DNA of 64,000 bases from the NCBI GenBank assembly GCA_964618695.1, contig CAZUDX010000006.1, positions 4,548 to 68,547 of the forward strand. Reading direction: 5' to 3'. The notes below the pieces were generated by a model that had not been told where the DNA came from, made no database searches, and saw nothing but the letters and a program-made list of their open reading frames with translations. Of the stretch, positions 1-64,000 are shown piece by piece. Both the position numbers and the translations under genes were made by a program. The stretch comes from an uncultured Candidatus Bathyarchaeia archaeon. Its GTDB lineage: Archaea > Thermoproteota > Bathyarchaeia > Bathyarchaeales > Bathyarchaeaceae. How positions within the stretch are numbered: the first letter of the stretch is position 1; the number at the start of each line of letters is the position of its first letter.

Positions 1-42
1 CAATTAACATGCAAATTGCCCTGAAAAACACACGCAACAAAA

Positions 43-100
43 ACAAAAGGGAAAGTTTGGGAGACATGACGCTGAAGGGCGTTCAAATCCCACCGCACCA
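43..100. repeat. tRNA-3'-end-like intergenic element, copy 1 (A-rich leader, GAGACAT core, GTTCAAATCCCACC, GCACCA end)
   Basis: Aligns by eye with copies at 7173, 8634 and 10293. Contains a T-loop-like GTTCAAATCC and ends in GCACCA. No D or anticodon arm could be found. Confidence 0.4.
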
Positions 101-137
101 TTATAAGTAAAATTGAGAGTTTTTTGGCTGTTTAGGT

Positions 138-1958
138 TTAGCTTTCGATTAGTCCGTCTTCTATTTTGATCTGTTTTTGGGCATAATCAGCGATGTCTTG
201 TTCGTGGGTGATAATTATTATCGTGGTTTTAGTTTCTTCATGAAATTTTTTGATTAAATCCATAACTTGCTTACCCGTTTTCGAATCCAAATCGCCAGTG
301 GGTTCATCCGCAAACAAGACCTTAGGCCGATTAGTTAATGCCCGCGCTATGGCTACACGCTGCAATTGTCCACCACTCAGCTGAGCCGGATATTGTTTGG
401 CTTGTTTGTTAATTCCAACGCCTTCAAGAAGTTCCTCTATTCTGTTTTTCAAGTCTTTACTAAACCCTGCGAGATCAGCAGGCAGAGCTACGTTCTCACG
501 AGCATCGAAGTGCGGTATTAACGCATAACTTTGGAAGATGAAACCCATCTCCAACAACCTAGCCCTCGATTTTTCTGAATCGCCTGAACGATGCAGATCT
601 TTTCCTTTGAAAAAGACAACCCCATAATCGGGTTCATCTAATCCAGCCATACAATTTAACAGCGTGGTTTTCCCAGCTCCAGAGTTGCCAACTATTGCCA
701 CAAACTCGCCATCTTTAATGTCAAGGTCTACCCCTCTAAGGGCATAAACTGTAGTCTGTCCAAGACGATAGTTCTTCACTAAACCCCTAACGGAGATAAT
801 GTGTTCAACAGAAGTTTCAAACGCTTGCGGAGTTCGGGGACTGAAGAGGCTGGATTGATATGTGAAAAAGGGAAGATCTGAGCCAAAAAAGTCCAACCAC
901 AACTTCAAAAGTTCTGCTTCAACAAACAAGTCAGAACTCAATTCAGCCATAGTTAGGAGAGCGAGTTTAAATTCGTCTACGGATTTTGTGGTTTTTACTC
1001 CATTCTTTGTTTCATCCAGATAATCCTTCAGTTTTATTTGGCATCCTTCGAGTTTGTCTTGAACCTCAGTCAAAAGACTTCTGCCTTGATTTATTTTCCA
1101 AGACATCTGTCTAACTGCTGTCCTCAAGTCTTCAGAAAGTTCTATGAAAGGATGGTTCTTGAAGAAGGTTTTAGGTTCATTGAATAATTTGAAGATGCTG
1201 GCAATTGTTTTGTCCATGTTTTGGAGTGAACTAATTTTTGCTGAGAGGATTCGTAGGAACATTTCAAGTTTGGTTTGTATCTCGGGGTTGCTGCTTCTGT
1301 AGTGTGTTCCGTGAAGACCTAACTTCAAACATTCTAAGACTCTGTTCATTTCCCGCAGTTGACGTAATGTAGGGTCTAAAAATAGGCAAAAGAAATTGAG
1401 AAACGCTAGCTTGTCAACCATCGCTTCCAAATTAGCATCTTGCTTAACATCTGACACTTTGAAAACTGGAGATTGCCATCCTGAAAGGTAGAACTGCACT
1501 TTTTCCTCTTCGTTTAAGTTCCAAATGGCCGTCATACTATTGGTCTGGAATTCACAGAATTTGGTTGGCAACTCTGAAATCAATTTTTTCAATCGAAGAT
1601 CGAATGCTTTTTCAAGCTTGGGATCGATCTCCTTCAGGAAGTTTTTAACGATTTGCGATGTTTCCTTCAGTTCCCGTTTACCTTTCAGGTGTTTTTGGAG
1701 TTTGGATTTGTTTTTGATGTAGTACCTTTTGAGACGAAGATGAATTTTGTTCTGGATTGCCTCTAGTTTCTTGGGGTCAAACGGTTTTTCTAAGGGCTTG
1801 TCTGCAGCCAAAAAGATAAAGGCGTTGTGTTCTTTAAAATTCATATTTGATTTGGGTATCTTCAGGGGTTTCCTTAAGTCTTTGATTAGATTTCTAGCCA
1901 ATTTGGAATTTTCTGAAGGAACGGACTTGTCTATTAGAGCAGAAAAATAGGCTTTCAT
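138..1958 (-). CDS. ABC transporter ATP-binding protein with ~390-aa non-membrane N-terminal extension of unknown function
   Basis: C-terminus has Walker [11 protein letters not shown], signature [15 protein letters not shown] and Walker [12 protein letters not shown]. The N-terminal ~390 aa are K/E/L-rich with no recognisable motif. The start (cat 1956-1958) overlaps the upstream stop by 4 nt. Confidence 0.85.
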
Positions 1959-2704
1959 CTTTTTTTCTCCTTCCTTGTTGAATGATTGTCTTCTATCCCT
2001 GAGATTTTGCCGTCAGTCATATGAACTATATAATCACATTTTTCTGCAATCCATCGATTGTGAGTTACAAGAACTAGAGTTTGTTGATTGATCTTGTTTA
2101 TGTGCCGAAAGAGGTCCATAACGTCAGAACTTGTTGCAGAGTCCAGGTCGCCAGTGGGTTCATCTCCTAAGATGATTGCGGGCTGATTGATTAGAGCTCG
2201 AGCTACAGCAACTCTTTGTTGTTGACCCCCAGAAAGTTCTGTGGGTAAGTGATACAGGCGATCTCCCATTCCCAATTCGCGTAGCATCATCTTGGCTTGT
2301 TCTCTAGCTAGTCCAGAGTTTATTCCTCTTAGTAATAATGGAGTTTCTACATTTTCTACAGCAGTTAAGAATGGAAAGAGGTTGAATAACTGAAAAATGA
2401 AACCTATTTTGTCCCTGCGAAAGGCTGTCATTTGTCCATCAGACAGGGTTGAGGTGTCTATTCCATCGATTATGATTTCTCCAGCCGAACGGCGATCCAA
2501 GTGACCTATCATGTTGAGTAGGGTAGTTTTTCCACATCCTGAAGATCCCATAATTGCCATCATGTCTCCTTTTTTAACAGTTAGATCTACACCTTGGAGT
2601 GCATGAACCTCGTTTGATTTGCCCTCGTTGTAACGTTTATGCAGGTTTGAGATTTCGAGGATTACCTTTTTGGAGTTTTGATCGCTCTTGTTTGTCTTTT
2701 TCAT
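1955..2704 (-). CDS. ABC transporter ATP-binding protein (MacB/LolD-like)
   Basis: Motifs GSSGCGKTTLLN, LSGGQQQRVAVARAL and [12 protein letters not shown] chose the internal ATG at 2704 (MKKTNKS...), which overlaps the permease stop as ATGA. The longer ORF start at 2821 runs inside the permease gene. Confidence 0.9.
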   Translation of the reverse strand: MKKTNKSDQNSKKVILEISNLHKRYNEGKSNEVHALQGVDLTVKKGDMMAIMGSSGCGKTTLLNMIGHLDRRSAGEIIIDGIDTSTLSDGQMTAFRRDKIGFIFQLFNLFPFLTAVENVETPLLLRGINSGLAREQAKMMLRELGMGDRLYHLPTELSGGQQQRVAVARALINQPAIILGDEPTGDLDSATSSDVMDLFRHINKINQQTLVLVTHNRWIAEKCDYIVHMTDGKISGIEDNHSTRKEKKR

Positions 2705-5700
2705 CCTACATACCTCAATGCCTCTGCGGGAGGAATTCTTGAAGCTGCAATCGCAGGGAGTGAACCTGACCCTAATGCTATTAGAACAATAATGGAAAGA
2801 TACAATCCAATTTCTTCCCAAGGAATCACAAGTGCTGTGTTTTGCATGTTTGCAAAACCCGTACTCACAAGCAATCCGTTGATTACTCCGATGATTAATC
2901 CGATTATTCCAAGTACCACCAGTTCAAGGAGAACTGAAAGAATAACTTGTCTTCTGGGAAATCCTATGGCACGCATCATCCCAATCTCCCGTTTTCTTTC
3001 GGAAACATTTCGAACCGCAATGACGCCCATGCCTACTGCTCCTATTGCTAAACCAAATGTTACGTAGATTTGTAGAAAAGATGATATTCGATCCAACATC
3101 TCCAAGGTGGACTCGATTCTTGAATAGGTTAGAGTGGAACTTGCAACAAAGAAGTTGTCAGTTGCCAGAAGGCGATATCCCTCGTCGTTTGTATTTGTGA
3201 ATTCTTCAATTGCCTGAGCTATATCCTCAAGTTGAGGATCGTCAATTGGGAGATTGGTTTTAATCAGATAAGAGTCGTATTGGTCTTTCTCCCTTGAGGT
3301 TAAGGTTTTGCCGTTTGCTTCACCTAGATAATTTGTTTGGTTTGCCCAATTTTCGGGTAGGTATAGTGTTCCTAGAATTGAGCTAAAATCAGATTCGCCT
3401 GATCCAAAATCTAATCCAGCCCCCAAAGGGAAACCCCCACCACGTTGACTGTCAAGAGTGCCCCCAATTGTGAAAGCTTGATAATTAGGCAATCCAACTG
3501 ATGAAGTATTCATTGGTATCCAGATTTGAAGTCCAACAGGTAGAAGAAATGAATCTGTGAAAACTATTGGGTTTTTGATAATGTCACCATCTTCATCCTT
3601 CAGAGGCGCAACTCCTTCAAGAGGGTCCTCACCTGAACCTCCTATAGCTCCTGACTGAAATTCGGAAAGGTCAATTTCTCCGGTAAATATGGCAAGTAGA
3701 TCAGATGTAACATTGTATGCAGCCATATTGTATTGGGGATCGAAAATTTGATCCCAAGCTTTTTTCGATAGGTCTAGCATTTCAGTATCGGAGAGGTCTG
3801 AAGTAACAGATTCACGTATACCATCAGGAAAACCATTTAGATAAAAGGCGTAACGCCAGTTGGGATCTGAATAGTCTGAAGCATTGCCTCGGATCTGCTC
3901 TGACTTGAATTCTCCTGTTCCGATTGGAAGCAAATCCGTTCTAGAGTCAAACTCAGACGAAAGGGGGTTTTCCAAGGCTATGAACTTTGAAAAATCTTGA
4001 CCGGGTTGAAAAGTTTTGAAACCAATTACATCTATTATGCGGTCATCAATCTTGTAAAGCTCATCTGAATAAGATGTGCCGGGAATGATTGCCTCAGGCT
4101 TACTCAAGAAGACTGCAAAATCTACGCCTCTAGAGTCTTCTTCAATCTGAGTTGCAGTTCCTAAGCTTGTAGGGATTAACGCAGCCACAACAACATTAAG
4201 AGTTAATATGACCGCAAAAATGGCAAAGGTTAGAGTGGAACGAGTGATATGCGAGGATATTAATGATGGTGATATCTGACCAACACCCTTTACACCCCGA
4301 ATGTTTATCAGGATGCCCCTTAAACCACGCATCACAATGGGTAGATTGAGGGCAACGAACATTATAGAACCAATTATTATCTCAATAATTCCCAGAATCA
4401 GGATTTCAATGGATAATCCGGTAATGTCTGTTACCCAGTTACCCATAGCTACAACAAACAGGATTGAGGGAATAGCCCAGAGGGTGACAGCGGTTATATT
4501 GAAAGCTTTAACCCTGTCCATGAACCGCGAGAGAACAAGACCTAGACCTCCCGTGAATAATCCGAATCCCATCATGAGGGTTCTCCATTCTTCTAGGGTG
4601 TCCCATCCTTCACTAACCCAAAAGACTTGATGTGTTTCATCAAACACTCCGTTGGTCAGAAGAAGAATGATGCCCGCAACAATCAATAGAACACCAAGGG
4701 CTGCTAGGTTCCGACTGGATTTTGCTTTGAATTTCACTTTTATTCCACGAAGAGCCTCTACAACGTTAACTCGAGAAGCCCTTAGAGCTGGAAGAATTCC
4801 AGTTATTATGCTTAGGACCACACCTACAATGACGGATAAAATAACTGCTTCTTGAGAAACAACTGGTTGAACACTTAGTTCGCCAGTTCCAAATAATCCT
4901 ACAAGATACATGGCTACAGCTTGACCAAAAGCTAATCCTCCGACAAATCCTAGAATTCCTCCGATTATTCCTTGGAATAAGTTTTCAATCATTATTGATT
5001 GGAAAATTCCCCTGCGATTGGCACCTACGGCTCGTAGAACCCCTGTTTGAAATTCTCGGTCTTCTACACTCATAAGCTGAATGTTAGTGATGAGTAAAAC
5101 ACCAGTTAAAGTGATAAGGAAACCCAAAGAGGTCAAGATTGTGCTAAGTAGTGTGATGAAGAATTCTGCGAAACCAAAGAAATCTAAACGAGCCGAAGTG
5201 ACCTGATAAATTTTTTGTGCTTCACCTGTTTGAGGGTCAACTTCTTCGGGAATTGCATCCTCTAATGATTCTACTTTAGTTCTCAAATAATCTTCGTCTA
5301 TTTCTAGGATAAAATGGTCTGCTTTGTAGGTCACCAAAAAAGCGCTTATAATGTCTGTTTCCCGTTTAGGGTCTTGCAAGCTAATCCAATCCTGCAGATG
5401 CTCCAACTTGAATACAGCTCCAGAATATTGGGAGCCAATTCCTGGACGATTAGAATCGAAAATACCAACTACCTGCAGTTCCACTCTTGAGATTTCTGGA
5501 GTAAATGAGATGATAGGTAATCGGGAGGAACCGTTTAGAGTTGGAGTCTCGAAGGCAATTTCGCTTATGTTAATGCTCGCCCGTGTTCCATTGAAACTTA
5601 TGATTGCTATGTAGGCGTCTCCTCTAAGTGTTCTTCCGGCATAGGGAGTCAAATCAAAAGGTAAAGCGTTAAGCGTAGCAATGTCCGTCCCGTTTGCTAC

Positions 5701-6525
5701 ATCAATTTTGCTTCCATTATCCAAGAAGAAACCTAATATAACTCCTGCATTGCTGGTGCCTGTGGCTGTTACGTTAATGTAAGAATAGTTTGATAAATTC
5801 AGTTGTGGGCAGTTGAGCGTATAAATTGTTACACTGCTCATGAAATCAGCTGGTTGAAGTTCAAGATATAGATTAGACACGCTGCTGTTGAGAACATATT
5901 CAGCATTTGTGAGGTTTGTGTTTATTATCCATTCAGACAAAGGAACAATTGGTGGGATGATAGTTGTTGTGAGGTTGGTAAATTCCGTGGTTAAAGTGAC
6001 TGGTAGTTGCGTCTCTTGGTTTAGTCCTAGTTGTTCAGCTTGATCGCTAGATAATAAGATACTTTTATTATCGTTTAGGAGAAGGCTTATGTCCATTTGT
6101 TCTCCGGTTTTCCAATCATAAAACGTTCCAAACGCATCTGGATAATCTAATGGAATTCCAGCAGTGGTCATTTTAGGGTCAAATTGACTGGATATCAATG
6201 CTGGGATTTGTGTAGTGAGCTCGGGCATGACTCCTACTGCATCAGGAACTAGGTTTTTTATTGAATCTTGATCGGCAATGCTTAGGTATCCACCCTGAGT
6301 ACTATTTAAAACTCTAAGATCGACTTCTCCTTCGCCTTGAAGAAGGCTTGTTAAAAAAGTATTCTCTAGAGTATCCGTTGTTATCGTAATTCCAACAAGC
6401 AAAGTGACACCTAAAGTTACAGCCAAGACTGCACTAAGATTCTTAGTTTTTCTTCTTGACAACGCCCGCCAAGCAATCATAAAACTAGATTTCAATCCCA
6501 AAATTTTCACCACATGTAATTTCAC
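2701..6525 (-). CDS. Giant (1274 aa) FtsX/MacB-type ABC permease with two FtsX-like TM modules and large extracytoplasmic domains
   Basis: N-terminal TM following AWRALSRRKTKN, which is typical of the FtsX family. There are a central and a C-terminal cluster of TM helices, and the C-terminus reads ...LPAIAASRIPPAEALRYVG. Long N-glycosylation-sequon-rich soluble regions lie between them. Confidence 0.85.
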   Translation of the reverse strand: MKLHVVKILGLKSSFMIAWRALSRRKTKNLSAVLAVTLGVTLLVGITITTDTLENTFLTSLLQGEGEVDLRVLNSTQGGYLSIADQDSIKNLVPDAVGVMPELTTQIPALISSQFDPKMTTAGIPLDYPDAFGTFYDWKTGEQMDISLLLNDNKSILLSSDQAEQLGLNQETQLPVTLTTEFTNLTTTIIPPIVPLSEWIINTNLTNAEYVLNSSVSNLYLELQPADFMSSVTIYTLNCPQLNLSNYSYINVTATGTSNAGVILGFFLDNGSKIDVANGTDIATLNALPFDLTPYAGRTLRGDAYIAIISFNGTRASINISEIAFETPTLNGSSRLPIISFTPEISRVELQVVGIFDSNRPGIGSQYSGAVFKLEHLQDWISLQDPKRETDIISAFLVTYKADHFILEIDEDYLRTKVESLEDAIPEEVDPQTGEAQKIYQVTSARLDFFGFAEFFITLLSTILTSLGFLITLTGVLLITNIQLMSVEDREFQTGVLRAVGANRRGIFQSIMIENLFQGIIGGILGFVGGLAFGQAVAMYLVGLFGTGELSVQPVVSQEAVILSVIVGVVLSIITGILPALRASRVNVVEALRGIKVKFKAKSSRNLAALGVLLIVAGIILLLTNGVFDETHQVFWVSEGWDTLEEWRTLMMGFGLFTGGLGLVLSRFMDRVKAFNITAVTLWAIPSILFVVAMGNWVTDITGLSIEILILGIIEIIIGSIMFVALNLPIVMRGLRGILINIRGVKGVGQISPSLISSHITRSTLTFAIFAVILTLNVVVAALIPTSLGTATQIEEDSRGVDFAVFLSKPEAIIPGTSYSDELYKIDDRIIDVIGFKTFQPGQDFSKFIALENPLSSEFDSRTDLLPIGTGEFKSEQIRGNASDYSDPNWRYAFYLNGFPDGIRESVTSDLSDTEMLDLSKKAWDQIFDPQYNMAAYNVTSDLLAIFTGEIDLSEFQSGAIGGSGEDPLEGVAPLKDEDGDIIKNPIVFTDSFLLPVGLQIWIPMNTSSVGLPNYQAFTIGGTLDSQRGGGFPLGAGLDFGSGESDFSSILGTLYLPENWANQTNYLGEANGKTLTSREKDQYDSYLIKTNLPIDDPQLEDIAQAIEEFTNTNDEGYRLLATDNFFVASSTLTYSRIESTLEMLDRISSFLQIYVTFGLAIGAVGMGVIAVRNVSERKREIGMMRAIGFPRRQVILSVLLELVVLGIIGLIIGVINGLLVSTGFANMQNTALVIPWEEIGLYLSIIVLIALGSGSLPAIAASRIPPAEALRYVG

Positions 6526-6545
6526 TAAAAATCCAGAATGGCAGG

Positions 6546-7079
6546 TTAATTCTCCTTTTCAACTCTCTTAATGATTTTTTCAAGTTTTGTAGAATAGTCC
6601 TTTAAAGCCTCAGCTAATTCTTCAACGTCCTTGTCCGAAAGTCTATCAGAATTTTGGCGCAAAAAAATGAAGGACTTCATTAATTTCTTAACATATTCTT
6701 TTGACCCACAAAATCTTCCATTATCCCCTGCAAGGTCAAAACCACCTACTAACATAGGTGCAAGGAATTCCATTTTTTTTAAGAATTCCTTCCCAAACGC
6801 TTTTTGTTTTTCAAAGAACTTTTTTCCTTCTTCTGTAAAACTGTAGCGTTTAATTCCGAGTTCGTCCTTGGGCAACTCTTCGGTGAAACCTTTTTTGTGT
6901 AACCGAGCTAAGAGTGGATAAATTGATCCTGGACTGGGTTTCCAGCTTCCAGTTTGTTGTTCAATTTCTTCTACGATTTCTGCTCCAGACATGGGTTTTT
7001 CGCTGATCATCTTTAGAACTAAGAATCTGAGAAGACCTCTTGGAACACCTACTGTTCTGCCTTTCCCACTGACACCCAT
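6546..7079 (-). CDS. PadR-family winged-helix transcriptional regulator
   Basis: LLRFLVLKMISEKPMSGAEIVEEIEQQTGSWKPSPGSIYPLLARLHKKGF matches the PadR wHTH pattern. It lies 20 nt upstream of the permease on the same strand. Confidence 0.8.
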   Translation of the reverse strand: MGVSGKGRTVGVPRGLLRFLVLKMISEKPMSGAEIVEEIEQQTGSWKPSPGSIYPLLARLHKKGFTEELPKDELGIKRYSFTEEGKKFFEKQKAFGKEFLKKMEFLAPMLVGGFDLAGDNGRFCGSKEYVKKLMKSFIFLRQNSDRLSDKDVEELAEALKDYSTKLEKIIKRVEKEN

Positions 7080-7172
7080 TTAATCACCGTAATATCGCTA
7101 GTAATATCACTTGCGATATATAACCTTTGTGAATTTTATATCATCAAAATGTGAAACGGATGCAATTTTTTG

Positions 7173-7280
7173 AAAAAAGGGGAGTTGTGGTAGGTATCTC
7201 CACCCTGTAGGGAGTTCGAATCCCACCCCCCTGCACCCTTACTTCGTTTTAGGTTAATAAAACGCAATGATTCCAATTAA
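7173..7280. repeat. tRNA-3'-end-like element copy 2 plus shared downstream segment (ACTTCGTTTTAG..AAACGCAAT)
   Basis: AAAAAAGGGGAGTTGTGGTAGGTATCTCCACCCTGTAGGGAGTTCGAATCCCACCCCCCTGCACCC, followed by a ~45-nt tail homologous to 8724-8772. Confidence 0.5.
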
Positions 7281-7358
7281 TCTCTATCAAGACATCAGCC
7301 CCCACACTTATTGCTCATCACTTAAGATGCCAACATCAAAATTTAATGGCAAGTATTG

Positions 7359-7410
7359 GAAAAAGAAGGTTGCGGGAGATATATCCAGCAAAAGTGAAAA
7401 CTGCAAACTC
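7359..7410. repeat. Partial or deleted copy of the same element family (leader + TTGCGGGAGATATATCCAGC + AAAACTGCAAA)
   Basis: Matches the 5' part of the 10293 copy (TTTGCGGGAGACATCTCCAG) and the AAAAACTGCAAA found ~70 nt after that copy. The T-arm-like middle is missing. Confidence 0.25.
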
Positions 7411-7561
7411 TCTTAATATAAAATCACATTAACCCTTACCCACAGTTTTGGGCTGTGCAAGTTACCTATTATATCTTAAACTTTTGAATTACACCTTCTC
7501 GGTTTTGTTCTAACATTTTGGTTCAATCTTTAAAAATGGTTTTTTACTAAAAAAATAGGTT

Positions 7562-8497
7562 TTAAAGGTAGATTGTAAAATGGAGACGTTCAACTAATTC
7601 TTTGTAGCGGTTTCTTATGGTTACTTCTGTTACTTGAGCAATCTCCGCTATCTCTCTTTGTGTTTTTCTTTCTCCCGTTAATACAGAGGCAATGTAACTC
7701 GATGCTGCTGCAATTCCAGTTGGTCCTCTTCCTGAAGTTAGTTTCAATTCTTTGGCTGCAAAAAGAATTTTATGTGCAATCTCTTCAACCTTACCTTGTA
7801 TTGTCAGCTGATTACAAAATTTAGTAATATATTGGCTAGGTTTTACTGGTTTAATGAAATAGTGGAGTTTCTTTATCAAGAAACGATAGCTGCGTCCAAC
7901 CTCTTTTTTGCTTATTTGTGAAGCCTGCGAGATGTCTTCTAAAGTTCTTGCTACTCCACACTGTCGGCAAGCCACGTAAATAGCGGCTGCTGTTACGCCT
8001 TGAATAGATCTTCCACGTATGAGACGTTGCTTGACTGCTTTTCGATAAATAACTGAAGCGGTTTCAAGAATGTTTCTAGGTAAATTGAGATTATTTGCTA
8101 TCTTAGACATTTCAGAAAGGGCAAAAGCAAGATTCCGTTCAGTGGCGTCAGAGACCCTAATTCGTCTTTGCCACTTCCGCAACCGGTAAATTTGAGCCTT
8201 CTGACCTTGAGGAAATCTTTGACCATGAACATCTCGATCATGCCAATCTATTGTAGTGGAAAGTCCTTTATCGTGAATTGTAAACGTGGCAGGAGCACCA
8301 GCTCGTGCACGTTTTGCACGCTGCTCGGCATCAAAAGCTCTCCATTCAGGTCCTTGATTTGCCAGTTTTGTGACAACTACATAACCACAACTCATGCACA
8401 CGATTTCAGCAGATTCATTGTCTTTCATTAAGCGACTGCTTCCACATTCTGGGCACCCTCGAGTTGGCGGAGATGGTGATGCGTTTTCTGATTTCAT
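7562..8497 (-). CDS. tfb: Transcription initiation factor B (TFB/TFIIB)
   Basis: N-terminal Zn ribbon CPECGS...CMSCG followed by two cyclin-fold repeats. I chose the ATG at 8497 (MKSENASP...). A TATA-like TTATATAG lies ~15-25 nt upstream on the coding strand. Confidence 0.95.
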   Translation of the reverse strand: MKSENASPSPPTRGCPECGSSRLMKDNESAEIVCMSCGYVVVTKLANQGPEWRAFDAEQRAKRARAGAPATFTIHDKGLSTTIDWHDRDVHGQRFPQGQKAQIYRLRKWQRRIRVSDATERNLAFALSEMSKIANNLNLPRNILETASVIYRKAVKQRLIRGRSIQGVTAAAIYVACRQCGVARTLEDISQASQISKKEVGRSYRFLIKKLHYFIKPVKPSQYITKFCNQLTIQGKVEEIAHKILFAAKELKLTSGRGPTGIAAASSYIASVLTGERKTQREIAEIAQVTEVTIRNRYKELVERLHFTIYL

Positions 8498-8633
8498 TTT
8501 TTTCCGTCTATATAATCCAAATTTAGTGTATATAGAACACGATTGGCTAGTTGCTCGTGGGTTATTAATGTATGGGTTAACAGCTTCGTAAGTTGTGGGT
8601 GCAAGACCAAAGACATAAAAACATAGAAAAACC

Positions 8634-8772
8634 AAAAAAGGAGTTATGCGGTAGATATCATCATAAGTTGAGCAGAAAACACGATTTACTAGTGAATATT
8701 AATTCGAATCCAACTTCCTACCCTAACTTCGTTTTAGTTCAATTAAACGCAATCTCCACGATTACAGATTAA
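8634..8772. repeat. Degenerate, expanded copy (copy 4) of the tRNA-3'-end-like element plus shared tail
   Basis: AAAAAAGGAGTTATGCGGTAGATATC...AATTCGAATCCAACTTCCTACCC, then AACTTCGTTTTAGTTCAATTAAACGCAAT. It is in direct orientation to the 7173 copy and carries a ~35-nt internal insertion. Confidence 0.45.
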
Positions 8773-8919
8773 CCCAGAACAATTTCTATTTTCTTATCTT
8801 GAAATTTAAAAAAGGACGAGTTGTGAAATGCTCGCGTACCAATTCCACATGTGTTCACTGGTTTTGATTGATTGTGCGTGCACTCGGTGTTACTGACACA
8901 GAAGATATGCAGATTTGAT

Positions 8920-9198
8920 TCAGCCGATAATTTCTACTGGACTTGCCAGAGCTTGGCCCGGAATACCCTTTCGGAAACGAGCCCTAACGAGGCCGTTCTT
9001 TCCATGCAACGCCACGATTTTTCCTCGAGCCTTATGTTTTCCGACAGGCCACGCGACCTTTCGACCTATAAGTCGCGCCGCCCTGCCAACTGATTTAATG
9101 CCGGGGAAACGGAGGATGTATTCTTTTGGCTTCTGGGTTTTCAGTCCTCTCCGACAACTCACGATGACGCCTTCACCGGTTTTAGACACAACATTCAC
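8920..9198 (-). CDS. rpl35ae: Ribosomal protein eL33 (L35Ae)
   Basis: Its 92-aa length and sequence (...GRKVAWPVGKHKARGKIVALHGKNGLVRARFRKGIPGQAL...) are typical of archaeal L35Ae. Confidence 0.9.
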   Translation of the reverse strand: MNVVSKTGEGVIVSCRRGLKTQKPKEYILRFPGIKSVGRAARLIGRKVAWPVGKHKARGKIVALHGKNGLVRARFRKGIPGQALASPVEIIG

Positions 9199-9340
9199 TT
9201 CGCATTTAGGTGATATGTTATAATTAGGTGTAGAAACTCGGATATACCTTTTTAAAGTTGTGCCCTAAGCCCTCATGCGCATGCATCAAAGATCAACTTG
9301 GAATATTTCTTGCAAATACGATTGGTTGTTTGTTCAAGAG

Positions 9341-9559
9341 TTAATCTCTTTGTTCAGTGGCAAGTTTTTTCTGATTCTGAAGCTGAGTTATGTAGCCAGC
9401 TACTCTGTTTCTTAGTTTTTTCGAAGAAATGTTGGTGAAGGTGTCCACGAGTTTTTTGTTGTTTTCAAAGTCTGTTGTGAATTTGTCTGGAAACCGTTCC
9501 ACCAATTCTCGAGCTATTCTTTTCTCCAACTCGATTTTCACCTTACCCCAAGCTTTCAC
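9341..9559 (-). CDS. rps17e: Ribosomal protein eS17 (S17e)
   Basis: [44 protein letters not shown] matches the conserved S17e N-terminal domain. Confidence 0.85.
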
Positions 9560-9609
9560 TTGTCCTCCACGAACACGTAGTTCTCCTCTGCCTTAAACAC
9601 CAATGTCGT

Positions 9610-10170
9610 TTACTCGTAGAAAATAAGTTTTTTTTCCTCGAGTCTCTTATGGAGGTTGCCAACCGATTCGTAAACATCTTCTTCCTTGGTAGCTCCCGTA
9701 CAAACCAGTTTTCCACTGGCGAAGATAAGAAATACAACTTTTGGATCATCTACTCGATAAATTAGACCAGGAAACTGTTCGGGTTCATACATGGTTTTGC
9801 CGAGACTGTAAGCCGCTTCTTCAAGTTCTATTCTCCCTGAAAGATTCGCTGAGGCAACCATGTTCACTACTTTGATTTCAGGTTTGCCAGGGATTATTAT
9901 TCCACTATTCTTTAGTTCCCTTATAACCTTCTTAATTGCTCTTTTTGCCTCTTTTTCCGACTTGGCTCCGGTGCAAACCATCTTCCCAGAATTGAAGATT
10001 AAGGTAGCAGTTTTAGGTCTCTTTAACCTGAAAACCAAACCAGGAAACTGTTTCGGACGATATTCAACGGTTGGATTTCCCTTAACAACAGCGTTCAAGT
10101 CAATCCTCTGATTTAATGTACCAGTTGCTACGACATTTTCGATTCTGATAGAAGCTTCAACTCTGGGCAT
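9610..10170 (-). CDS. tbp: TATA-box binding protein
   Basis: Two direct repeats: IENVVATGTL...QFPGLVFRL...TATLIFNSGKMVCTGAKS and VVNMVASANL...QFPGLIYRV...VVFLIFASGKLVCTGA. Confidence 0.95.
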   Translation of the reverse strand: MPRVEASIRIENVVATGTLNQRIDLNAVVKGNPTVEYRPKQFPGLVFRLKRPKTATLIFNSGKMVCTGAKSEKEAKRAIKKVIRELKNSGIIIPGKPEIKVVNMVASANLSGRIELEEAAYSLGKTMYEPEQFPGLIYRVDDPKVVFLIFASGKLVCTGATKEEDVYESVGNLHKRLEEKKLIFYE

Positions 10171-10292
10171 CCGAATCCACCTTGATCATCATTAATCTGG
10201 AAGTTATTTAAATGGTTCCAAATGCGTTAAATCAGAAGGAATAATTATTTAGCCATCAGGTTTGGGGGGTTAAAATTTCCTCCTATTATTCT

Positions 10293-10359
10293 AAAAAAGG
10301 GGGAGTTTGCGGGAGACATCTCCAGTTGATTGGGGGTTCGAATTCCACCCCCCGCACCA
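10293..10359. repeat. tRNA-3'-end-like element copy 3 (best copy, ends CCCCCGCACCA)
   Basis: AAAAAAGGGGGAGTTTGCGGGAGACATCTCCAGTTGATTGGGGGTTCGAATTCCACCCCCCGCACCA. TTCGAAT + 5 nt + 7 nt + A + CCA reproduces the spacing of a tRNA T-loop, acceptor 3' strand and CCA, but only ~51 nt are available and no D or anticodon arm is present. Confidence 0.5.
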
Positions 10360-10537
10360 ATAGTACACCTTTCTGTTGTATGGGTCGAAAAAAGTTGGTT
10401 AGCTGCTTTCAAAAGGCACCAAAAACTGCAAAAGCGGGAAATAAGCAAGTGAGGATTAAGTTTTTCTCAAACGCCTCCTCGTTTTAAGCCATCATGTATG
10501 CTTCGTTTGTTTTGATATTAGTTCGCCTTTTCAGTTT

Positions 10538-11500
10538 TTATGTTGCCAGTGTCTGTGCAAGTTGTAGCAAACTCAAGTCCAATGGTTTTTCTGTTTTGCA
10601 CACTTGCTCAAGTTCGATGCTCGTTATTCTTCCTTCCTGTAATCCAACCATCCTGTTTCCCTGTTTGTTCAGCAGCAGTTCAACCGCTTTGTTTCCGAAT
10701 AAATTAGCTAAGAGCCTGCTTCTTGCTGTGGGGTTGCCGCCTCTCTGGGCGTAACCTGAAACGCTTAACCTCACATCTATCCCCGTTTGTTCCTCAATTT
10801 CTTTCAACAGTTTATGGGTGTCACCGATTCCCTCTGCTGCCACGATTATGCCTGACTTCTTTCCTTTAGCACTGTTTTGCTCTAGAGTCCTAACGATCTC
10901 CTCCAACGAATATTCCATTTCTGGAACCAAAATTATCTCAGCTCCAACCGTAAGTCCAATTGTCAAAGCTAGAAACCCTCTTTTTCGTCCCATAACCTCA
11001 ACTATGAAGACCCTTTCGTGGGAGTTCGCTGTGTCCCGAATTTTGTCAATCTCATTGACTGCAGTGTTAACTGCTGTATCAAAACCTATAGTCTCCTCAG
11101 TTCCAAAAACATCATTGTCAATTGTCGCAGGAATCCCCACTATCCGCGCATCGGTTTCTCTGCTTAATTCTAAGGCTCCTCTTAAAGAGCCGTCACCACC
11201 CACAACGACAAGTCCATCAACTTTGTTCAAAGCAAGAGTTTCCGCAGCTTTCTGCACGCCCTTTTTCTTTCTGAACTCTGGGCTTCTTGATGTGCGGAGA
11301 ATCGTGCCGCCCAAATGAAGTATTCCGCCAACGCCTCGGGGAGTCAACTTTCTATATGTGTTAGTTAACAGGCCGTCCCATCCCCTCTCGAAACCTAACA
11401 CTTGCAGACCGCTTGAGCAAGCGACCCTGACAACTGCTCGGATAGCAGCATTCATGCCCGGAGCGTCTCCCCCGCTTGTCACCAATCCTATCTTCTTCAT
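10538..11500 (-). CDS. pfkA: ATP-dependent 6-phosphofructokinase (PfkA family)
   Basis: MKKIGLVTSGGDAPGMNAAIRAVV, GGDGS, IPATIDND and MGRKRG motifs. I chose the ATG at 11500 rather than the ORF start at 11551. Confidence 0.9.
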   Translation of the reverse strand: MKKIGLVTSGGDAPGMNAAIRAVVRVACSSGLQVLGFERGWDGLLTNTYRKLTPRGVGGILHLGGTILRTSRSPEFRKKKGVQKAAETLALNKVDGLVVVGGDGSLRGALELSRETDARIVGIPATIDNDVFGTEETIGFDTAVNTAVNEIDKIRDTANSHERVFIVEVMGRKRGFLALTIGLTVGAEIILVPEMEYSLEEIVRTLEQNSAKGKKSGIIVAAEGIGDTHKLLKEIEEQTGIDVRLSVSGYAQRGGNPTARSRLLANLFGNKAVELLLNKQGNRMVGLQEGRITSIELEQVCKTEKPLDLSLLQLAQTLAT

Positions 11501-11667
11501 CGTCCATTCTCCAGTCAGTAAACATTCAAGACAAAATGTTACGCTAAACAAAATAATAAGCTTGAGTGCAAAAGATATTCCCGAATCGCCCTTAACTGAG
11601 CATTTGACGGAACTTTTTCGCCTGCGCTGGAGATATCTCGGTGAAACTCGTTGTTTTTGTGCACGAA

Positions 11668-11916
11668 TTAGCAGTTAATGTTCAATGGTGTCTTAGTAAT
11701 AGCTGGATTCCCTTGATGAAGAATGAACCCGAAACCATTGGAGTTGTGGTTAATAATAGCCCAATCTTTTGTTGGTAGTCGTCGGTGAAGGGAAAAGTTG
11801 GTGTTATCCATCCGCTTATTGGCAAATAAATTAGGAGCAAAATAATGATCCAAATTGTAAAAAGAGTGGAAAGGATAAGGTTTTGCAGTTTCTTTTTCAA
11901 TTTGAAAATCTGTCAT
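11668..11916 (-). CDS. Small hypothetical protein (frame uncertain; an alternative overlapping frame 11682-11900 would encode a 72-aa membrane peptide)
   Basis: ATG start 6 nt after the upstream stop, preceded by GGGGA. Two same-strand frames are open and I cannot discriminate between them from sequence alone. Confidence 0.3.
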   Translation of the reverse strand: MTDFQIEKETAKPYPFHSFYNLDHYFAPNLFANKRMDNTNFSLHRRLPTKDWAIINHNSNGFGFILHQGNPAITKTPLNINC

Positions 11917-11922
11917 ATCCCC

Positions 11923-12456
11923 TTAGGATGTGCTTTCAGCTAATACCGAAATGCTTACTGTCGTCGGTTGGTCCGTGCTGACCGAATTTGCGGTGGTGGT
12001 GATCTCAAAATCGAATGTCCAATCTCCCGCCGAATCTAAGGCAACTCCAGAAGCGGTGTCTGGACTGCCGACATTTAATGTTGCTGTGGTGTCACCGGTG
12101 CTGTTGCTTGACCCGCCTGGTACAGTGTCGCCTACTTTGATTACGATCTGGTAGGTGGCGTAATTTCCGCTTTGACTATCCAAATCTGTGTCAAAATGTA
12201 GGTAAACGTTTGCTTTGGAGGTTGTTATGCTAACTATATCATTTAGAGATGATGTGTTGCTTGGGGTGTAGAGAATTGTTTCTCCTTCTTCTATGTTACC
12301 TAGAGTGCCTTCACTGAGAGTAATGTTGGCAACTTCTACAATGGTTTGGTTGACCGTGTTAGATGCTTGCTCATAGACAAATGCTGATACAGAAACAATT
12401 AGGAGGCTCGTCAGTATTAGAAAAGTTCCAAATGCGCGTCTTCTCAAACTGTCCAC
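11923..12456 (-). CDS. Secreted protein with SipW/TasA-type-like signal region (DUF1102/TasA-like?)
   Basis: The N-terminus RRRAFGTFLILTSLLIVSVSAFVYEQAS resembles the ...G(T)FAYF... end of SipW-dependent signal peptides. The rest is T/S/N-rich and predicted to be beta-rich. Confidence 0.55.
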   Translation of the reverse strand: MDSLRRRAFGTFLILTSLLIVSVSAFVYEQASNTVNQTIVEVANITLSEGTLGNIEEGETILYTPSNTSSLNDIVSITTSKANVYLHFDTDLDSQSGNYATYQIVIKVGDTVPGGSSNSTGDTTATLNVGSPDTASGVALDSAGDWTFDFEITTTANSVSTDQPTTVSISVLAESTS

Positions 12457-12562
12457 TTCGGACTCGGAATATGAACAAAATGATATTAAAATACTGTGAA
12501 CGCTGAATATTTATTCTTAATTCATATGCTATTTATCCAAAGCTCTGATTATACCAACTAAA

Positions 12563-14203
12563 ATGAAGAACAAAAGGAATACCGCTGGTCTACTGTTTGC
12601 TACTTTGGTTTTATTGATACCTATTGCCCAGGCTTTAACGTATAACCAGCAATCTGATACTATTGCTCAAACAATCAGCAACATCCCAAATTTCTTCGTG
12701 GACAATAATACTTCGGATATGGATTCTAGTGTTGACAAGGGTACTCATTCAAACTTCACCGCAGAACAATATGGTCCAAACTCGATTTATGACACTCTAA
12801 CAGAGGCAGATACTGGAGGCACCGAAACTGGATATAAAGTCCAACAAGGATATGCCGAGATTGGAGCAACTTCTACTACGCTTGATGTAACTTTAGACTA
12901 TATTCCTGACCTGAGTCGAGCTTTTGTTCTTGTTCACTATTATTATGGTCAACCAAACAGCAACATAAATCATGAAGCAGATGAGGGTATGGGAAATGCA
13001 TATCTCTGGGATGATTCTGGTACAACAAAAATCAGGTTCACCCGAGGCGCACAACATGGCATAGTGACTCGATGGGAATGGCAAGTCATTCAATGTTTCA
13101 ACCAAGAGTTCAAAGTGTACCGTGGTTCTCAATCTTACTCTGGAACTAATACTTTATACACTCCAAACATTGGAGCTACGGTTAATGGAAGCAATTGTTT
13201 AGCTTGGGTGAATGGGGTAACTTCTGACAAGACAGGAAGAGGCAGAATCAGAGAACACTACTTCACAGCCGACGAAAGTGCTGGTTCACAAACTACTCTT
13301 AATATTCGGAGATATGCACCCGCTGGAGGTCCGAGTGGAACACTCAGATGGATAGTTGTAGAGTTTGACGTAGGTGGACACTTCAATGGAGCAATAGATA
13401 GTGGGGAAGTGAGTGTATCTAATCAATACGAATCAAGTCCAGCAACTTTTACCATAACTGGTTGCAATAAATCGCGTTCAATTCTGTTAGCTCAAACAAG
13501 AACCAGCGGGGATGATGGACTAAACACTCATGCTACGGCTGTTAGAATGGTTAGTGACACTCAGGGAGAGGCTTACACTCATGATAACAATTTCCTTCGA
13601 GTTGTTAGATGGTACGCTATAGACTTTGGGCCAGATGTTGGGAGCAGACAAGAAGGCAGAATCGACAACACGGCTAATCCCAATTGGAACTCAGAAGACA
13701 TCACTCTATCTCCAAACATTACTGTTAATAGAACAATTTCGTATGTCAGCTTCACTAGTGATGGCGATGGAACGTTATTTCCTAGACCAACCTGTTACTA
13801 TTGGCTTTCAGCTCCAGACAATCTTGCAATCAGGAGACCAAGATATGGACAAGAAGGAAATATAGAATGGCAAATTCTTGAACTACCATATTCTGCCAAT
13901 ACTACAAATTACGAATTAGACCTTGAAGTTCAATGGACAAACATCGATTACCATGAACAGAATGAAGAACTTTGTATATACGCGGGAACAACGGGGTCAG
14001 AAAATATCAAAGTAGACGTTTGGACCGGTTCAGAGTGGGTAAATCTATTCACAGATCTTAACAGCGGATGGAATAACGTTACAGTCACTTCTTATCACAC
14101 ATCTTCAACGTTTACTATCCGATTCAAGGGCGGCACAGAATCAACCGATGCCACACAGGACTACTGGACCATAGACACAACACTATTACACACTTGGACT
14201 TGA
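12563..14203 (+). CDS. Secreted hypothetical protein (546 aa)
   Basis: Signal peptide MKNKRNTAGLLFATLVLLIPIAQA and many N-x-S/T sequons. It is divergent from the 11923 gene. I recognised no catalytic motif. Confidence 0.7.
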   Translation: MKNKRNTAGLLFATLVLLIPIAQALTYNQQSDTIAQTISNIPNFFVDNNTSDMDSSVDKGTHSNFTAEQYGPNSIYDTLTEADTGGTETGYKVQQGYAEIGATSTTLDVTLDYIPDLSRAFVLVHYYYGQPNSNINHEADEGMGNAYLWDDSGTTKIRFTRGAQHGIVTRWEWQVIQCFNQEFKVYRGSQSYSGTNTLYTPNIGATVNGSNCLAWVNGVTSDKTGRGRIREHYFTADESAGSQTTLNIRRYAPAGGPSGTLRWIVVEFDVGGHFNGAIDSGEVSVSNQYESSPATFTITGCNKSRSILLAQTRTSGDDGLNTHATAVRMVSDTQGEAYTHDNNFLRVVRWYAIDFGPDVGSRQEGRIDNTANPNWNSEDITLSPNITVNRTISYVSFTSDGDGTLFPRPTCYYWLSAPDNLAIRRPRYGQEGNIEWQILELPYSANTTNYELDLEVQWTNIDYHEQNEELCIYAGTTGSENIKVDVWTGSEWVNLFTDLNSGWNNVTVTSYHTSSTFTIRFKGGTESTDATQDYWTIDTTLLHTWT

Positions 14204-14296
14204 ACTGATTTTCTATACTCAAAAAAGGAGGATGGTTTAAATCCCTCCAAAAGAATTTCAATTAAGTTTAAAAGTCGCTTTCAGGACATTACTGCA

Positions 14297-14932
14297 ATGA
14301 AACGGGAGGAACAACATTTGAGTGATGAAGCCCAAAGTCGTTTTTACATTCCAGGAGCCACCACAATCGGCTTGGTTTTCTCTGACGGCGTCATATTAGC
14401 CTCAGAAAAACGAGTTTCCTACGGCACCATGATAATGAGCAAAACTGGAAAAAAGGTTTTCAGAATTGCTGATACTGTAGGTGCAGCCTGTGCAGGTTTG
14501 GTTTCGGATATGCAGGTTTTGGTGCGAGAGGTGGAAGCCTACGCAAAGCTCTTCGAGTTCGACGCGAAGAGACCGATGCCCGTGAAGTCAGCCGCTAAAG
14601 TTATGGCAAACGTTCTCTTCGGCAGACGCTTGATTCCTTTGATTACCCAAACTATCATTGGCGGAATGGATGAGGAAGGACCATCAATTTATGTGCTCGA
14701 TGTTATTGGTTCTGTTTTACCCGACAAATATGCTGCTGTAGGTTCAGGAGCCCAGATCGCCACTGGAGTGTTAGAGGAAGGATACAAAGACAACATGTCC
14801 CAGCAAGACGCAAAAGCGTTGGTGCTGAGAGCAATAAAATCAGCTGTGAGCCGAGATGCCATGAGCGGAGACGGCGTAGATTTCATGACAATCACAAAAG
14901 AAGGAATCCAAGAAGAAACCACTACCTTCTGA
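14297..14932 (+). CDS. psmB: Proteasome subunit beta
   Basis: Propeptide followed by the TTIGLVFSDGVILASEKR (Thr1) motif, plus GSGAQIATGVLE. Confidence 0.95.
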   Translation: MKREEQHLSDEAQSRFYIPGATTIGLVFSDGVILASEKRVSYGTMIMSKTGKKVFRIADTVGAACAGLVSDMQVLVREVEAYAKLFEFDAKRPMPVKSAAKVMANVLFGRRLIPLITQTIIGGMDEEGPSIYVLDVIGSVLPDKYAAVGSGAQIATGVLEEGYKDNMSQQDAKALVLRAIKSAVSRDAMSGDGVDFMTITKEGIQEETTTF

Positions 14933-14934
14933 TT
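14919..14934 (+). repeat. 16-bp direct repeat, left copy (CCACTACCTTCTGATT), includes the psmB stop codon
   Basis: Exact match to 17895-17910. Confidence 0.8.
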
Positions 14935-15101
14935 AGCTAAACATTTCCCCTATTCCAGTTCTTCTTGAGATTCTGCAGATACCGTAAAGTCAAAACAAAG
15001 TTCTCTGTATTGTACAGCTTAAAACATATACCTGCTATTCATAACGTGTTTATACGCAATTGTCTAAAATATTTCCATTAAGATAATTAGGCGTTTATAG
15101 A

Positions 15102-17801
15102 ATGACCGACCTCTATTCGATTGAGACTCTGTTGGAGAACCTTGAGGAAATAAAGAAGCTAAAAGAATTCAAGAGGATTCGCAAGTTCCTGAAGTTCTTT
15201 TTAATTGGATTCGTAATAGGGAGAAATAACGAAAAACGAATCAAAGAACTTACTTCAAAAAATTATGATATCCTATCTCATCTGATAGAGATAGTTCTTA
15301 GAAAAAAGCAAAATACCATAACTGAAAACTCCAAGAGTTGGGAAAATCTAGATCAAATTGAAGAAATTATAAGGTCTCATAAAAACGATTTCAGTGAATT
15401 TGAATATTATTCCAACTTGAACAAAATTCATGAATTTCGTACTAGACTTGCTCATCAAACTCAGAAAATGCTTGAACAAGGGATTGAAGGTGTAGAAAGT
15501 AAGCTAAAGGAGATCTTAGAGAGTGGTACCTATCTGATAGCACCCAAAAAGAAAGAGTATAATGCTTCAGTAGAAACACTCGAAAATGAAATCGAACAAT
15601 GCGTGAAAACGCCGTTACTAAATGCTGATTATGTTCATGAAATTAAAGAAAGGCTAGGGACAGCTAAAAAATCGATCTCAAATTACAATGCGGTTTTTGT
15701 TAGACAACGTAAAAAAGATTACCGCTACCTTTGGAGTAATGGATTCTTTACTCTTGATGAAGAACAACAAACAGCAGTTGTAACTGATGATAAACATAAT
15801 CTGGTAGTAGCAGCTGCAGGTTCAGGAAAAACAGAGGTACTAATTACAAGAATTGCATATATTATAAAAAGACAACCTGACTCAAGTCCACCCAAAAGAA
15901 TTCTAGCAATTGCATATCAGAGGAAAGCCAGAGAAGAAATAGAAAGGAGACTACAAGATCGCTATAACATCAAAAACACTAATGTAAGAACGTTTCACAA
16001 GCTTGGAAAAGATATTCTTGAACAAGCTGGTCACAAATATTTTCATACCGACATAGTTGGTGAAAATAAAAAAAGCGAAATCGTTGAGAAGATCTTTAAT
16101 CAAAAAATTGATAATAATCCCGATTTCTACAATCTATTCTTAAATTTTGTGAAAACCATCTACGACAAAGAGGAAAAAGAAGATGAAAAAGCGAAAGATG
16201 AAGCTCTATCATACGCCAAAGAACGTACTTACTACGCATTAAACAAAATTAAAGTAAAAAGTAGAGCTGAAAAAGAGATTATGGATTTCTTCTTAACCCA
16301 CAAACTAAATGGAAAAACCATTGCCGTGAAATACGAACCTGATATAAATGGATTCAGACCAGATTTCTACCTACCTGAATATGACTTATTTATTGAACAT
16401 TGGGGAATCACTAAAAAGGGAACAGTTCCTGAATGGTTTAATCAAACAACTGAAGAATATAAGAAATCTATGGAAATGAAAAAGAAATGGTTCTCTGACC
16501 ATGGTAAACAACTTGTTGAAACAAATGCTTATGAGTATAATCGAAATGATCCTGACAAATTCATTGAACTGTTAAAGGAACGAGTAATAAAAAAACTCCG
16601 AAATTCAAAAAATGAAATTTTCAATTTTTCTCTGAAGAACTATAAGGAAATAGTTGAACTCGTTTGGAAGTCTGATTGGACTCCTGTAGAGGATATTGCC
16701 AACTTCATTACCATTGCCAAAACCTATGGTCTGTCACCTGAGGATACTGAAGCAAGGCTTGAAGAGAAAAATTGGGATTCTAAGCAGAAGGCTTTTGCTA
16801 ATCTTGTACTGCCTGTTTTCGCTAAATATGAAGAGATATTGAAGTCGTATGATAAAATTGATTTTGAAGATATGATTAATAGAGCCATAGATGAACTAGA
16901 TAAAAATCCAACTTTGCGAGCTGACGTTTACGATCATATATTAATTGACGAATACCAGGACATTAGTGCTCAACGCAACAACCTAATAGAAAAACTAATG
17001 GAACGGAATCCCAATTGTAAATTATTCTGTGTTGGTGATGATTGGCAAAGCATAATGGCTTTTTCAGGTTCCAACGTTAATTTCTTCGTAAACTTTGGAG
17101 AATACTTCGAGGACCCAGCGATAACAATAATTTCCACTAATTACCGTAGCAATAAGACAATAGTAGATGCAGGAGCTTCTCTGATAAAGAATAATACTTG
17201 TTGCCAAATACAAAAACCCACTAAAGCAGAAAACGAAGATATAAAGCCAATTGAAATACTTGCATCGCCTCACAAAAATGGATATGAGTATGAGTATATT
17301 CAGCAAATAGCCGAAGACTGTGTAAATCGAATTATCAAATATCTTCAAAAAGGATATTCGCCTAGGGACATACTAGTACTTAGTAGATGTATGCGATCAC
17401 GTATTAAGTCAAGATACAAGTTCCTTTCCAGCATCCAAACTTTCATCAAAAAGGCAAAACAAAACAAATTGGATCTAGCTTGTGGACATGCAGACGCAAC
17501 TAATAGAGTAAGATTACTTACAGCTCATAAAAGCAAAGGTTTGGAATCTAAGGTAGTCTTTCTACTCAATGTTACAAAAGGAACTCATGGTTTCCCTTGT
17601 GATATAGAAGACTCTAAAATTTTTGAACTAGCCAGATTAGATTATCCTAGCCAAAATCATAGAGAAGAAGAACGGAGACTATTCTATGTAGCTATGACTC
17701 GTGCCATAGACGACTTGTACATTTACACTTGGGAACCAGCAAAAAGCGATTTTCTTGTTGAAATCGAAGAACACACTAAGGAAATACGCCTAAATTACTA
17801 A
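15102..17801 (+). CDS. UvrD/Rep/helicase IV-like SF1 DNA helicase with an inserted PD-(D/E)xK-like nuclease motif
   Basis: Helicase motifs AAAGSGKTEVL (I), ILIDEYQDIS (II), FCVGDDWQSIMAFSG (III), TNYRSN (IV), LLTAHKSKGLE (V) and VAMTRA (VI). The insertion carries RPDFYLPEYDLFIEHWG. The gene is conspicuously A+T-rich relative to its neighbours. Confidence 0.9.
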   Translation: MTDLYSIETLLENLEEIKKLKEFKRIRKFLKFFLIGFVIGRNNEKRIKELTSKNYDILSHLIEIVLRKKQNTITENSKSWENLDQIEEIIRSHKNDFSEFEYYSNLNKIHEFRTRLAHQTQKMLEQGIEGVESKLKEILESGTYLIAPKKKEYNASVETLENEIEQCVKTPLLNADYVHEIKERLGTAKKSISNYNAVFVRQRKKDYRYLWSNGFFTLDEEQQTAVVTDDKHNLVVAAAGSGKTEVLITRIAYIIKRQPDSSPPKRILAIAYQRKAREEIERRLQDRYNIKNTNVRTFHKLGKDILEQAGHKYFHTDIVGENKKSEIVEKIFNQKIDNNPDFYNLFLNFVKTIYDKEEKEDEKAKDEALSYAKERTYYALNKIKVKSRAEKEIMDFFLTHKLNGKTIAVKYEPDINGFRPDFYLPEYDLFIEHWGITKKGTVPEWFNQTTEEYKKSMEMKKKWFSDHGKQLVETNAYEYNRNDPDKFIELLKERVIKKLRNSKNEIFNFSLKNYKEIVELVWKSDWTPVEDIANFITIAKTYGLSPEDTEARLEEKNWDSKQKAFANLVLPVFAKYEEILKSYDKIDFEDMINRAIDELDKNPTLRADVYDHILIDEYQDISAQRNNLIEKLMERNPNCKLFCVGDDWQSIMAFSGSNVNFFVNFGEYFEDPAITIISTNYRSNKTIVDAGASLIKNNTCCQIQKPTKAENEDIKPIEILASPHKNGYEYEYIQQIAEDCVNRIIKYLQKGYSPRDILVLSRCMRSRIKSRYKFLSSIQTFIKKAKQNKLDLACGHADATNRVRLLTAHKSKGLESKVVFLLNVTKGTHGFPCDIEDSKIFELARLDYPSQNHREEERRLFYVAMTRAIDDLYIYTWEPAKSDFLVEIEEHTKEIRLNY

Positions 17802-17894
17802 TCTCGGGACTAGTTTAGTTTCTTGAGCTGAACATAACTACTCAAACTACAGAGAACGATCCCTATAAGCTAAGAAGTACGAACTAATCAGAAT

Positions 17895-17910
17895 CCACTA
17901 CCTTCTGATT
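17895..17910 (+). repeat. 16-bp direct repeat, right copy (CCACTACCTTCTGATT), embedded in hairpin AATCAGAA-N9-TTCTGATT
   Basis: Exact match to 14919-14934. Confidence 0.8.
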
Positions 17911-17993
17911 GGTTCAACTTTATAGTTTTATGAGCATAGTTTAGAAACTTTAATACCGTCAGGAATGAAGTGTTTCCTGAAGGGTGAACCAGC

Positions 17994-18611
17994 ATGTCAT
18001 TTCAGTTGACTATTGAAGAGGGCACGTTTCTTGTTAATTTAGCAAGGCAAGCTGTAACTGAATACTTAGAAAACGGCAAAGTGTTGCAGGTTCCCGAGGA
18101 TGTTTCATCCAAGCTTATGGAAAAATGTGGAGTCTTTGTTACATTAAACAGCTTACAAGAGAACAAGAAGGCGTTGAGGGGCTGCATTGGTCTCCCCTAC
18201 CCCACAACTCCCCTAGCACAAGCAGTGGTAGATGCTGCTCTCAGTGCCGCAACACGAGACCCCCGTTTCCGCCCCGTTGTCCTCGACGAACTTGACAACA
18301 TAGTCTTCGAAGTGAGCGTCCTAACTCCCCCCGAACTCGTCAAAGTAGAGAAGCCCACAGAATATCCTTCAAAAATTAAAGTTGGACGTGACGGACTGAT
18401 AGTTGAAAATGGCTACTATAAAGGTCTGCTTCTGCCCCAAGTTCCGGTTGAATATAATTGGGATGAAGAAGAGTTCCTCAGCCAATGTTCCATGAAGGCG
18501 GGTCTTTCACCCGATTCTTGGCTGCTGAAGGACACAAAAATATACAAGTTCCAAGCGATAATTTTTGAAGAAGGTTCACCCAAAGGCGAAATAATGCTGA
18601 AAACACTTTAA
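17994..18611 (+). CDS. AMMECR1-domain protein
   Basis: CGVFVTL...LRGCIG...ATRDPRF...GLLLPQV are the hallmark AMMECR1 motifs. Confidence 0.9.
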
Positions 18612-18625
18612 GGAAACTAAAATTC

Positions 18626-19795
18626 ATGCGAGTCCAATTCTGTCCATCCGGCGTGGGTCTGGGTCATGTTGGTCGTTGTATCCCCATAGCTCGGAGGCTT
18701 GAAAGGGAAGGTGCCAAAATTTTATTCTCCACGTACAGGGAAGGCGTCAGGTATGTTCAGCAGGAAGATTTTCCAGTTGTGGAGGCTCCCTCTATTGGAG
18801 TCGCAGTTAAACCTGACGGAACCATCGATTTCAGGCAAACAACAGTTAACCCCGGTCCTTTTATGGCTGTCTACACTTTTATGAAGCAGGTTGACGCTGA
18901 AATTGATTTCATGAAGGCTTTCGAGCCTGACGTGGTTGTTTCAGATTCGCGGGCATCATCTCTTATGGCTGCAAAAGTGTTGGGAATCCCTAAAATCTGC
19001 ATTTTGAACCAATTTCAGGTAATTATACCTAGACGAAGAAGATTTCTGAGGCTCGCCAGAATAGCAGACGCCTCTACATTAACGATTATCGGAAAAATAT
19101 GGACAAGCGCAATCAAAGCCCTGATTCCAGACTTTCCCCCACCCTACACCATTTCAACCCGAAATCTCCATATTCCAAAAGCTTACCAAAAGAAGACCGA
19201 ATTTATAGGTCCCATCTTGTCTGTTCGTCCCGACGACTTGCCAGACAGAAAGGAAATTCGGAAGAAACTAGGTTTGCAGGTGGATAAGCCTTTGATTTTT
19301 GCGCCAATCAGTGGACCCGCAAAGGAGCGCGCCTATTTCACGGGCATCCTTAGGCAAATCTTCAGTGAATTTCCAGACGACTACCAGATAGTGATGTCCC
19401 TTGGTTATCCAAAAGCTTCAAAACCTGTCCAGAATGGAAATTTGCTTATTCACGGTTGGATTCCTAACCGTTTCGAATATTTGAAAGCCTGTGATGTTGT
19501 TGTCTCTAGGGTTGGTCACGGAACTGTTTCCCAGTCAGTTTGTTACGGCAAACCGCAAATTCTTGTTCCTACGCCAAGCCACACCGAACAACTCAACAAT
19601 GCTGAAAAGGCTGTTGAATTAGGCGTCGCGGAGATCATCCAACAAGAAGACCTCAACAAGGAAGTTCTGCTGGCGGCTGTCAGAAAGATTTTGGAGACCA
19701 ACAAATTTCAGGAAAGAGCAGAACAAATTCGGAAGGAAGTTATGAAGTGGAACGGTTTGGAAACCGCTGCAAAAATAATCGTTGATGCTGCTTGA
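18626..19795 (+). CDS. Glycosyltransferase (GT28/GT1, MurG/MJ1255-like)
   Basis: N-terminus SGVGLGHVGRC. The C-terminus VVSRVGHGTVSQSVCYGKPQILVPTPSHTEQLNNA is typical of the GT28 C-terminal domain. Confidence 0.8.
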   Translation: MRVQFCPSGVGLGHVGRCIPIARRLEREGAKILFSTYREGVRYVQQEDFPVVEAPSIGVAVKPDGTIDFRQTTVNPGPFMAVYTFMKQVDAEIDFMKAFEPDVVVSDSRASSLMAAKVLGIPKICILNQFQVIIPRRRRFLRLARIADASTLTIIGKIWTSAIKALIPDFPPPYTISTRNLHIPKAYQKKTEFIGPILSVRPDDLPDRKEIRKKLGLQVDKPLIFAPISGPAKERAYFTGILRQIFSEFPDDYQIVMSLGYPKASKPVQNGNLLIHGWIPNRFEYLKACDVVVSRVGHGTVSQSVCYGKPQILVPTPSHTEQLNNAEKAVELGVAEIIQQEDLNKEVLLAAVRKILETNKFQERAEQIRKEVMKWNGLETAAKIIVDAA

Positions 19796-19850
19796 GAGAT
19801 GATTAAGACTGGAAGTTCTGAAAACCAGAATATCGGAGACTCCATCCGCA

Positions 19851-20465
19851 TTATCCTTTTTGCCTGAAGTTCATTCCAAGAACGTACAGTTCCGCGCTTT
19901 TTGCTCTGCTAGCTTTTGGTTTAACAAGCTTCACGAAACTGAAATGTTGTTTTGTTTCGTCAACGAATTCGTTTAGTGTGTCTCCTTGAAAGACTTTGAC
20001 GAAAAAGTTTCCTCCAGGTCGTAGAATTGAGGTGGCTATTTGTAGGGAGTGTCTTGCGAGGTCAATTTGGCGAGCGTGATCGAGTTCCCAGATTCCAGAG
20101 ATGTTAGGCGAGATGTCTGAGACAACAACATCGGCTGAACGCGGCAAAAGCTCCAGGGTATCTTGAACTGTTTGCGGGTCAGTAATGTCGTCGATGATGG
20201 AGCGAACGTTGGGTGAGTCAACAGGTTCTATCAGTTTAAGGTCAACTGCTAATACAAAACCTGAAGGACCCACAATCCTTAGGGCAGCTTGAGTCCATCC
20301 TCCGGGAGCAGCCCCCAAATCCACAACTACCTGACCGGGCTTGATGAACTTGTATTTTTTTACCGCTTGGAGAAGTTTGTAGGCTGCGCGTGAACGAAGT
20401 TTTTCCTCTTTCGCCTTTCTGTAATAAAATTCTCTCTTTCTTTTTTTTACCCACTCGCTAGGCAA
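19851..20465 (-). CDS. rlmE: 23S rRNA 2'-O-ribose methyltransferase RlmE/FtsJ
   Basis: RSRAAYKLLQ, VVDLGAAPGGW, VVVSDISPNISG and KVFQG motifs. Confidence 0.9.
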   Translation of the reverse strand: MPSEWVKKRKREFYYRKAKEEKLRSRAAYKLLQAVKKYKFIKPGQVVVDLGAAPGGWTQAALRIVGPSGFVLAVDLKLIEPVDSPNVRSIIDDITDPQTVQDTLELLPRSADVVVSDISPNISGIWELDHARQIDLARHSLQIATSILRPGGNFFVKVFQGDTLNEFVDETKQHFSFVKLVKPKASRAKSAELYVLGMNFRQKG

Positions 20466-20467
20466 AA

Positions 20468-20845
20468 CTAGCTTTCACCAGAAGATTCCGTTTCCTTATT
20501 TGTGAGATTTAAAAGCCACTCTGTCATCCTCGGGCATTCGTTGGGGGAGATCGTGCTCCAAGCCCCACATCGTGCATCGTTCGGACACATAAGACATGGA
20601 GAGTTAATGATTGAATTGAGAGATGCAGGCTTTCTCTTAGGATAAAGTCGGTATGTCCACCTTCCTTCGGAGAGTTCCTTCTCACGCCGAATCAAACCCT
20701 TTGTTTCCAGTTTCAGGGCTATTCTGCTGCCTTCTCTGCTGGTGGCGTCCAGTTTTCTCCACAATTCGGACTGAAGCACGCCGTCATTTCCATTGTTGGC
20801 GATAACGTGCAGGGCTTTGTGCTCCAGTTCGTTGCGTCTCGGCAT
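20468..20845 (-). CDS. Winged-helix protein with C-terminal 4-Cys motif (possibly TFE-beta/RPC34-like)
   Basis: wH-like segment VLQSELWRKLDATSREGSRIALKLETKGLIRRE followed by CLMCPNDARCG...NEC. The function assignment is speculative. Confidence 0.55.
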   Translation of the reverse strand: MPRRNELEHKALHVIANNGNDGVLQSELWRKLDATSREGSRIALKLETKGLIRREKELSEGRWTYRLYPKRKPASLNSIINSPCLMCPNDARCGAWSTISPNECPRMTEWLLNLTNKETESSGES

Positions 20846-20953
20846 TTACATCTGTCCTTGAAGTACTCATTAATAATATAGTCCCGTTAAGGCATAAAAA
20901 GATGTATGGTATTACCCAACTTGTCCACGTTAGCGAAGGACAAAAATTGACTA

Positions 20954-22054
20954 TTGTTAGCTATACTGAGAAACTTTTTAACACCCCAAAATCTGTTGAT
21001 ATACCATCATTGCGAGGAACCAAAAAAGTTGCCAGCCAAGAATTCAGCTAACTCTTACTGTTTAGGAATCGAATCCACAGCAGATGATTTCGGCGCCGCA
21101 ATCCTCTCTTTTGACGGCAAAGTCCTCTCCAACGCAAACCACGCTTACGTGCCTAAGGAAGGAGGAATTCATCCGAGAGAAGCCGCTCGACACCACTCTG
21201 AAGTGGCAGAAAAGGTGCTTGCAGAAGCCTTTGAGACAGCAGCAATTAAGCCCCGAGACGTTAACTTGGTAGCGTTTTCTCAGGGACCTGGCTTAGGTCC
21301 ATGTCTCCGCACAGGCGCAACTGTAGCCAGAGCTTTAGCTTCGTATCTTGGAGTTCCGTTGGTTGGAGTCAACCATTGTGTAGCTCATATTGAAATTGGT
21401 AAGCTGGCAACCGGAGCAAGGGACCCTGTTACTCTTTACGTTTCAGGAGGCAACACCATAGTTTCAGCCTTCGAAGCCGAGAAATACAGGGTTTTCGGGG
21501 AGACTTTGGATATTGCTGTGGGAAATTGTCTCGACGTTTTTGCCAGAGAAGTGGGTTTAAGTCAGAGACGGGGCGCGCCTTTCGGTGCTATAGTTGAGGA
21601 GTTGGCTAGCAGGGGGAAAACTTTCGTTTCTCTTCCTTACACTGTGAAGGGCATGGATTTGTCTTTCAGTGGGCTTCTCACAGCAGCTGTACAAGCGTCT
21701 CGCAAAAAAGAGTATTCTGTTGAGGATGTTTGTTTCAGTCTTCAGGAGGTTGCTTTTTCTATGTTGACTGAGGTGACTGAACGGGCTTTGGCTCACACGG
21801 AAAAGCCTGAGGTTCTATTAACTGGGGGAGTAGCAGCAAACAAGAAGTTGCAGTCAATGCTTAAGGTGATAGCGGAGGAGCATGATGCACGTTTCTGTGT
21901 TGTTCCTCGGGGGCTTGCGGCGGACAATGGGGCTATGATCGCTTGGACCGGAATTCTTGCCTACAAGTGCGGTTTGTCTGTTCCTGTTGAGAAGAGTTAC
22001 GTCAATGTGAAGTGGCGTTTGGAAGACGTTTATGCGCCTTGGGTTGAGGGATGA
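20954..22054 (+). CDS. kae1: KEOPS subunit Kae1 (tRNA t6A threonylcarbamoyltransferase)
   Basis: LGIESTADDFGAAI, GPGLGPCLRTG, HCVAHIE and LTGGVAANKKL motifs. There is no ATG near the conserved N-terminus. The ORF opens at TTG 20954, and an in-frame TTG at 21029 is an equally plausible start. Confidence 0.9.
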   Translation: MLAILRNFLTPQNLLIYHHCEEPKKLPAKNSANSYCLGIESTADDFGAAILSFDGKVLSNANHAYVPKEGGIHPREAARHHSEVAEKVLAEAFETAAIKPRDVNLVAFSQGPGLGPCLRTGATVARALASYLGVPLVGVNHCVAHIEIGKLATGARDPVTLYVSGGNTIVSAFEAEKYRVFGETLDIAVGNCLDVFAREVGLSQRRGAPFGAIVEELASRGKTFVSLPYTVKGMDLSFSGLLTAAVQASRKKEYSVEDVCFSLQEVAFSMLTEVTERALAHTEKPEVLLTGGVAANKKLQSMLKVIAEEHDARFCVVPRGLAADNGAMIAWTGILAYKCGLSVPVEKSYVNVKWRLEDVYAPWVEG

Positions 22055-22057
22055 ATT

Positions 22058-22690
22058 ATGCTCATTAAGAAGGGTGCGGAAGCCAGCTTATTCTTGGAGG
22101 ATTGGCATAACCGCAAGGTCATTATGAAGCGGCGGTTGCCCAAAAAGTATCGCATAGAAGAACTGGACAAGATGATTCGTTCTCAACGGACAGTTCATGA
22201 ACCAAATATTATCCACAAAGCCAAGGAGGCAGGTGTTCCTACGCCAACAATCTATATGGTTGACGTGGCAGACGCAAACATCATCATGGAGTTTGTGGAT
22301 GGAAAACAAGTCAAAGAAATATTAGACCATGTTTCCCCCGAAGAAAGATTAAGTTTGAGTGGTCATATTGGCGGAATGATTGGGCGTCTCCACAAGCACG
22401 GGATTATCCATGGTGACCTAACGACCTCAAATATGATTTTGACGTCTTACGGTAAAGTTGTTTTTGTTGACTTTGGGTTAAGCGATAGGTCCAAGGAACT
22501 GGAATCTAAGGGTGTTGATCTTCATCTTATGAAGCGGGCTCTTCAAAGCACCCACTACAAGCACGCGAAAGAGTGTTTTAAAGCTGTCATGAAAGGATAC
22601 GCCGAAGTAGTGGGAGATGAAGAGGCGAAAAATGTTTCAGAAAAGATTCGAGAGATAGAGAAGAGGGGACGTTATGTCTCCGAGAGGTAA
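22058..22690 (+). CDS. bud32: KEOPS subunit Bud32 (atypical Ser/Thr kinase)
   Basis: GAEASLF...VIMKRRLPKKYR, IIHGDLTTSNMIL and VFVDFGLS motifs. It lies immediately after kae1 and is not fused to it. Confidence 0.9.
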   Translation: MLIKKGAEASLFLEDWHNRKVIMKRRLPKKYRIEELDKMIRSQRTVHEPNIIHKAKEAGVPTPTIYMVDVADANIIMEFVDGKQVKEILDHVSPEERLSLSGHIGGMIGRLHKHGIIHGDLTTSNMILTSYGKVVFVDFGLSDRSKELESKGVDLHLMKRALQSTHYKHAKECFKAVMKGYAEVVGDEEAKNVSEKIREIEKRGRYVSER

Positions 22691-22763
22691 AGAAAGCCTA
22701 CACTAAAAAGTTGAAAGTCTCTAAATAGGTGGGTGATTAGATGTTAAGATTTGTTGAGGTGGT

Positions 22764-23051
22764 TTGTTGAAGCTTCTGCTTGACGAGATGTATGCTGGGT
22801 TGAAGGAGTATTTTGAGATTTTGGGATGGGATGTCATAACCGTTCAAGAGGCAGGGTTGAGAGGAGCAAAAGACCGAGCTGTTGTGGAATACGCGTTAAA
22901 CAACAACCTGCTTCTCGTGACGCAAGACCAGAAACCTGCTGACCTCTCACATCTTAAAGGAGCCAAATGCGTGCTTATCTCTAATGCAATGATTGCCAAA
23001 ATCGCAGACGAAAAAATCAGAGAAAAATACCCCCACATCAAACAGAAATAA
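22764..23051 (+). CDS. Small PIN-like/Mut7-C-like (DUF5615-like) protein
   Basis: LLLDEM...GWDV...AGLRGAKDRAVVEYALNNNLLLVTQD resembles DUF5615-type PIN-like proteins. This is a weak call. Confidence 0.45.
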   Translation: MLKLLLDEMYAGLKEYFEILGWDVITVQEAGLRGAKDRAVVEYALNNNLLLVTQDQKPADLSHLKGAKCVLISNAMIAKIADEKIREKYPHIKQK

Positions 23052-23691
23052 GAACCGTAATCTGAAGGAAAACAACTTGAAGGCAAAAACTAACCTAAAC
23101 ACAAGCTTTCTGAGAGGCAAAGTAGCTCTTTTCGTAACAACTAACATTCACAAATTCCAAGAAGCCCGTCGAGTGCTCTCCGAATACAAGATTGCAACCG
23201 CCAAGCTCAGAGTAGATGCTGTTGAAATTCAGGATGACAGCCTTGAAAACATCGCTAAAACCAGTGCCCTCGACGCAGTTAAAAACTGTGGACTCCCCAT
23301 TTTCGTAGAAGACGCTGGACTTTTCGTCGAAGCCTTAAACGGTTTTCCCGGACCCTACTCCAGCTACGTTTACAGAACAGTTGGAACCAAAGGCATCCTC
23401 AAGCTGATGAAGAACATTAAAAACCGAACCGCATATTTCCAATCTGTAATCGCCTTCAGCAGCCCACAAGAACAGCCAACCTGCTTCATCGGCAAAGTGA
23501 AAGGAAAAATTTCTTCCCAAGAACGAGGAAGTGAAGGTTTCGGTTACGACCCTATATTTGAGCCATTAAAGGGCGACGGCAGAACCTTTGCGGAGATGGT
23601 AACAGAGGAAAAGAATCAGTTTTCCCATCGGGCTGAGGCTCTGAGAAAGTTCGCTGAATGGTATGCTTCGGATTTCAAACGAAGATTTTAA
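22993..23691 (+). CDS. rdgB: Non-canonical purine NTP pyrophosphatase (RdgB/HAM1 family) with K/N-rich N-terminal extension
   Basis: VTTNIHKFQEA, EDAGLFVEALNGFPGPYS, GFGYDPIF and SHRAEA motifs. The only ATG (22993) gives a ~45-aa low-complexity leader that overlaps the previous ORF by 59 nt, so the start is uncertain. Confidence 0.8.
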   Translation: MPKSQTKKSEKNTPTSNRNKNRNLKENNLKAKTNLNTSFLRGKVALFVTTNIHKFQEARRVLSEYKIATAKLRVDAVEIQDDSLENIAKTSALDAVKNCGLPIFVEDAGLFVEALNGFPGPYSSYVYRTVGTKGILKLMKNIKNRTAYFQSVIAFSSPQEQPTCFIGKVKGKISSQERGSEGFGYDPIFEPLKGDGRTFAEMVTEEKNQFSHRAEALRKFAEWYASDFKRRF

Positions 23692-23738
23692 ATACTCGCG
23701 TTCCTTCCGCCTTTAAGGAGCTTTCAGAGGAAGATAAC

Positions 23739-24179
23739 ATGCCTAAGAAAGAAAAAGGAATGTCCCATCAAACAAGGCCGGTAACCAAGAGACCGCCAAC
23801 ATGGTGCAGGTACACGGCTGAAGAAGTGGAAGCCCTAGTCATGAGGCTGGCTAAGGACGGTCACTCTCCCAGCAAGATAGGAATAATTCTCCGTGACCAA
23901 CACGGTATCCCATTGGCGAAACCTATCGCCGGAAAATCTGTTACTCAAATTCTTAAAGAGCGAGGCTTAGCTTCGACTCTCCCAGAAGATTTAGAAAACC
24001 TTTTGCGAAAGGCCACGCGCCTTCATGTTCACTATGACAAAAATAAAGCAGATTTGAGTAACAAAAGGGCTCTCCAGCTTGTGGAGGCAAAAATTTACAA
24101 GCTCTCAAGATACTACAAACACAAAGGTGTGCTTCCTGCTGACTGGAAATACCAACCAAAAACAGTTTCTCTCTTTTAG
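23739..24179 (+). CDS. rps15: Ribosomal protein uS15 (S15P/S13e)
   Basis: PTWCRYTAEEVEALVMRLAKDGHSPSKIGIILRDQHGIP... I chose the ATG at 23739 (MPKKEKG). Confidence 0.9.
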   Translation: MPKKEKGMSHQTRPVTKRPPTWCRYTAEEVEALVMRLAKDGHSPSKIGIILRDQHGIPLAKPIAGKSVTQILKERGLASTLPEDLENLLRKATRLHVHYDKNKADLSNKRALQLVEAKIYKLSRYYKHKGVLPADWKYQPKTVSLF

Positions 24180-24194
24180 TTTCGGGGTTCATTT

Positions 24195-25649
24195 TTGTGC
24201 GTGAATAAGAAACAGATTGCTGGCCTCATGAAAGACGCATCTGAGGCAGCTAACCTTATTCGCGAACACGTCGAAAAGGGCGACGTTATTCATGTATCTT
24301 CTCATATAGACGCTGACGGGTTATCAGCTGCTGGAATCATCGGAAAAGCCTTGTTTAGGGCAGGCGGAAGCTTTCGTCTTCGACTAGAAAGATGGATGGA
24401 TGAGAAGGTGGCTGACCGGATAGCTTCAGAAAATGCTGCATTAACCATTTTCACTGACATGGGAAGCGGCTATCTTGACCTGCTAGGCGAAAAACTCTCC
24501 AACAGAGACGTAATCATCCTTGATCACCACCAACCCGTCGCAGAAATTCCTTCAGGTTTCGTTCAAGTTAATCCTCACTCTCACGGAATAGATGGAACCC
24601 GCCACATAAGCGGCGCAGGAGTAGCCTACTTTGCCGCAAAGGCACTGGGCAAAGCCAACATCGACCTAGCTTATCTTGCCGTGGTTGGAGCTTTGGGAGA
24701 CTTGCAAGACAAAAACGATGAAAGAAAGTTGGGCGGCGCCAACAAAACAATAGTGGAAGACGCTGTAAAGTCAAAATGTCTCAAAGTGGAAACTGATCTA
24801 TTGTTCTTCGGAAGAGAGACGCGCCCCATCCATCAAGCCCTTGCTCGGACAACGAATCCGTTTATTCCCGGAATAAGCGGGGAAGAAGACAAGAGTCTTG
24901 CCTTCCTTGTGAATTTGGGTATCAAACCTAAACGTAATGAAAAGTGGCGGGCTTTGAGGGACCTTTCGGCGGAGGAGAAGAAAAAGCTGCTTTCAGCCAT
25001 CGCTGATTATTTGGTGTCTAAGGGTTTAGCTGGAGACACAGCCTTGAATTTGGTTGGGCAGGTTTACACGTTGATTCATGAAGCGCCTTGGACCCCTCTC
25101 AGGAGCGCTCGAGAGTTCACTGTTATGCTTAATGCTACTGGACGTATGGACAAGGCTGGTCTCGGTGCGGCTATCTGTATGGGTGACCGAAAGAAATGTT
25201 TGGAGGAGGCAACTGAGGTGATGCAGGAGTATCGGCGTACAATCACCAAATATCTGCGTTGGGTCACCGAAGAATCTGGACGCTTAGAAGAATTGGAAAA
25301 CATTTACGTTGTTAGGGGAGACGGGTTCATAGACGAGAAGGTCATCAGCCCAGTTTCCACGATTCTCTCAACATCTCTTTCTCAGCTTGGGAAACCAATC
25401 ATCGCTTATGCTACTATTTCTGGGGAAGACATGGTTAAGGTCTCGTCTAGGGGGCTTGAGCCTTTGGTGAAGAAGGGGTTGAACTTGGGGGAGATTATGC
25501 AGGTTGCTGCTGAGAAGTTTTCTGGAAGAGGGGGAGGACATGATGTTGCTGCGGGGGCTCAGATACCGATAAAAGATGTGGAAGCTTTCCTTAAGCTGGT
25601 GAACAAGCTGGTTAAGAAACAGTTGGCGGGAGAACAGATTGGAGGCTGA
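24195..25649 (+). CDS. RecJ-like DHH/DHHA1 phosphoesterase (archaeal RecJ/GAN-like)
   Basis: SSHIDADGLSAAG (DHH motif I-II), ILDHHQP (DHH) and GGGHDVAAGA (DHHA1). The ATG at 24228 is a likely true start. Confidence 0.85.
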   Translation: MCVNKKQIAGLMKDASEAANLIREHVEKGDVIHVSSHIDADGLSAAGIIGKALFRAGGSFRLRLERWMDEKVADRIASENAALTIFTDMGSGYLDLLGEKLSNRDVIILDHHQPVAEIPSGFVQVNPHSHGIDGTRHISGAGVAYFAAKALGKANIDLAYLAVVGALGDLQDKNDERKLGGANKTIVEDAVKSKCLKVETDLLFFGRETRPIHQALARTTNPFIPGISGEEDKSLAFLVNLGIKPKRNEKWRALRDLSAEEKKKLLSAIADYLVSKGLAGDTALNLVGQVYTLIHEAPWTPLRSAREFTVMLNATGRMDKAGLGAAICMGDRKKCLEEATEVMQEYRRTITKYLRWVTEESGRLEELENIYVVRGDGFIDEKVISPVSTILSTSLSQLGKPIIAYATISGEDMVKVSSRGLEPLVKKGLNLGEIMQVAAEKFSGRGGGHDVAAGAQIPIKDVEAFLKLVNKLVKKQLAGEQIGG

Positions 25650-25884
25650 AATTCGTCTCTCCTACAAGAATGAGCGGGAAGCTGAAGCGGTGGCTAAGGC
25701 TGTTTCTCCAGACAATGTAGAGGTTCCACCGGGATTATACATCAAAACAGTGAGGAAAGACTCTGAAGTTCACACGAAAGTAGAGTGCCAAACGAAACTG
25801 GCGACACTCATAGCTACACTTGACGACCTTTTAGCCTGCGTGTCAGTAGCAGAAAAGACTTTCAATGTAGCAAAGAAATTATAG
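25639..25884 (+). CDS. pcc1: KEOPS subunit Pcc1
   Basis: 81 aa. The pattern AEAVAKAVSPDN...TLIATLDDLLACVSVAEKT is typical of the Pcc1/CTAG family. TTG start overlaps the recJ-like stop. Confidence 0.7.
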   Translation: MEAEIRLSYKNEREAEAVAKAVSPDNVEVPPGLYIKTVRKDSEVHTKVECQTKLATLIATLDDLLACVSVAEKTFNVAKKL

Positions 25885-25989
25885 TTGCACCAAAATACCA
25901 GTAGACCCTTTTCCTGCAAGTTCTGGTATATAATGTTAAATATTGAGTTGGTTCTAGTTTTGAGGCGAATGGGTTCCGAGGCGTAGTTG

Positions 25990-27267
25990 ATGTTAGACAT
26001 TAAGTTGATTCGAGAGCATCCTGAAATCGTGAGAAAAGACCTAGAGAAGAGGGGAGAACCAGAAAAAATTGAGATGCTCAACAATCTCATACAATACGAC
26101 CAACAGTGGAGAAAACTGCTTACAGAAGCAAACGAGCTTCGACACAAACGAAAGGTGATAACCGCCGAAGTAGCGAATCTGAAGAAGAAAGGAAAAGATG
26201 CCAGCAAACAGATAGAAGAAGCAAAAAACATACCTGAAAAAATAAAGAAACTGGAAAAACAGGTGGAGGACTACCGAGAAAAAGCCGACCTTCTACTGCT
26301 GAAGCTACCCAACATACTCCACGAAACAGTTCCCTTCGGCAAAGACGAAACCGAAAACGTCGTTGAAAAAGTCGTTGGTAAACCTCCAAAATTCGATTTC
26401 AAACCCAAAAGCCATGTAGAAATCGCTTCGGATTTAGGGTTAGCCGATTTTGAAAGGGCAGCCAAAGTTGCCGGTCACGGCTTCTACTATCTGAAAGGTG
26501 ATTTGGCGAGACTTGACTTCGCAATTATGAACTACACGATAGACTTCCTCCGAAACAGAGGCTACACCCTGATAGAACCCCCATTGATGATGCGACAAAA
26601 ACCATATCTGGGAGTCACAGACCTCGAATTCTTCGGAGACCAACTGTATAAAATAGAAAAAGCTGACCTCTACCTGATAGCAACCAGCGAACATCCCATG
26701 GCAGCAACCTTCATGGACGAAGTCATCCTCCAAGAATGTTTACCAATAAAATATGTTGGAGTCAGTCCATGCTTCAGAAAAGAAGTTGGCGCCCACGGCA
26801 AATACACCAAAGGATTGTTCAGGGTGCACCAATTCAACAAAATCGAACAATTCATCTTTTGCCATCCCGAAGACTCTTGGAAGTTCCATGAAGAACTCCA
26901 AAAAAACAGTGAAGACCTCTACAACGGTTTGGGGCTACACTATAGGGTTGTAAACGTCTGCACCGGAGACATCGGAATAATCGCTGCTAAAAAATATGAC
27001 ATAGAAGTTTGGATGGCAGACGGCACCTACAGAGAAGCAGGCTCAAACAGCAACTGTACAGACTATCAAGCGAGAAGATTGAACATCAAATACCGAGAAA
27101 AGGCGGGTCAATCTCCAGTCGGGTTTGTTCACACCCTAAATAACACTGCCCTCGCAACCAGCAGAACAATGATAGCCATCCTTGAACAACATCAACAAAA
27201 AGACGGTTCTGTCGTTATTCCTGAAGTTTTACGACCTTTAATGGGCGGTCTCGAAAGGCTTGAATGA
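25990..27267 (+). CDS. serS: Seryl-tRNA synthetase
   Basis: MLDIKLIRE start with an N-terminal coiled coil. Class II motifs FRKEVGAHGKYTKGLFRVHQFNKIEQF, YREAGSNSNCTDYQARRL and HTLNNTALATSR. Confidence 0.95.
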   Translation: MLDIKLIREHPEIVRKDLEKRGEPEKIEMLNNLIQYDQQWRKLLTEANELRHKRKVITAEVANLKKKGKDASKQIEEAKNIPEKIKKLEKQVEDYREKADLLLLKLPNILHETVPFGKDETENVVEKVVGKPPKFDFKPKSHVEIASDLGLADFERAAKVAGHGFYYLKGDLARLDFAIMNYTIDFLRNRGYTLIEPPLMMRQKPYLGVTDLEFFGDQLYKIEKADLYLIATSEHPMAATFMDEVILQECLPIKYVGVSPCFRKEVGAHGKYTKGLFRVHQFNKIEQFIFCHPEDSWKFHEELQKNSEDLYNGLGLHYRVVNVCTGDIGIIAAKKYDIEVWMADGTYREAGSNSNCTDYQARRLNIKYREKAGQSPVGFVHTLNNTALATSRTMIAILEQHQQKDGSVVIPEVLRPLMGGLERLE

Positions 27268-27331
27268 ATTGAAAAGCCGAAGATTTTAATACTTCCCTGT
27301 GAAATCTTTCCAAACGCAATGAGGGTATGAT

Positions 27332-27919
27332 GTGTCAAAGAGAAAAGGGCGCATAAAAGACAAGTGGCGAGACAAAAAATGGTACAAAGTAGTGTCTCCG
27401 CCATATTTCGGCGGGGTTGAATTAGGAGATGTACCAGCAGACGATCCCGCAAAGCTTGTTGGAAGAATTATAGACGGTACTCTCTACGACATTACTAACG
27501 ACTTCGCGCATCAATATCTCAAACTATATTTCAGAGTAGAGGATGTTGAAGGCAAAACCGCCCGCACCGTGTTTAAAGGTCACGAATACTCCCGAGATTA
27601 CCTGAGGAGCTTGGTTAGAAGAAGAACAACACGCGTAGACGGCATCTTCAATGTTAACACCAAAGATGGTTATGGCTTAATGCTGGCGGTCTCCGTTTTC
27701 ACTCTTTCACGCATAAAAACCTCCCAAGAACAAGAGATACGCACAATTATGAACAAAATCGTTAAGGAAAAAGCGTCTGTCCTCACCTTCGACCAGTTCG
27801 TTCAAGAACTTGTCCTAGGAAAAATTGCTTCCGACATCTACAACGAAGCAAAAAAGATATCTCCACTCCGACATGTGGGTGTCCGAAAATCAAAACTCAC
27901 TCTTCAACCAGCCGCTTAG
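27332..27919 (+). CDS. rps3ae: Ribosomal protein eS1 (S3Ae)
   Basis: GTG start. KGRIKDKWRDKKWYKVVSPPYFGG and GRIIDGTLYDITNDF are typical of S3Ae. Confidence 0.9.
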   Translation: MSKRKGRIKDKWRDKKWYKVVSPPYFGGVELGDVPADDPAKLVGRIIDGTLYDITNDFAHQYLKLYFRVEDVEGKTARTVFKGHEYSRDYLRSLVRRRTTRVDGIFNVNTKDGYGLMLAVSVFTLSRIKTSQEQEIRTIMNKIVKEKASVLTFDQFVQELVLGKIASDIYNEAKKISPLRHVGVRKSKLTLQPAA

Positions 27920-28228
27920 CCTTTTACTAATATTCTCATGTTGCAATTTGTTTGCATAATACGTGTGAAGATAGCTGCTTTCTTGCAGTTATTCCATGTT
28001 CTTGCAGAAAATCCGATTAGGAAGAGAAATAACAATTTTTGCCGAGGAGTTATCTGTATCACTCCTAAGGTTTCTATTCATGCTTTTAGGCGTCTGTATT
28101 GGTCTCAGTTTTCTTGGTTTGAATTATTAATTAGTATGTAGTTCCCAACGTAATGATACAGTTTGACGATGCATTATGTTTATTTGCCCATACTGCATTA
28201 GGGTATATTAGTCGAAGGAGACAAACAC

Positions 28229-28729
28229 ATGGAACGGAAACCGAGCAAAGACGAAGCATTTGAAGCTCTTGACTTCATAATAAACGTCTTGAAAGAACAC
28301 GAAAAAGACCTTGACCGCCTCATAAGTCAACTCGGCATCATAACAGAAAGTCTGGGAGAAACCGGCGAAATAACTGGCAAAATCGAAAACATCGAAGACC
28401 GACTCGGATCTCTTCAAGGCGAAATAACAAACCTAATAAAATACATAGCCGCCCCCAAAAACGTGCCAGCTTATGCTCACGGACCCCCCGTTATCGTCAA
28501 GTGTAAACAATGGGAAGACTTCAAAAATCTGGCAGCAGGAGCAGAAACCGTCTCGTTCCTTTACAAAGAGGTGGAGAAATCCTTCCAAGCTGATGCTCTA
28601 AAAAAAGGCAAAGTCCTGTCATACACGGGAGAATTTCCCCAGAATACCAGTCTCCTGAAACTATGGCTGTCGAAAGAATTGGAAGTCGCTGAAGAGGCAA
28701 TCTTCGAAGGCGTTTTGGACCTAGGTTGA
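28229..28729 (+). CDS. Hypothetical protein with N-terminal coiled coil
   Basis: Long ORF with an AGGAG-like sequence (GAAGGAGAC) upstream. I recognised no motif. Confidence 0.55.
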   Translation: MERKPSKDEAFEALDFIINVLKEHEKDLDRLISQLGIITESLGETGEITGKIENIEDRLGSLQGEITNLIKYIAAPKNVPAYAHGPPVIVKCKQWEDFKNLAAGAETVSFLYKEVEKSFQADALKKGKVLSYTGEFPQNTSLLKLWLSKELEVAEEAIFEGVLDLG

Positions 28730-28945
28730 GTTTGGATTAACAAACTTTTTATACGGTTGACGCATAATATCGCATGTATTAATATACATGAGTCTCGAGG
28801 TTGAGGTTGAAAGATAAACATAACGCGTGACCCGCCTCACATTATTCCAAACTCCTTTCTCTCTCTGATGAGGCGCACTTTACGCGTTAAACCAACAAAC
28901 GATGAAACCCCGAGATCCACGGCAGAACCTTTAGCTTGTTCTTTT

Positions 28946-31339
28946 TCATAGTTTTCGGTTTTTTCTTTTTCTTCTTATGATTAAACCGTATATTATGGTT
29001 CCTGTTAGCACAGCAACGCCCAAACCTATTGGTGCAAGGACAGACAAGGACAAGGCGCCGTTCATTGTTTCCGTCTCCACGGTCTTAACAGCGTTTTCTG
29101 AAGTGGAAGCTCCATCATCATCTGTTATAGTTAGGGTTACCGTATAGGTTCCATCTTTATTGTACGCGTGGTCAGATATTACACCTGTGATTGTGGTGTT
29201 GTCTCCGAAATTCCAATGGTATGAGACTATGGAGCCGTCTGGGTCATAACTAGCTGAAGCGTCAAAATGGATAACCTCTCCTTTTTTTACTGTTGTAGCG
29301 TTTTCGGTGAACGATGCTATAGGCGGGCTATTCAAAACGCTTCTAGTTGAAGTAGCTGAACCAGACGCGCCGTCATTGTCAATTACGGTTAAGGTAACAG
29401 TGTAGATACCATCGTCTTCGTAAGCATGATCCACTTCAACTCCTACTGCAGTGTTTCCATCCCCAAAGTCCCAGAGGTGGCTGATGATGAAGCCGTCTGG
29501 GTCATGGCTTTCTGAAGCATCAAAAGAGATAGTTTCGCCTGTTTGAACGGTTTCAGCTGTCTCTGTAAACGATGCTACAGGTTTCCTGTTAAAAATAGTC
29601 TTTGTAGCATGGGTTGAGTTGGTTGCTCCTTTGTCATCAGTTACAATCAAAGTCACGGCATAAGATCCGTCATCCGCATAAGCGTGGGAAACTGTGACCC
29701 CTTTTGCTTTGGTTCCATCTCCGAAGTTCCATGAATAATCAACTATGGTGCCGTCAGAGTCGTAGCTCCCAGCCGCGTTAAAGGTGATTGTATCATTGAC
29801 GTATGCTATAGTAGCTGATTCGGTGAAGACTGCTACAGGAGGTCTGTTATTAACGATCTTCATGGCAGTGACCGAGTTTGTTGCTCCATTGTTGTCTGTG
29901 ACTGTCAAGGTAACCGTGTATATTCCAATCTCAGAGTATGCATGAGTTGCGTTAACGCCTGAAGCTGTGGTTCCGTCTCCGAAGTCCCAAAGATACGAAA
30001 CTATGATACCATCTAGGTCGTAGCTATTTGAAGCATTAAACTCTATAACTTGGCCAGTAAAAACGGTGGATGCCGATTCGCTGAATAAGGCTATTGGTGG
30101 ACGGTTTGGAATCATGACCGTGTAGTGGCGAGTGGATGTTGTGGCTTTGTTGCCTGCGTTGTCGAAGGCTTCAATGAAATATTCCACGTTTACTCCTTGG
30201 CCTTGTCCAGGAATGTTGGCTGTCCACAGTTCATTTTGTGTCGTCATATCGCGAAGGGACCAAGCGTTATTTGTTCTATGCCAGAGAGTCACGTTTTTGA
30301 CTCCGCTGGCTTCTTGAGGCTCCATGACGTTCGCTGATATTTTGACAACTTGGGCAGGGTTAGGTGAGTTTGGAGTTTGGAGAACGTTTGATATGGCTGG
30401 GGCAACGAAATCGCCTACCGAGTAGGAAAAGAGTTCTGAAGCGGAATAATAACCACGATTGTCAAAAGCGTAGACTTTGTAGTCTACTGTGGTGTTGTAT
30501 GGTTGTTTCGGAATCTCAGCAACGTATTTTCCTTCTTCCAGACTCATGGTTATGTTAATACCGTTGGCAGAGTCGGTTTGGTAATTCAGGATAACGGATT
30601 CAATATCGGCTTCTTTTTTGATGACTTGAGCTGCGACCTTCACTGACTGATCGTAGTTGGGAGTCTCAGGAGTTCGCGTTACGTTGATGATTTCTGGGAG
30701 GGAAATAGGTACAAGAGAGACAACCATATCAGCATAGTCTCGGTCCCCCCCTCCGAACAAGTCTTCGAAACCGATCAGAAACATGTTTGGGTAGTCCAAA
30801 TTTATGTACACCAGAGCATGATGTTCAGGAATATCAGGATTCAACCAGTGTTCTGTGAAATATCTGTATTCTGTCGCAGCTTCAGTCGTAGCCAAAGAGA
30901 GACCAAATTGACTATCGACCGCAAAGGACTTGGATATGGGCGGGTCCACGTATCCCTCCCTATAATTTCCGAGTATTCCTTCTGGTCCCGTGAAAAGCAC
31001 CTGAAAATCGCTTGTGTTAACTGGATAATAACTTAGCTCGTTTGTGTAATAGTAACTAGCGATTTCAGCGTGTAGTGTGATGTTGTAGTTACCTGGAGGA
31101 AACGTTTGGGTTTCTGTGAACGTAACATTCGTGAAGCCTAGGTTGCTGAGAATAGTCAGCAAATAAGGTTCAGTCTCTGTCTCTACCGCTGAAAAGAAGG
31201 TGATGGGGGTAATTATCAGCAAAGAAATCAGCGATAGGTTTACCAGAATCCAAAAAAAACGCCTTGTTTTCCTTTCGTTTTTCAGATTTTCCACTCTTAT
31301 CTTCATTGAACCAGATCTCTCCATGGAGTATGGAGACAT
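28946..31339 (-). CDS. Cell-surface protein with five tandem PKD domains, an N-terminal DUF4114-like region and a C-terminal TM anchor
   Basis: Five repeats of ...F(D/N)AS.SYD.DG.I..Y.W(D/N)FGDG... A GGGDRDYADMVVSL motif is present. The C-terminus reads LTGTIIYGLIIRRKRKNRKL. Confidence 0.85.
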   Translation of the reverse strand: MSPYSMERSGSMKIRVENLKNERKTRRFFWILVNLSLISLLIITPITFFSAVETETEPYLLTILSNLGFTNVTFTETQTFPPGNYNITLHAEIASYYYTNELSYYPVNTSDFQVLFTGPEGILGNYREGYVDPPISKSFAVDSQFGLSLATTEAATEYRYFTEHWLNPDIPEHHALVYINLDYPNMFLIGFEDLFGGGDRDYADMVVSLVPISLPEIINVTRTPETPNYDQSVKVAAQVIKKEADIESVILNYQTDSANGINITMSLEEGKYVAEIPKQPYNTTVDYKVYAFDNRGYYSASELFSYSVGDFVAPAISNVLQTPNSPNPAQVVKISANVMEPQEASGVKNVTLWHRTNNAWSLRDMTTQNELWTANIPGQGQGVNVEYFIEAFDNAGNKATTSTRHYTVMIPNRPPIALFSESASTVFTGQVIEFNASNSYDLDGIIVSYLWDFGDGTTASGVNATHAYSEIGIYTVTLTVTDNNGATNSVTAMKIVNNRPPVAVFTESATIAYVNDTITFNAAGSYDSDGTIVDYSWNFGDGTKAKGVTVSHAYADDGSYAVTLIVTDDKGATNSTHATKTIFNRKPVASFTETAETVQTGETISFDASESHDPDGFIISHLWDFGDGNTAVGVEVDHAYEDDGIYTVTLTVIDNDGASGSATSTRSVLNSPPIASFTENATTVKKGEVIHFDASASYDPDGSIVSYHWNFGDNTTITGVISDHAYNKDGTYTVTLTITDDDGASTSENAVKTVETETMNGALSLSVLAPIGLGVAVLTGTIIYGLIIRRKRKNRKL

Positions 31340-31625
31340 GGATTGTCATTCTCCTTTCTAGCCGTTATTGTAACGGTATTTAGTCGATATTATGGGAATA
31401 AATATGCTATTTCCTTGAACCGAATATTATCAAACACGTATTTAAAAGGCTTATAGAAATAACCTCTACTCTCCCAAAAATCTCTTAATTTTTGTAGAGT
31501 TAAGTGCTTCTTTTTCTGTTTTGGTGTCTGAAGAAGGGTTTATTATGTCTTGATGTGACATATATCCGTTTTCGACTTACGATTTTTAATATCTCGATAT
31601 TGAAGATAATTAGTGGGAGTAACTG

Positions 31626-31757
31626 ATGGACCCAAACGAAGCCCGGTGGAAGATCATGAAAGCGTTGCTTGATAGTTTTCCATCGTTGAAGAAAAGGACA
31701 ATCGAGTATCTGTACATCAGCGATTCTACGTCTGGAGAAATCAGACAAGAGTGCTGA
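31626..31757 (+). CDS. Possible 43-aa small ORF or HTH fragment
   Basis: ATG preceded by GGGAG. The peptide MDPNEARWKIMKALLDS... resembles the start of wHTH regulators. It may be a gene remnant. Confidence 0.2.
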   Translation: MDPNEARWKIMKALLDSFPSLKKRTIEYLYISDSTSGEIRQEC

Positions 31758-31981
31758 TTTGTGCATCTAATTAATTATTAAATGTTTTTTACCACTGATT
31801 CATTGTGACATATCTGCTTTCAGAGTTGAACTTGCCGACAAGAAATGTAAAGTTGTTGTTGGCTGGGTTCGTTTTTAGAGCCTTGATTTAAAATGCTAAG
31901 GATTGTTTAGGTTGGCAAATCTTGCGGACCCTAATCTCTTTGCAAAAATTAGGCGGTATATAATCTGGAAGTGGAAAAGGG

Positions 31982-32287
31982 CTAGTTCAGAATTGTTGTC
32001 GGATTAACTCTGGTTATTTTTTCGTTGTCTCCCAAGAGATCTGCAATTTCTTCGTAGCTTTCTAGGTATTTTTCGCCTTTAGCCGTTATTCTGTAGACTT
32101 TTCTCTTTTTTTCGTTATGAATTTTGAGTAGTTCCATTTTTACGAGGAAAGAGAGGTACTCGTTTAGTTGGGCAAAGCTCAGGTTTGCTCTGTACATGAT
32201 TTGGGTTTTCAGGCTTCCATCTTTGGCTATTTCGAGTATTTCTGCTATTATGTAGAGTCTGTCCCTGCGTTTTCGCTCGTTTTCCAT
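31982..32287 (-). CDS. Winged-helix transcriptional regulator (COG3432-like)
   Basis: RDRLYIIAEILEIAKDGSLKTQIMYRANLSFAQLNEYLSFLVKMELL...YRITAKGEKYLE. I chose the ATG at 32287. Confidence 0.7.
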   Translation of the reverse strand: MENERKRRDRLYIIAEILEIAKDGSLKTQIMYRANLSFAQLNEYLSFLVKMELLKIHNEKKRKVYRITAKGEKYLESYEEIADLLGDNEKITRVNPTTILN

Positions 32288-32493
32288 ATTATTAAGCCTC
32301 TCTAAGTTTTTTCTATATGTCTTGTCTATAGCGAAAGTGGAACTTTGACACCTAAAAAGCCTGTTTCCGAAGCGCAAATATTCCCATAAACAGAATATAC
32401 CAACTGCTTGGAGTTTCCAATGTGAATGTCATAAGGCTTATAAGGCAAAACCGCACTCCGCTTTTCTGTTAGAACTGAAATAAGGAGATTGCC

Positions 32494-32625
32494 TTGAGTC
32501 AGGAAAAACTGAAACGGCGTGCCTTTCGTCTACGTTTCTTGATTGATCATATCAAGAACAAGAAGACTAAGCAGAAGGTTATCGCTGAATACGTTAGTCT
32601 CATAAAGCAAATGAGCAACAACTAG
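32494..32625 (+). CDS. Possible 43-aa basic helical small protein
   Basis: TTG start 7 nt after AAGGAG. The peptide is (M)SQEKLKRRAFRLRFLIDHIKNKKTKQKVIAEYVSLIKQMSNN. It is below the ORF-track length cut-off. Confidence 0.3.
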   Translation: MSQEKLKRRAFRLRFLIDHIKNKKTKQKVIAEYVSLIKQMSNN

Positions 32626-33076
32626 CCTTCAGGTCAACGCTTAAAAACTATTTTTTACTTATCTTTTTTCCAAAATAGGTAGACTTTGGTATGGGAAAGA
32701 GATGAAGAGTTTAAAATCCACATTTCAAAGAGAAATCCCAAATAAAGAGAATTTAAACTCAATAAGTTGTAGTAGCTTCCTTTGCCTTCCGTTTAGGCAT
32801 TATCCGTCAAAATTTGTTATTTGAGTTGTGACATTTTTAACCTTAGTGAGGGACAAACTGTTCTCTTAAAAATTTTTCAAAAATATAACCTCTTAACCAA
32901 TTATCTAACGTTATTAAGACTCTTACCAAAGAACAGAGATTCGGCCTCTAAAGAAACTAGAGGTATGTCGTCCAATATTTAATGTTCTTTCCATAGGTTC
33001 AGCTTATAGAAAGTAACTTTGGGTCTTTGCCAAAGAGAATAAAGAGTTTCAAAAGGGTTCGAAGTCGTCGAAGAGC

Positions 33077-33249
33077 CCTAAATTTGGTTTCCAAAGAGAA
33101 CCTAAAGAGATTGGATGCCGATTATTAAAGAGAATGTCAAGAAGCAAAGAGGCGGACCCAAAGAGCGTAAAGAGGAAAGCAAAGAGAAATGGAGCAATTC
33201 GAGCAGGTCGAATCTGATATCTGGAAACAAGCTTTGAGAAAAAAAGAGA
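33077..33249 (+). repeat. ~173-bp direct repeat unit 1 (AAAGAG-rich)
   Basis: Aligns with 33279-33450 at roughly nine-tenths identity by eye, with a 202-bp period. Confidence 0.85.
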
Positions 33250-33278
33250 TTTTCTCCTATGTTTAATAATGGAAGGGT

Positions 33279-33450
33279 CCTAAATTTGGTTACCAAAGAG
33301 AACTTGAAGAGATTGGATGCCGGCTACTAAAAGAGATCGTAAAGAGCCAAAGAGGCGGACCCAAAGAGCGTAAAGAGGAAAGCAAAGAGAAATGGAGTAA
33401 TTCGAGCAGGTCGAATCTAATATCTGGGAACAAGCTTAGAAAAAAGGAGA
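33279..33450 (+). repeat. ~173-bp direct repeat unit 2 (AAAGAG-rich)
   Basis: Shares long identical stretches with unit 1, for example AAGAGGCGGACCCAAAGAGCGTAAAGAGGAAAGCAAAGAGAAATGGAG and ATTCGAGCAGGTCGAATCT. Confidence 0.85.
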
Positions 33451-33544
33451 CTGGGGGAAACTCTTCGTAGAAATGATTTTGATTATTCGTAATTCTTGGC
33501 AAAGACTTAACAATATTTAATCGTGTCAAGATTCAAGAAACATT

Positions 33545-33754
33545 ATGAAGACCAAACTTTGAATTAAGTGCCCTAACTGTAGCCATTGGAACAGGGTAGA
33601 TGTTGAAAAGGTATTCTCAGAACAAGCCACTTCAGAACCTAAAGTAAAAGCCTTTGTTCCTTTCTAATTACCTTTCAAAACTGAAAAATGTTCTAAATGC
33701 GGTCAAGTTATAGCAAAAGAAAAGGAACTTGTCAGAATAGTTCCAAGCCAATAA
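33545..33754 (+). pseudogene. Disrupted zinc-ribbon gene (CPNC...CSKC) with two in-frame stops
   Basis: The 70-codon frame reads MKTKL*IKCPNCSHWNRVDVEKVFSEQATSEPKVKAFVPF*LPFKTEKCSKCGQVIAKEKELVRIVPSQ*. Confidence 0.35.
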
Positions 33755-33852
33755 CGCCTCTTCGTGGGAAAGTCCCGATGGTTAACAGACTCTTCGTGAA
33801 ACCTAAAAGTCCATAAGAGTTAACAGAACCGTTTTAAGAGGGCGAAGTGTTT

Positions 33853-33913
33853 GTCAAGAAACTTTGACCAAAAAACTGCAGTATGTATCATTTATTGGTC
33901 AAGAAACCTTGAC
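33853..33913. promoter_or_regulatory. Two copies of palindromic box GTCAAGAAAC(T/C)TTGAC, 45 bp apart, upstream of the 33955 operon
   Basis: 33853-33868 and 33898-33913 match at 15 of 16 positions and both are followed by an A-run. The second copy has perfect 6-bp inverted arms GTCAAG/CTTGAC. Confidence 0.45.
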
Positions 33914-33954
33914 AAAAACGCTTTTAATCTTTATTTGCAATAAAATGAATCGTC

Positions 33955-35070
33955 ATGTTTCTATATACGAAGAAAACCACATCAAAAATTGGTTCAATGC
34001 TCATTTTTCCTTTTTTTCTAACAACTTTCTTCATTCCTCTTAGTACAACTGAGGATTCTTGGGCAACGATGGAGCCGATGCCTACTGCTAGAGGTTCCTT
34101 CGGTGTTGCTGTTGTGGACGGTAAGATATATGCAATTGGAGGATTCAATGGAAGCAACTATCTTGCAATTAATGAAATGTACGACCCAGAAACAGATACA
34201 TGGACAACAAAGCAGTCGATGCCAACTGCACGGCACGAATTTGCTATAGCTGTTTGTCAGAATAAAATTTATGTTATAGGCGGAGTTTTTCGTGCAAACG
34301 ATTTCTTTAACTCGGGATTCACTGGAGTAAATGAAGTTTACGACCCTTTAACTGACACTTGGGAAACTATGGAGCCGATGCCCACCGCTAGAGCTAGGCT
34401 ACAAGCAAACGTTGTAGACAACAAAATCTACCTCATAGGCGGCGCCAAGTACGATAGAATCTGGCCTTTTTATTGGGGCACTGCTGGTTTGAATGAGGTT
34501 TATGATCCATTGACTAATTCTTGGTCAACAAATTCGCCGATGCCAACAAGTGTGGGCTACTACTTCTCAGCAGTGGTTGACAACAAAATTTATGTTATGT
34601 ATGCTGTAATCGAGACTTCATTCCTCACCCAAATATACAACTCCGAAACTGATTCATGGAGCTACGGAAAAAAGTTGCCAACCGCAGCTTTTGTGGCGAC
34701 TGCTGGCGCAACTACTGGCGTGCTGGCTCCAAAGAGGATTTACGTTTTAGGTGGAATGGTAGAATCTAACGTTGCCACCAACCTCAATCAAGTGTATGAT
34801 CCGGAAACTGATACGTGGACTAATGGCACATCGATGCCGACTCCCCGCTGGGCATTGGCAGTTGCTGTCGTAAATGATGAGCTTTACGCAATTGGAGGTT
34901 ACAACGGTGAAACCCGCTTGGCAGTTAATGAAAAGTATACGCCAATCGATTATATTCCTGAGTTTCCTTCATGGACACCAATGCTGGTTATGCTACTTGT
35001 AATAGCAATTTTAACAGTCATGTACAAACATCGTCTACGCAGAGCCAATCATGGGAGAAAGATTAAGTGA
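33955..35070 (+). CDS. Secreted Kelch-repeat (beta-propeller) protein with PEF-CTERM-like tail
   Basis: About six repeats of ...MPTAR....AVVDNKIYVIGG....NEVYDP.TD.W... The C-terminus reads IPEFPSWTPMLVMLLVIAILTVMYKHRLRR. Confidence 0.85.
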   Translation: MFLYTKKTTSKIGSMLIFPFFLTTFFIPLSTTEDSWATMEPMPTARGSFGVAVVDGKIYAIGGFNGSNYLAINEMYDPETDTWTTKQSMPTARHEFAIAVCQNKIYVIGGVFRANDFFNSGFTGVNEVYDPLTDTWETMEPMPTARARLQANVVDNKIYLIGGAKYDRIWPFYWGTAGLNEVYDPLTNSWSTNSPMPTSVGYYFSAVVDNKIYVMYAVIETSFLTQIYNSETDSWSYGKKLPTAAFVATAGATTGVLAPKRIYVLGGMVESNVATNLNQVYDPETDTWTNGTSMPTPRWALAVAVVNDELYAIGGYNGETRLAVNEKYTPIDYIPEFPSWTPMLVMLLVIAILTVMYKHRLRRANHGRKIK

Positions 35071-36338
35071 AAAAACCCGCAACAATATTCATCCTGTTAT
35101 TTGTTCTTAGCTTTGCCCCTCTTTTTCTCCCCAAAATTGAGATAGTGGAAGCAGAGCCTAACACGGTTATTGTTCCAGATGATTATGCTAGCATACAAGA
35201 AGCTGTTGATAATGCTTCTGAAGGTGATACACTATTCGTGAAGAGCGGAACCTACAGTGAAAACCTAACCATCAACAAGCCCCTGTCACTTGTTGGCGAA
35301 GACAAGGAAACAACAATTGTAGTCGGAGAAGGAACCACCGCTCTCCTCGTGCAACATGACAACGTAAACGTGACGGGCTTCACTTTCAAAAGACCATCCA
35401 CGATGCGCTGGTACTACGGTATTCACCTGCTAAACGTCAAACATTGCAACGTCTTCGGCAACATTGTAGAAAGCACTTTCTACGGAATATGGCTTGTAGA
35501 CGCTTCATACAACAACATCTACGAAAACAACTGCACAAGAGACTACAACGGAATACATCTTAGAGACTCAAATTACAACAATATTTCTAAGAACCACGTG
35601 ACAAGCAACACCGGATCGGGTATCAGCACTGACGGCTCCAACAGCAACATCATAATTGGCAACTACGTTGCCTCAAATGGTTGGTGTGGAATAAACCTTG
35701 ACGGTGGAAGCCCTAACTGTGACAATCTGATAATGGAAAACGTTGTAACGCATAATGGAGACATAGGAATTGGCATATCATCTAGAGACTCCACCTCAAA
35801 CAGAATTGTCAGCAACGACATCACTGCAAATGGAGTTCCTGATGATGGAGATGCAGCCATTCGCCTTGGATGGGGCAGCAACCTAGTGGAGCGCAACCGC
35901 ATCATAGGGAACCAAGCGGGAATCTATATCGAGGGTTCGAAGAACAGCACCATTCGCTGGAATCTAATTGAAAACAACCCTGAAGGAGGCATTCGCATCC
36001 ACAGTTTCCCCAGCAGCGAGGCTTTAGACAACGTCATTTACGAAAATAACATAATCAACAATTTTGTCGTTTTATCAGGACAACAAGAGAGCAGTAAAGT
36101 AAACATTTGGGACCTCAATTCAAGGGGCAACTACTGGAGCAGTTATACTGGAACAGACAATGATAATGATGGAATAGGCGACACACCATACATCCTAGGT
36201 CAAAGCAATACCGACAACTATCCATTAATGGAACCAATAAATACCGAAGTTATTCCAGAGTTTCCTTCATGGATTGTTTTACCTCTAGCAATGATGACAT
36301 TTTTAGTGGCAATAATTGTGAAGAGGAGGTTCCTATGA
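35067..36338 (+). CDS. Secreted right-handed beta-helix (NosD/pectate-lyase-fold) repeat protein with PEF-CTERM-like tail
   Basis: Repeated N.I..N....GI.L units. The C-terminus reads IPEFPSWIVLPLAMMTFLVAIIVKRRFL. The start overlaps the previous stop. Confidence 0.85.
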   Translation: MKKPATIFILLFVLSFAPLFLPKIEIVEAEPNTVIVPDDYASIQEAVDNASEGDTLFVKSGTYSENLTINKPLSLVGEDKETTIVVGEGTTALLVQHDNVNVTGFTFKRPSTMRWYYGIHLLNVKHCNVFGNIVESTFYGIWLVDASYNNIYENNCTRDYNGIHLRDSNYNNISKNHVTSNTGSGISTDGSNSNIIIGNYVASNGWCGINLDGGSPNCDNLIMENVVTHNGDIGIGISSRDSTSNRIVSNDITANGVPDDGDAAIRLGWGSNLVERNRIIGNQAGIYIEGSKNSTIRWNLIENNPEGGIRIHSFPSSEALDNVIYENNIINNFVVLSGQQESSKVNIWDLNSRGNYWSSYTGTDNDNDGIGDTPYILGQSNTDNYPLMEPINTEVIPEFPSWIVLPLAMMTFLVAIIVKRRFL

Positions 36339-36997
36339 AGAACAAAGGAGTAGCTGTGGCTTTCGTTTTCACACTCTTGTTTTCAGCAGTATCTTCATTG
36401 CAGTTTGCTAGTTTGGCAACAGCCAACCCTGTCCCTTATCCGCCTGAGCCTAACACTGAACTGCCTACTTTGACAGTGCAAACACCATGTAACCACTCGA
36501 ACAGCTACGCCGAAAACACGGTTACCTTTAATTTCAGTGTAACCAAGCCTGATTCATGGAACCACTACTGGATGTTTGGATTTCCAGTCATTGGTGACTA
36601 CTCCGTCTGGGTATATCTAGATGAAAAGCAATATTCTACGTACTGGGATCCCCGAGTTCCGGACCAGCTCACCACAGATTACTCGGTAGTTTTGTATAAT
36701 TTGACAAGTGAACCGCATAACCTAAGAATTGACGTCAGAGCAAGGACATTTTATGAAAACCCAAACAAAACGGAACATAGTGATTATGCTGAACACTTTA
36801 TGAATGTTTCTCAAGCAATACACTTTACTGTAATTGCAGATCAAAGAATGATACTCTTCACCGTAGACGAAATTGGCTTTATTCCAGAGTTACCATCCTG
36901 GACACCAATGCTGATTATGCTCAGTGTGCTTGCTGTTGCCGTAGTCGTTTACAAGCGAAGAGTAACAAAAACAGTTAACTCGTATGATAGGAGGTGA
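36335..36997 (+). CDS. Secreted hypothetical protein with PEF-CTERM-like tail
   Basis: ATG at 36335 after GGAGG, with an ATGA overlap. Signal peptide MKNKGVAVAFVFTLLFSAVSS. The C-terminus reads IPELPSWTPMLIMLSVLAVAVVVYKRRV. Confidence 0.75.
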   Translation: MKNKGVAVAFVFTLLFSAVSSLQFASLATANPVPYPPEPNTELPTLTVQTPCNHSNSYAENTVTFNFSVTKPDSWNHYWMFGFPVIGDYSVWVYLDEKQYSTYWDPRVPDQLTTDYSVVLYNLTSEPHNLRIDVRARTFYENPNKTEHSDYAEHFMNVSQAIHFTVIADQRMILFTVDEIGFIPELPSWTPMLIMLSVLAVAVVVYKRRVTKTVNSYDRR

Positions 36998-38202
36998 AGA
37001 AGGTAACTAGAATGATTAAAGCAAACAAAAAACTGTCTTTGTTCTCAACGGTTTTTGTCTGGTTTATAATTGTAACTATAGGACTAAATGGGTTGGCAGT
37101 ATGTAATGCAGTCAATCCAGAATACTCAGAATCAGCCCCTCCAGAGAAAGTGCTGACCATCCTAGAGAACGTGGTTGGTCTTGACTTGGCAAAGTACAGC
37201 ACGGACTTGGAGTTATACGCTCAGGCTCCTTTTTTGTATTTTGAAGTTCTACCGCAAGAAGACGTGAAATACACCCTAGAGTCTGATGAAAGCAAACTTG
37301 AAGTGATTTGTGCTTTTGTAGACGAGAAACTACGTTCGATGAACATCTACATAAATGATGGCTCACCACTCACAACTCAACCAGCCGCCAGCCCCCTTGA
37401 AACGGCTAAAAACTTCCTCGACAAATACCCAACATATTCTGACAATTCTTACTACAGCACAATGCGGTCTATGCTGAACAACATTGAAGCAGACCAAAAC
37501 GTCACAAAAACCTCCGAAAACATAAAACTTGCAGTCACAGTCACCGCAAACAGCACAGATTTCAGGTGGAAATACGTCTTTAACGGCGTTGAGGCAACAT
37601 CGAAATGTGTAGCCCTAAATTTTGAACAGGGATTCCTGAAGTACTTCATTGATTCGTGGAGCTTCTGGACTATTGGTAACACTGACCTAAACGTCTCTGA
37701 GGAGGAAGCCATAGAAATCGCCATGAACGCCGCAGAAAACTACTCATGGAACTTAAGCAGTGGAACAACAGTAACCGAATTCAACATAGTGGGCGTAAGC
37801 GAAACAAAATTATCGATCGGCAATTACCCTACCAAAAACGAGTCACGTGGCGGCGACCCCTTGACATTGTATCCTGGCTGGCGCGTCAAACTGTACTTTG
37901 ACAAACTTTACCCTGGTCAAGTTTACGGACTGGACATCGGAATCTGGGCGGACACAGGAGAAGTAAATGCCATCAGTACACTGCTGTATTTAGGAGATGT
38001 TCCATACACTGGAGAACCTGCAGACAACGAAGACTCCACTGAGCAGCCCTCGATCGAAGAACCAAACAATGATGCTGCAGATTCAGGCATGACAACAATT
38101 CTGTTAATAGCATTATTAGCCTCAATCGCGGTTGCAATTGTAGCAACCATAACCTATTTTATACGAAAAAAGAAAAATTCTCATAAGCTTAATAGCGAAT
38201 AG
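36994..38202 (+). CDS. Membrane-anchored extracellular hypothetical protein
   Basis: GTG start after AGGAGG, with a GTGA overlap. It has an N-terminal TM or signal and a C-terminal TM plus KKKN tail, but no PEF motif. Confidence 0.75.
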   Translation: MKKVTRMIKANKKLSLFSTVFVWFIIVTIGLNGLAVCNAVNPEYSESAPPEKVLTILENVVGLDLAKYSTDLELYAQAPFLYFEVLPQEDVKYTLESDESKLEVICAFVDEKLRSMNIYINDGSPLTTQPAASPLETAKNFLDKYPTYSDNSYYSTMRSMLNNIEADQNVTKTSENIKLAVTVTANSTDFRWKYVFNGVEATSKCVALNFEQGFLKYFIDSWSFWTIGNTDLNVSEEEAIEIAMNAAENYSWNLSSGTTVTEFNIVGVSETKLSIGNYPTKNESRGGDPLTLYPGWRVKLYFDKLYPGQVYGLDIGIWADTGEVNAISTLLYLGDVPYTGEPADNEDSTEQPSIEEPNNDAADSGMTTILLIALLASIAVAIVATITYFIRKKKNSHKLNSE

Positions 38203-38232
38203 CGTAGAAAGCTAAGAAGCGGGATAGTACCA

Positions 38233-39018
38233 ATGTTCTACGAAAAATACCTGAAAGCAACCAAAGAAAAAAACAGCTTCATCAACATCAACCTCGACCC
38301 AGCGCTGCCAAAACAGAGAAAAACCAACGTTATCCCCCAAAAATACGTCACCAAAGAAGACAGCGAAACTCTCCTCAACTTCTCTTTAGACATAATAGAA
38401 CAAGTCAGCGACTACTGCTGCTCCGTGAAACCAAACACCCAATACTATCTCGGCAACACAACCATACTCAAACAAATCGCAAAAAAAATCCACAAAGAAG
38501 GAATGCTAGCCATACTAGACCACAAACTCAGCGACATCGGCTCATCCAACGGCTCCGCCCTATACTGGATACAACAAATGGGCTTCGACGCCTTCACCTT
38601 CTCTCCCTTCGCCGGCAACACACAAAAAACAGTGGAAAAAGCACACGAAAAAAACCTAGGAATAATAGTTCTCACCCTCATGTCCAACCCAGAAGCAGAA
38701 AACATGATGACAAAAACAATAGTCAACGGAGAACCATACTACCTGCACACCGCCAAAATAGTGAAAGAATCCAATGCTGATGGGTGTGTGGTAGGCTTAA
38801 CCTGTTTTGTTGAGGACGAATACATCACAAACATTCAGAAAACTGTTGGAGACAGAGTAGTGCTTCTGTTGCAGGGCATAGGTCCCCAAGGCGGAGAAGC
38901 TAAAAAAATAAAACATGCCCAAAACCCATTAGTCAGCTTGGGCAGAGCAGTCATCTACTCCGACAACCCAAAAGAGACCATTAAAAGATACCACCGCATC
39001 TTCAAAGCCAAATACTAA
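38233..39018 (+). CDS. pyrF: Orotidine-5'-phosphate decarboxylase-like (type 2 PyrF family)
   Basis: INLDP near the N-terminus and LDHKLSDIGSSN (D-x-K-x-x-D-I pattern). The length of 261 aa fits. Confidence 0.55.
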   Translation: MFYEKYLKATKEKNSFININLDPALPKQRKTNVIPQKYVTKEDSETLLNFSLDIIEQVSDYCCSVKPNTQYYLGNTTILKQIAKKIHKEGMLAILDHKLSDIGSSNGSALYWIQQMGFDAFTFSPFAGNTQKTVEKAHEKNLGIIVLTLMSNPEAENMMTKTIVNGEPYYLHTAKIVKESNADGCVVGLTCFVEDEYITNIQKTVGDRVVLLLQGIGPQGGEAKKIKHAQNPLVSLGRAVIYSDNPKETIKRYHRIFKAKY

Positions 39019-39033
39019 CGACAGGTCAATATA

Positions 39034-39085
39034 GGGCAGTAAACAAACTGTTTACAACATTATTGCCCAACGATTCCAAATCGTT
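39034..39085 (+). terminator. Two adjacent perfect hairpins after the pyrF-like gene
   Basis: GTAAACA-AAC-TGTTTAC (39039-39055) and AACGATT-CCA-AATCGTT (39069-39085), followed by an A/T-rich run. Their function is unproven. Confidence 0.3.
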
Positions 39086-39165
39086 CAAAAATGCAATATC
39101 AACATCTTACAAAGTAACATCTATCAACAAGTTTTGTATACTGTTGCCCCATCTAGAAACGAAAT

Positions 39166-40029
39166 CTATTTGGTTTTCTTTTTTGTTTCAGTTTTCCATC
39201 TAATACGTCTAGCTAATTTGCTAACATGTGGAAGTTTTAGGAATGAAGATTCTTCCTTTTTAGTAAGTGTAACTGCTACGGACAACTCTCTTAAGAAATC
39301 ATTTGCTTTTTTATACCCTAGGAAACGAGACATAGCTTCAATGTATATAAATTGAGTTATGTCCAAGACTTTAAGGCTCATATTATACATTGTCATGAAA
39401 TCTTCGTTATTATATCTAGGAATCTGTTCAGGTCTTTTTTCCATTTGTTTTTCAATTCTTTCAGAACTTGGATGAACAAAGTCAGAGAGTTTTTCGTAAA
39501 TCTCTTTTAATTCATCTGAAATCATGGGAGCTTCAGAAAAAAAATTCCTAGACTTTAATCTATTTACCATTTCCTTAAAACTTGGTGCTATTCTCTTTGC
39601 TTCTTCACGTATTTTGTAACTTTCTTTGAATGCAACCCAACCGTTGTTCTTGAATAGTAATTTATTTAACAACTTTTCTTTATCGGAAACACTTGTGGTT
39701 TTACTAACTTCTAGATACTGAGCAAACAAATCATCCAATAATGGGCGATGTTTTTGGGATTGAAAATCACATGCCTCTAATGCTGTCTCAAGTATACACC
39801 TAAGACTTCGGGCACATCCAAAATACAAACTTGATTGCAATTCATAGTGAAAAATAAAAAATTCTTTTACACATAGGAAAAACGTTGGTGTAATTACTTC
39901 ATTATGCTTAACCATTTCGACTAAATAATCAACATGATTTTTATCAGATTTAATCTCCAAAGTTCGTAACAAATAGGATAATTCCAAGTAACTAAGGAAA
40001 AAAATGTTAGCGGAAAAAATGTCTTCCAA
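39166..40029 (-). CDS. Hypothetical protein in an A+T-rich island (possible DUF4145/HEPN-like)
   Basis: Weak resemblance only: ARSLRCILETALEA and IYEKLSDFVHPS resemble the two conserved helices of DUF4145-type HEPN-like domains. Confidence 0.55.
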   Translation of the reverse strand: MEDIFSANIFFLSYLELSYLLRTLEIKSDKNHVDYLVEMVKHNEVITPTFFLCVKEFFIFHYELQSSLYFGCARSLRCILETALEACDFQSQKHRPLLDDLFAQYLEVSKTTSVSDKEKLLNKLLFKNNGWVAFKESYKIREEAKRIAPSFKEMVNRLKSRNFFSEAPMISDELKEIYEKLSDFVHPSSERIEKQMEKRPEQIPRYNNEDFMTMYNMSLKVLDITQFIYIEAMSRFLGYKKANDFLRELSVAVTLTKKEESSFLKLPHVSKLARRIRWKTETKKKTK

Positions 40030-40439
40030 ACGACAAGTTCCTTTTTACAATTTGCTCTAGTCTTTCTAATTTCCCCGTAGGAAGTGCTTGGAAATTTAAC
40101 CTTGTGTGTTAGGGTTATGGTAAAACTATATTTTTTAAGAGGTTTTTTCTTCCCCCCTTTACTAGACATTATTAAGACGCTCCCTGATGCTCCTTTTATT
40201 AATCCAGATAATACTCTTATTTGTTAAATAAAAAACATTAGCTGGAGTCTATATAGATTTTTGCGATGAAGAAATTTTACTCAAATTAAGTCGAACTTGT
40301 AACATTTTAAGTCGCTACTTCTATCTGTGTTTATTAGTGTGTTTTACTAATTAATTCTCTGAGAAATTAGAAATTAGTCGTAAGATTTCGTATTGCGGGA
40401 GATATTGCTAGTGATGTCTTAGACCATGCGGAAACGGCT

Positions 40440-40682
40440 TCAGATTATCTCCATGTATTTTGTTCCTTTCTCTGTTATTCTGTAGATTCCTCGGCTAACC
40501 CGTTCAATACACTCCTTCTTCAGCAAGTATCGCAGACGATTATCAAATCTGGTTCTCGTAGCCAAAGAATGGCAGCTGGTCAAAACCTTCTTCTCCAAGG
40601 CTGTCCAGCGTACATGCCCCTTAGTAAGTGCAGTGAGGATCACCTTGTCCATCATGTCCTGTTCTTCTCGGCGACGACTCAC
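40440..40682 (-). CDS. Small winged-helix protein
   Basis: The C-terminus VSRGIYRITEKGTKYME parallels YRITAKGEKYLE of the 31982 regulator. Confidence 0.5.
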   Translation of the reverse strand: MSRRREEQDMMDKVILTALTKGHVRWTALEKKVLTSCHSLATRTRFDNRLRYLLKKECIERVSRGIYRITEKGTKYMEII

Positions 40683-40886
40683 AGCAACTTCACCTCCACA
40701 GGCATAACCGCAGGACTAAGCTACTACAAAGACCAAGAAAAACCAGAAACCCAAAACCCTAACTCAATACCCTACCACAAATAGTACATTTAGGGTTCAA
40801 ATTTCTAGAGGACATTTCTGAAGAAAACCTTCAGAAGCCATTTAAACCTTGCATACCAAACTAAATACTTCACAGGAGCCTCCAAC

Positions 40887-41117
40887 ATGCCAACCGAAAC
40901 CATCCTGCGAATACTAGAAAACGGAGAATGGCACCACCTAAAAGACCTAGAAACGAAAACCCAACTAACCGAACACAAAATTAAATACATCACAAACTTT
41001 CTAGCAGAATACAACTTCATCCAACTAGACGAAACACAACAAAAAGTAAAACTGGACCCACCCACAATGAAATTCCTCAAAAAAATCCGACAAATCGAAA
41101 ACGAATTCCCACACTAA
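40887..41117 (+). CDS. Small winged-helix-like protein
   Basis: ILRILENGEWHHLKDLETKTQLTEHKIKYITNFLAEYNFIQLDE. I preferred this over the antisense ORF 40805-41080. Confidence 0.45.
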   Translation: MPTETILRILENGEWHHLKDLETKTQLTEHKIKYITNFLAEYNFIQLDETQQKVKLDPPTMKFLKKIRQIENEFPH

Positions 41118-41212
41118 TTCAAGCAAATTTCAGTGACGGGCTTACTCCAAAAAAGAAAAGACTTTTTGGCTCAATTCTTGAAAGCGAAACATACGCTTGT
41201 TGCCGCATCAAG

Positions 41213-42355
41213 TCAGTTCATTAATTCGTTTATCTGTTTTATGACATAATCCATTTGTATCTTTGATATTGTTGGAAACAGCGGCAATGAAAGAATCTCC
41301 TTGAAGACTTTTTCAGCAACAGGGAAATCTCCCTCTTTGCAGCCAAGCCTCTTTTTATAGAATTCAAAAAGGTGTAAAGGTGTAAAATGTACACTCAATC
41401 CGATTCCTTTGGCTGAAAGTCTCTTATATAACTCGTTTCTGTCTATGCCGTGCCTTTCTGTGACTCTGATGACGTATAGATGATATATGTGCGTTCTATC
41501 TTTCGCCTCATATGGCAATGTAATTCCAACACTTTCCTCAAGTTTCTGACTATAATACTGAGCTGCTTCAATACGCCTCTTGTTAATTTCCTCAACTCTT
41601 TTCAATTGCGAAATGCCTAAGGCTGCCTGAACTTCATTTAATCTATAATTGTAGCCTACATCTACAACATCATAATACCATGTTCCTTTTTTTTCTCTAT
41701 TAAACGCGCTTTTGGTCATTCCATGCTCCCGCAATATTCTACTCTGCTCTGCGATTTTTTCGTCATTTGTTGTGATCAAGCCTCCCTCAAGGGTTGTTAT
41801 TACCTTTGTTGGGTAAAAACTGAAACAACCTATTGTACCTATAACTCCAGTTTTTTGCTCCATATATTCTGCGCCTAGTGAATGAGCACAATCTTCCACA
41901 ACGTGGAGATCATGACGCCTTGCTATCTGCATAATCTCTTGCATATCACAGGATTGCCCTCCATAATGAACAACTATGATGGCTTTGGTTTTTCCAGTTA
42001 TTTTGTTCTCGATGTCACTTGGAGAGATGTTGAATGTCCTCTCATCTATGTCTGAGAAGACTGTTTTTGCGCCTGCGAATAAAGGAGCATTAGCTGTAGC
42101 TGCAAATGTGAGAACAGGGACAATCACTTCATCTCCAGGACCTATATTCAAGGTTCGCATGGCTAAATGCAACGCTGCAGTGCAACTATTAACTGAAACA
42201 GCGTGCTGCGCACCTACGTAGTTCATAAACATTCTTTCCAGTTCTTCTGCTCTAGGACCACCAGTAAGCCAACGAGATCCTAAAGCTTCGAGAACAGCTT
42301 TCTTATCTTCATCCGTTATCCATGGGACAAAAAAGGGAACTTTTTCAGCGCACAA
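41213..42355 (-). CDS. DegT/DnrJ/EryC1/StrS-family PLP-dependent sugar aminotransferase
   Basis: SCTAALHLA, the DCAHSLGAEY...FSFYPTKVITTLEGG (Lys) pattern and YNYRLNEVQAALG. Confidence 0.9.
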   Translation of the reverse strand: MCAEKVPFFVPWITDEDKKAVLEALGSRWLTGGPRAEELERMFMNYVGAQHAVSVNSCTAALHLAMRTLNIGPGDEVIVPVLTFAATANAPLFAGAKTVFSDIDERTFNISPSDIENKITGKTKAIIVVHYGGQSCDMQEIMQIARRHDLHVVEDCAHSLGAEYMEQKTGVIGTIGCFSFYPTKVITTLEGGLITTNDEKIAEQSRILREHGMTKSAFNREKKGTWYYDVVDVGYNYRLNEVQAALGISQLKRVEEINKRRIEAAQYYSQKLEESVGITLPYEAKDRTHIYHLYVIRVTERHGIDRNELYKRLSAKGIGLSVHFTPLHLFEFYKKRLGCKEGDFPVAEKVFKEILSLPLFPTISKIQMDYVIKQINELMN

Positions 42356-42362
42356 ACTTGTT

Positions 42363-43367
42363 TCACTCAGCCTCGGTTCTATATGCTAACCATTCTTCGT
42401 ATCGGCCTTCTTTATACCATTTAATAAATTCTTTTAAACCCGTTATTATGTCATATTTAGGTTCAAAACCCAGTTCCTTCTTTGCTAATGAAATGTCGGC
42501 ACAGAGTCTTTTAACTTCTCCCGGTCTGGGAGCCACGTGGATTGGCTTTAGTTTTTCTTTGCGACCAAAAAGAGAAACGATCTTGTTGGCTAACTCGTTT
42601 ATGCTAACTTCTCGACCAGTACCGAAATTGATGGTTTTACCCACCAAGTTTTCATTTGAATTCAACACCAAGTCGTATGTTTTAACGGTATCTTTTATGT
42701 ACAGATAATCGCGTGTTTGCGTTCCATCACCGTAGATGACTGGTGGAAGACCCTGCATTACTCTTTTTATAAACTTGGGTATTGCGGCTGCATAACCTGT
42801 GTCACTTTGTCTAGGTCCATAGGTGTTAAAGCATCGGACGATGACTACTGGAAGTTTGTATGTGTTGTAGTAAGCGAAACAAAGTCTGTCCGCTGCAGCT
42901 TTACTTGCAGCATATGGAGAAGCTGGATTTAATGGATGTTTCTCGTCCATAGATGGGGATTGTGCCGAACCATAGACTTCACTTGTGGATGCGTATATTA
43001 CCAACTCCACGTCGTTCTCTAACGATGAATCTAAAACATTAAGGGTGCCAAAAGTATTTGTCTCGAAAGTGTATCTTGGAGCAATAATTGACTTGTCAAC
43101 GTGTACTTGAGCAGCTAAATGAAAAACGACGTCAACATTGTCCATTGCTTTTTCAATTGTTTCTTTGTTCCTTACATCTCCCCTTATTAGTTTGAAATTC
43201 TTGAAGTTAAGAAGGCCTCGAATGTTATTGACAGTGCCGCTTGAAAAATCATCCAACACTTTCACAGTATGTTTCTTCTTTACATATTCCTCTGCTAGGT
43301 GACTACCGATAAAACCTGCTCCTCCTGTTATCAGGATCGTTTTTCTCTTAATTTTAATTCTCTCCAA
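42363..43367 (-). CDS. NAD-dependent sugar epimerase/4,6-dehydratase (SDR extended family)
   Basis: ITGGAGFIGSHL, STSEVYG and the YAASKAA (YxxxK) motif. Confidence 0.9.
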   Translation of the reverse strand: MERIKIKRKTILITGGAGFIGSHLAEEYVKKKHTVKVLDDFSSGTVNNIRGLLNFKNFKLIRGDVRNKETIEKAMDNVDVVFHLAAQVHVDKSIIAPRYTFETNTFGTLNVLDSSLENDVELVIYASTSEVYGSAQSPSMDEKHPLNPASPYAASKAAADRLCFAYYNTYKLPVVIVRCFNTYGPRQSDTGYAAAIPKFIKRVMQGLPPVIYGDGTQTRDYLYIKDTVKTYDLVLNSNENLVGKTINFGTGREVSINELANKIVSLFGRKEKLKPIHVAPRPGEVKRLCADISLAKKELGFEPKYDIITGLKEFIKWYKEGRYEEWLAYRTEAE

Positions 43368-43426
43368 GATAGTTTATAGCCATTGAATTATCCCTATCTT
43401 CATACAAATTGATTGTGGTCGATATC

Positions 43427-44401
43427 TTACTCTAACCACCTATGAAATGTTGCTTCGCTTTTCGAAAATCTAAACCCTGCCCGCTGATAAAGTCTTATAG
43501 CTGGAATATTTGTTATTTGTGTACCAACATAAACTTCGTTAACCCGTTTGCTGAACCAACTTAGTGCTTTCTTCAACAAACCGGAGCCCACACCAACTCC
43601 TTGAAAGGCCGGATGAACTGCTACGAGTTCTATCACTCCATAATTATGTGGCTTGGTTGCTTTGCACGTTATAAACCCTGCTGTCTTTAGGCCACATTGA
43701 GCAACCAGTACTGTGTCGGCACGGTTTTTATTGCAGCAGTTATTGACCCATTCAGCATATAAATCATCAACTTTTTCTTTGGGAAAACGCGGGTCCATGT
43801 GGAAGTGATCTGTAGAAAATGATTCTTGAGCGATTTCTTTGAGATTAGTGATATCAGTTGATTTAAATGGCCTAATAACTATGTTGTTCTTGTTTGTCAA
43901 TTCATCAAATATTTTCTCTTGTCTGTTTCTAAACTTAAATGTGAATGTCGTAAGAATATCCATTAGTTGGAACTTTTCAGATTCAAGAACGTGAATAGTG
44001 GTTATGTCCGTGGTGTTTATTCTGCATATAACGCATTTAAACCCCCTTCTTGAAGCAAGGTTTACAGCTTCACGTATGAGCATAAGTCGAGGCTTCACCA
44101 TATGGTTCCTCTCAAGTTTTCTGAAAGCAACAACTAATTTTGCTATTTTAAAACCAAAATGATGAGAATCCCATCTGGAATATCCTGTATATGTAAATCC
44201 CACCAACTCACCGTTTTTGTTCACGACAAGAACTGATGCAGGGTCCTTCGTGCATTCCGAAATTATTTGGGTTGAGAATTGTTTCTTTAATGTCTCCTTT
44301 AGACATAATGAAGATAGATGTTCTTCAAGAATTTTGGTCAACTTAAGTTTTTGAGTTTTCTTAAAGGTGTTCACTAAAATCTTTTCCATGTTAACCAGCA
44401 C
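43427..44401 (-). CDS. GNAT-family N-acetyltransferase (two-lobed)
   Basis: The C-terminal LVAVHPAFQGVGVGSGLLKKAL...RLYQRAGFRF is a typical GNAT motif A/B. Confidence 0.75.
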   Translation of the reverse strand: MLVNMEKILVNTFKKTQKLKLTKILEEHLSSLCLKETLKKQFSTQIISECTKDPASVLVVNKNGELVGFTYTGYSRWDSHHFGFKIAKLVVAFRKLERNHMVKPRLMLIREAVNLASRRGFKCVICRINTTDITTIHVLESEKFQLMDILTTFTFKFRNRQEKIFDELTNKNNIVIRPFKSTDITNLKEIAQESFSTDHFHMDPRFPKEKVDDLYAEWVNNCCNKNRADTVLVAQCGLKTAGFITCKATKPHNYGVIELVAVHPAFQGVGVGSGLLKKALSWFSKRVNEVYVGTQITNIPAIRLYQRAGFRFSKSEATFHRWLE

Positions 44402-44503
44402 TTACATTTCTAACGCCATAATATAAATCAGTTAGTAAGAATTATAGAACTCTTCACCCCGTTTTGAAATAAACGCGTATGAGAACTGGATGGGAAGAAC
44501 GTA

Positions 44504-45601
44504 ATGAACTTGAAAATTTCATTAATAGGTGGGGTTCCACCCCCAATTGGGGGGATATCTATCTACGTAAGGCAATTAGCTGAAAAACTTGCTGAAAAAG
44601 GCGTAAACGTAGAGATCATAGACATTACAGGGGTGAAAAAGAAATTTGAACGTGAAAACCCTAAGCTAGTTGTTATTAGAAGTTGGCATACCATAAAGTT
44701 TGTTAAGGCATTACTGAAATCTCAGTCAAAAATTCTTCATGCTCAGGTCTCAACTTATCGAGTTGATCCTCTTCTATTGCTCATGGCCCTAATCTGTAGA
44801 TTAACGGACAAAAAATTTATGATAACCAATCTTGGAGGCGGTTTTGTTGGGTACATGGAGCGCCCCATCTACAAAAAGATTCTGAGGATAATTGCTTTGA
44901 ATCTCGCCGATGGAATAATCGCCCCAGAAAAAAAACAGTGCAAAAAAATCTTAGAGGTTATACCGCTGAAAAGAAGACGAAAGGTTAACTTACTTAACAT
45001 TCCCGTTGACACTGAAAAATTCAATCCAAAAGTTGAAGGAAGAAGCATCAGAAAAAAATACAACATAAAGGATAACCAAAATCTTGTTATTTTCGGACCG
45101 CATCTCGAAAAAATATACGCGCCAGACCACTTTCTAAAGGCTGCTTCAATTGTTGCCAAGAAAAAACAAAATACAATCTTCATGCTGCTCGGAGATGGAA
45201 CATTACGTAGGGAGCTAGAACAAATTGAAGGGCAAATGAAAAAGAATGTTATATTCTGTGGAGCCATCCCATTCGATGACATCCAAAAATATTACGCTGC
45301 CTGCGACATTTACTGTAATCCCTGCATTCTTGGACAGGGGATGTCGACGTTTGAAGCTATGGCATGTGGGAAGTCGGTGATAGGAGCACACACAAAAGTC
45401 CAGATAAAAATTCGAGACAAAACAGATGGGCTGCTTTTTGAGCTAGGAAATGTTGAGGATTTCGCAGAAAAAATGATCTGGCTACTTGAAAATCCAGAGG
45501 AACGTAAGCAACTGGGTATTAGGGGGAGACAAAGAATCCAAAAATTTTATAGTTTGGAAGAACATGCCCGAAGGCTAATTAAAATTTATTCTCAAATTTA
45601 G
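44504..45601 (+). CDS. Glycosyltransferase family 4 (GT-B)
   Basis: GG(V/I)...Y at the N-terminus. The C-terminus has GQGMSTFEAMACGKSVIG, the EX7E-like region. Confidence 0.85.
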   Translation: MNLKISLIGGVPPPIGGISIYVRQLAEKLAEKGVNVEIIDITGVKKKFERENPKLVVIRSWHTIKFVKALLKSQSKILHAQVSTYRVDPLLLLMALICRLTDKKFMITNLGGGFVGYMERPIYKKILRIIALNLADGIIAPEKKQCKKILEVIPLKRRRKVNLLNIPVDTEKFNPKVEGRSIRKKYNIKDNQNLVIFGPHLEKIYAPDHFLKAASIVAKKKQNTIFMLLGDGTLRRELEQIEGQMKKNVIFCGAIPFDDIQKYYAACDIYCNPCILGQGMSTFEAMACGKSVIGAHTKVQIKIRDKTDGLLFELGNVEDFAEKMIWLLENPEERKQLGIRGRQRIQKFYSLEEHARRLIKIYSQI

Positions 45602-46940
45602 ATACTACTATTTTCCATTTCCCGCTTCTTGTTGGCGGAATGTGATCCACAAAGTCAAATTTCACTTCAACTTCATTGCCGACAGCATTTTTAAAGATGC
45701 GGTAAATTTTCTCGGTGTCATTTTCACTGTACGTTTTTCCTTTGATTATCTTAACAACCATAGAATCGCTGCCAGTCTGCACAACTTGATATTGCTTAAT
45801 ATCAAAATCTTTAAAGATCAAAGTAAGCGAAGGACCCGATAATACTGCGCCGCTCTTGAATCGCAAAATGTCAGTTGTACGCCCTAAAATTTTCTTCATT
45901 AAAGGCAGTTTTCTTCCACAAGAGCACTCTTCATCTGAATAAACCCCCATGTCGCCCGTTTCATACCTTATGAAGGGCATGGTATAATTATACAAGTCAG
46001 TGGCTATAATCCGCCCTTGTTTTCCCTCAGCCACTGGATTGCCATCATCGTCAACAAATTCCATAACAGACTTCTCAACAGCCATATGGTGACCACAATG
46101 ATCTTCACATTCGAAAGCTGCTGTTCCTCCATCAAACGCGCCGTAACCATCAAAAACATCGCATTGAAAAACATCTTCAATCATTTTTCTCTGATGAGGA
46201 AGTAACATTTCCGCGGTTGTCAACACAGCTCTCGGATGAATTAAATCAACATTCTCCTCCTTCAAGAAGGCAGCAAAGAAGAATATGGAAGAAGGATATC
46301 CGCGAATAAACTTTGGGTCATACTCGTTCATTTTTTTTGCATAAACGTTTAGAACTTTTTTGCTGAGGTTGATTGCTGGAAATCCCGCTGTTCTCTTGAT
46401 GACTTTTTTTGCCGCAGTTTTTAACGGATTTTTTTTCTTAGAAATCAATGAAAGTCCCGCTAAGACTGCGATTTTATCCCCAAACTTGTAGCCCGCATAT
46501 CCCCAGCCTCTCCATAAAACGGCTTGCCCAATGCCAGAACTTCTCACGTCAATGGAAAACCGTAGTGGTTCACCTGTTGAACCTCCAGTCGCTGTTGCTA
46601 TAGGCCAATACTGTTGAAAATTTCGGGCAACGAAATCGTCTGCATGTTGTCTAACGTCGTCTTTGGTTAGTATCGGCAATTTGGTTAGATCGTTAACCGA
46701 TTGGAAGTCTTGGGGCTTCAGTTTTTTTTCGCGAAACACTCGGCGATAGTATGGAACATTAGAATAGGCATGTTGTAGAATAAGCCTCAGTTTGCGTTCT
46801 TGGAGTGTTTTTAACCTTTTCAGAGGCAACCATTGGGTTTTCTGTAAATTGAAGAAATAGCGTAAAGCAAAAGTTTCAACACCCAAGGAATTCACTATGG
46901 GTCTAACTTTTCGTGCGAAGCTCATGACGCTTTTCTCCAA
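45579..46940 (-). CDS. Phenylacetate-CoA ligase/CapK-like adenylate-forming enzyme
   Basis: TGGSTGEP (AMP-binding P-loop-like), GYPSSIFFFA and RYETGD motifs, typical of the PaaK/CapK/F390-synthetase family. Confidence 0.8.
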   Translation of the reverse strand: MEKSVMSFARKVRPIVNSLGVETFALRYFFNLQKTQWLPLKRLKTLQERKLRLILQHAYSNVPYYRRVFREKKLKPQDFQSVNDLTKLPILTKDDVRQHADDFVARNFQQYWPIATATGGSTGEPLRFSIDVRSSGIGQAVLWRGWGYAGYKFGDKIAVLAGLSLISKKKNPLKTAAKKVIKRTAGFPAINLSKKVLNVYAKKMNEYDPKFIRGYPSSIFFFAAFLKEENVDLIHPRAVLTTAEMLLPHQRKMIEDVFQCDVFDGYGAFDGGTAAFECEDHCGHHMAVEKSVMEFVDDDGNPVAEGKQGRIIATDLYNYTMPFIRYETGDMGVYSDEECSCGRKLPLMKKILGRTTDILRFKSGAVLSGPSLTLIFKDFDIKQYQVVQTGSDSMVVKIIKGKTYSENDTEKIYRIFKNAVGNEVEVKFDFVDHIPPTRSGKWKIVVSKFENKF

Positions 46941-47002
46941 TTCACGAAATCGTATTGATATAATTAAAAACGTATTAACGTTTTATAAGCGTAAATGAAC
47001 TT

Positions 47003-48109
47003 CTAGTTGCTTAAGCGCTTCAGAACGTCTACCACGTATTCTATCTCTTTCTTGCTGACTAGCGGGTGAACGGGTAGACTTAGGACCCGCCTGCAAACTT
47101 TTTCAGTAATTGGGCACATTGCCTCTTCGTAGCCCATTTTTAGATAGAGAGGCTGTTTATAAATTGGGGCTGGATAGTGGACAGCAACTCCAACACCCTG
47201 TTCAGCTAAACGACCAGCAAGCGCGCCCCTGTTCATAATATAGGTATCTTCCACTCTCACAACGTACTGGTGGAAAACGTGTTTCACGCCCTTCTGTACG
47301 TATGGAGGAGTCAAACCGTCAATATTGCAGAGTTCTTTGGTTAAAAGTTGGGCGTTCTCTCTTCTTTTTTCGTTGAATTCGTCAAGTTTCTTGAGTTGAA
47401 CTAATCCGAGGGCAGCAGCGAACTCGGTCATGCGGTAGTTGTAGCCTAAGGTTTCGTGTTGATACTTTTTTGTTTGTCCATGATTTATGAGTAATCGGGT
47501 CTTCTGCGCCAGTTTTTGGTCATTCGTGGTGATCATTCCTCCCTCGCCTGTTGTCATGTTCTTTGTGGCGTAGAAACTGAAGCATGCAAGGTCTCCTATG
47601 CTTCCAGCTTTCTCTCCTTTGTATTCTGCTCCGTGAGCTTGAGCCGCATCTTCTACCAAGGCAATTTTTTTGTCTTCAACGATTTCTTTTAGGGCATCCA
47701 TTTCTGCGGGTTGACCGAACATGTGAATCGGTATTATAGCCTTGGTTTTGGCGGTTATCTTCTCGGCAACATCGGAGGGGTCAATGTTGAAGGTTCTTGG
47801 GTTGATGTCAGCGAAGACGGGTTTTGCTCCTTGAAACATTATGCAGTTGCCGGAGGCTATGAAAGAGAAGGCTGAGGTTATCACTTCATCGCCCGGACCC
47901 ACGTTGATGGCTTTAAGTGCCATGTCTAGGGCTATGGTTCCGTTGGTCACGGCAACAGCGTGTTCCACGCCGATGTATTCTGCGAATTTTTTTTCAAAAG
48001 TTTTTGTTTTTTCTCCCGAAACTAGGATGCCGGATTTGAGAACCGCTTTCAGTGCCTCTTCTTCTTCTTTGCCGAAGTTTGGTTTGGCGATGGGAATCTT
48101 AATCGGCAT
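47003..48109 (-). CDS. DegT/DnrJ/EryC1/StrS-family sugar aminotransferase
   Basis: NGTIALDMAL, EDAAQAHGAEY, FSFYATKNMTTGEGG and YNYRMTEFAAALG. Confidence 0.9.
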   Translation of the reverse strand: MPIKIPIAKPNFGKEEEEALKAVLKSGILVSGEKTKTFEKKFAEYIGVEHAVAVTNGTIALDMALKAINVGPGDEVITSAFSFIASGNCIMFQGAKPVFADINPRTFNIDPSDVAEKITAKTKAIIPIHMFGQPAEMDALKEIVEDKKIALVEDAAQAHGAEYKGEKAGSIGDLACFSFYATKNMTTGEGGMITTNDQKLAQKTRLLINHGQTKKYQHETLGYNYRMTEFAAALGLVQLKKLDEFNEKRRENAQLLTKELCNIDGLTPPYVQKGVKHVFHQYVVRVEDTYIMNRGALAGRLAEQGVGVAVHYPAPIYKQPLYLKMGYEEAMCPITEKVCRRVLSLPVHPLVSKKEIEYVVDVLKRLSN

Positions 48110-48116
48110 CTGTTTT

Positions 48117-48710
48117 TCACTCTTCCTTTCTGATTTTCGCGTAGTCTTCCAATGGTATCTTGTATTCTTCGTTACAGGAGGGGCATTTCATCAGAACAAT
48201 GTTTTTCTTTTTTTCTTCTTTGCCAAGTTTATTGCCACATTTACAAACGAATCCCCTGATTCTAGCGGGGTTTCCATACGCTAATGCGTGTGGAGGTATA
48301 TCTTCTGTAACTACGCTGCCTGCGCCTATCAAAGCATATTCTCCTATGGTGGCACCGCAAACTACGACGGTTCCAGCTCCTATGGAGGCGCCTTCTTTTA
48401 CGAGGGTTGGATGGATTTTCCAGTCTGTGCTGAAGCTTCGGGGAACAAGGTCGTTTGTGAAGGTGACGTGAGGACCCACAAAAACATCGTCTTCGATTGT
48501 CACTCCTTCAAAGACGGTTGCTCGATTCTCCAGCTTTACGCCATTTCCGATTTTCACTCCTCTGCCCACGTAAACATAATCTCCAAGCACACAATTCTTG
48601 CCTATTTTTGCGTTTTCTCTCACATGAACAAAATTCCAAACTCGTGTGCTATCCCCGATGACAGCGCCTTTATTGACAACCGATGTGGGCTCAAACTTAG
48701 CTTTGTTCAT
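48117..48710 (-). CDS. Left-handed beta-helix (hexapeptide) sugar N-acetyltransferase with C-terminal zinc-ribbon tail
   Basis: Repeated [LIV]G..... hexapeptides. The C-terminus reads CKCGNKL...CPSCNEEY. I chose the ATG at 48710. Confidence 0.85.
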   Translation of the reverse strand: MNKAKFEPTSVVNKGAVIGDSTRVWNFVHVRENAKIGKNCVLGDYVYVGRGVKIGNGVKLENRATVFEGVTIEDDVFVGPHVTFTNDLVPRSFSTDWKIHPTLVKEGASIGAGTVVVCGATIGEYALIGAGSVVTEDIPPHALAYGNPARIRGFVCKCGNKLGKEEKKKNIVLMKCPSCNEEYKIPLEDYAKIRKEE

Positions 48711-48808
48711 GGAAACTTCCCAATTCATACTAACCAAGCAAGTAAATAACAGTTTACTATATACTTTCAAGAGGTTACCTGATTTTGTTGGTTCTTCGTT
48801 TCAGTTAG

Positions 48809-49843
48809 TTGAATCATGGCTCCATGGTTTGGTATGCACAACTTTATATTTGGTTGGAGCGAAAAATCGCTTGGCTGACGTTCTTGGAAAAAGAGAAACG
48901 CGTCCTGATACTGGCAGGCGGTGGAGGACACACCGGCTTCGCCTACGCTTTAGCCCAGAGGCTAGAAAACAAAGCATCAATGGCTTTCCTCATACCTCAA
49001 GATGACACCCTAAGCCACACGAGACTAAACAGGTTCGGCGAAGTCGACTACCTCACAAAACCGCGGGGAGCCAAAACTCCCACAGGCAAATTTGCTTACA
49101 ATCTAGCCAAAGCATTCAGGACATCAATGAAGAAAGTCACAAGCAAATTTAACTCTGTTGTGAGCACAGGAAGCAACTTCTGTATCCCCCCAGCTCTCAC
49201 TGCCCTATCAAAAGGAATAAACATAGTGAACATCGAAGCTGCAGTACGTTTCACCAAAGCGTCCAGAACCGCCCGCATACTGCAGCCCTTCTCAGCAATC
49301 ACAGCCCTACAATGGCAAGAACAAAAAAAACTGCTAAACGGCACAGTTGTCGGTCCATTACTTCCCAAACCCGAAATCCAACCTCGAAATGAAGGCTACA
49401 CATTGGTCACTGGCGGATCACTGGGGCACAAACTACTATTCGAAGCCATAAACGAAAGCGAGCTAAAAAACGTAGTTTTACAGACAGGAGAAGTCGACCC
49501 TGAACCCTACATGAAAAGGCATCCTGAATGGAAGATAATCCGTTCTTCTCCCAAGTTTCCTGAGCTTTTGGCAGGAGCAGAAGTTGTTGTAACCCATTTT
49601 GGCTCTACAGCCTTGGAAGCAGTTGCCTACAAAAAACCTATGGTCATAGTGCTTAATCCCGAGTGGAAACACACAGTCGGAAAAAGAGACGCCGAAATCT
49701 TCTCGAAAAAAGTAGGCGCAGCCTTCATCTCAGAAATCAACTTAGACAATTTAATGGACACCATACAAAAAGCAAAGAACATTGAAACTCCAGCTTTGAG
49801 AGACGGAGCAAAAGTTTTAGCAAACATGATCTTGAATCTTTGA
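48809..49843 (+). CDS. Fused Alg14-like/Alg13-like (GT28, PssD/PssE-type) glycosyltransferase
   Basis: The N-terminal half has LILAGGGGHTGFAYAL. The C-terminal half has LVTGGSLGH...VVTHFGSTALEAVAYKKPMVIV. Confidence 0.7.
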   Translation: MNHGSMVWYAQLYIWLERKIAWLTFLEKEKRVLILAGGGGHTGFAYALAQRLENKASMAFLIPQDDTLSHTRLNRFGEVDYLTKPRGAKTPTGKFAYNLAKAFRTSMKKVTSKFNSVVSTGSNFCIPPALTALSKGINIVNIEAAVRFTKASRTARILQPFSAITALQWQEQKKLLNGTVVGPLLPKPEIQPRNEGYTLVTGGSLGHKLLFEAINESELKNVVLQTGEVDPEPYMKRHPEWKIIRSSPKFPELLAGAEVVVTHFGSTALEAVAYKKPMVIVLNPEWKHTVGKRDAEIFSKKVGAAFISEINLDNLMDTIQKAKNIETPALRDGAKVLANMILNL

Positions 49844-49858
49844 GGAGGCTGATCTAGC

Positions 49859-50899
49859 GTGAAAGTTGTTTACGTAGCTTTAGACCCTCTGAAATATCCG
49901 CGTATCAAAAAAATTGCTTCCAGCCTCAAAAAACTGGACGATGTAAAATTTGAAGTGATGATTCCCAAGTTCAGAATTGTTCCACGCGGTTCAGATCGGT
50001 TTAAACGCCTTTTCTTAGCAGTTGCAAACTACTTGGCTGTGTTTCTGCAACTTTTCTTCGTCAAAGCAGACATATATTGGGTCGCCAACTGCCCCGACAT
50101 CCTAGCCATCCCTCTAGTTTTGCGAAGAAAAAAATACTTGCTGGAATATCGTTCACCATGGTCAATCGAAGTGGAAGACGAATTCGGCAAAGGACCATGG
50201 GTTCGACCAGCAGCCATTATCGAAAAAACTGCTTTGAATAGCGCCTTAGCCATAACCTTAACCACAAGCAAACTACAGAAAAGAGTCAGCGGCTATGGCA
50301 AACCCACTTTTGTCATCCCCAACTTTTCAACGAAAAACTTTGAAGCTTCCATTAGTGCAGACGATTTTAGAAGAAAACACGGGGTTAAAAGCGATGAAAA
50401 AATAGTTCTGTTTGTCGGCAAATTAACGCATGTTGAAGGCGCAGACATGCTTCCTGAAATCATCGAACAAGTCTTAAAAAAAGCTAACTGCGTCTTCTGG
50501 ATCGTCGGTAACGGTCCTCTCCTGCCATTTTTGAAGACGTATGAAAAAAAATTTGGCACTAAAATCAGGTTGTTTGGTTGGGTGCCGCACGAAGAAGTTT
50601 CAAATTTTGTTAATGCCGCAGATGTCTGCTTGGCGCCTAGGCACGCTTCGAAGTATTCTCAGTTTTATAATGAAGAGGGATTACACAAGGTTGCGGAGTA
50701 CATGTTTTTCGGCAAACCAATAGTGGCTTGTGGAATCGCCGAATCTTCCCAATATCTGCTGGTTAAAGAAACCGAGATGGCTGAAGGAACACTTAGAGCT
50801 TTGAAAGGCGAGACTCAAGCTTCCACACCAAAAACATGGGAAGAAAATAGTGAAACAAAGATTTTTGAGTTATTCAGCTGGCTAAAATCGAAAACTTGA
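49859..50899 (+). CDS. Glycosyltransferase family 4 (GT-B)
   Basis: VLFVGKLTHVEGADML...GNGPL...EGLHKVAEYMFFGKPIVA (EX7E-like). Confidence 0.8.
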   Translation: MKVVYVALDPLKYPRIKKIASSLKKLDDVKFEVMIPKFRIVPRGSDRFKRLFLAVANYLAVFLQLFFVKADIYWVANCPDILAIPLVLRRKKYLLEYRSPWSIEVEDEFGKGPWVRPAAIIEKTALNSALAITLTTSKLQKRVSGYGKPTFVIPNFSTKNFEASISADDFRRKHGVKSDEKIVLFVGKLTHVEGADMLPEIIEQVLKKANCVFWIVGNGPLLPFLKTYEKKFGTKIRLFGWVPHEEVSNFVNAADVCLAPRHASKYSQFYNEEGLHKVAEYMFFGKPIVACGIAESSQYLLVKETEMAEGTLRALKGETQASTPKTWEENSETKIFELFSWLKSKT

Positions 50900-51000
50900 A
50901 AGCCAAATTTTTAGATTTGACTTCCTGCAGTCCATGATTGTTGGACTTATATATTTGTAAACAATAAAAAATTACAACCAAAACCCGCAGGGCTACAAAC

Positions 51001-52104
51001 ATGAACGTTACGTTAATTCTGGGAACGAGACCTCAAATAATCAAGTCTGCTCCATTAATCCACCTAGCCGAAGAAGATTCAGATGTGGACATGCAGCTTG
51101 TTCACACGGGTCAACATTACGATTACGAAATGTCCAAAGAATTCTTCGACGAACTAAACCTTCCAGACCCAACAGCGAACCTGAACATCGGCTCCGGCAC
51201 TCACGGTTGGCAAACCGGCAAAATGTTGATTGCTCTAGGAAATGTGTTGAAGGATGAGAAACCTGACTTGATAATTGTTCCTGGAGACACAAACTCCACC
51301 ATAGCTGGCGCATTATTTGCCTCCAAACTCCACATTCCAGTGGCGCACATGGAGGCTGGCGAAAGAAGCTACAACATGGATATGCCCGAAGAGGTAAACC
51401 GCCGACTCACCGACCATTGTTCAACTCTTCTATTCGCAGCAACCAAAAAATCTGTCAACAACCTTTTGAAAGAGGGAATAAACCCGAAGAGCATTCATCT
51501 AGTCGGCGACACGATGTACGATTCCGTGCTGAACCATATTTCAGCGGCTTTGAAAGAAAACCTTTTAGGCAAACTGGGTTTGCAGCAAGATAGTTACGCC
51601 GTTCTCACAGCACATAGACCAGAAAATGTTGATTCGCCGAAAAGACTGGAAGAAATCGTGGAAGCGACAAGACAGTTAGGGGACGTGACTATAGTTTTTC
51701 CAATTCATCCACGGACGAAACTCAGATTGGAGGAAACGGGTCTACAGAAGAAGTTGAAGAAGAACGTTAGGATTATTAAGCCGCTGAAATACCGTGAAAT
51801 GCTTAACCTAATGAAAAACGCTAAACTGCTTCTCACGGACTCGGGTGGAATGCAAAAGGAAGCCTTCTGGCTAGAAACACCATGCGTTACCCTAAGAAAT
51901 GAAACAGAATGGACAGAAACGATTGAATTAGGCGCCAATGTTTTGGTTGGAACTAATCCTCAAAAAATTGTGAAGGAAACCAACAGAATCTTGAAGGATG
52001 AAACAAAAGGCAAAAAAATCAGCATTGACACTAACCCTTTTGGGGATGGAAAAGCGTCACAGAAAATACTTAACATCATCAAAAATTTTTGCTCCAGTAT
52101 CTAA
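51001..52104 (+). CDS. wecB: UDP-N-acetylglucosamine 2-epimerase (non-hydrolysing, WecB family)
   Basis: LGTRPQIIK, HTGQHYDYEMS, VPGDTNST, HMEAGERS, EEVNRRLTDH and DSGGMQKEA motifs. Confidence 0.9.
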   Translation: MNVTLILGTRPQIIKSAPLIHLAEEDSDVDMQLVHTGQHYDYEMSKEFFDELNLPDPTANLNIGSGTHGWQTGKMLIALGNVLKDEKPDLIIVPGDTNSTIAGALFASKLHIPVAHMEAGERSYNMDMPEEVNRRLTDHCSTLLFAATKKSVNNLLKEGINPKSIHLVGDTMYDSVLNHISAALKENLLGKLGLQQDSYAVLTAHRPENVDSPKRLEEIVEATRQLGDVTIVFPIHPRTKLRLEETGLQKKLKKNVRIIKPLKYREMLNLMKNAKLLLTDSGGMQKEAFWLETPCVTLRNETEWTETIELGANVLVGTNPQKIVKETNRILKDETKGKKISIDTNPFGDGKASQKILNIIKNFCSSI

Positions 52105-52188
52105 TCTGAGAAAAGCTTGCGAAAGTTGGTCTGATGGAAAACATTTAAATCCTGTGAAACATCGTTACCAAGCTTAGAGGCTCATGTA

Positions 52189-52359
52189 ATGTCAGAAAAA
52201 GTTTCACGTGGACTTACTTACGAATGCGTGAAATGCGGTGCCAAAGTTAAGACTGAAGAGCTTGAGTTGCGCGGTGGAGGAGTGAAATGCACCTTTTGTG
52301 GTTACCGCGTCCTCAAGAAGAAGAGACCGCCCGTAGTGAAACGAGTCTCCACAGGATAA
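52189..52359 (+). CDS. rpoP: DNA-directed RNA polymerase subunit P (Rpo12/RPABC4)
   Basis: 56-aa ORF missing from the track because it is under 60 aa: MSEKVSRGLTYECVKCGAKVKTEELELRGGGVKCTFCGYRVLKKKRPPVVKRVSTG. It is a Zn ribbon (CxxC...CxxC) with the typical ...R(V/I)L.K.RP ending. Confidence 0.8.
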   Translation: MSEKVSRGLTYECVKCGAKVKTEELELRGGGVKCTFCGYRVLKKKRPPVVKRVSTG

Positions 52360-52487
52360 CTTCAGCCGCCTTTCATTTTAACAGTAAAATCTTAAAAGAA
52401 TATAGACTGTTGTTGCGCTGAATCTCCAACCTGTTGTTAACTATAGATGTTAATCTTGGAAAAAGAAAATGGGGGAAAAAAGAAATT

Positions 52488-52775
52488 CTAGTAGATTTCT
52501 TTTTCGCCTAACTTCCTTAGAGCTTTACCTTTGAGTTTCACAGATGGAATTAGGGTTTCTTCAGGTCTCTTTTCAACTGTTCTGCGTTTCACAGATTCAC
52601 CGCATACCCCACCGGGCAGTAGCCGTCTCTTTACGCATGTTGCGTAGCTGCAGTTGGCTACATTGCATTCGTCATCGGTCCATCTGCACCAAACTCGGTT
52701 TCCTTGATAGATCACAGCTCGTTTCAAGCATTTGAACATCCGACAGTTTGGAGAACAATATTTTGTTTCAGCCAA
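52488..52775 (-). CDS. Small Cys-rich basic protein (unknown function)
   Basis: Nine Cys in the first ~60 aa (CSPNC...C...C...C...C...C..) followed by a basic tail. Confidence 0.55.
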   Translation of the reverse strand: MAETKYCSPNCRMFKCLKRAVIYQGNRVWCRWTDDECNVANCSYATCVKRRLLPGGVCGESVKRRTVEKRPEETLIPSVKLKGKALRKLGEKEIY

Positions 52776-52872
52776 TATGTGCCACGTCCTTCACATGAAC
52801 AAAAATTCTTTGATGTTGATGCCATCAGCAGTTTATGCTTCGACGACTGAAAAATATAAGTTTTTTGTTTTT

Positions 52873-52934
52873 AGGTTCTGTTACCTCTTCGGTTGGTTAA
52901 GCTTTTCTGAAGGGCTGTTACTTTTCGGTTGATA
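52873..52934 (+). repeat. Left terminal inverted repeat (62 bp) with internal sub-repeats GTTAC(C/T)T(C/T)TTCGGTTG(G/A)T
   Basis: AGGTTCTGTTACCTCTTCGGTTGGTTAAGCTTTTCTGAAGGGCTGTTACTTTTCGGTTGATA. Confidence 0.9.
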
Positions 52935-53059
52935 GACTACGAAGAGCCTAATTCTGAATCTATAGTTTATAACCCAAAACATTAAATATGATGTTGAAAG
53001 ACTGACATTTCGAGTGTGTATATATGTCTCCATGGGTTCAATGAGAAGGTGACTCGTGG

Positions 53060-53725
53060 ATGGTATGCCTTAAGGATTTTAGAAGCGGTCAAAAGCGTGA
53101 TAGAACGTTAGAGGAACGTATCACTGACCGATTTTTGCTACTTTATCTAATTCACGATGCTGGTGAAGTTCTTGGAAAAACTAAACTTCAAAAACTCGCT
53201 TACCTATCTGAATTTGAAATGAATACACAAGGATTTAAAGGATTAAATTTCAATTTTATAAAAATGCCTTACGGTCCTTATAGTTCAGAGCTAGAGAAAG
53301 ATAGGGAACTATTGATTAACTCTCACATTATATCAAGACAGGTACATGTACCAACACAGTTTGGCAGAATGGTTCTTAATAATTTTCAACATTTAATCCA
53401 AAACAATCCTGTCCTAACAGAAAAGATTCAGAAAGTAAACCGAGAGTATGCACATATTCCTAGGGATGAATTAGTGGACATTGTACATGAAATGTGCAAC
53501 CCTATGAGACCGTGGTCAACAATAAATGAGTCAAGACATGGTAGTTACCTCTTAAAGAGAATAAAGATTTGGCATAAAGACAGAGTTTTTAAACTCTCAG
53601 AGAGTGATATTGCATCTCTAGAGATTTATTTCAGCCCTACAGCATTTGACTCACTTAAGCTCTCGCTTAATGAGGCAAAAACTAAACCCGCTGTTAATCT
53701 CAGAGATGTGAAGAATCTTGCCTAA
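53060..53725 (+). CDS. SocA/Panacea (DUF4065) domain protein, putative antitoxin
   Basis: GKTKLQKLAYLSEFEM...FIKMPYGPYSSEL matches the KLqKLlY...GP signature of DUF4065. Confidence 0.75.
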   Translation: MVCLKDFRSGQKRDRTLEERITDRFLLLYLIHDAGEVLGKTKLQKLAYLSEFEMNTQGFKGLNFNFIKMPYGPYSSELEKDRELLINSHIISRQVHVPTQFGRMVLNNFQHLIQNNPVLTEKIQKVNREYAHIPRDELVDIVHEMCNPMRPWSTINESRHGSYLLKRIKIWHKDRVFKLSESDIASLEIYFSPTAFDSLKLSLNEAKTKPAVNLRDVKNLA

Positions 53726-54056
53726 AGTTTTTCTTCAGCAAAAAGCATGTAGGCAACTTAAAAAGCTTAAGAAAAAAGCTAAAGTTAGATACGAAAAAAT
53801 ATTAAAATGCCTTGATGAACTTTCAGAAGACGCAGAAAACGATTCTATACTCTTGCAAGACCCGATTTTTTATGGACTTAGGCGAATGAAAGCAAAGGAC
53901 GATAGGATAATTTTTCAAATTTGTAAAGAGTGCCGATCTAACCCCACAATTATGAGGCTTAGACAGTGTATTGATTGCGAGGAGATTCCTGCTAACGGGA
54001 TTAAAGTTTTTGAGATTCAATTAAGAAAAGATGCGTACAAGACCCATAATCATTAA
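53718..54056 (+). CDS. RelE/ParE-fold-like putative toxin with a CxxC...CxxC zinc-knuckle insertion
   Basis: The N-terminus has the A.RQLKKLKKKAKVRYEKILKCLDELSED pattern. DDRIIFQI ... IKVFEIQLRKDAYK resembles the RelE core strands, separated by CKECRSNPTIMRLRQCIDC. TTG start with an 8-nt overlap onto the upstream gene. Confidence 0.6.
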   Translation: MPKVFLQQKACRQLKKLKKKAKVRYEKILKCLDELSEDAENDSILLQDPIFYGLRRMKAKDDRIIFQICKECRSNPTIMRLRQCIDCEEIPANGIKVFEIQLRKDAYKTHNH

Positions 54057-54221
54057 GACGAGTTAAAGGAAATATCCAAAATTTCACCACAAAAAACGAG
54101 GTTCTGTTAACTCTTAAGCACATCGGCTAGTTTTGAAAGGGTGTTAACTATCGGTACATTAATATCATTAAATCCATAAGACATATAAGAAGTATCTCTT
54201 TGAATTTAATAGGGAGTATCA

Positions 54222-54812
54222 TTGAGTTTTAAGGTTTTCAAACATGACAGTTTGATTATCATCGAAGTTCCTTTAACCCAAAAAGAAATTGACAAATGTC
54301 TCGAAATGGGCAAAAAAAGAACCGAGCTAGATGAGGAAGAATTAGGATGGACATATCGCCATCATGGCATGAAAAGTGAGAAAGCCCATGCAATAGGTTT
54401 TATGGGAGAACTTGCTTTTGAAAAAATTCTTGACTCTGAAGGGATAGAGTACATAAGGAACAATCCATTTGTTGAAAAATACGAAGACATTGAACAAGAC
54501 TTCAGAATAGGGAATATTGAAATCGGAGTGAAAAGTGCAAATAATGATAGTTTGGAAGGTGCAACTAGATACGGTACCTTTCTTTATCCAGCCAAACAAG
54601 AGATGGGAGAATCTAAAAGGATTCTTTCTTACCCTGATTATTTAGTGCAAACAGTTGTCAGCATTAGTGAGAAAAAATGTTGGGTATGTGGATTTGTTGA
54701 TGAAGAAACCATACGAAAATCACCTACAAGAATAATCGTTAGAAGACCAGCTCATAGGATACCCATTGACGAATACAAACCAATAGAAACTCTTCTTAAA
54801 GAATTGGACTGA
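54222..54812 (+). CDS. Hypothetical protein, possible PD-(D/E)xK-like nuclease (candidate restriction partner)
   Basis: The order GELAFEKIL ... QDFRIGNIEIGVKSA suggests an E / D / E..K arrangement. It is convergent with, and overlaps by 17 nt, the methyltransferase gene. The catalytic assignment is weak. Confidence 0.55.
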   Translation: MSFKVFKHDSLIIIEVPLTQKEIDKCLEMGKKRTELDEEELGWTYRHHGMKSEKAHAIGFMGELAFEKILDSEGIEYIRNNPFVEKYEDIEQDFRIGNIEIGVKSANNDSLEGATRYGTFLYPAKQEMGESKRILSYPDYLVQTVVSISEKKCWVCGFVDEETIRKSPTRIIVRRPAHRIPIDEYKPIETLLKELD

Positions 54813-57156
54813 AATCAATTTTTTGTTTCTGGTCGTAACGGATAATATCCGCTCCGCCTACTTCTCTCTTTATTAGTGGGATATATTCTGGTGAAACTTC
54901 TATCCCTACTGAACGTCTTTTCAAGGCTTTCGCAACTTTGCTTGTTGTTCCAGAACCCAAGAATGGGTCTAAAACAACCTCGCCCTCATAAGAGTACATT
55001 TTGATTAGTCTTTTCACAATAGTTTCTGGGAAAGGTGCTGGGTGGTCTTTTACGTGAGATACAGGTAACTCCCAAATGCTCCAACTCCATTCCTTAACTT
55101 CACTTACGCTTAGGGGATTGCGTCCAAAGAAAACTTCAGGTTTGTCGCCTTTCTGAAAAATGAGAATGTGTTCATGATGAATGTTTATCATTGTATTTCT
55201 AGGATATGGTTGATTTAGAAAAGAGGTCGTTCCTCTGTTCCAGATTCCTTGTATTCCTAAAGGTTTTACCCAAATGTGCTCTCGTTTATAGTGAAATCCA
55301 ATATCTTCAAGCAATTGCGTGATAAGTGCTGGAATGAAATAGGATTTTTCTCCGCTAGTAAATTGCCCAACAATTACACAAAGAAATCTACCATCTTTCA
55401 GAACCTTGAAACACCCCTCAAATATTGTTTTCAAATCCTTCAAGTACACGTCAATTGATTGAGCATCAATCCTAAAATCGCTATCAGGATAATCTTTAAG
55501 GGAAAAATAGGGTGGCGAAGTAATTATCAAGTCCACAAAAGTGCGGTCAAGCTGTCCTAAAATCGTTCCAGCATCACCAATAACAATTTTGTGAACAAGG
55601 TCGGCTTCGTTTACTTTCCATGTAATAGATTCTTCAATTTTTTTCCTTTTAGCCAATCTTTCTGAAGCCAACAGTTCCTTGTATCGTTGTGATGCCTCCT
55701 TGAGGAGCTTCTTATCTTCCAAAATTACATCTTTTGCTTTTTCTACAGCTTTTTGCTCAATGCGTTTTCTTTCAGCCTCAATCCTCTTTTTAATCTCTTC
55801 CTCAGCCTTTTTCTTTGTTTCTTCTTCTAATCGTTTCTTTTCCTGCTCTATACGTCTTTCTTCCTCTTTTTCAATTTCAGCTCTGAGAACTTTTGCATCT
55901 TCGTAAGCCAAGTCGGGGTCTTCTAAACTTTTTTGTCGTATATCGTTAACTCTCTCTTCAAAATCGGAAACATTGAAACCTAACTGTTTAGCTTCTTCTA
56001 GTATTGACATTACATTATTCTTACCTCCCGACAAAAACTTCTCTACTTTTTGTCGACCTTTCTCTAGCTTTACAAGACCTGTAAGTTCTTTTTTAATCCT
56101 GTTTATCTCCCTCTTCGCACCACCAGAATCTTCTTTAATAGAAGCAGACAACTGGTTGGTTTTGGATTTGTATTGAGCTACATCCAATCCAATTTCTTCA
56201 GCTTCCTTGATTTTGCTTTTTAGACCGTTAAGTGCTTTATTTACTGCATCAATTTTCTTTTGTTTTTCCAGCGCCAGTCTAACTGCTTCATTCATAACTG
56301 CTTCTTTTGTTGGTGGTTTCCCTTCAGGTAACTTATTGTCCTCCTCTTCCTCTTCGCTCTCTTTCTTTTTGTCTTCCAGTTTTTTAGCTAGTTCTTCTGC
56401 TTCTATGTTAAAACGAGTGAAATAATTCTTAATGTAATCTCTTAATTGTTGTCGGTCTTGAAATTTTCCTTCTCGGAGCATTTTTTCTACTTCGGCTTGT
56501 TTCTTGGGATGATCTGGATAAAGGCTTGTAACAGGACCTGCGTAGGAGTAAGGAATTTGACCTTTTCCTCTTCCAATCATTGCTTGTGTTTCAGGTTCTA
56601 GCAAAAGGCATTGAATATAATTCCAGATAGTCATCTGATTTTTCTTTAGTAGTCTAGCGAGTTCTGATGTACCTCTTTTATCATAACGTCCTATTCCTTC
56701 TTTAGTAATTCCTTGTCTTAAGCCTAATAAATTTATTAGGCTAACTCTATCCATTGACTTCAATTCTTTAAGGGAGTAGTTTTTGTCTGTGTTGATGTTT
56801 ACAATCCAACGACCGTAAGCCCAAGCTTTATCCATGTCTCCATGCAGTTTTTTGTATTCATCATCCTCCATTTGTAGACGGAATTTTTCTATAGGACTCA
56901 ATCCTACGAGTCTTTCAACTTTAACTTTCGGTAATCCAGCAATTAATGATGCACGCCATCTTCGTTCTCCAAGAATAATCATGTTGTTCTCGTCAATTTT
57001 AATTTGCCAAATCTGGTTTTTCGTATCTCCATGATATGATTCTGCCAGTTTTTGCAGTGCTTCTTGTTCTTCTGGGCTGTCCCAATTAGGTTGACGTGGT
57101 TGGTTCGGGTCACGCTTCAAAACATTTGGATCTATATATTCGATTAGTTTACTCAT
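54796..57156 (-). CDS. ParB-like N-terminal domain, ~250-aa K/E coiled coil and N4/N6 DNA methyltransferase (PF01555-type) fusion
   Basis: ParB motif ILGERRWRA. Long EEKKR-rich coiled region. The MTase has DLIITSPPY (motif IV) upstream of VVLDPFLGSGTT (motif I), which is the beta-class order. Confidence 0.9.
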   Translation of the reverse strand: MSKLIEYIDPNVLKRDPNQPRQPNWDSPEEQEALQKLAESYHGDTKNQIWQIKIDENNMIILGERRWRASLIAGLPKVKVERLVGLSPIEKFRLQMEDDEYKKLHGDMDKAWAYGRWIVNINTDKNYSLKELKSMDRVSLINLLGLRQGITKEGIGRYDKRGTSELARLLKKNQMTIWNYIQCLLLEPETQAMIGRGKGQIPYSYAGPVTSLYPDHPKKQAEVEKMLREGKFQDRQQLRDYIKNYFTRFNIEAEELAKKLEDKKKESEEEEEDNKLPEGKPPTKEAVMNEAVRLALEKQKKIDAVNKALNGLKSKIKEAEEIGLDVAQYKSKTNQLSASIKEDSGGAKREINRIKKELTGLVKLEKGRQKVEKFLSGGKNNVMSILEEAKQLGFNVSDFEERVNDIRQKSLEDPDLAYEDAKVLRAEIEKEEERRIEQEKKRLEEETKKKAEEEIKKRIEAERKRIEQKAVEKAKDVILEDKKLLKEASQRYKELLASERLAKRKKIEESITWKVNEADLVHKIVIGDAGTILGQLDRTFVDLIITSPPYFSLKDYPDSDFRIDAQSIDVYLKDLKTIFEGCFKVLKDGRFLCVIVGQFTSGEKSYFIPALITQLLEDIGFHYKREHIWVKPLGIQGIWNRGTTSFLNQPYPRNTMINIHHEHILIFQKGDKPEVFFGRNPLSVSEVKEWSWSIWELPVSHVKDHPAPFPETIVKRLIKMYSYEGEVVLDPFLGSGTTSKVAKALKRRSVGIEVSPEYIPLIKREVGGADIIRYDQKQKIDFSPIL

Positions 57157-57175
57157 CTCAATTCTCTCTTATTAG

Positions 57176-57382
57176 TTAAATTTCTCCAGAGTTCCTTATG
57201 GGTTTCACAATTATAACCAATTCACCCTCTTCGACTTTCAGTTTCCAGCTTAGTTTGTCTCCTGCCTTGAGATTAAACTGTTTAATTATGCTCATTGGAA
57301 CGGTTGCTCTCATTGAAGTACTTTTTGTTGTCGCTGGTGTTAGTGTTGTCGTTTCTCCAATATCTTCTTCATTGGCATTCAT
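57176..57382 (-). CDS. AbrB/MazE/SpoVT-family small DNA-binding protein
   Basis: RATVPMSIIKQFNLKAGDKLSWKLKVEEGELVIIVKP is a swapped-hairpin AbrB-like pattern. I chose the ATG at 57382, because the rest of ORF 57176-57718 runs through the intergenic operator array and into the transposase gene. Confidence 0.7.
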   Translation of the reverse strand: MNANEEDIGETTTLTPATTKSTSMRATVPMSIIKQFNLKAGDKLSWKLKVEEGELVIIVKPIRNSGEI

Positions 57383-57397
57383 GGTATCCACATTGAT

Positions 57398-57503
57398 AGG
57401 TAATGCATTAGGTAACTTATAAAACTTTTTACCTAAAAATTGTCTAAAACATTTACCTAAACATTTATATATTAGGTAAGCGTATAGGTAAAATTGTAGG
57501 TAA
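57398..57503. promoter_or_regulatory. Array of seven TAGGTAA boxes (five forward, two inverted) between the divergent abrB-like and transposase genes
   Basis: The AGGTAA core occurs at 57398, 57410, 57474, 57486 and 57498 on the forward strand, with 12-bp spacing within the forward clusters. TTACCT occurs at 57429 and 57453. Confidence 0.6.
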
Positions 57504-57508
57504 AGCTT

Positions 57509-58639
57509 ATGATGAGCACGCAAGAACTCCAAAAACTTCGGGAAGAAAGGGGTTTGGAGATTTTTAATAATAACAGAAATAGCATCAGAAGTGTTGATGG
57601 TATTTCTTATCGGGTTCTTTCTCAAAGCGGAAATGGTAGCTACATGGTTTCTGAGGTAGATGGTGAATGGATTTGTGAGTGTCCAGACCACAAGTTCAGG
57701 GGATTGAAATGTAAGCATGCTTGGGCTGTAGAGTTCAGCATAAAACTAAGAAAAGAAGTGCAGAAAGGTGCACTAATTCAGGAAATAACAATCTCAGAAT
57801 GTGTTTATTGCCACTCTCAGGACATCAAAAAGAACGGAGTAAGGCACAACAAAAGCGGGGACCTTCAAAGGTTCATCTGTGAAAAGTGCGGAAAAACTTT
57901 CAGCATAAACATTGGGTTTGAACGCATGAAACATAATCCTCAGGCGATAACGACAGCTATGCAACTTTACTTTAGCGGAGAATCGTTAAGGAACACTCAG
58001 AAATCTCTTAGACTGTTAGGAGTGGAAGTTTCGCATAAGACGGTCTATATGTGGATTAAGAAGTATGTAGGATTAATGGAGAGATACATTGACAAGCTTA
58101 AACCTCAAGTTTCGGATACTTGGAGAGCCGATGAACTTTGGATGAAATTCAAAGGCGACATGAAATACGTCTTTGCGATTATGGATGATGAGACGAGATA
58201 TTGGATTGCTCAAGAAGTTGCAGAGTCCAAATACAAACACGATGCAAGAAAGCTGTTCCAACTAGCCAAAAAGGTTACAGGGAAAAAGCCTATGACAATG
58301 ATAACTGATGGACTTCCAGCCTACAATAAAGCCTGTAGGAAGGAGTTCTGGACTCTTCGTAAACCCAGAACAGAACACATACGCCACATTAAGCTTAGAG
58401 GCGATATGAACAACAACACAATGGAACGCCTGAATGGGGAAATCAGAGACAGAGAGAAGGTCATGCGAGGACTCAAGAAAGAAAATTCCCCGATTCTCAG
58501 AGGTTACAAAATTTATCACAATTTTATCAGAGAACACAGCGGACTTGGCGGAAAAACACCTGCCGAAGCATGTGGAATAACTGTCAAAGGAAAGAACAAA
58601 TGGAAAACTCTGATTCAGAACGCATGTAAAGAAGAATAA
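57509..58639 (+). CDS. DDE transposase (IS6/IS240-like catalytic core) with N-terminal SWIM-type and Zn-ribbon fingers
   Basis: CECPDHKFRGLKCKHAWAV (SWIM-like) and CVYCHS...CEKCG. The core is WRADELWMKFKG...YVFAIMDDETRY...MITDGLPAYNKA...NNTMERLNGEIRDREK (D, D, E). Confidence 0.85.
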   Translation: MMSTQELQKLREERGLEIFNNNRNSIRSVDGISYRVLSQSGNGSYMVSEVDGEWICECPDHKFRGLKCKHAWAVEFSIKLRKEVQKGALIQEITISECVYCHSQDIKKNGVRHNKSGDLQRFICEKCGKTFSINIGFERMKHNPQAITTAMQLYFSGESLRNTQKSLRLLGVEVSHKTVYMWIKKYVGLMERYIDKLKPQVSDTWRADELWMKFKGDMKYVFAIMDDETRYWIAQEVAESKYKHDARKLFQLAKKVTGKKPMTMITDGLPAYNKACRKEFWTLRKPRTEHIRHIKLRGDMNNNTMERLNGEIRDREKVMRGLKKENSPILRGYKIYHNFIREHSGLGGKTPAEACGITVKGKNKWKTLIQNACKEE

Positions 58640-58659
58640 CCGCTTTTCTCTAAAAAAAT

Positions 58660-58992
58660 TTATCCAGAAGCTCCAGTGCGTTCCAATCTCATATTCAATG
58701 TTCCATTGTAAAGAATTTCTTCGTAAAGAAACTGAACAAACTTGCCAAACAATTCATACATTGCATTATAGTTTGGTTCTCCTGTTTTCATCCCAGAACC
58801 TAATCCAACGCAGATTTCATTTTCAAATCCTTCTGTGCCTCCCATACTCGATGTATCGTCATTTACATCAAAACCTTGCTTTTGGAAAACACGGATAAGC
58901 TGTTGCCATTTATCTATAATTACTCCCTCATTCATCAGATGTGATTTTTCAATTTGTATCCATAACTCAGCATAAGTTTCTCCCATATCCAT
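58660..58992 (-). CDS. Hypothetical 110-aa acidic protein (element cargo)
   Basis: An ORF only. I recognised no motif. Confidence 0.5.
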   Translation of the reverse strand: MDMGETYAELWIQIEKSHLMNEGVIIDKWQQLIRVFQKQGFDVNDDTSSMGGTEGFENEICVGLGSGMKTGEPNYNAMYELFGKFVQFLYEEILYNGTLNMRLERTGASG

Positions 58993-59130
58993 TCACCTGA
59001 GAATAACAGTTACGATTTTGACACTTATTTATTGTGTATAAGAATTACATAAAATGGGAGCGACATTCAGATGGAGAATAAACACAATTCTGTTGATGCT
59101 TACACACCTTATGAGACTCTTCGTGATTGT

Positions 59131-59192
59131 TATCAACCGAAAAGTAACAGCCCTTCAGAAAAGCTTAACCAACCGAAGAGGTAACAGAACCT
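59131..59192 (-). repeat. Right terminal inverted repeat (62 bp)
   Basis: Exact reverse complement of 52873-52934. Imperfect similarity (ACGAAGAG) continues ~16 nt inward on both sides. Confidence 0.9.
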
Positions 59193-59364
59193 GTTTTTAG
59201 AATCCATATGTGGTTTTGCTTCTCGTTTGCGTGATCAAACGATAAGAAGGCACGTAAGCGCTTTGAAGACACAATTTCTAGACATCTTGGAAAAAAATTC
59301 GTATTATAAAATAAGGAAAGAGGTAAAAAGAGGAATGTTGGGTCGATGCGATTCTATGTATTTT

Positions 59365-60090
59365 TTAGCTTCTGAACTTTTGCAGTTTCTTTAGAAGCTC
59401 TATATCGCCTTTGGGGTCTCCAGCGCATGTTGCAATGATGCCGTCCACGAGACCATCAAGCTTTGCTGCATATTCTACAGCATTTTCCATTTTTGTGGTT
59501 GTTGGCCATCCGATCATCTTTATTATTTCGGCATTCTTTGGTGTCCCCACCAAGAAGTATGAGTAAATCGGTTTGTTTAGACGTTTGCACTCTTTAGCTA
59601 CTTGCTCCAATACTGGGAAGGATTTGTCTTCAAGCCTCATGAACATTATGAAGTCCCATGCGCTTCTAGCCCTTGCGATTGCGTCGTCTACTGAGCGTCG
59701 TGCAGTAAGTAAACAGCCTAATTTTAGGTTTTTTACGCGTACATCATTTCGCAAGAATTCTCTAGCGACTTCAGAGGATTTCAGCATCTTTATTGGTTCG
59801 CCGTAAATGGGCTTGTCACCCATGGTGAGTGCTAGACCGTCAAGACCTATGACATCTGCTGCTAAAGCTAAACCGCCCACTTCAACTGGACCTTTGTAGT
59901 GCAGTATGAATATAGGTATCACAATTTTTTCAGGATATTTTTCCTTGAGTACACAACTGACTACCGTTCCGCTTGGAGCGGGTCTACCTGCAGCGCTGTC
60001 TGTGACGTTCCATCCATCAACCAAATCTTTTGTTTCTTCGGCAAGTTTCATAAATTTTCGTGTTGGAACAAACTCGTTCAATATTTTCAT
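59365..60090 (-). CDS. Methylenetetrahydrofolate reductase (MetF)-like TIM-barrel protein
   Basis: NVTDSAAGRP..., IPIFILHY and GLDGLALTMGDKP resemble the MetF patterns vTd.a.G / H.tc / niLaLrGD.p. This is a moderate call. Confidence 0.5.
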   Translation of the reverse strand: MKILNEFVPTRKFMKLAEETKDLVDGWNVTDSAAGRPAPSGTVVSCVLKEKYPEKIVIPIFILHYKGPVEVGGLALAADVIGLDGLALTMGDKPIYGEPIKMLKSSEVAREFLRNDVRVKNLKLGCLLTARRSVDDAIARARSAWDFIMFMRLEDKSFPVLEQVAKECKRLNKPIYSYFLVGTPKNAEIIKMIGWPTTTKMENAVEYAAKLDGLVDGIIATCAGDPKGDIELLKKLQKFRS

Positions 60091-60260
60091 CGAGGAATCA
60101 TCTCAGCTAGAGAGATGAAGGGTTATATTATAAAATCTTTTCTACATTTACAGGAATACCCTTTTCGAACCTGATTAGCCAAGTCCATGTTTCAGTAAAC
60201 GATGTTTTTATTACAGCGATTAAATCTTTTATCTTTCTAATAGATTAGAAGGCAGAAACG

Positions 60261-61217
60261 TTGCAATCTTTGGTTCCTGACGAAATTGTTCACATGTTGC
60301 GGAGACAAAAATACCATCTGGTGGGAAACCACTCGGCGGTCAAACGGTGTAGATGGCTCTATAACAGCATAGTTCAAGACAGAACATGCTACAAACAGAA
60401 ATTTTATGGAATAAAGAGTCACCAGTGCCTGCAGATGACGCCATCAGTTTTTCATTGTACTCTGCGTTGCAGTTTTTGTTGGCGTGCTCAGAGTGGAGAC
60501 TATGACTTGCGATGGGACGAAACTCGGTTGCCAGAGTGGGATGACCCTGAAGAGATAATTGATGGATGCATCCGAGAGCAGAAACGGATTTTGACTGGAT
60601 ATAAAGCAACACCCAATGCAAACCAGAAAAAACGAGTGGAAGCTCTTACCCCCAAGCATGTAGCAATAAGCCTGACAGGAGAACCCACACTCTATCCTCA
60701 TCTTGACGGTTTAATCAGAGGCTTCCACAGACGAGGATTCACAACGTTTCTAGTCTCCAACGGAACAGTTCCAGAAACCCTTTCCAGTCTAAGCGAAGAA
60801 CCCACACAATTATACATTTCAGTTTCAGCCTTCGATGAGAAGATGTTTTCTCAGATTTGCCGCCCAAACATTCCCGAAGCATGGGAAAAACTTAACGAAA
60901 CCTTAGAGTTGCTTCCTAACTTCAAATGCCCCACCGTAATCAGGTTGACTTTGGCGCGACATCTAAACCTGAAACATCCCGAACTCTACGCTCAGCTAAT
61001 CAGAAGAGCTAATCCAACTTACGTGGAGCCTAAAGCTTACATGCATGTGGGCTTTTCGAGGCTACGCATGGGCTACAGAAACATGCCAACTCAACTGGAG
61101 ATCAAAGATTTTGCTGCTCAGCTAGCCAATGAAATGAGTTACAACGTTCTTGATGAAGCAGCAGAAAGCCGAGTGGTTTTGCTCAGTCGTTTGGAAAAGG
61201 CTATTAAGCATGCCTAA
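60261..61217 (+). CDS. taw1: tRNA 4-demethylwyosine synthase Taw1/TYW1 (radical SAM)
   Basis: YHLVGNHSAVKRCRW, the CTLRCSFCWR radical-SAM cluster motif and ISLTGEPTLYP. TTG start. Confidence 0.85.
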   Translation: MQSLVPDEIVHMLRRQKYHLVGNHSAVKRCRWLYNSIVQDRTCYKQKFYGIKSHQCLQMTPSVFHCTLRCSFCWRAQSGDYDLRWDETRLPEWDDPEEIIDGCIREQKRILTGYKATPNANQKKRVEALTPKHVAISLTGEPTLYPHLDGLIRGFHRRGFTTFLVSNGTVPETLSSLSEEPTQLYISVSAFDEKMFSQICRPNIPEAWEKLNETLELLPNFKCPTVIRLTLARHLNLKHPELYAQLIRRANPTYVEPKAYMHVGFSRLRMGYRNMPTQLEIKDFAAQLANEMSYNVLDEAAESRVVLLSRLEKAIKHA

Positions 61218-61893
61218 GCTTCAGTTTGAAACGTTTCTGGCTGTGAACGATATGTCGTTGAAAGCGATTCTGGAAAAGATTCAAGAAGAATTGACTGTAA
61301 GAGAGGAAATTCGGGAAATGGTTAACAAGGACATGCGGAAAGCAACCCGCCTCTCTAAACAAGCCATTCAAGTTACTCACCAAGAAAGATATGATGACGC
61401 TAAAGAGTTGCTTGAGGAAGCAAAGAGCCTCTTCGCCAAACTTCGGAAAAACACAAAAGATTATCAATTTCTGTTTTACAGTGGTTCTGTTGGAGCCGCC
61501 TTTGAGGAACATGCTGAAGCATACCTGTTGCTTACGTTGATTCAGGAAGACCGGTTTGCTGGTCCGGAGGAGATTGGTGTTCCTGTTACTCCTTATGTGT
61601 TGGCTTTGGGGGATGTGATTGGGGAGCTTAGACGTAAGGCTTTGGATTTGATTAGAAAAGGAGATGTGAAAGCAGCAGAGAAGAGTCTGGAGTGGATGGA
61701 GCACATCTATTCGGAGTTGACTGCTTTGGATGACGCCTACATCATTGTTAATGGTCTCAGGAGAAAAGGTGACGTTGCTAGACGGCTCATCGAAATCACC
61801 CGAGGGGACATTACCAGCGAGGTTCGAAGAAGCGCCCTAGAACGTTCCATCTCAAAGCTTGAGAAGACGATAGATAAAGAGAGACGTGAATGA
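61210..61893 (+). CDS. Translin-family protein (COG2178-like)
   Basis: All-helical; the segment ...YVLALGDVIGELRRKALDLIRKGD... is typical of archaeal translin-like proteins. The start is uncertain, either ATG 61210 or ATG 61252. Confidence 0.65.
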   Translation: MPKLQFETFLAVNDMSLKAILEKIQEELTVREEIREMVNKDMRKATRLSKQAIQVTHQERYDDAKELLEEAKSLFAKLRKNTKDYQFLFYSGSVGAAFEEHAEAYLLLTLIQEDRFAGPEEIGVPVTPYVLALGDVIGELRRKALDLIRKGDVKAAEKSLEWMEHIYSELTALDDAYIIVNGLRRKGDVARRLIEITRGDITSEVRRSALERSISKLEKTIDKERRE

Positions 61894-62606
61894 AAACCCG
61901 AAGCCAGAACACTTTGGGGATAAAGAAGAGGTTGCCATTAAAAGTCGGTTCAAAGTTTTCTGCCAAAAAAGCCCATGCCATGCAGCGGCAGCTGTCGAAG
62001 AAGCTTATTTTCGAAGATACGTTGCCCGAAAATGTTGAGTTTGCGGCTGGTGTGGATGTTGCTTATCTGAGGGGTTTGTCTGTTGGTGCAGTGGCTGTTC
62101 TCGAACTCGCTTCCTTAACTCAGGTTGAAGTTCAAGTAACTCACGTTAAGACTGGCTTTCCTTACGTACCCACCTTCTTGTCCTTCAGAGAGATTCCACC
62201 CGCCTATTCAGCAATAAAAAAACTCAGCATAGAACCGGATGTTTTTTTGGTTGATGGTCAAGGCTATGCTCATCCTTATGGTCTGGGGTTTGCGTCTCAT
62301 CTAGGGTTGATAGTGAACAAGCCGACTGTTGGTGTGGCGAAGAGTCTGTTGTGTGGGAAGGTGGAGGAGGTTGGAGAGCGTGGGTGGGCGCCTCTAACTA
62401 TGAAAGGAGAGGTTATCGGTGCCGAGGTTGTTACAAGATCTGGAACGAAGCCAGTTTACGTCAGTGTTGGACATAAAGTGTCGTTGGAGAGGGCAGTCAA
62501 GATCGTTATGGACTGTAAGGGAAAGTATAGGATACCTGAACCGATTCGAAGAGCCCACATGTTAGCTAATGAAGAAAAAAAGAAACTTGAGAAGTCTATT
62601 CGTTGA
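61890..62606 (+). CDS. nfi: Endonuclease V
   Basis: AGVDVAY, FPYVPTFLSFREIPP, VDGQGYAHPYGLGFASHLG and KPVYVSVGH motifs. ATGA overlap with the upstream gene. Confidence 0.9.
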   Translation: MKTRSQNTLGIKKRLPLKVGSKFSAKKAHAMQRQLSKKLIFEDTLPENVEFAAGVDVAYLRGLSVGAVAVLELASLTQVEVQVTHVKTGFPYVPTFLSFREIPPAYSAIKKLSIEPDVFLVDGQGYAHPYGLGFASHLGLIVNKPTVGVAKSLLCGKVEEVGERGWAPLTMKGEVIGAEVVTRSGTKPVYVSVGHKVSLERAVKIVMDCKGKYRIPEPIRRAHMLANEEKKKLEKSIR

Positions 62607-62627
62607 CATTTTACGATTTCTAAGTTT

Positions 62628-63089
62628 TTAGTTCTCGGTTAGTATGCAGTCATCGTATTCTTTTTCAAGTTTGTTCTTGTGTCCCAACTCTTCCTGCGCC
62701 AGTTTAGAGAACAGTTCACCCATCGTGGTTCCTCTCAATCCCAGAGCCAAAGTTTTGTAGTAATCATAGGTGCTCTTTTCTCGTTTCGCAGCATACACAA
62801 GAATCGCCTCATAATCCGCACCATCTGACAAAGGCGTGTCCTCCAACATGTCAACAATCTTGAGGTCCTGAACTTCACCGTGGGAACCCAGTTCAGAAAT
62901 TTTGCTTTCATCCTTCATTATCTCCTCAAGTTTCTCTTTATGATGTCGCTCTTCCTCTACCAGTTCCTTGAGGAAAACTTTTGATGATGGATATTTGGCA
63001 TTTTTTAATGCCATAGTGTAAAGGGCAACTGATTGTTCTTCAACCTTTACTGCAGCTTCAATAATCGCTTTCCAATTCTTTTCAGACAC
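62628..63089 (-). CDS. Rubrerythrin/ferritin-like di-iron four-helix-bundle protein
   Basis: Two E...E..H pairs: VEEQSVALY...EEERHHKEKL and AAKREKSTYDYY...EELGHKNKL. Confidence 0.75.
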   Translation of the reverse strand: MSEKNWKAIIEAAVKVEEQSVALYTMALKNAKYPSSKVFLKELVEEERHHKEKLEEIMKDESKISELGSHGEVQDLKIVDMLEDTPLSDGADYEAILVYAAKREKSTYDYYKTLALGLRGTTMGELFSKLAQEELGHKNKLEKEYDDCILTEN

Positions 63090-63151
63090 GACTATCCACT
63101 CCCAGAAACTTTGTTGGGTAACTTATGGAACATAAAGTTTTCGCGAATTTC

Positions 63152-63313
63152 CTAACAGAAAGCCGCCACCATATCATAATTTGCACAAACAGCAAGTTCT
63201 TCTGTAGAAATTGTGCGCTCCTCAACCCTGATCTCTTTCTTGGAGCATTCACCATCAACCCAATGTTTACAATCCCTTCGATCACAACTAACCTTAACCA
63301 ACAACCTCAACAC
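63152..63313 (-). CDS. Possible DUF1540-like small Cys-rich protein (53 aa)
   Basis: A frame not in the track reads (V)LRLLVKVSCDRRDCKHWVDGECSKKEIRVEERTISTEELAVCANYDMVAAFC*. It has a GTG/TTG start only and lies between the ferredoxin and rubrerythrin-like genes on the same strand. Confidence 0.4.
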   Translation of the reverse strand: MLRLLVKVSCDRRDCKHWVDGECSKKEIRVEERTISTEELAVCANYDMVAAFC

Positions 63314-63395
63314 CCTGAAATCATGAAATAGACGACTCTTAACTAAAAGCGTTTTGTTTCCCCAAACAAAAATTCAACCGAGACTGAAGATTCAC

Positions 63396-63866
63396 CTACT
63401 CACTGCACGTGTAATAGTCTTCAGGATTTTCAAAGATAGACTTCACGCCTTCCCGCTTCTTCTTGGAGTGGATGTTGCGCATTAGCTTCAAAACATCTTT
63501 TGGGGTGCTGAAACTTTCCGTTTTGCCGTCAGGACGTTTTCTGGTGACGCGTATACAGTTGTCTACACAGCAACTGAGCACACATGCGGTACAGTGGATG
63601 CACAAGTCTTCTTCGATGCCAATCTCGCCACCTTTCCAGTAGAGAGCATTGGTGGGACAGGCTTTCACGCACAAGTTGCACTCTATTCCTATGCAGGCTC
63701 TCATGTCAATTTCGATACTGCCCTCTTCGAAGCAATCTTCAACTCCCATCGACTCCAGAAGCTCAGCTCGCCTACTCTTCTTCTCTTCTTTCTCCTCAAA
63801 AGCCTCAGAGAGGAGATCATAAATATTCACGGCAGGGTCCTCGTTCTTTTTGGACATTTTCACCAA
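63396..63866 (-). CDS. 4Fe-4S dicluster ferredoxin-domain protein
   Basis: CIGIECNLCVKACP and CIHCTACVLSC cluster motifs. Confidence 0.8.
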   Translation of the reverse strand: MVKMSKKNEDPAVNIYDLLSEAFEEKEEKKSRRAELLESMGVEDCFEEGSIEIDMRACIGIECNLCVKACPTNALYWKGGEIGIEEDLCIHCTACVLSCCVDNCIRVTRKRPDGKTESFSTPKDVLKLMRNIHSKKKREGVKSIFENPEDYYTCSE

Positions 63867-64000
63867 TCTCCTCCGACGCTTCTTCCTAATTGTTTGAGTT
63901 GTAAACTTCCTATAGAATTTTCCGTATTTTTGTTAGCATAACTATGGATAAAGTTACTTATCGGATTTTCAGGGGATCAAATTTCTATACGGCATGTATA

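Follow-up and report, generated by a model that had tools for sequence, protein, structure and literature searches.

Short tRNA-like intergenic copies in a Bathyarchaeia genome as probable attachment-site relics of tRNA-targeting integrative elements

The DNA analyzed here, a stretch of 64,000 nucleotides from an uncultured Bathyarchaeia archaeon (referred to at its full length as the window), contains short intergenic copies that end like a tRNA without being one, and the question raised by this locus is what such copies are. The original prediction described four of them, built from four shared parts, and offered several explanations: integrase attachment-site (att) relics, tRNA halves or mini-helix RNAs, a new structured 3' element, or a 3'-UTR or terminator of minus-strand genes. 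Reading the sequence directly, we found all four copies in place and on the same, plus strand, at 41-100 (c1), 7173-7238 (c2), 8634-8723 (c3) and 10293-10359 (c4), with the four parts present. Also borne out were the spacing in c4, where TTCGAAT, five nucleotides, CCCCCGC, A and CCA follow one another exactly as at a tRNA 3' end, the mismatches in the T-stem, and the run CCCC(C)TTTTTT on the minus strand. In addition, three partial copies consisting of the 5' part alone, with no tRNA-like tail, lie near c1-c4, and no further copy was found between 12 and 64 kb of the window. The copies within the window have diverged from each other (71-79%), c2 and c4 being 79% identical over 68 nt (BLAST, E = 4e-7). 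For a family HMM, copies from other genomes were combined with c1, c2 and c4, c3 being left out; the model gave E values of 1.4e-19 for c4, 6.7e-17 for c2 and 1.7e-9 for c1, which are partly due to construction, as these copies are in the model.

Each copy has a two-part anatomy, a 5' module followed by a 3' core. In c4, the module (10293-10325, plus strand, 38 bits with the module HMM) is composed of an A-run, GGGGGAG, TTT and GCG-GGAGAC/ATCTCC-AG; it is the element-side arm of the junction proposed below and holds a 12-bp palindrome. The c4 core (10326-10359, plus strand) is composed of a linker TTGATT, a T-arm relic GGGGG-TTCGAAT-TCCAC, the acceptor 3' strand CCCCCGC, A and CCA. It copies the 3' end of a tRNA-Leu: of 23 positions compared, a single one sets it apart from the intact tRNA-Leu(GAG) in a related locus, L125 (TTCGAATCCCACCCCCCGCACCA). 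The module of c2 (7173-7203, plus strand, 23.6 bits) is somewhat diverged (GTGGTAGGTATCTCCAC), and its core (7204-7238, plus strand) has a tRNA-Leu-type T-arm relic, GGGAG-TTCGAAT-CCCAC, and an acceptor strand, CCCCCTGC-A-CCC, with a 1-nt insertion. The copy c3 is degenerate: only its 5' part, the module at 8634-8663 (GCGGTAGATATCATCA, plus strand), scored with the family HMM (E = 0.048), and the core relic (8664-8753, plus strand) consists of a 27-nt insertion, TTCGAAT-CCAAC, a decayed acceptor strand and a 34-nt stretch that it shares with c2. This stretch, which comes after the tail at 7235-7268 and 8720-8753 (plus strand, 88% identity, family D10), may represent the distal arm of an att site of that type. 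In c1, the module (41-70, plus strand; E = 1.7e-9 for the whole copy) is likewise degenerate, with its A-run interrupted and CTCC lost, and the core (71-100, plus strand) reads GGGCG-TTCAAAT-CCCAC with an acceptor strand that is 4 nt short (CGC-A-CCA). The tails of all four copies are of the tRNA-Leu type. The partial modules lie at 7361-7389 on the plus strand (GGTTGCGGGAGATATATCCAGC, tail-less, E = 0.029), at 8810-8830 on the plus strand (AAAAAAGGACGAGTTGTG..., a weak match found by eye), and at 11627-11658 on the minus strand (AAAAACAACGAGTTTCACCGAGATATCTCCAG on that strand), the last being inverted and forming an inverted repeat, I1, that is 72% complementary to 10294-10325.

Sequences outside the window were also compared. 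A first pattern, spanning both element ends, matched 26 places in one-genome-per-species contigs, 19 of them in Bathyarchaeota MAGs. Among the other seven, ARAGORN called ordinary tRNAs at the match in three (L008, L025 and L027), and chance or a resemblance to tRNAs seems to account for the remaining four; judged from these matches, the family is restricted to Bathyarchaeia. An HMM derived from the first-pattern matches detected more copies inside the same 8-kb loci, and a second pattern, anchored on the 5' part alone, matched at least 120 metagenome loci, indicating that the unit kept constant is the module and that the sequence 3' of it varies. The conserved unit is about 33 bp long, gAAAAAAGGGGAGTT(T)GCG-GGnGAy/rTCnCC-AC, or, written with its usual letters, gAAAAAAGGGGAGTT(T)GCGGGnGAyATCTCCAc, and is highly conserved in about 190 copies among the matches listed, which come from Bathyarchaeia genomes, metagenomes and four viral contigs. 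Conservation was assessed position by position in 192 of the matches listed: the A-run columns were near-invariant, the core G-GGG-n-GA-y-a-TC-t-CCA was nearly invariant in the 60 matches unconstrained by the scan pattern, and the variable positions were mirror images of each other within the 12-bp palindrome GGnGAy/rTCnCC. A small ORF in the module (TTG CGG GnG AyA TCT CCA, M R x x S P, or AGD(I/V)(S/A/T) in another frame) was considered and rejected, the ORFs that continue past the module being of equal length in three frames (median 20-22 codons); the codon-like periodicity of the module results from the mirror symmetry of the palindrome.

A tRNA-like tail follows the module in 94 of 183 distinct copies (51%) among the matches listed, and consists of a T-loop-like heptamer 4-8 nt past the module and an acceptor-like 3' strand behind it, in some cases with CCA, the acceptor strands representing at least 10 tRNA types. 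The other half or so of the modules listed are followed by unrelated sequence, some of it recurrent. In loci with several copies, the modules were co-oriented in 34 of 37 cases and mixed in 3 (among the matches listed), which points to a process at the DNA level. Arrays often mix the tRNA types of their tails, with Leu and Pro together in L100 and similar mixtures in L120 and L041.

Three further observations were made on these sequences. The T-loop reads TGC instead of TTC in 19 of the 94 module-linked tails among the matches listed, spread over Pro, Ala, Leu and Cys types (for example L100:100-174, L109:7073-7140 and L153:4870-4939), and this recurrent TGC may stem from a version of the core that the element itself carries, not from random decay. 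In L120 (769-5204), a non-tRNA repeat, AAGCATrGTTTTTCTGAG..., is present twice with a module before each; one repeat precedes an intact tRNA-Arg by about 60 nt and the other adjoins an integrase fragment, so that it may be a second target class, in the 5' flank of a tRNA. In L093 (~1180) and L123 (~2140-2230), the 5' part of the module recurs in reverse complement (GCAACTCCCCTTTTTTT) 15-60 nt after the module, an arrangement forming a long-range, terminator-like hairpin.

A probable origin of the tails is indicated by loci that retain a complete tRNA gene. In all 7 informative loci, we found an intact tRNA upstream and on the same strand, with a 3' end matching the module-linked tail; the tRNAs were called by ARAGORN, except for that of L026, which was read by eye. 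In L100, a tRNA-Pro and a Pro-type tail share the identical block CAAATCCCCGCGACCCCACCA, the two copies lying 14.3 kb apart. One GNAT gene separates tRNA-Ala from the Ala-type tail in L109, and one PadR gene separates tRNA-Cys from the Cys-type tail in L137. Leu-type tails match a tRNA-Leu in L125 and L016 and an intron-containing tRNA-Leu, missed by ARAGORN, in L026, and in L040 the tail matches an intron-containing tRNA which ARAGORN assigned to Leu (caa). The module was absent beside the intact tRNA in all 7 pairs, indicating that the crossover there lies in the tRNA core. An intact tRNA at one end with a partial copy at the other is the attL/attR geometry expected after integration by a tyrosine recombinase, and direct repeats at tRNA genes, as well as arrays from the re-use of a single site, are established for elements of this kind (PMC6563490). 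As a side result, the tRNA-Leu(TAA) at L026:6241-6370 (minus strand) has a non-canonical intron in the D-arm region, and tRNA sets of Bathyarchaeia obtained with standard tools are probably incomplete.

Integrase genes accompany the module in the related loci. The 14.3-kb segment of L100 between the tRNA and the module copy contains a 386-aa Phage_integrase gene directly beside the tRNA, the product of which has an N-terminal zinc ribbon of the IS1/IS1595 type. When this integrase was used as the tBLASTn query, about 25 of about 140 module-bearing loci gave hits, mostly C-terminal fragments, of which 24 of 27 were on the strand opposite to the module, as in L100 (among the matches listed). This amounts to roughly one integrase fragment per 30 kb, far above the usual archaeal content, as judged from general expectation and not from a matched control. 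The L100 integrase was the informative query, the integrase of L030 giving no tBLASTn match in other loci. In L134, L085, L072, L155 and the attP reconstruction of L100, the core stands between the integrase stop codon and the module, whose end is 52-70 nt from that codon; the attP arrangement is convergent, the reverse complement of the module coming about 100 nt past that stop. Four IMG/VR viral contigs carry the module, three of them with tRNA-Leu-type tails as in the window, and in L153 and L155 the integrase gene directly adjoins it. The integrases are Xer-like tyrosine recombinases that scored below every curated cut-off, far under those for IntI, with archaeal XerA as the closest model. 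They are merely 43-55% identical to each other, in contrast to the approximately 90% conservation of the module. A GNAT gene adjoins the module in both L109 and L120, which differ in core, indicating that cargo and module move together. Operons of PadR with ABC/FtsX genes, found in the window at 6546-7079 and 138-6525, recur in the module loci L117 and L081 with 33-41% protein identity and may be recurrent cargo; a PadR gene also adjoins the module in L137.

In the window itself, a profile of integrase C-termini was compared with the six-frame translation of 1-12.7 kb, and nothing scored below E = 0.9; a 'KRS*' resemblance after c2 and c3, considered as an integrase remnant, was faint and not significant. 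The genes around the copies are archaeal and encode TFB, TBP, L35Ae, S17e, ATP-PFK, a PadR regulator and an ABC/FtsX transporter; among the proteins closest to this TFB, some carry the label Bathyarchaeota or Thermoproteota in their source databases. DNA homology with the TFB loci of relatives stops at 8616-8621, the edge of c3, and synteny with L001 is seen only from 17.9 kb on (17927-25877), and the left 18 kb of the window (1-17900) looks like a variable island. A UvrD-like helicase is encoded at 15102-17801, and the L100 element carries a helicase with 56% identity to it. The segment 7496-8616, consisting of TFB and about 120 nt upstream, shows 86-91% DNA identity to segments that occur in differing contexts in relatives, namely after Pcc1 (L001, L002), beside a Phage_integrase gene (L030) and beside an integrase C-terminal fragment (L031), and TFB genes of 77-87% protein identity adjoin module arrays in L087 and L033. 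TFB, a near-housekeeping gene, appears to have been relocated repeatedly. In L001, L030 and L031, TFB has no copy beside it, and in L003 only a weak resemblance to the module was seen upstream of the gene.

Taken together, we consider the copies to be relics of the attR/attP type, left by integrative elements of Bathyarchaeia that target tRNA genes with a Xer-like tyrosine recombinase, a reading to which we assign a probability of about 0.78. Such elements would insert into the 3' part of tRNA genes, each copy being a leftover recombination junction. The 3' half of a copy would be the att core, duplicating the end of the target tRNA from the T-loop to CCA (here that of tRNA-Leu) and decaying now that it lies outside any working tRNA; the 5' half would be the module of about 33 bp, lying on the side of the element. 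A free or reconstructed attP would run from the integrase stop codon through about 25-40 nt to the core and then the module. The palindrome suggests that the module binds a dimeric protein, and the module may serve either the recombinase or an accessory dimeric protein as its site on the DNA; in addition or instead, its oligo-T run on the opposite strand could terminate the integrase gene. The window would then hold a co-oriented array of at least four relics and some partial modules left by repeated integration, either into a tRNA-Leu gene left of the window or into earlier relics, with later loss of the integrase genes. That its copies arose as those of the related loci did is probable on the strength of homology to the family, since the window has no intact tRNA and its first 12.7 kb hold no detectable integrase remnant; the intact tRNA-Leu would be expected left of position 1. 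The att-site explanation in the original prediction is supported by the tails that duplicate an intact upstream tRNA in 7 loci, by the integrase genes or fragments that accompany the module and by the viral contigs that carry module and core next to an integrase. The tie to integrase-bearing elements is also the outcome under which that prediction had foreseen its more unusual explanations giving way to att scars.

Several findings nevertheless count against this reading. The genes between the copies of the window (TFB, L35Ae, S17e, TBP) look resident rather than like cargo. Single arrays contain mixed tail types, which repeated insertion into one tRNA does not explain, and in L120 both copies of the repeated non-tRNA core carry a module; integration into earlier relics of module and core could explain both the mixed cores and this double module. 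Conservation of about 90% beside integrases as divergent as these is unusual for arm sites, and about half of the modules among the matches listed have no tRNA-like tail.

Some of these points would fit an integron-like capture system, in which the module itself is the recombination site, cassettes join by recombination between modules to build co-oriented arrays, and the tRNA-like cores are merely one class of cassette start. In such a Bathyarchaeia-specific form of gene capture, the zinc-ribbon Xer-like recombinase would insert small circular cassettes at module sites seeded at tRNA genes, which, if true, would yield co-oriented arrays of single accessory genes and the relocation of even housekeeping genes such as TFB. 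Consistent with this, 34 of 37 multi-copy loci are co-oriented (among the matches listed), modules are spaced about 0.8-1.7 kb apart with single accessory genes between them (GNAT, flavodoxin, luciferase-like, radical SAM, nitroreductase, PadR, PIN), the module often adjoins the stop codon of a co-oriented ORF, different cores occur within arrays, the L120 module stands before both repeat copies, and the integrase is Xer-like or integron-integrase-like, though under the family cut-offs. However, the 7 tRNA/tail pairs have no module at the intact tRNA, which places the crossover in the tRNA core, and no integrase with an attI-like platform was seen at any array end. The module, furthermore, has only the 12-bp palindrome, with neither an attC-like R/L-box hairpin nor a long-range inverted repeat, and the ORFs between modules face either way. 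We therefore regard both the module as a capture site and the wider gene-capture system as unlikely.

A functional plus-strand small RNA (mini-helix, tRNA 3' half or 3' part of a split tRNA), for which the module would serve as promoter or leader, would account for the exact tRNA 3'-end spacing and the encoded CCA of c4, and a T-run is often found 15-60 nt past the tail. Nevertheless, ARAGORN found no tRNA gene in the window, and Rfam gave no match to the copies at the gathering score or even at E <= 5. Only about 51 nt precede the CCA of c4, and neither a D arm nor an anticodon arm can be drawn. Neither strand of any copy folded with better energy than shuffled sequences, and the predicted folds disagreed between copies. 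Among the matches listed, the T-stem was fully paired (5/5) in 12 of 94 copies (13%), the T-loop read TGC in 19 and CCA was present in 30 of the 94 tails, and half of the modules had no tRNA-like part at all. In an alignment of 61 sequences, the acceptor helix between the GCGGGnG of the module and the tail was 62.8% paired with almost no compensatory change, and overall pairing (67.5%) was close to the shuffled mean (65.7%). The T-stem (74.1% paired, with the pair 50-64 unpaired in 37 of 61) showed some double or compensatory changes and a covariation score above all 500 shuffles, which is what copies descended from different source tRNAs would leave, but the acceptor helix and the module hairpin gave no such signal. 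A mini-helix with GCGGGnG as its 5' acceptor strand was rejected on this ground. The hairpin GGnGA/TCnCC was likewise discarded, as changes at position 30 were uncompensated at position 23, with 12 disruptive A·A or A·G cases and no compensating one. A new structured 3' element, as put forward in the original prediction, is not supported. Split-tRNA 3' halves do not fit either, since intact tRNA-Pro, Ala, Leu and Cys genes share loci with matching tails; with intact tRNAs of the same type nearby, the tail pieces would be redundant. RNA-structure constraint on the copies is absent, and a small RNA of this kind is very improbable. Elsewhere in the window, 11682-11740 gave a weak match to the C/D-box snoRNA snoMBII-202 (20.6 bits, E = 1.8, well below the gathering score), which is probably due to chance.

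The reading of the copies as minus-strand 3'-UTRs or terminators of host genes rested on their reverse complement, which ends in CCCCTTTTTT, an archaeal oligo-T terminator, and on their position between minus-strand genes. The T-run is indeed conserved, each copy in the window does come after a minus-strand gene, and in the convergent attP arrangement about 100 nt separate the integrase stop from the module read in reverse complement. The gene arrangement held for the window but not as a property of the family: for about 190 copies among the matches listed, the nearest upstream ORF was co-oriented with the module in 85 cases and opposed in 66, the nearest downstream ORF in 77 and 69, and the four classes of neighbour orientation were about equally frequent. 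With orientation to genes near random, the host-gene 3'-UTR reading falls, and a terminator requires neither 33 bp of conserved sequence nor a copy of a tRNA; we give this explanation very little credence. The same random orientation led us to reject the module as a downstream promoter or an upstream terminator, and origin-recognition boxes were rejected as well, there being no orc1/cdc6 nearby and the sequences being dissimilar by eye. Least probable of all is a small, tRNA-derived, non-autonomous transposable repeat (MITE- or SINE-like) copying itself into intergenic DNA, since, although the copies are multiple, intergenic and differently present among close relatives (TFB loci L001, L030, L031 and L003), neither terminal inverted repeats nor duplicated target sites can be seen at c1-c4, the 71-79% divergence within the genome is not that of a burst, and the tails match the local tRNA rather than one master copy.

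As att relics, the copies resemble the attL/attR repeats that integrative tyrosine-recombinase elements, pNOB8-type and related, form in archaeal tRNA genes (review, PMC8371274; survey of Thaumarchaeota, PMC6563490), in that the tRNA 3' end from T-loop to CCA is duplicated, the intact tRNA and the partial copy standing on the same strand at opposite ends, the integrase gene adjoins the tRNA (L100), tandem arrays form by re-use of one site, and decay of the element leaves orphan tRNA fragments. They differ from those repeats in the palindromic module, conserved across differing cores and divergent integrases, in arrays that mix core types, and in an integrase with an N-terminal zinc ribbon. Fragments of tRNA genes are mis-scored as tRNAs in prokaryotic genomes (PMC9897764), and these too are partial, non-functional 3' pieces near integrative elements, but the present copies are both too short and too decayed to be called and are fused to a conserved non-tRNA module. 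With the attC arrays of integrons, the family shares co-oriented sites between single accessory genes, often right after an ORF stop, and a Xer/IntI-like recombinase; unlike integrons, it shows no attC hairpin architecture and no IntI/attI/Pc platform, and the duplications demonstrated here are of tRNA cores, not of the module. The split tRNA 3' halves of Nanoarchaeum and Caldivirga also have a non-tRNA leader before the 3' portion; in the present family, however, the leader is identical for all tRNA types instead of pair-specific, the T-arms are degenerate, and intact genes for the same tRNAs lie nearby.

The copies are not a new RNA class. The kind of feature, integration scars at tRNA genes, is ordinary, and the specific module family is newly described, no account of the 33-bp module or its family having been found in the searchable literature. 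The finding raises the questions of why the module is conserved across elements with different targets and how co-oriented arrays of mixed cores are formed. Bathyarchaeia are abundant and mostly uncultured, and the limits of their mobile elements are difficult to draw in metagenome-assembled genomes; for these archaea, the 33-bp module is a sharp sequence marker of integrated elements and variable islands.

Follow-up and report, generated by a model that had tools for sequence, protein, structure and literature searches.

How did a gene for a combined helicase and nuclease come to lie between psmB and its usual downstream neighbour in a member of the Bathyarchaeia, and what might it do there? 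The window (the whole 64-kb stretch of DNA that was analysed) carries at the 3' end of psmB an A+T-rich segment of 3 kb holding this gene. The initial annotation had read the segment as an insertion with att-like direct repeats and perhaps a mobile single-gene cassette. The features of the locus are:

14297..14932, forward strand: psmB, proteasome beta subunit of 211 aa, the target gene (open reading frame; Pfam PF00227, E = 5e-53)
14914..14934, forward strand: attL-like repeat copy (16-mer at 14919-14934), colinear with the psmB 3' end of empty sites
14935..15011, forward strand: left non-coding insert end, without a counterpart in empty sites or the closest helicase loci (alignment with L021 and L022; blastn of the flanks)
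15012..15101, forward strand: helicase upstream region, with a putative archaeal promoter and 5' UTR (TGTTTATAC at 15047)
15102..17801, forward strand: 899-aa SF1A helicase-nuclease (Pfam UvrD N- and C-terminal domains)
17802..17880, forward strand: right non-coding insert end, unconserved among other helicase loci
17881..17915, no strand: recombinase-core-like inverted repeat (GAACTAATCAGAA at 17881-17893, spacer TCCACTACC at 17894-17902, TTCTGATTgGTTC at 17903-17915)
17890..17910, forward strand: attR-like repeat copy (16-mer at 17895-17910) with the displaced psmB end, (E)STTF-stop, and a TCC codon as in relatives
17911..17993, forward strand: native psmB-AMMECR1 spacer, resuming past the insert (similarity to relatives' spacers)
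17994..18611, forward strand: AMMECR1-family gene, the usual downstream neighbour of psmB (Pfam PF01871, E = 4e-57)

The 16-mer CCACTACCTTCTGATT was present in exactly two copies in the 64 kb (14919-14934 and 17895-17910), at both island boundaries as the initial annotation had placed it, and still in two copies with two mismatches allowed. At least two matches arose in 0 of 100 dinucleotide-preserving shuffles. A terminator recurring behind many genes, named at the outset as a possible alternative, was not seen, the 16-mer having no further copy in the window. With one mismatch the direct repeat lengthens to 21 nt, AGAA[A/T]CCACTACCTTCTGATT (14914-14934 and 17890-17910). The left copy contains the last psmB codons and the TGA (14930-14932), and the right copy begins 93 nt past the stop codon of the 899-aa ORF (15102-17801), within the inverted repeat AATCAGAA-N9-TTCTGATT. 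This hairpin had been noticed previously, but its full stem is longer than described, 13 bp with one G-T pair (GAACTAATCAGAA / TTCTGATTgGTTC). Folded as DNA, 17881-17915 reaches -8.7 kcal/mol (z = -6.0), a value equalled by none of 200 shuffles, and joining both element ends reconstructs a perfect palindrome of 10-9-10 (z = -6.7). Both junctions recur with identical sequence in an independent Logan contig (L001) and are therefore not one assembler's artefact. The repeat at both boundaries and the 13-bp inverted repeat that overlaps it are far beyond chance. No integrase was found in the island or the whole 64-kb window by tblastn with seven Bathyarchaeia integrases, in line with the initial annotation.

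The composition of the segment is foreign. G+C between the repeats is 0.34, compared with 0.42 in the rest of the window, which agrees with the A+T-rich island first described, and with 0.44-0.48 in the genes next to it; the helicase gene has a GC3 of 0.29, its neighbours one of 0.44-0.48. The repeat copies are placed exactly at both compositional boundaries. We then compared the locus with 19 related Bathyarchaeia loci (psmB 66-91% identical), all 19 of which keep AMMECR1 in synteny with psmB. In most of them the psmB-AMMECR1 junction is uninterrupted, the empty site that the initial annotation had suggested looking for, with a gap of ~100 bp and no helicase within +/-10 kb. Relatives lack the helicase at this position; its presence there in all orthologues would have spoken against an insertion. 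Among these empty sites are L002-L004 and L007, from the closest set of loci (L002-L007, psmB 79-91% identical to the window). When the window flanks are joined at the repeat, their alignment with the empty sites is colinear, and the spacer (17911-17993) is 93-96% identical to those of L002-L004 and L006 over 41-55 nt. The 3-kb segment at the psmB 3' end is a true insertion. JGI metagenome contigs, viral contigs and the exact-protein index yielded neither a circular junction nor an empty site of the same species.

It is very improbable that the helicase gene originally lay between psmB and AMMECR1, with the empty sites produced by deletion between the repeats. The divergence of the helicase between the window and L022 (dS 0.58) is indeed similar to that of host genes (dS 0.7-0.9), as an ancestral gene might show. 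However, empty sites spread over the entire sampled psmB diversity, the low GC3 shows no amelioration, and homologues occur elsewhere, in other slots and within integrative elements; the right repeat, moreover, is a redundant copy of the gene end, a hallmark of insertion. The dS near host-gene divergence may instead point to long residence of the helicase with relocation.

Could the segment have been acquired without a specific site, by illegitimate or microhomology-mediated recombination (or transfer and recombination), leaving the 16-bp duplication and the inverted repeat as by-products and the segment fixed and immobile? The missing recombinase is compatible with this, as are the further variable slots all along the syntenic block (between PFK and psmB, AMMECR1 and GT, GT and FtsJ, Bud32 and Ham1, and S15 and RecJ) and the lack of a clear flanking repeat at L022 and L106, which hold homologues of 82% and 60% identity. 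We nevertheless regard it as unlikely, given a 16-21-bp duplication at the exact boundaries, overlapped by a 13-bp inverted repeat, and the recurrence of repeat-flanked units within the helicase family. In L005 and L006 a different, unrelated cargo occupies the same few base pairs and has displaced the original psmB end. To the left of the right copy, on the element side, the likeness to other species' psmB ends continues (AGAATCCA...), which fits an attP bearing the 3' end of its target gene.

We therefore favour, with moderate confidence, a site-specifically integrated element whose integrase has been lost or acts in trans (CIME-like) and which has a probable defence or DNA-surveillance cargo. 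Having att-like repeats but no recombinase of its own, it would be a stripped-down version of a known archaeal kind of integrated element. Positions 14935-17894 would be horizontally acquired DNA that a site-specific recombination event brought into the final 16-21 bp of psmB, from a circular form whose attP imitated the 3' end of psmB; integration would thereby have rebuilt the stop codon. This attP would be a near-perfect inverted repeat, CTAATCAGAA-TCCACTACC-TTCTGATTAG, of the type bound by a dimeric recombinase, most likely a tyrosine integrase. Crossover within CCACTACCTTCTGATT would have left one copy at each end, and precise excision would restore GAAGAAACCACTACCTTCTGATTGGTTC. The integrase may have been deleted, or the element may always have been a passenger that relies for its movement on an integrase gene located elsewhere, as in a bacterial cis-mobilizable element (CIME). 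Both the recombinase type and any present-day mobility are inferred. Some observations run against an integrated element of this kind. Nowhere did an integrase with a psmB-type att site turn up; the spacer of tyrosine recombinase sites is typically 6-8 bp, and the 9-nt spacer here is longer; and several clean helicase-only units, among which a single integrase remnant was seen, are somewhat unexpected if decay was random. The missing repeats at L022 and L106 and the absence of a circular junction and of a same-species empty site from the contigs and index searched also count against it.

Among the closest known parallels are the cryptic integrated elements (CIE/iMGE) of Thaumarchaeota and other archaea, which range in size down to 2.6 kb and form tandem arrays at re-used sites (Krupovic et al. 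2019, PMC6563490). In Thaumarchaeota the att sites of such elements are short (median 17 bp, compared with direct repeats of 16-21 bp here), and 14 of 68 elements are placed 3'-distally in a protein gene (PMC6563490). As at psmB, the element supplies the end of the target gene including its stop codon, and some carry UvrD-like helicases (PMC6563490). CIE/iMGE are, however, defined by an integrase gene, whereas the window element has none, carries a single gene and resides in a Bathyarchaeia host. CIMEs are bacterial islands that have kept attL and attR but no longer have the genes for integration and transfer (ICEberg 2.0, PMC6323972); the window element resembles them in its att-like repeats at both ends, its lack of a recombinase and the presence of cargo relatives in integrase-bearing elements, and the att-flanked helicase-only segment of the L069 tandem array resembles CIME accretion. 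In contrast, CIMEs belong to bacterial conjugative-element systems and are tied to a known cognate ICE, and here neither a cognate integrase nor any element that uses the psmB att site was found. Casposons and IS-type transposons, with their target-site duplication and terminal inverted repeats, also have a direct duplication in common with these units, in which it measures 14-16 bp, and L107 ends, just inside its 14-bp repeat, in perfect 13-bp inverted repeats; but no Cas1 or transposase gene is present, and terminal inverted repeats are absent from the window element, whose inverted repeat is formed by the right element end together with the repeat and host flank.

The helicase family is mobile and associated with integrases. 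Across 45 further loci the contexts were almost all unique, and the sole recurrent neighbour was a PF00589 tyrosine integrase. Members also occupy other slots of the same housekeeping block (the 82% and 60% homologues) and a site beside an MCM-C winged-helix protein (the 86% homologue). In L026 and L028 the helicase gene lies within tRNA-integrated elements, with tRNA-3' repeats at the bounds and the integrase adjoining the tRNA, and the same order of helicase, integrase and tRNA was seen in L058, L062 and L068. Five units of 3.0-3.7 kb are flanked by repeats and have no integrase: the window element, L066 (16-bp repeat), L107 (14-bp repeat with 13-bp inverted ends), L060 (60 bp) and a 3.1-kb att-flanked segment of the L069 array, next to which lies a segment with an integrase remnant. 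The helicase is alone in three of the five; in L107 and L060 one or two small ORFs accompany it. Flanking repeats of at least 16 nt are enriched (4 of 56 loci, compared with 2 of 1100 mismatched-pair controls). The region upstream of the gene (15012-15101) is 85-88% identical over 51-88 nt to that in L021, L022 and L023/L024; it accompanies the helicase gene in every context, probably as its promoter. Since the family often occurs in tRNA-integrated elements beside tyrosine integrases, mobilisation in trans or loss of the integrase is the simpler reading, and the missing integrase should not be taken as a sign of an autonomous single-gene element. The initial interpretation is partly supported, in the att-bounded insertion and the domains.

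The 899-aa gene is intact and under purifying selection (dN/dS 0.13-0.18), and its product, the sole one of the insert, is by sequence an SF1A helicase of the UvrD/helicase-IV type. A helical N-terminal domain (aa 1-215), in which no similarity to anything was detected, is followed by a Walker A motif (aa 239-244), DEYQD (616-620) and a C-terminal 2A domain. Aligned with PcrA, the protein has extra sequence from aa 306 to 565 that replaces domain 1B; the inserted region (aa ~306-560) holds a Vsr-like PD-(D/E)xK core (aa ~385-480, nt ~16255-16541) with residues E392, D421, E432-H433-W434 and K460. All helicase and nuclease motifs are invariant among 40 homologues. The AF2 model of the protein (pLDDT 84) matched UvrD, PcrA and Rep in Foldseek. 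That of the insert domain (pLDDT 81) found compact structural matches in I-Bth0305I, NGO0050 and Vsr, and the PADLOC PD-DEXK HMM matched the nuclease module with E = 3.5e-7. Pfam, the PADLOC HMM, the PcrA alignment and the models thus support the domains first described, a UvrD-like SF1 helicase whose N-terminus is helical and into which a Vsr-like module is inserted. The best curated HMM match was PRK11054, DNA helicase IV (7e-80). The protein shares with helicase IV (HelD) and UvrD, PcrA and Rep all SF1A motifs and the fold, and with helicase IV an N-terminal extension before the motor. It differs in its NCBIfam score (best match helicase IV, 269 bits, under the equivalog cut-off of 543), in the ~255 residues with the nuclease at the domain 1B site and in its unmatched N-terminal domain.

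The cargo is most likely a stand-alone enzyme of DNA surveillance or anti-mobile-element defence, which would translocate on and cut foreign or aberrant DNA. The neighbourhood in a few loci points to this role: the 69% homologue (L023) adjoins a complete LmuA-LmuC-LmuB Lamassu system, an AAA ATPase and an integrase, and the 65% homologue is near GIY-YIG, LmuB-like, HerA and NurA genes. Nhi, a single-protein nuclease-helicase, is antiviral. Gabija, in which GajB acts with GajA, and Hachiman, whose HamAB is a nuclease-helicase complex (PMC12278908), likewise share with the window protein a helicase motor and a PD-(D/E)xK-type nuclease, and, as with Nhi, their genes lie on mobile islands. Here, however, the nuclease is an internal insertion, not a separate subunit or terminal domain, and there is no GajA or HamA partner. 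Against such a role, PADLOC returned generic GajB/UvrD matches that reflect the shared UvrD core, no GajA-like partner lies beside the helicase, and in NCBIfam the protein is closest to helicase IV, a repair-type enzyme. A less probable but serious alternative is a cellular or element-maintenance enzyme instead of an immune one, either a helicase-IV-like helicase-nuclease for repair or replication restart or a nick-and-unwind replication protein of a small integrative plasmid. It would suit the curated match to DNA helicase IV and the recurrence of the family beside replication and genome-maintenance genes (RecJ-like/GAN, Kae1-Bud32, HerA-NurA). The 86% homologue adjoins an MCM-C winged-helix protein, and, apart from the integrase, the helicase is the sole large gene of the 6-kb L026 element, the position expected of a replication protein; UvrD-like helicases of thaumarchaeal integrative elements have been interpreted as replication modules (PMC6563490). 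On the other hand, the helicase IV score is well under the cut-off, L023 has Lamassu and integrase neighbours, and viral contigs hold distant relatives only (25-29% identity). The gene is also patchy and missing from the equivalent loci of the closest relatives, and so is not a housekeeping gene.

We consider it improbable that the helicase-nuclease moves itself, by recognising the palindromic or hairpin joint and catalysing or triggering its own insertion and excision, in loose analogy to HUH-helicase elements or free-standing homing endonuclease genes. The parts would be a nickase like Vsr or a homing endonuclease, an SF1 motor and perhaps the helical N-terminal domain. The five independent integrase-less units are consistent with this proposal, and the reconstructed joints of the window, L107 and L066 are strong palindromes of unrelated sequence, which would suit structure-specific instead of sequence-specific recognition. 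In addition, the promoter-plus-ORF module occupies three different slots within a single housekeeping block, none of them near an integrase, the 82% homologue (L022) lying between rps15 and a RecJ-like gene (15 bp apart in the window) and the 60% homologue (L106) between Ham1 and rps15. The best compact match of the nuclease domain is a homing endonuclease catalytic domain (3r3p, probability 0.99), but the Foldseek E-values are weak (all >0.04). PD-(D/E)xK chemistry is unsuited to conservative strand transfer, since these nucleases hydrolyse DNA without the covalent intermediates needed for it, and we know of no transposase of this type. Homing would create no target duplication, L022 and L106 have no repeats, and the many relatives in ordinary integrase-bearing, tRNA-integrated elements explain the mobility without a new mechanism. 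If the helicase-nuclease did drive its own movement, it would represent a new class of archaeal mobile element.

The A+T-rich island between psmB (proteasome beta) and the AMMECR1 gene, its usual downstream neighbour, is bounded by the 16-mer CCACTACCTTCTGATT, which has exactly two copies in the window with up to 2 mismatches permitted. At least two matches to it were found in 0 of 100 dinucleotide-preserving shuffles. The features of the locus are:

14297-14932, psmB ORF (PF00227, E = 5e-53)
14919-14934, left (attL-like) copy of the 16-mer, containing the last psmB codons and TGA (14930-14932)
15102-17801, helicase ORF, the single large ORF of the island
17881-17915, right-end hairpin, GAACTAATCAGAA / 9 nt / TTCTGATTgGTTC
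17895-17910, right (attR-like) copy of the 16-mer, beginning 93 nt past the helicase stop

The similarity between the two copies reaches 21 nt leftwards with one mismatch (14914-14934 and 17890-17910, AGAA[A/T]CC...). The repeats mark exactly where the G+C content falls from 0.44-0.48 to 0.32-0.36; it is 0.34 in the island and 0.42 in the remaining window, and GC3 is 0.29 in the helicase gene versus 0.44-0.48 in neighbouring genes. The initial annotation had placed the 16-mer at the island edges and on the 3' end of psmB, with the change in composition at the repeats, and both points were confirmed. The hairpin it described at the right copy is also present and is bigger than first stated, with a predicted DNA fold of -8.7 kcal/mol (z = -6.0). 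A terminator reading of this hairpin was rejected, as the right end has no terminator-like site and the 16-mer is not recurrent. The island ends, as read from the window sequence, are not inverted repeats of each other. Both junctions carry identical sequence in an independent Logan contig.

A psmB protein scan of GTDB genomes returned 19 Bathyarchaeia loci, including one closed Bathyarchaeum chromosome. An uninterrupted psmB-AMMECR1 junction was found in most of them, with a gap of ~100 bp and no helicase within +/-10 kb, and these uninterrupted loci include the closest relatives (L002, 91%; L003, 90%; L004, 86%; L007, 79%). When the window flanks are joined over one repeat copy, they align colinearly with the empty sites. 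Together with the flanking repeats, these empty sites support the earlier reading of an insertion at an att site. The surrounding block is conserved across the class, in the order PFK - psmB - AMMECR1 - glycosyltransferase - FtsJ - wHTH - Kae1 - Bud32 - Ham1 - S15 - RecJ-like. Two psmB loci, L005 and L006, are exceptions and carry other cargo within the last few psmB codons, namely a gene for a ~250-aa membrane-anchored protein (two tandem diverged copies in L005), and the displaced original psmB end, CAACTTCTAATTG, stands on its right-hand side. Insertion has thus recurred at the psmB 3' end, making it a hot spot. The locus in the window is a base-pair-resolved integration into the 3' end of an essential gene.

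The gene in these two exceptional loci lies on the minus strand (L006:10600-11640; L005:10610-12740) and encodes 244-254 aa with an N-terminal signal/TM and a C-terminal TM segment. The two copies in L005 are strongly diverged. Ahead of each stand a psmB 3' end copy and ~180 nt of near-identical non-coding DNA, giving conserved flanks around a variable interior.

Other slots of the same block also vary among the Bathyarchaeia. In the window, 2.7 kb (11552-14296) separate phosphofructokinase (10538-11551) from psmB and encode ORFs of 177 aa and 546 aa with signal-peptide-like N-termini, the 546-aa protein having no Pfam match; the two genes abut in L002, L004 and L007, and L003 has a shorter insert, making this another variable slot. 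Further slots are Bud32|Ham1, AMMECR1|glycosyltransferase, glycosyltransferase|FtsJ and S15|RecJ, with unrelated inserts. The variable-slot inserts and gaps from our survey of the psmB-RecJ block are:

L002, 15475-16812
L005, 17561-18535
L007, 17090-18035
L009-L020, gaps

A second low-G+C island (~36%) lies at 53060-58992 of the window and encodes a SocA/Panacea antitoxin-like protein, a 786-aa protein with ParB-N and N6/N4 DNA methylase domains, and an IS6/IS240-type DDE transposase with a SWIM zinc finger (57509-58639). The transposase has relatives 2-6 kb upstream of psmB in L011, L015 and L016.

The features of the psmB island match site-specific integration of a circular element. Reconstruction of the junctions from the window predicts GAAGAAACCACTACCTTCTGATTGGTTCAAC as the uninterrupted target (attB) and GAACTAATCAGAATCCACTACCTTCTGATTAGCTAAAC as the joint of the element ends (attP). 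Under this mechanism, the target gene's 3' end would form part of attP, together with inverted recombinase-binding arms. No integrase similarity was found in the island or anywhere in the 64-kb window, and the helicase itself is the sole island ORF of at least 60 aa other than those nested in it. A degenerate 23-mer (AGAAWCCACTACCTTCTGATTRG) representing the circular junction or a same-species empty site had 0 matches in JGI metagenome contigs, and a 21-mer had 0 matches in viral contigs. Exact-protein look-up with AMMECR1 returned only the Logan contig already bearing the insert and no empty site; neither psmB nor the glycosyltransferase was on record. Since no cognate integrase, circular junction or same-species empty site was found in these searches, we infer rather than observe present-day mobility of the element and the enzyme responsible for it.

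Other origins were also considered. A viral origin was rejected because there are no close relatives in IMG/VR, where the helicases are just 25-29% identical. There is no tRNA and no Rfam family anywhere in the window, so the att site is not of the tRNA type. In comparisons of the non-coding island ends with other loci, similarity was limited to the promoter-proximal ~90 nt. An integrase-bearing element does abut psmB in one relative, L010, and does not use the psmB 3' att. Its integrated-element-like gene set (L010:1494-9919) lies directly upstream of psmB. The tyrosine integrase of this set (8672-9919) shares 37% identity with those associated with the helicases; the other genes encode a Cdc6/Orc1-like AAA ATPase, an unknown protein of 590 aa and a ResIII helicase of 938 aa that carries a TnsA-like nuclease domain. 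A 14-nt repeat shared across psmB and AMMECR1 in L010 was attributed to chance.

The 899-aa cargo protein contains UvrD N and C domains (PF00580, 1.5e-43; PF13361, 2.8e-19). Among curated families it matches DNA helicase IV (PRK11054) best, at 269 bits against an equivalog cut-off of 543; the alignment is good over the C-terminal half only, and the protein is thus not a HelD equivalog. Its Pfam domains, invariant motifs and fold matches place it among the SF1A UvrD/Rep/PcrA helicases: the AlphaFold model (pLDDT 84) matches UvrD, PcrA, Rep and AddA, with E = 1e-15 to 1e-16 for UvrD and PcrA, and the helicase motifs are all invariant in 40 homologues (50-86% identical). Alignment with PcrA places an insertion of ~255 residues (306-560) at the position of domain 1B. 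Within it, the nuclease-like residues E392, P420-D421-F422, E432/W434 and K460 are invariant in the same 40 homologues, and the PADLOC PD-DEXK model matches this stretch (E = 3.5e-7). Residues 301-566 were also modelled separately (pLDDT 81). The top compact Foldseek match of this model was the catalytic domain of the homing endonuclease I-Bth0305I (3r3p; probability 0.99, TM 0.64), followed by DUF559-like NGO0050 (3hrl) and Vsr (1vsr/1cw0), all of them weak at E >0.04. The nuclease segment had no Pfam match and no PDB match by sequence, and for the helical N-terminal 215 residues, searches of Pfam, PADLOC and PDB gave nothing above noise. These data point to an uncharacterised family, helicase-IV-like with a putative Vsr-like nuclease replacing domain 1B. 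The gene is intact and constrained, its dN/dS being 0.13-0.18 against three homologues.

Homologues of this helicase occupy quite different positions. The 86% identical homologue (L021) adjoins an MCM-C winged-helix protein, and the 82% one (L022) sits between rps15 and the RecJ-like gene, a pair separated by 15 bp in the window (24179/24195). In the same block, a 60% homologue (L106) separates Ham1 from rps15 and replaces the Ham1 C-terminus. The neighbours of a 69% homologue (L023/L024) include a complete Lamassu system (LmuA-LmuC-LmuB) together with an AAA ATPase and a tyrosine integrase. Only the ORF and the promoter-proximal ~90 nt (from 15012) are common to the window, L021 and L022, and the five closest helicase genes all have 33-34% G+C regardless of their flanks. 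No convincing flanking repeats were found at L022 or L106. At 45 further metagenomic loci the neighbours are nearly all unique, the sole recurrent one being a PF00589 tyrosine integrase. In L026 and L028 the helicase lies inside elements bounded by tRNA-3' repeats with the integrase adjoining the tRNA, the 6-kb L026 element having, besides helicase and integrase, a few small ORFs; L058, L062 and L068 also have the order helicase - integrase - tRNA. None of the tRNA-integrated elements holding helicase relatives uses the psmB 3' att.

Because the family travels with tyrosine integrases, and once beside Lamassu, we regard it as a candidate single-protein defence or DNA-surveillance enzyme. From the domain logic and a few neighbourhoods we infer a defence role for the cargo, and a 'mobile defence cassette' is plausible. 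A role in repair, or in replication of the element, is a serious rival reading.

Members of the family recur beside genes of the conserved housekeeping block, namely at S15|RecJ-like (L022), at Ham1|S15 (L106), and, with L060 and L085, between RecJ-like and Bud32 homologues and by TBP, compared with 9.6-25.6 kb of the window. This is commoner than random insertion into genomes of 1.5-2.3 Mb would predict; the reason may be local hopping, a functional link or the use of conserved 3' ends for att. Small double-zinc-ribbon / prokaryotic-RING proteins adjoin distant homologues (L060:8922-9536, L042:3165-3797, L037:5348-6173, L038:2857-3682), and the L060 gene falls within a unit flanked by a 60-bp repeat.

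Helicase units without an integrase were found at other loci as well. The tandem array in L069 includes one att-flanked 3.1-kb segment with the helicase as its only gene. In L107 (58%; 2.2-Mb contig) a 3.65-kb unit of the helicase and a 103-aa ORF lies between copies of a 14-bp repeat, and its ends just within these are perfect 13-bp inverted repeats. The repeat is 16 bp in L066 and 60 bp, by tRNA-Gln, in L060. For each helicase we determined the longest exact match between the 1.2 kb on its upstream side and the 1.2 kb on its downstream side, with mismatched locus pairs serving for comparison as controls. Repeats of at least 14 nt were present at 6/56 loci versus 20/1100 control pairs, and of at least 16 nt at 4/56 versus 2/1100. 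A 14-nt repeat in L050 (GAGGAAAAGAAGTT) was set aside, being of low complexity and put down to chance. Joining the element ends over one repeat copy rebuilds a strong palindrome in the window (perfect 10-9-10, z = -6.7), L107 (15-9-15, -14.9 kcal/mol versus -1.1 for the reconstructed target) and L066 (16-bp arms). One idea is that the ~3-kb helicase-only units (window, L066, L107, L060, L069 segment) are a family of autonomous single-gene mobile elements, whose Vsr/homing-endonuclease-like nuclease and SF1 helicase would themselves recognise a palindromic or cruciform joint and drive their insertion and excision beside conserved housekeeping genes. Given the tyrosine integrases that recur beside other family members, we consider this improbable.

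Two further motifs were seen at these units. The 17-nt motif TATTTGGAGCCTAATAG, within a ~60-nt conserved stretch, occurs three times in the L069 array (3063-3079, 4641-4657, 8330-8346), the last of which lies a little upstream of the att repeat at 8395. L106 carries a copy as well (12941-12957), 250 nt downstream of the helicase, and the window has none. The motif may mark an element end or serve as an arm-type site. Around both ends of the L066 unit (70-180, 3420-3500), TGACGGTTGGT or its complement occurs ~5 times in direct and inverted orientation, resembling iterated protein-binding sites.

Compared with known systems, the psmB locus is an archaeal integrated element reduced to one gene. 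Integrated elements of Thaumarchaeota have a median att length of 17 bp, 14/68 occupy 3'-distal portions of protein genes, and an element can provide the stop codon (PMC6563490). The window element shares with archaeal iMGEs/CIEs its presence/absence polymorphism, att repeats (here at the psmB 3' end) and deviant composition; the lack of a recombinase is the unusual point. The nearest concept is the bacterial CIME, which keeps attL and attR and has lost its integration genes (PMC6323972), and the window element likewise has attL and attR with no integration or transfer genes. Although GajB HMMs match the helicase (2.7e-52), the gene stands alone between psmB and AMMECR1 with no adjacent GajA, unlike Gabija. 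The island differs from integron cassettes in that its 35-bp palindrome has no RYYYAAC/GTTRRRY core sites, the window has no intI and the helicase has its own conserved promoter region. Casposons are marked by a Cas1 casposase, terminal inverted repeats and a 14-15-bp target duplication, whereas the island has no Cas1 gene and its two ends are not inverted repeats. An IS/DDE transposon is likewise a poor match, the island having no transposase and the only DDE transposase of the window lying at 57509-58639.

Bathyarchaeia are abundant uncultured sediment archaea and, to our knowledge, their mobile elements and immune genes have barely been charted. The psmB locus offers a clean example of integration, as it has empty sites, a hot spot used more than once and a palindromic attachment site that can be reconstructed. 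Should the integrase-less helicase units be mobilised in trans, they would correspond, in Archaea, to bacterial CIMEs or satellites; should they be self-moving, they would define a new type of mobile element, and a self-mobilising helicase-nuclease would represent a new transposition or homing mechanism in Archaea. The locus opens a way into an uncharacterised helicase-nuclease family and into the repeat-flanked, integrase-less mini-elements of Bathyarchaeia.

Follow-up and report, generated by a model that had tools for sequence, protein, structure and literature searches.

What is the block of about 6.3 kb that lies, bounded by inverted repeats, between a 241-aa gene and a Cys-rich 95-aa gene on a Bathyarchaeia chromosome, and how did it come to occupy this intergenic site? 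An earlier note on the window (the whole 64,000-nt stretch of DNA analysed here) had read it as a cargo-carrying transposon with perfect 62-bp terminal inverted repeats and a GTTTTT target duplication. A repeat search of the window shows that the 62-nt arms at 52873-52934 and 59131-59192 are indeed 100% complementary (62/62), and a 30-mer from the element end has two sites in the window, both at the arms, with 0 expected by chance. Comparison with 15 related complete elements shifts the boundaries by one base, such that the true element spans 52874-59191 (6,318 bp). Its ends start at GG (52874 and 59191), and the terminal repeats are 61 bp each, beginning GGTTCTGTT (left, 52874-52934, + strand; right, 59131-59191, - strand). 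GTTTTT does abut both ends, but with GG taken as the first bases of each end, as in the rest of the family, the actual target duplication is 8 bp, TGTTTTTA, with copies at 52866-52873 and 59192-59199.

Related genomes preserve the site without the element. In L027 (ENA) and L025/L024 (JGI), the 241-aa gene (91% and 89% identical to that of the window) is followed directly by the Cys-rich gene, and the intergenic sequence aligns to both the left and right flanks of the window's element, with the octamer present once (as TGTTTTTT in L027). At this orthologous position L027 and L025 lack all 6,318 bp, and the empty site foreseen by the earlier note thus exists. The element went in as a single unit and duplicated 8 bp of the target, TGTTTTTA. 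Because the site is empty in relatives whose neighbouring genes are ~90% identical, the insertion is not ancient. It is highly improbable that the block is a chance assemblage of unrelated IS ends or remnants around ordinary chromosomal or plasmid-derived genes, with a coincidental T-rich repeat. The flanks are T-rich, the element encloses a third, diverged end and another solo end is present at 33770-33830, and plasmids and phages often carry ParB-methyltransferase fusions and toxin-antitoxin pairs (PHROG matches). However, the empty site with exactly one octamer already contradicts this reading, and nine other elements share this architecture and have perfect 8-bp duplications, when one such match is expected by chance at ~1.5e-5. 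Furthermore, Pfam and NCBIfam profile searches found no replication, integrase or capsid gene inside the element.

Each 61-bp end contains two direct sub-repeats of ~20 bp, as the earlier note had described. The left end is composed of a GGTT tip, the outer sub-repeat CTGTTACCTCTTCGGTTGGT (52878-52897), a 17-nt spacer, and the inner sub-repeat CTGTTACTTTTCGGTTGAT (52915-52933). Similarity between the ends had also been seen to continue inward of the repeats, and it corresponds to a sub-terminal motif, ACGAAGAG, at 52939-52946 (+ strand) with its reverse complement at 59117-59124 (- strand). Of 24 family ends, 9 have A(C/T)GAAGAG within 110 nt, compared with a background rate of 0.009 per end. 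Across the family the sub-repeats co-vary, with a mean match of 15.7 between an end's own outer and inner copies versus 11.9 between end types, and the observed total was reached by only 1 of 20,000 permutations.

The 376-aa transposase (57509-58639, + strand) is encoded by a single, intact ORF, and tblastn against the window finds only itself, leaving a single transposase-coding region and bearing out the one IS6-like DDE recombinase with SWIM and zinc-ribbon fingers reported previously. It matches Pfam DDE_Tnp_IS240 (3e-15; 57 bits, gathering score 27) and SWIM (7.9e-4), and its match to the NCBIfam transpos_IS6 model spans profile positions 1-202 of 202, at 121.1 bits a marginal miss of the equivalog threshold of 125. 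The zinc ribbon passes the cut-off of NCBIfam IS1_IS1595_Zn (30.9 bits, cut-off 28). The residues of the SWIM finger (C56/C58/C68/H70), the zinc ribbon (C98/C101/C124/C127) and the DDE core (D208/D267/E306), together with R313, are invariant in 34 homologues, and the protein also has an HTH. Judged from these motifs, the transposase is an IS6-type DDE core plus two N-terminal zinc modules; its AlphaFold2 model is poor (pLDDT 50.6). NCBI labels the homologues only as 'DDE-type integrase/transposase/recombinase'. In tblastn searches, 2,509 plasmid records match the transposase, and among the matches listed every plasmid match with an annotated gene is an IS6-family transposase, with ISCpe7-like proteins among the closest and identities to the bacterial IS6 transposases of about 23-33%.

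Relatives are encoded at 22 genome loci. The related elements come from Bathyarchaeia, Methanoperedens and one Nitrosopumilus genome and share the two-site ends. The complete elements, 16 including that of the window, measure 2.2-6.3 kb and have bipartite ends of 40-70 nt, and none of the 16 consists of a transposase only. Their cargo is varied and often defensive, including GmrSD, type I methylase/specificity pairs, ShosTA, HNH restriction-modification, and toxin-antitoxin pairs. Perfect 8-bp duplications flank the window's element as well as L002, L005, L006, L007, L014, L016, L017 and L029, 9-bp duplications flank L013 and L015, and L001 (whose ends are hybrid), L008 and L009 have none. The earlier note expected other copies with different cargo, and such a close relative was found in L029, which has a transposase 87% identical to the window's, an identical outer 22 nt of the end, entirely different cargo, and its own 8-bp duplication. 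The JGI metagenome collection contains no match to a 29-mer of the end, no exact match to the transposase is on record, and a second copy of the exact element was not found in the collections searched. The element belongs to an apparently undescribed archaeal family of cargo carriers that comprises at least 16 elements.

What does the element carry? Besides the transposase there are seven further ORFs, and the passengers are broadly those proposed in the earlier note. At the left end, a 221-aa SocA/Panacea-domain protein, a putative antitoxin (53060-53725, + strand), matches Pfam SocA_Panacea (3.7e-5; 25.0 bits, just below the Pfam cut-off of 25.7), PADLOC PDC-M19A (5e-11) and the C-terminal region of PADLOC DarG (3.6e-7), and is 33% identical to a homologue in L016. 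Its gene end is overlapped by 8 nt by the start of the gene for a 112-aa RelE/ParE-like protein (53718-54056, + strand), a putative toxin with a weak match to the PHROG RelE-like toxin (2.2e-4). This tentative assignment is accompanied by a BLAST match of 1.2e-8 to the L016 neighbour, which itself matches Pfam ParE_toxin (1.3e-5), and the gene pair recurs in L016, where it also adjoins an element end. A 196-aa protein (54222-54812, + strand) has zero matches in Pfam, NCBIfam or PADLOC and is a predicted PD-(D/E)XK-fold nuclease and candidate restriction endonuclease, identified by structure matches of its AlphaFold2 model (pLDDT 93). The best-matching solved structures are the NhoI restriction endonuclease (probability 0.98, E 3.9e-3, TM 0.40-0.51) and Hjc, a modest fold match. 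Two N6_N4 methyltransferase genes lie close to a homologue with 62% identity to this nuclease, at a distance of two genes and separated from it by a small ParG-like gene.

The gene for a 786-aa fusion of ParB_N and an N6/N4 DNA methyltransferase (54796-57156, - strand; N6_N4_Mtase 4.9e-42, ParB_N 3.7e-6, PADLOC MTase_II 3.5e-59) runs convergently to the nuclease gene, and the two overlap. A 68-aa small DNA-binding protein of the AbrB/MazE type (57176-57382, - strand; Pfam MazE_antitoxin 2.3e-5, 24.7 bits, equal to the cut-off) is encoded divergently from the transposase gene. This gene is also called on Logan contig L028, and its position in other family elements is held by non-homologous small DNA-binding genes. 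The 110-aa ORF (58660-58992, - strand) is an orphan, with no match in Pfam, NCBIfam, PADLOC or PHROGs and no homologue in other family elements. The cargo would thus combine a putative Panacea/RelE-like toxin-antitoxin module with a clear methyltransferase and its neighbouring PD-(D/E)XK nuclease, a candidate type II restriction-modification system. Its probable roles are addiction, which would stabilise the element, and restriction-type defence of the host.

An additional feature, missed in the earlier reading, is a diverged third copy of the end at 54100-54160 (+ strand), a solo left end of another subtype in which both sub-repeats are recognisable and which includes the 17-mer GGTTCTGTTAACTCTTA. 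Its local alignment score is 40 against the outer end, where the maximum among shuffles is 34, and 56 against the solo end at 33770-33830. Neither a right-hand partner nor an associated transposase was found for this internal end. Its presence suggests that a second element once inserted here, bringing some of the cargo with it, and has since lost its transposase and its other end.

Overall, the locus is very probably best explained as an IS6-related unit transposon of 6,318 bp that may move in an IS26-like manner, carries putative defence and addiction cargo, and contains an internal end suggestive of nesting. The transposase would bind both sub-repeats at each end, cleave at the terminal GG, and join the 3′ ends to the target with an 8-bp stagger. 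If the reaction is replicative (copy-in), as for IS26, its product would be a cointegrate that contains the element twice in direct repeat, and homologous recombination by the host may then resolve it into a simple insertion with its duplication. We infer the replicative pathway solely from IS26, and there are no experimental data on archaeal or long IS6-like elements (Harmer & Hall, PMC6807381). The same element might instead move by conservative cut-and-paste, its long two-site ends assembling a synaptic complex as in other DDE transposons, which we consider possible although clearly less probable. Simple insertions with clean duplications account for 11 of the 16 family elements, a directly repeated second copy or cointegrate-like arrangement is seen at no locus, and the transposase has extra N-terminal domains and, among the matches listed, at most ~33% identity to plasmid-matched bacterial IS6 transposases. 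However, resolved cointegrates also leave the appearance of simple insertions, and both the catalytic core and the end tips are IS6-like. Furthermore, the lack of duplications in 3 of the 16 elements (L001, L008 and L009) and the hybrid ends of L001 are expected leftovers of recombination between copies or of intramolecular replicative events.

Is the IS6-related transposon still mobile? The earlier note took the perfect identity of the arms as a sign of recent mobility, a step that does not hold in itself, because transposition does not homogenise left and right ends. We regard as unlikely the alternative that the element inserted once and is now an immobile fossil, its repeats and genes kept only through the use of the cargo to the host. 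In its favour, the window contains the element only once, the collections searched contain no further exact copy, and the related L016 has perfect ends and a duplication around a split transposase gene. In the window, however, the transposase reading frame is unbroken and retains every conserved catalytic and zinc-binding residue, the arms (62/62) and duplication (8/8) are identical, and the site is empty in close relatives.

Among known systems, the first comparison is with the IS6/IS26 family, which we take to include IS26, IS257, IS6100 and the archaeal ISH14 and ISPfu1 groups. The family has a 14-nt end consensus, GGTTCTGTTGCAAA, and an 8-bp target duplication (PMC6807381), the latter in common with the window's element. 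The window's tip GGTTCTGTT equals the first 9 nt of this consensus, with GG at positions 1-2 and G at 7, and GGTTCTGTTACCTC at both ends matches 10 of its 14 positions, the first 9 included; the ends are therefore not unrelated to the family of the transposase (PMC6807381). The transposase matches IS6 models over the HTH and catalytic region, with a basic residue 7 after E, and that of the long, clostridial ISCpe7 clade likewise has an extra N-terminal zinc-finger region (PMC6807381). Described IS6/IS26 members measure 0.7-0.9 kb, with a maximum of 1.76 kb, and have repeats of 12-34 bp, archaeal IS6 transposases have 206-237 aa, and ISDsp3 alone carries a passenger, a single gene (PMC7986276, PMC6807381). 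Unlike these, the window's transposase has 376 aa with SWIM and zinc ribbon, its 61-bp ends feature two sub-repeats resembling binding sites as well as the sub-terminal motif, and its family spans 2.2-6.3 kb with passenger genes in all. As the earlier note held, size, end length and cargo are thus atypical and far outside the described range (PMC7986276, PMC6807381), and at 6,318 bp the element is not a compact IS, which is short and contains a transposase only.

Membership of the IS1 family was rejected, as the NCBIfam transpos_IS1 match (65.5 bits, cut-off 100) is weaker than that to IS6 and only the zinc ribbon model passes. Target duplications of IS1 are typically 9 bp and sometimes 8 bp. 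The GGnnnTG end is common to both families (PMC6807381). Tn7-like transposons with defence cargo occur in bacteria and have recently been reported in archaea (bioRxiv 10.1101/2025.07.27.667033; see also PMC8649781). Multi-site ends and defence-enriched cargo are shared with the window's family, which, unlike Tn7-like transposons, is smaller, has a single IS6-like transposase without TnsA/B/C or TniQ, lacks attachment-site targeting, and generates 8-bp rather than 5-bp duplications.

IS26 pseudo-compound transposons also tie an IS6-type transposase to mobilised passengers, but they need two complete direct IS copies, whereas the window has one transposase gene with the cargo inside inverted ends. 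A compound or pseudo-compound transposon was rejected, given the one transposase-coding region and an internal third end with neither transposase nor partner. Transporter IS (tIS) and unit transposons combine a single transposase with passengers, for example in the passenger-carrying groups of the IS1595 family. The window's element likewise has one transposase gene, a single pair of inverted ends, a duplication, and passengers between the ends. Its zinc ribbon matches the IS1/IS1595 model, but the catalytic domain is IS6-type, and unlike tIS of IS1595 its family is hosted by archaea with cargo that is mostly defence, restriction-modification and toxin-antitoxin genes. Ultimately, 52874-59191 is a genuine unit (non-composite) transposon of an IS6-related archaeal family.

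A repeat search returned the 62-nt inverted repeats described in the earlier note, with arms at 52873-52934 and 59131-59192 that are 100% complementary and lie 6,196 nt apart. The finer structure reported there was also recovered: each arm carries direct copies of two sub-repeats, CTGTTACCTCTTCGGTTGGT and CTGTTACTTTTCGGTTGAT, and an additional block, ACGAAGAG, lies a few bases inward of the perfect repeat. A 30-mer from the element end occurs at just two sites in the 64-kb window, both arms, with zero matches in shuffled sequence, and a 29-mer of the end has 0 matches in the JGI metagenome collection. Searching one genome per species with the transposase yielded 22 loci in Bathyarchaeia, Candidatus Methanoperedens, Nitrososphaeria (including Nitrosopumilus) and one Sifarchaeum bin, and self-comparison of these loci and of one later JGI contig revealed that, in most, long inverted repeats flank the transposase gene. 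When placed in register, all family ends start at GG, with GGTTCTGT in most, which sets the boundaries of the window element at 52874-59191 (6,318 bp). This register also revises the target duplication: GTTTTT abuts both arms, as had been observed, but the duplicated sequence is an 8-bp one, TGTTTTTA, at 52866-52873 and 59192-59199.

Perfect 8-bp duplications also flank the related elements at loci L002 (GATAATAA), L005 (CTCCACAG), L006 (CGAAACTG), L007 (CTATTTTA), L014 (TCTTCCAC), L016 (AATGAGCA), L017 (TGTTGAGT) and L029 (TTAAGAAT), and 9-bp duplications are found at both Methanoperedens elements, L013 and L015. Since one 8-bp match is expected by chance at about 1.5e-5, this series is no coincidence. 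The flanks of L001, L008 and L009 show no duplication, and in L011 and L019 it is not scorable or absent. The earlier note had suggested looking for copies with other cargo, and L029:7938-14066 is such a copy: its transposase is 87% identical, the outer 22 nt of its end are identical, and it carries different cargo within its own duplication. Its neighbor is a 1,103-aa gene similar to that of a pPIWI-associated nuclease, and the target may thus be a defence island. Another relative, L016:975-7241, has an 88% identical transposase and 59-bp arms that match perfectly, inside an intact 8-bp duplication. Its transposase gene is broken into two ORFs (117 aa and 237 aa), through either recent inactivation of this copy or a frameshift introduced by sequencing.

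An unoccupied site, for which a search had been proposed, was located via orthologues (88-91% identical) of the 241-aa gene to the right of the element (59365-60090, minus strand). In the ENA contig L027, a 95-aa gene lies 232 bp beyond this orthologue, and in the JGI contigs L024 and L025 a 79-aa gene follows it; both small genes match the position of the Cys-rich gene to the left of the window element. L027 reads ...AAATTTTTTGTTTTTTAAATCAACATGAG..., and in alignment the left flank of the window is continuous with the right flank, with a single octamer and no repeat. In L008, from a more distant genome, the left flank is kept at 83% identity up to 52872 (...TTTTTTGTTTTTC...) with no end sequence. 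Because these flanks lack the element, the 6.3 kb is an insertion that came as one piece, and the empty site excludes a chance assemblage of remnants. The empty-site sequence as reconstructed is ...AAGTTTTTTGTTTTTAGAATCCATATG...; the predicted 23-mer has 0 matches in the JGI metagenome collection. The same insertion is present on a Logan contig from SRR14802572, which breaks 30 nt into the end, as a k=31 assembler does at an inverted repeat. This short-read assembly (L028, about window 52905-57979, and L023) is also interrupted within the transposase gene, a hint that the sample contains other variants of the transposase. At window 52853-52873, the insertion directly adjoins an A/T-rich, TATA-like sequence that lies about 80-100 nt before the start codon of the Cys-rich gene, and this gene probably retained its own promoter. 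An exact-sequence look-up gave no record of this Cys-rich neighbor.

The 376-aa transposase (57509-58639) matches Pfam DDE_Tnp_IS240 (3e-15) and, in addition, SWIM. Its match to the NCBIfam IS6 model is full-length and scores 121.1 bits, below the cut-off of 125, and an IS1/IS1595 zinc-ribbon model scores 30.9 bits (cut-off 28). A tblastn search of 72,556 plasmids matched 2,509 records; among the matches listed, the gene annotated beneath is an IS6-family transposase wherever any is annotated, and the long, zinc-finger-bearing ISCpe7-type matches are 29-33% identical across residues 113-365. In the protein database, 5,605 relatives were found at E ≤ 0.001; the best 120 clusters share 70% identity or more with the transposase, and every one of them that carries a name is from Bathyarchaeia/Bathyarchaeota. 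The N-terminal 140 aa alone matched 1,227 cluster representatives. Across 34 homologues (70-89% identity), the SWIM signature (C56, C58, C68, H70), the ribbon cysteines (C98, C101, C124, C127) and D208, D267, E306 and R313 are invariant. The transposase had no record in the exact-sequence look-up, no relatives were found on viral contigs, and no solved structures related by sequence were found. The AlphaFold2 model, with a pLDDT of 50.6, is too poor to use, the probable cause being a shallow alignment (70% identity or more). The family member at L019:9591-13250, on the Nitrosopumilus chromosome OZ245040.1, has an IS6-like transposase without the N-terminal zinc modules, and it looks like nested elements because an IS1595-family transposase gene also lies inside it. 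The roughly 1.3-kb Nitrososphaeria locus L020, considered as a minimal element, was uninformative, its transposase gene being broken.

The best-supported account is that the window element is a unit transposon mobilized by an IS6-type DDE transposase, which would recognize two sites per end and make an 8-bp stagger. Other readings were rejected: the absence of replication, integrase and structural genes speaks against an integrated plasmid or virus, the single transposase copy rejects a pseudo-compound transposon, and none of the Tn3/Tn7-type genes is present, which rejects a Tn3-like or Tn7-like element. By analogy with IS26, the element may follow a replicative cointegrate route. The three elements without duplications and the hybrid ends of L001 are compatible with this route and are not proof of it; movement by cut-and-paste is a live alternative. 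According to Harmer & Hall (PMC6807381), no experiments exist on archaeal or long IS6-like elements.

Comparison of the ends suggests how such an IS6-type transposase might recognize them. The outer and inner sub-repeats vary jointly across eleven elements, with examples including CGGTTGAT, CGTCGGAT, TGGGAT, CGTTTGCT and GAGTGGT. An outer repeat shares a mean of 15.7 of about 19.5 positions with its own inner repeat, compared with 11.9 for repeats of different end types, and in a partner permutation test the observed total was reached in 1 of 20,000. Two putative binding sites for a transposase encoded by the element itself would be expected to co-vary in this way. Nine of 24 ends have the motif A(C/T)GAAGAG within 110 nt, compared with an expectation of 0.009 per end. 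Rfam gave no RNA family in window 52000-60000; a structured-DNA or guide-RNA role was dropped, the ends folding no better than shuffled sequence (z -0.39).

The two arms of an element also resemble each other closely. For 28 of 32 ends from the 16 complete elements (window, L001, L002, L005-L009, L011, L013-L017, L019 and L029), the most similar end is the other one on that element, spacer between the sub-repeats included, and this similarity persists although transposase identity between the closest elements is just 80-89%. In four elements the arms are 100% identical. The two arms of family elements evolve in concert, for which no known transposition step accounts. To our knowledge, left and right ends are not homogenized by transposition, so some other process must homogenize the arms; candidates are gene conversion between them, or a recurrent origin of elements from inverted duplications that intramolecular replicative transposition had made. 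Perfect arm identity, which had been read as a sign of recent mobility, is for the same reason rejected as such.

The window cargo begins with a 221-aa Panacea/SocA-like gene (Pfam 3.7e-5; PADLOC PDC-M19A 5e-11) overlapped by a 112-aa gene with weak RelE/ParE similarity. A 196-aa protein (model pLDDT 93) has the NhoI restriction endonuclease and Hjc as its nearest structures, with a PD-(D/E)XK fold and modest scores, and a convergent 786-aa gene combines ParB_N with an N6/N4 methyltransferase (PADLOC MTase_II 3.5e-59). A homologue of the 196-aa protein (62% identical) lies near two N6_N4 methyltransferase genes and a small ParG-like gene, which supports a restriction-modification reading. The remaining cargo is a 68-aa AbrB/MazE-like gene, divergent from the transposase gene, and a 110-aa gene without annotation. 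Among the relatives, L001 carries GmrSD_N-HNH; L029 carries GmrSD_N-HNH and a type I methylase/specificity-subunit pair; L002, L013 and L015 carry type I methylase/specificity-subunit pairs; L006, ParB with ShosT/ShosA (ShosA 7.8e-64); L008, an NYN nuclease; L016, an HNH endonuclease, two N6_N4 methyltransferase ORFs and a Panacea/ParE pair; L014, a GNAT acetyltransferase; and L009, a proteasome-like protein. Other family cargo is without annotation. At least 9 of the 16 complete elements have recognizable defence, restriction-modification or toxin-antitoxin genes, as a raw count. None of the 16 is a transposase-only element, and the smallest is 2,193 bp. Upstream of the transposase gene there is usually a small, divergent gene (window 57176-57382; also L002, L005, L013, L015 and L016), and from the sequences its DNA-binding fold varies between elements (AbrB/SpoVT-like, ribbon-helix-helix-like, zinc ribbon, winged helix). 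This position is kept by genes that are not homologous, and these may encode a regulator or antitoxin.

A third end-like sequence inside the window element (54100-54160) bears on how this cargo was gathered. It lies between the toxin-antitoxin pair and the nuclease gene in left-end orientation, with the GGTTCTGTT tip and both sub-repeats, and is of a different subtype. Its local score is 56 against a solo end at 33770-33830 and 40 against the element's own ends, with shuffles at 34 or below; a right-hand partner was sought and not found. In L016, a homologous toxin-antitoxin pair abuts the opposite end of the element. The most economical explanation is an insertion of one element into or next to another, after which the additional transposase and end would have been lost, so that the compatible ends that survived now enclose more cargo.

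The solo end (33770-33830, minus strand) reads GGTTCTGTTAACTCTTATGGACTT...CTGTTAACCATCGGGACTT with CACGAAGAG motifs, is of the same subtype as the internal end, and yielded no partner end or transposase remnant. Adjoining it, at about 31.3-33.8 kb, is a region of low GC with few ORFs, possibly a decayed element. Just outside it, upstream of a Kelch-like gene (33955-35070), window 33847-33919 holds a 29-nt inverted repeat (GTGTTTGTCAAGAAACTTTGACC... / ...GGTCAAGAAACCTTGACAAAAAC; 76% complementary, arms 15 nt apart) that may be an operator. Low-GC islands at 15000-18000, 31000-34000 and 39000-41000 (0.32-0.37, vs. about 0.42-0.46 elsewhere in the window) may be further foreign DNA.

Elements that combine a single transposase with passenger genes are already known, and in bacteria cargo-carrying DNA transposons spread resistance and defence genes; in archaea they are barely documented. 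The literature collection searched gave no description of IS6-like cargo transposons in archaea and nothing on ISMhu11, and a prior ISfinder listing under some name is possible. Passenger-carrying DNA transposons were among the element classes undetected in archaea (Krupovic et al. 2019, PMC6563490), and archaeal Tn7-like elements with defence cargo have been reported only in a 2025 preprint (bioRxiv 10.1101/2025.07.27.667033). The present family would add a second archaeal class of simpler build, with a lone transposase, sharply defined ends and clean duplications. Its members are common in uncultivated Bathyarchaeia and in Methanoperedens, with at least 120 protein clusters at 70% or more identity to the transposase. 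With moderate confidence, we favor the view that these IS6-related unit transposons of archaea (Bathyarchaeia, Methanoperedens and a Nitrosopumilus genome) form a family not described before, seemingly never bare insertion sequences, with 50-70-bp bipartite ends whose arms evolve in concert and with cargo acquired via nesting and end decay, and that this family may be a major archaeal vehicle for restriction-modification, toxin-antitoxin, GmrSD and ShosTA-type defence genes. Its co-varying protein and DNA-site pairs are tractable for the study of end recognition, and its sharply bounded cargo, in which several passengers are without annotation, can be searched for novel defence genes of archaea.

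The family also strains the boundaries of IS6, a group whose membership is already contested (PMC6807381). The window end, GGTTCTGTTACCTC, resembles the IS6/IS26 end consensus, GGTTCTGTTGCAAA, in which GG and G7 are nearly universal and which is accompanied by an 8-bp duplication (Harmer & Hall, PMC6807381). All 37 archaeal IS6/IS26 members are 671-853 bp long, with transposases of 206-237 aa and repeats of 12-34 bp (PMC6807381). IS6 members overall are mostly 700-890 bp, the longest reaching 1,710-1,760 bp, and the sole passenger-carrying member is ISDsp3 (Varani et al., PMC7986276). The chemistry-related features of the window element (core, tip and stagger) fit IS6, whereas its architecture does not: 6.3 kb in archaea, 61-bp bipartite ends, a SWIM/zinc-ribbon transposase and defence cargo lie beyond the published IS6 ranges.
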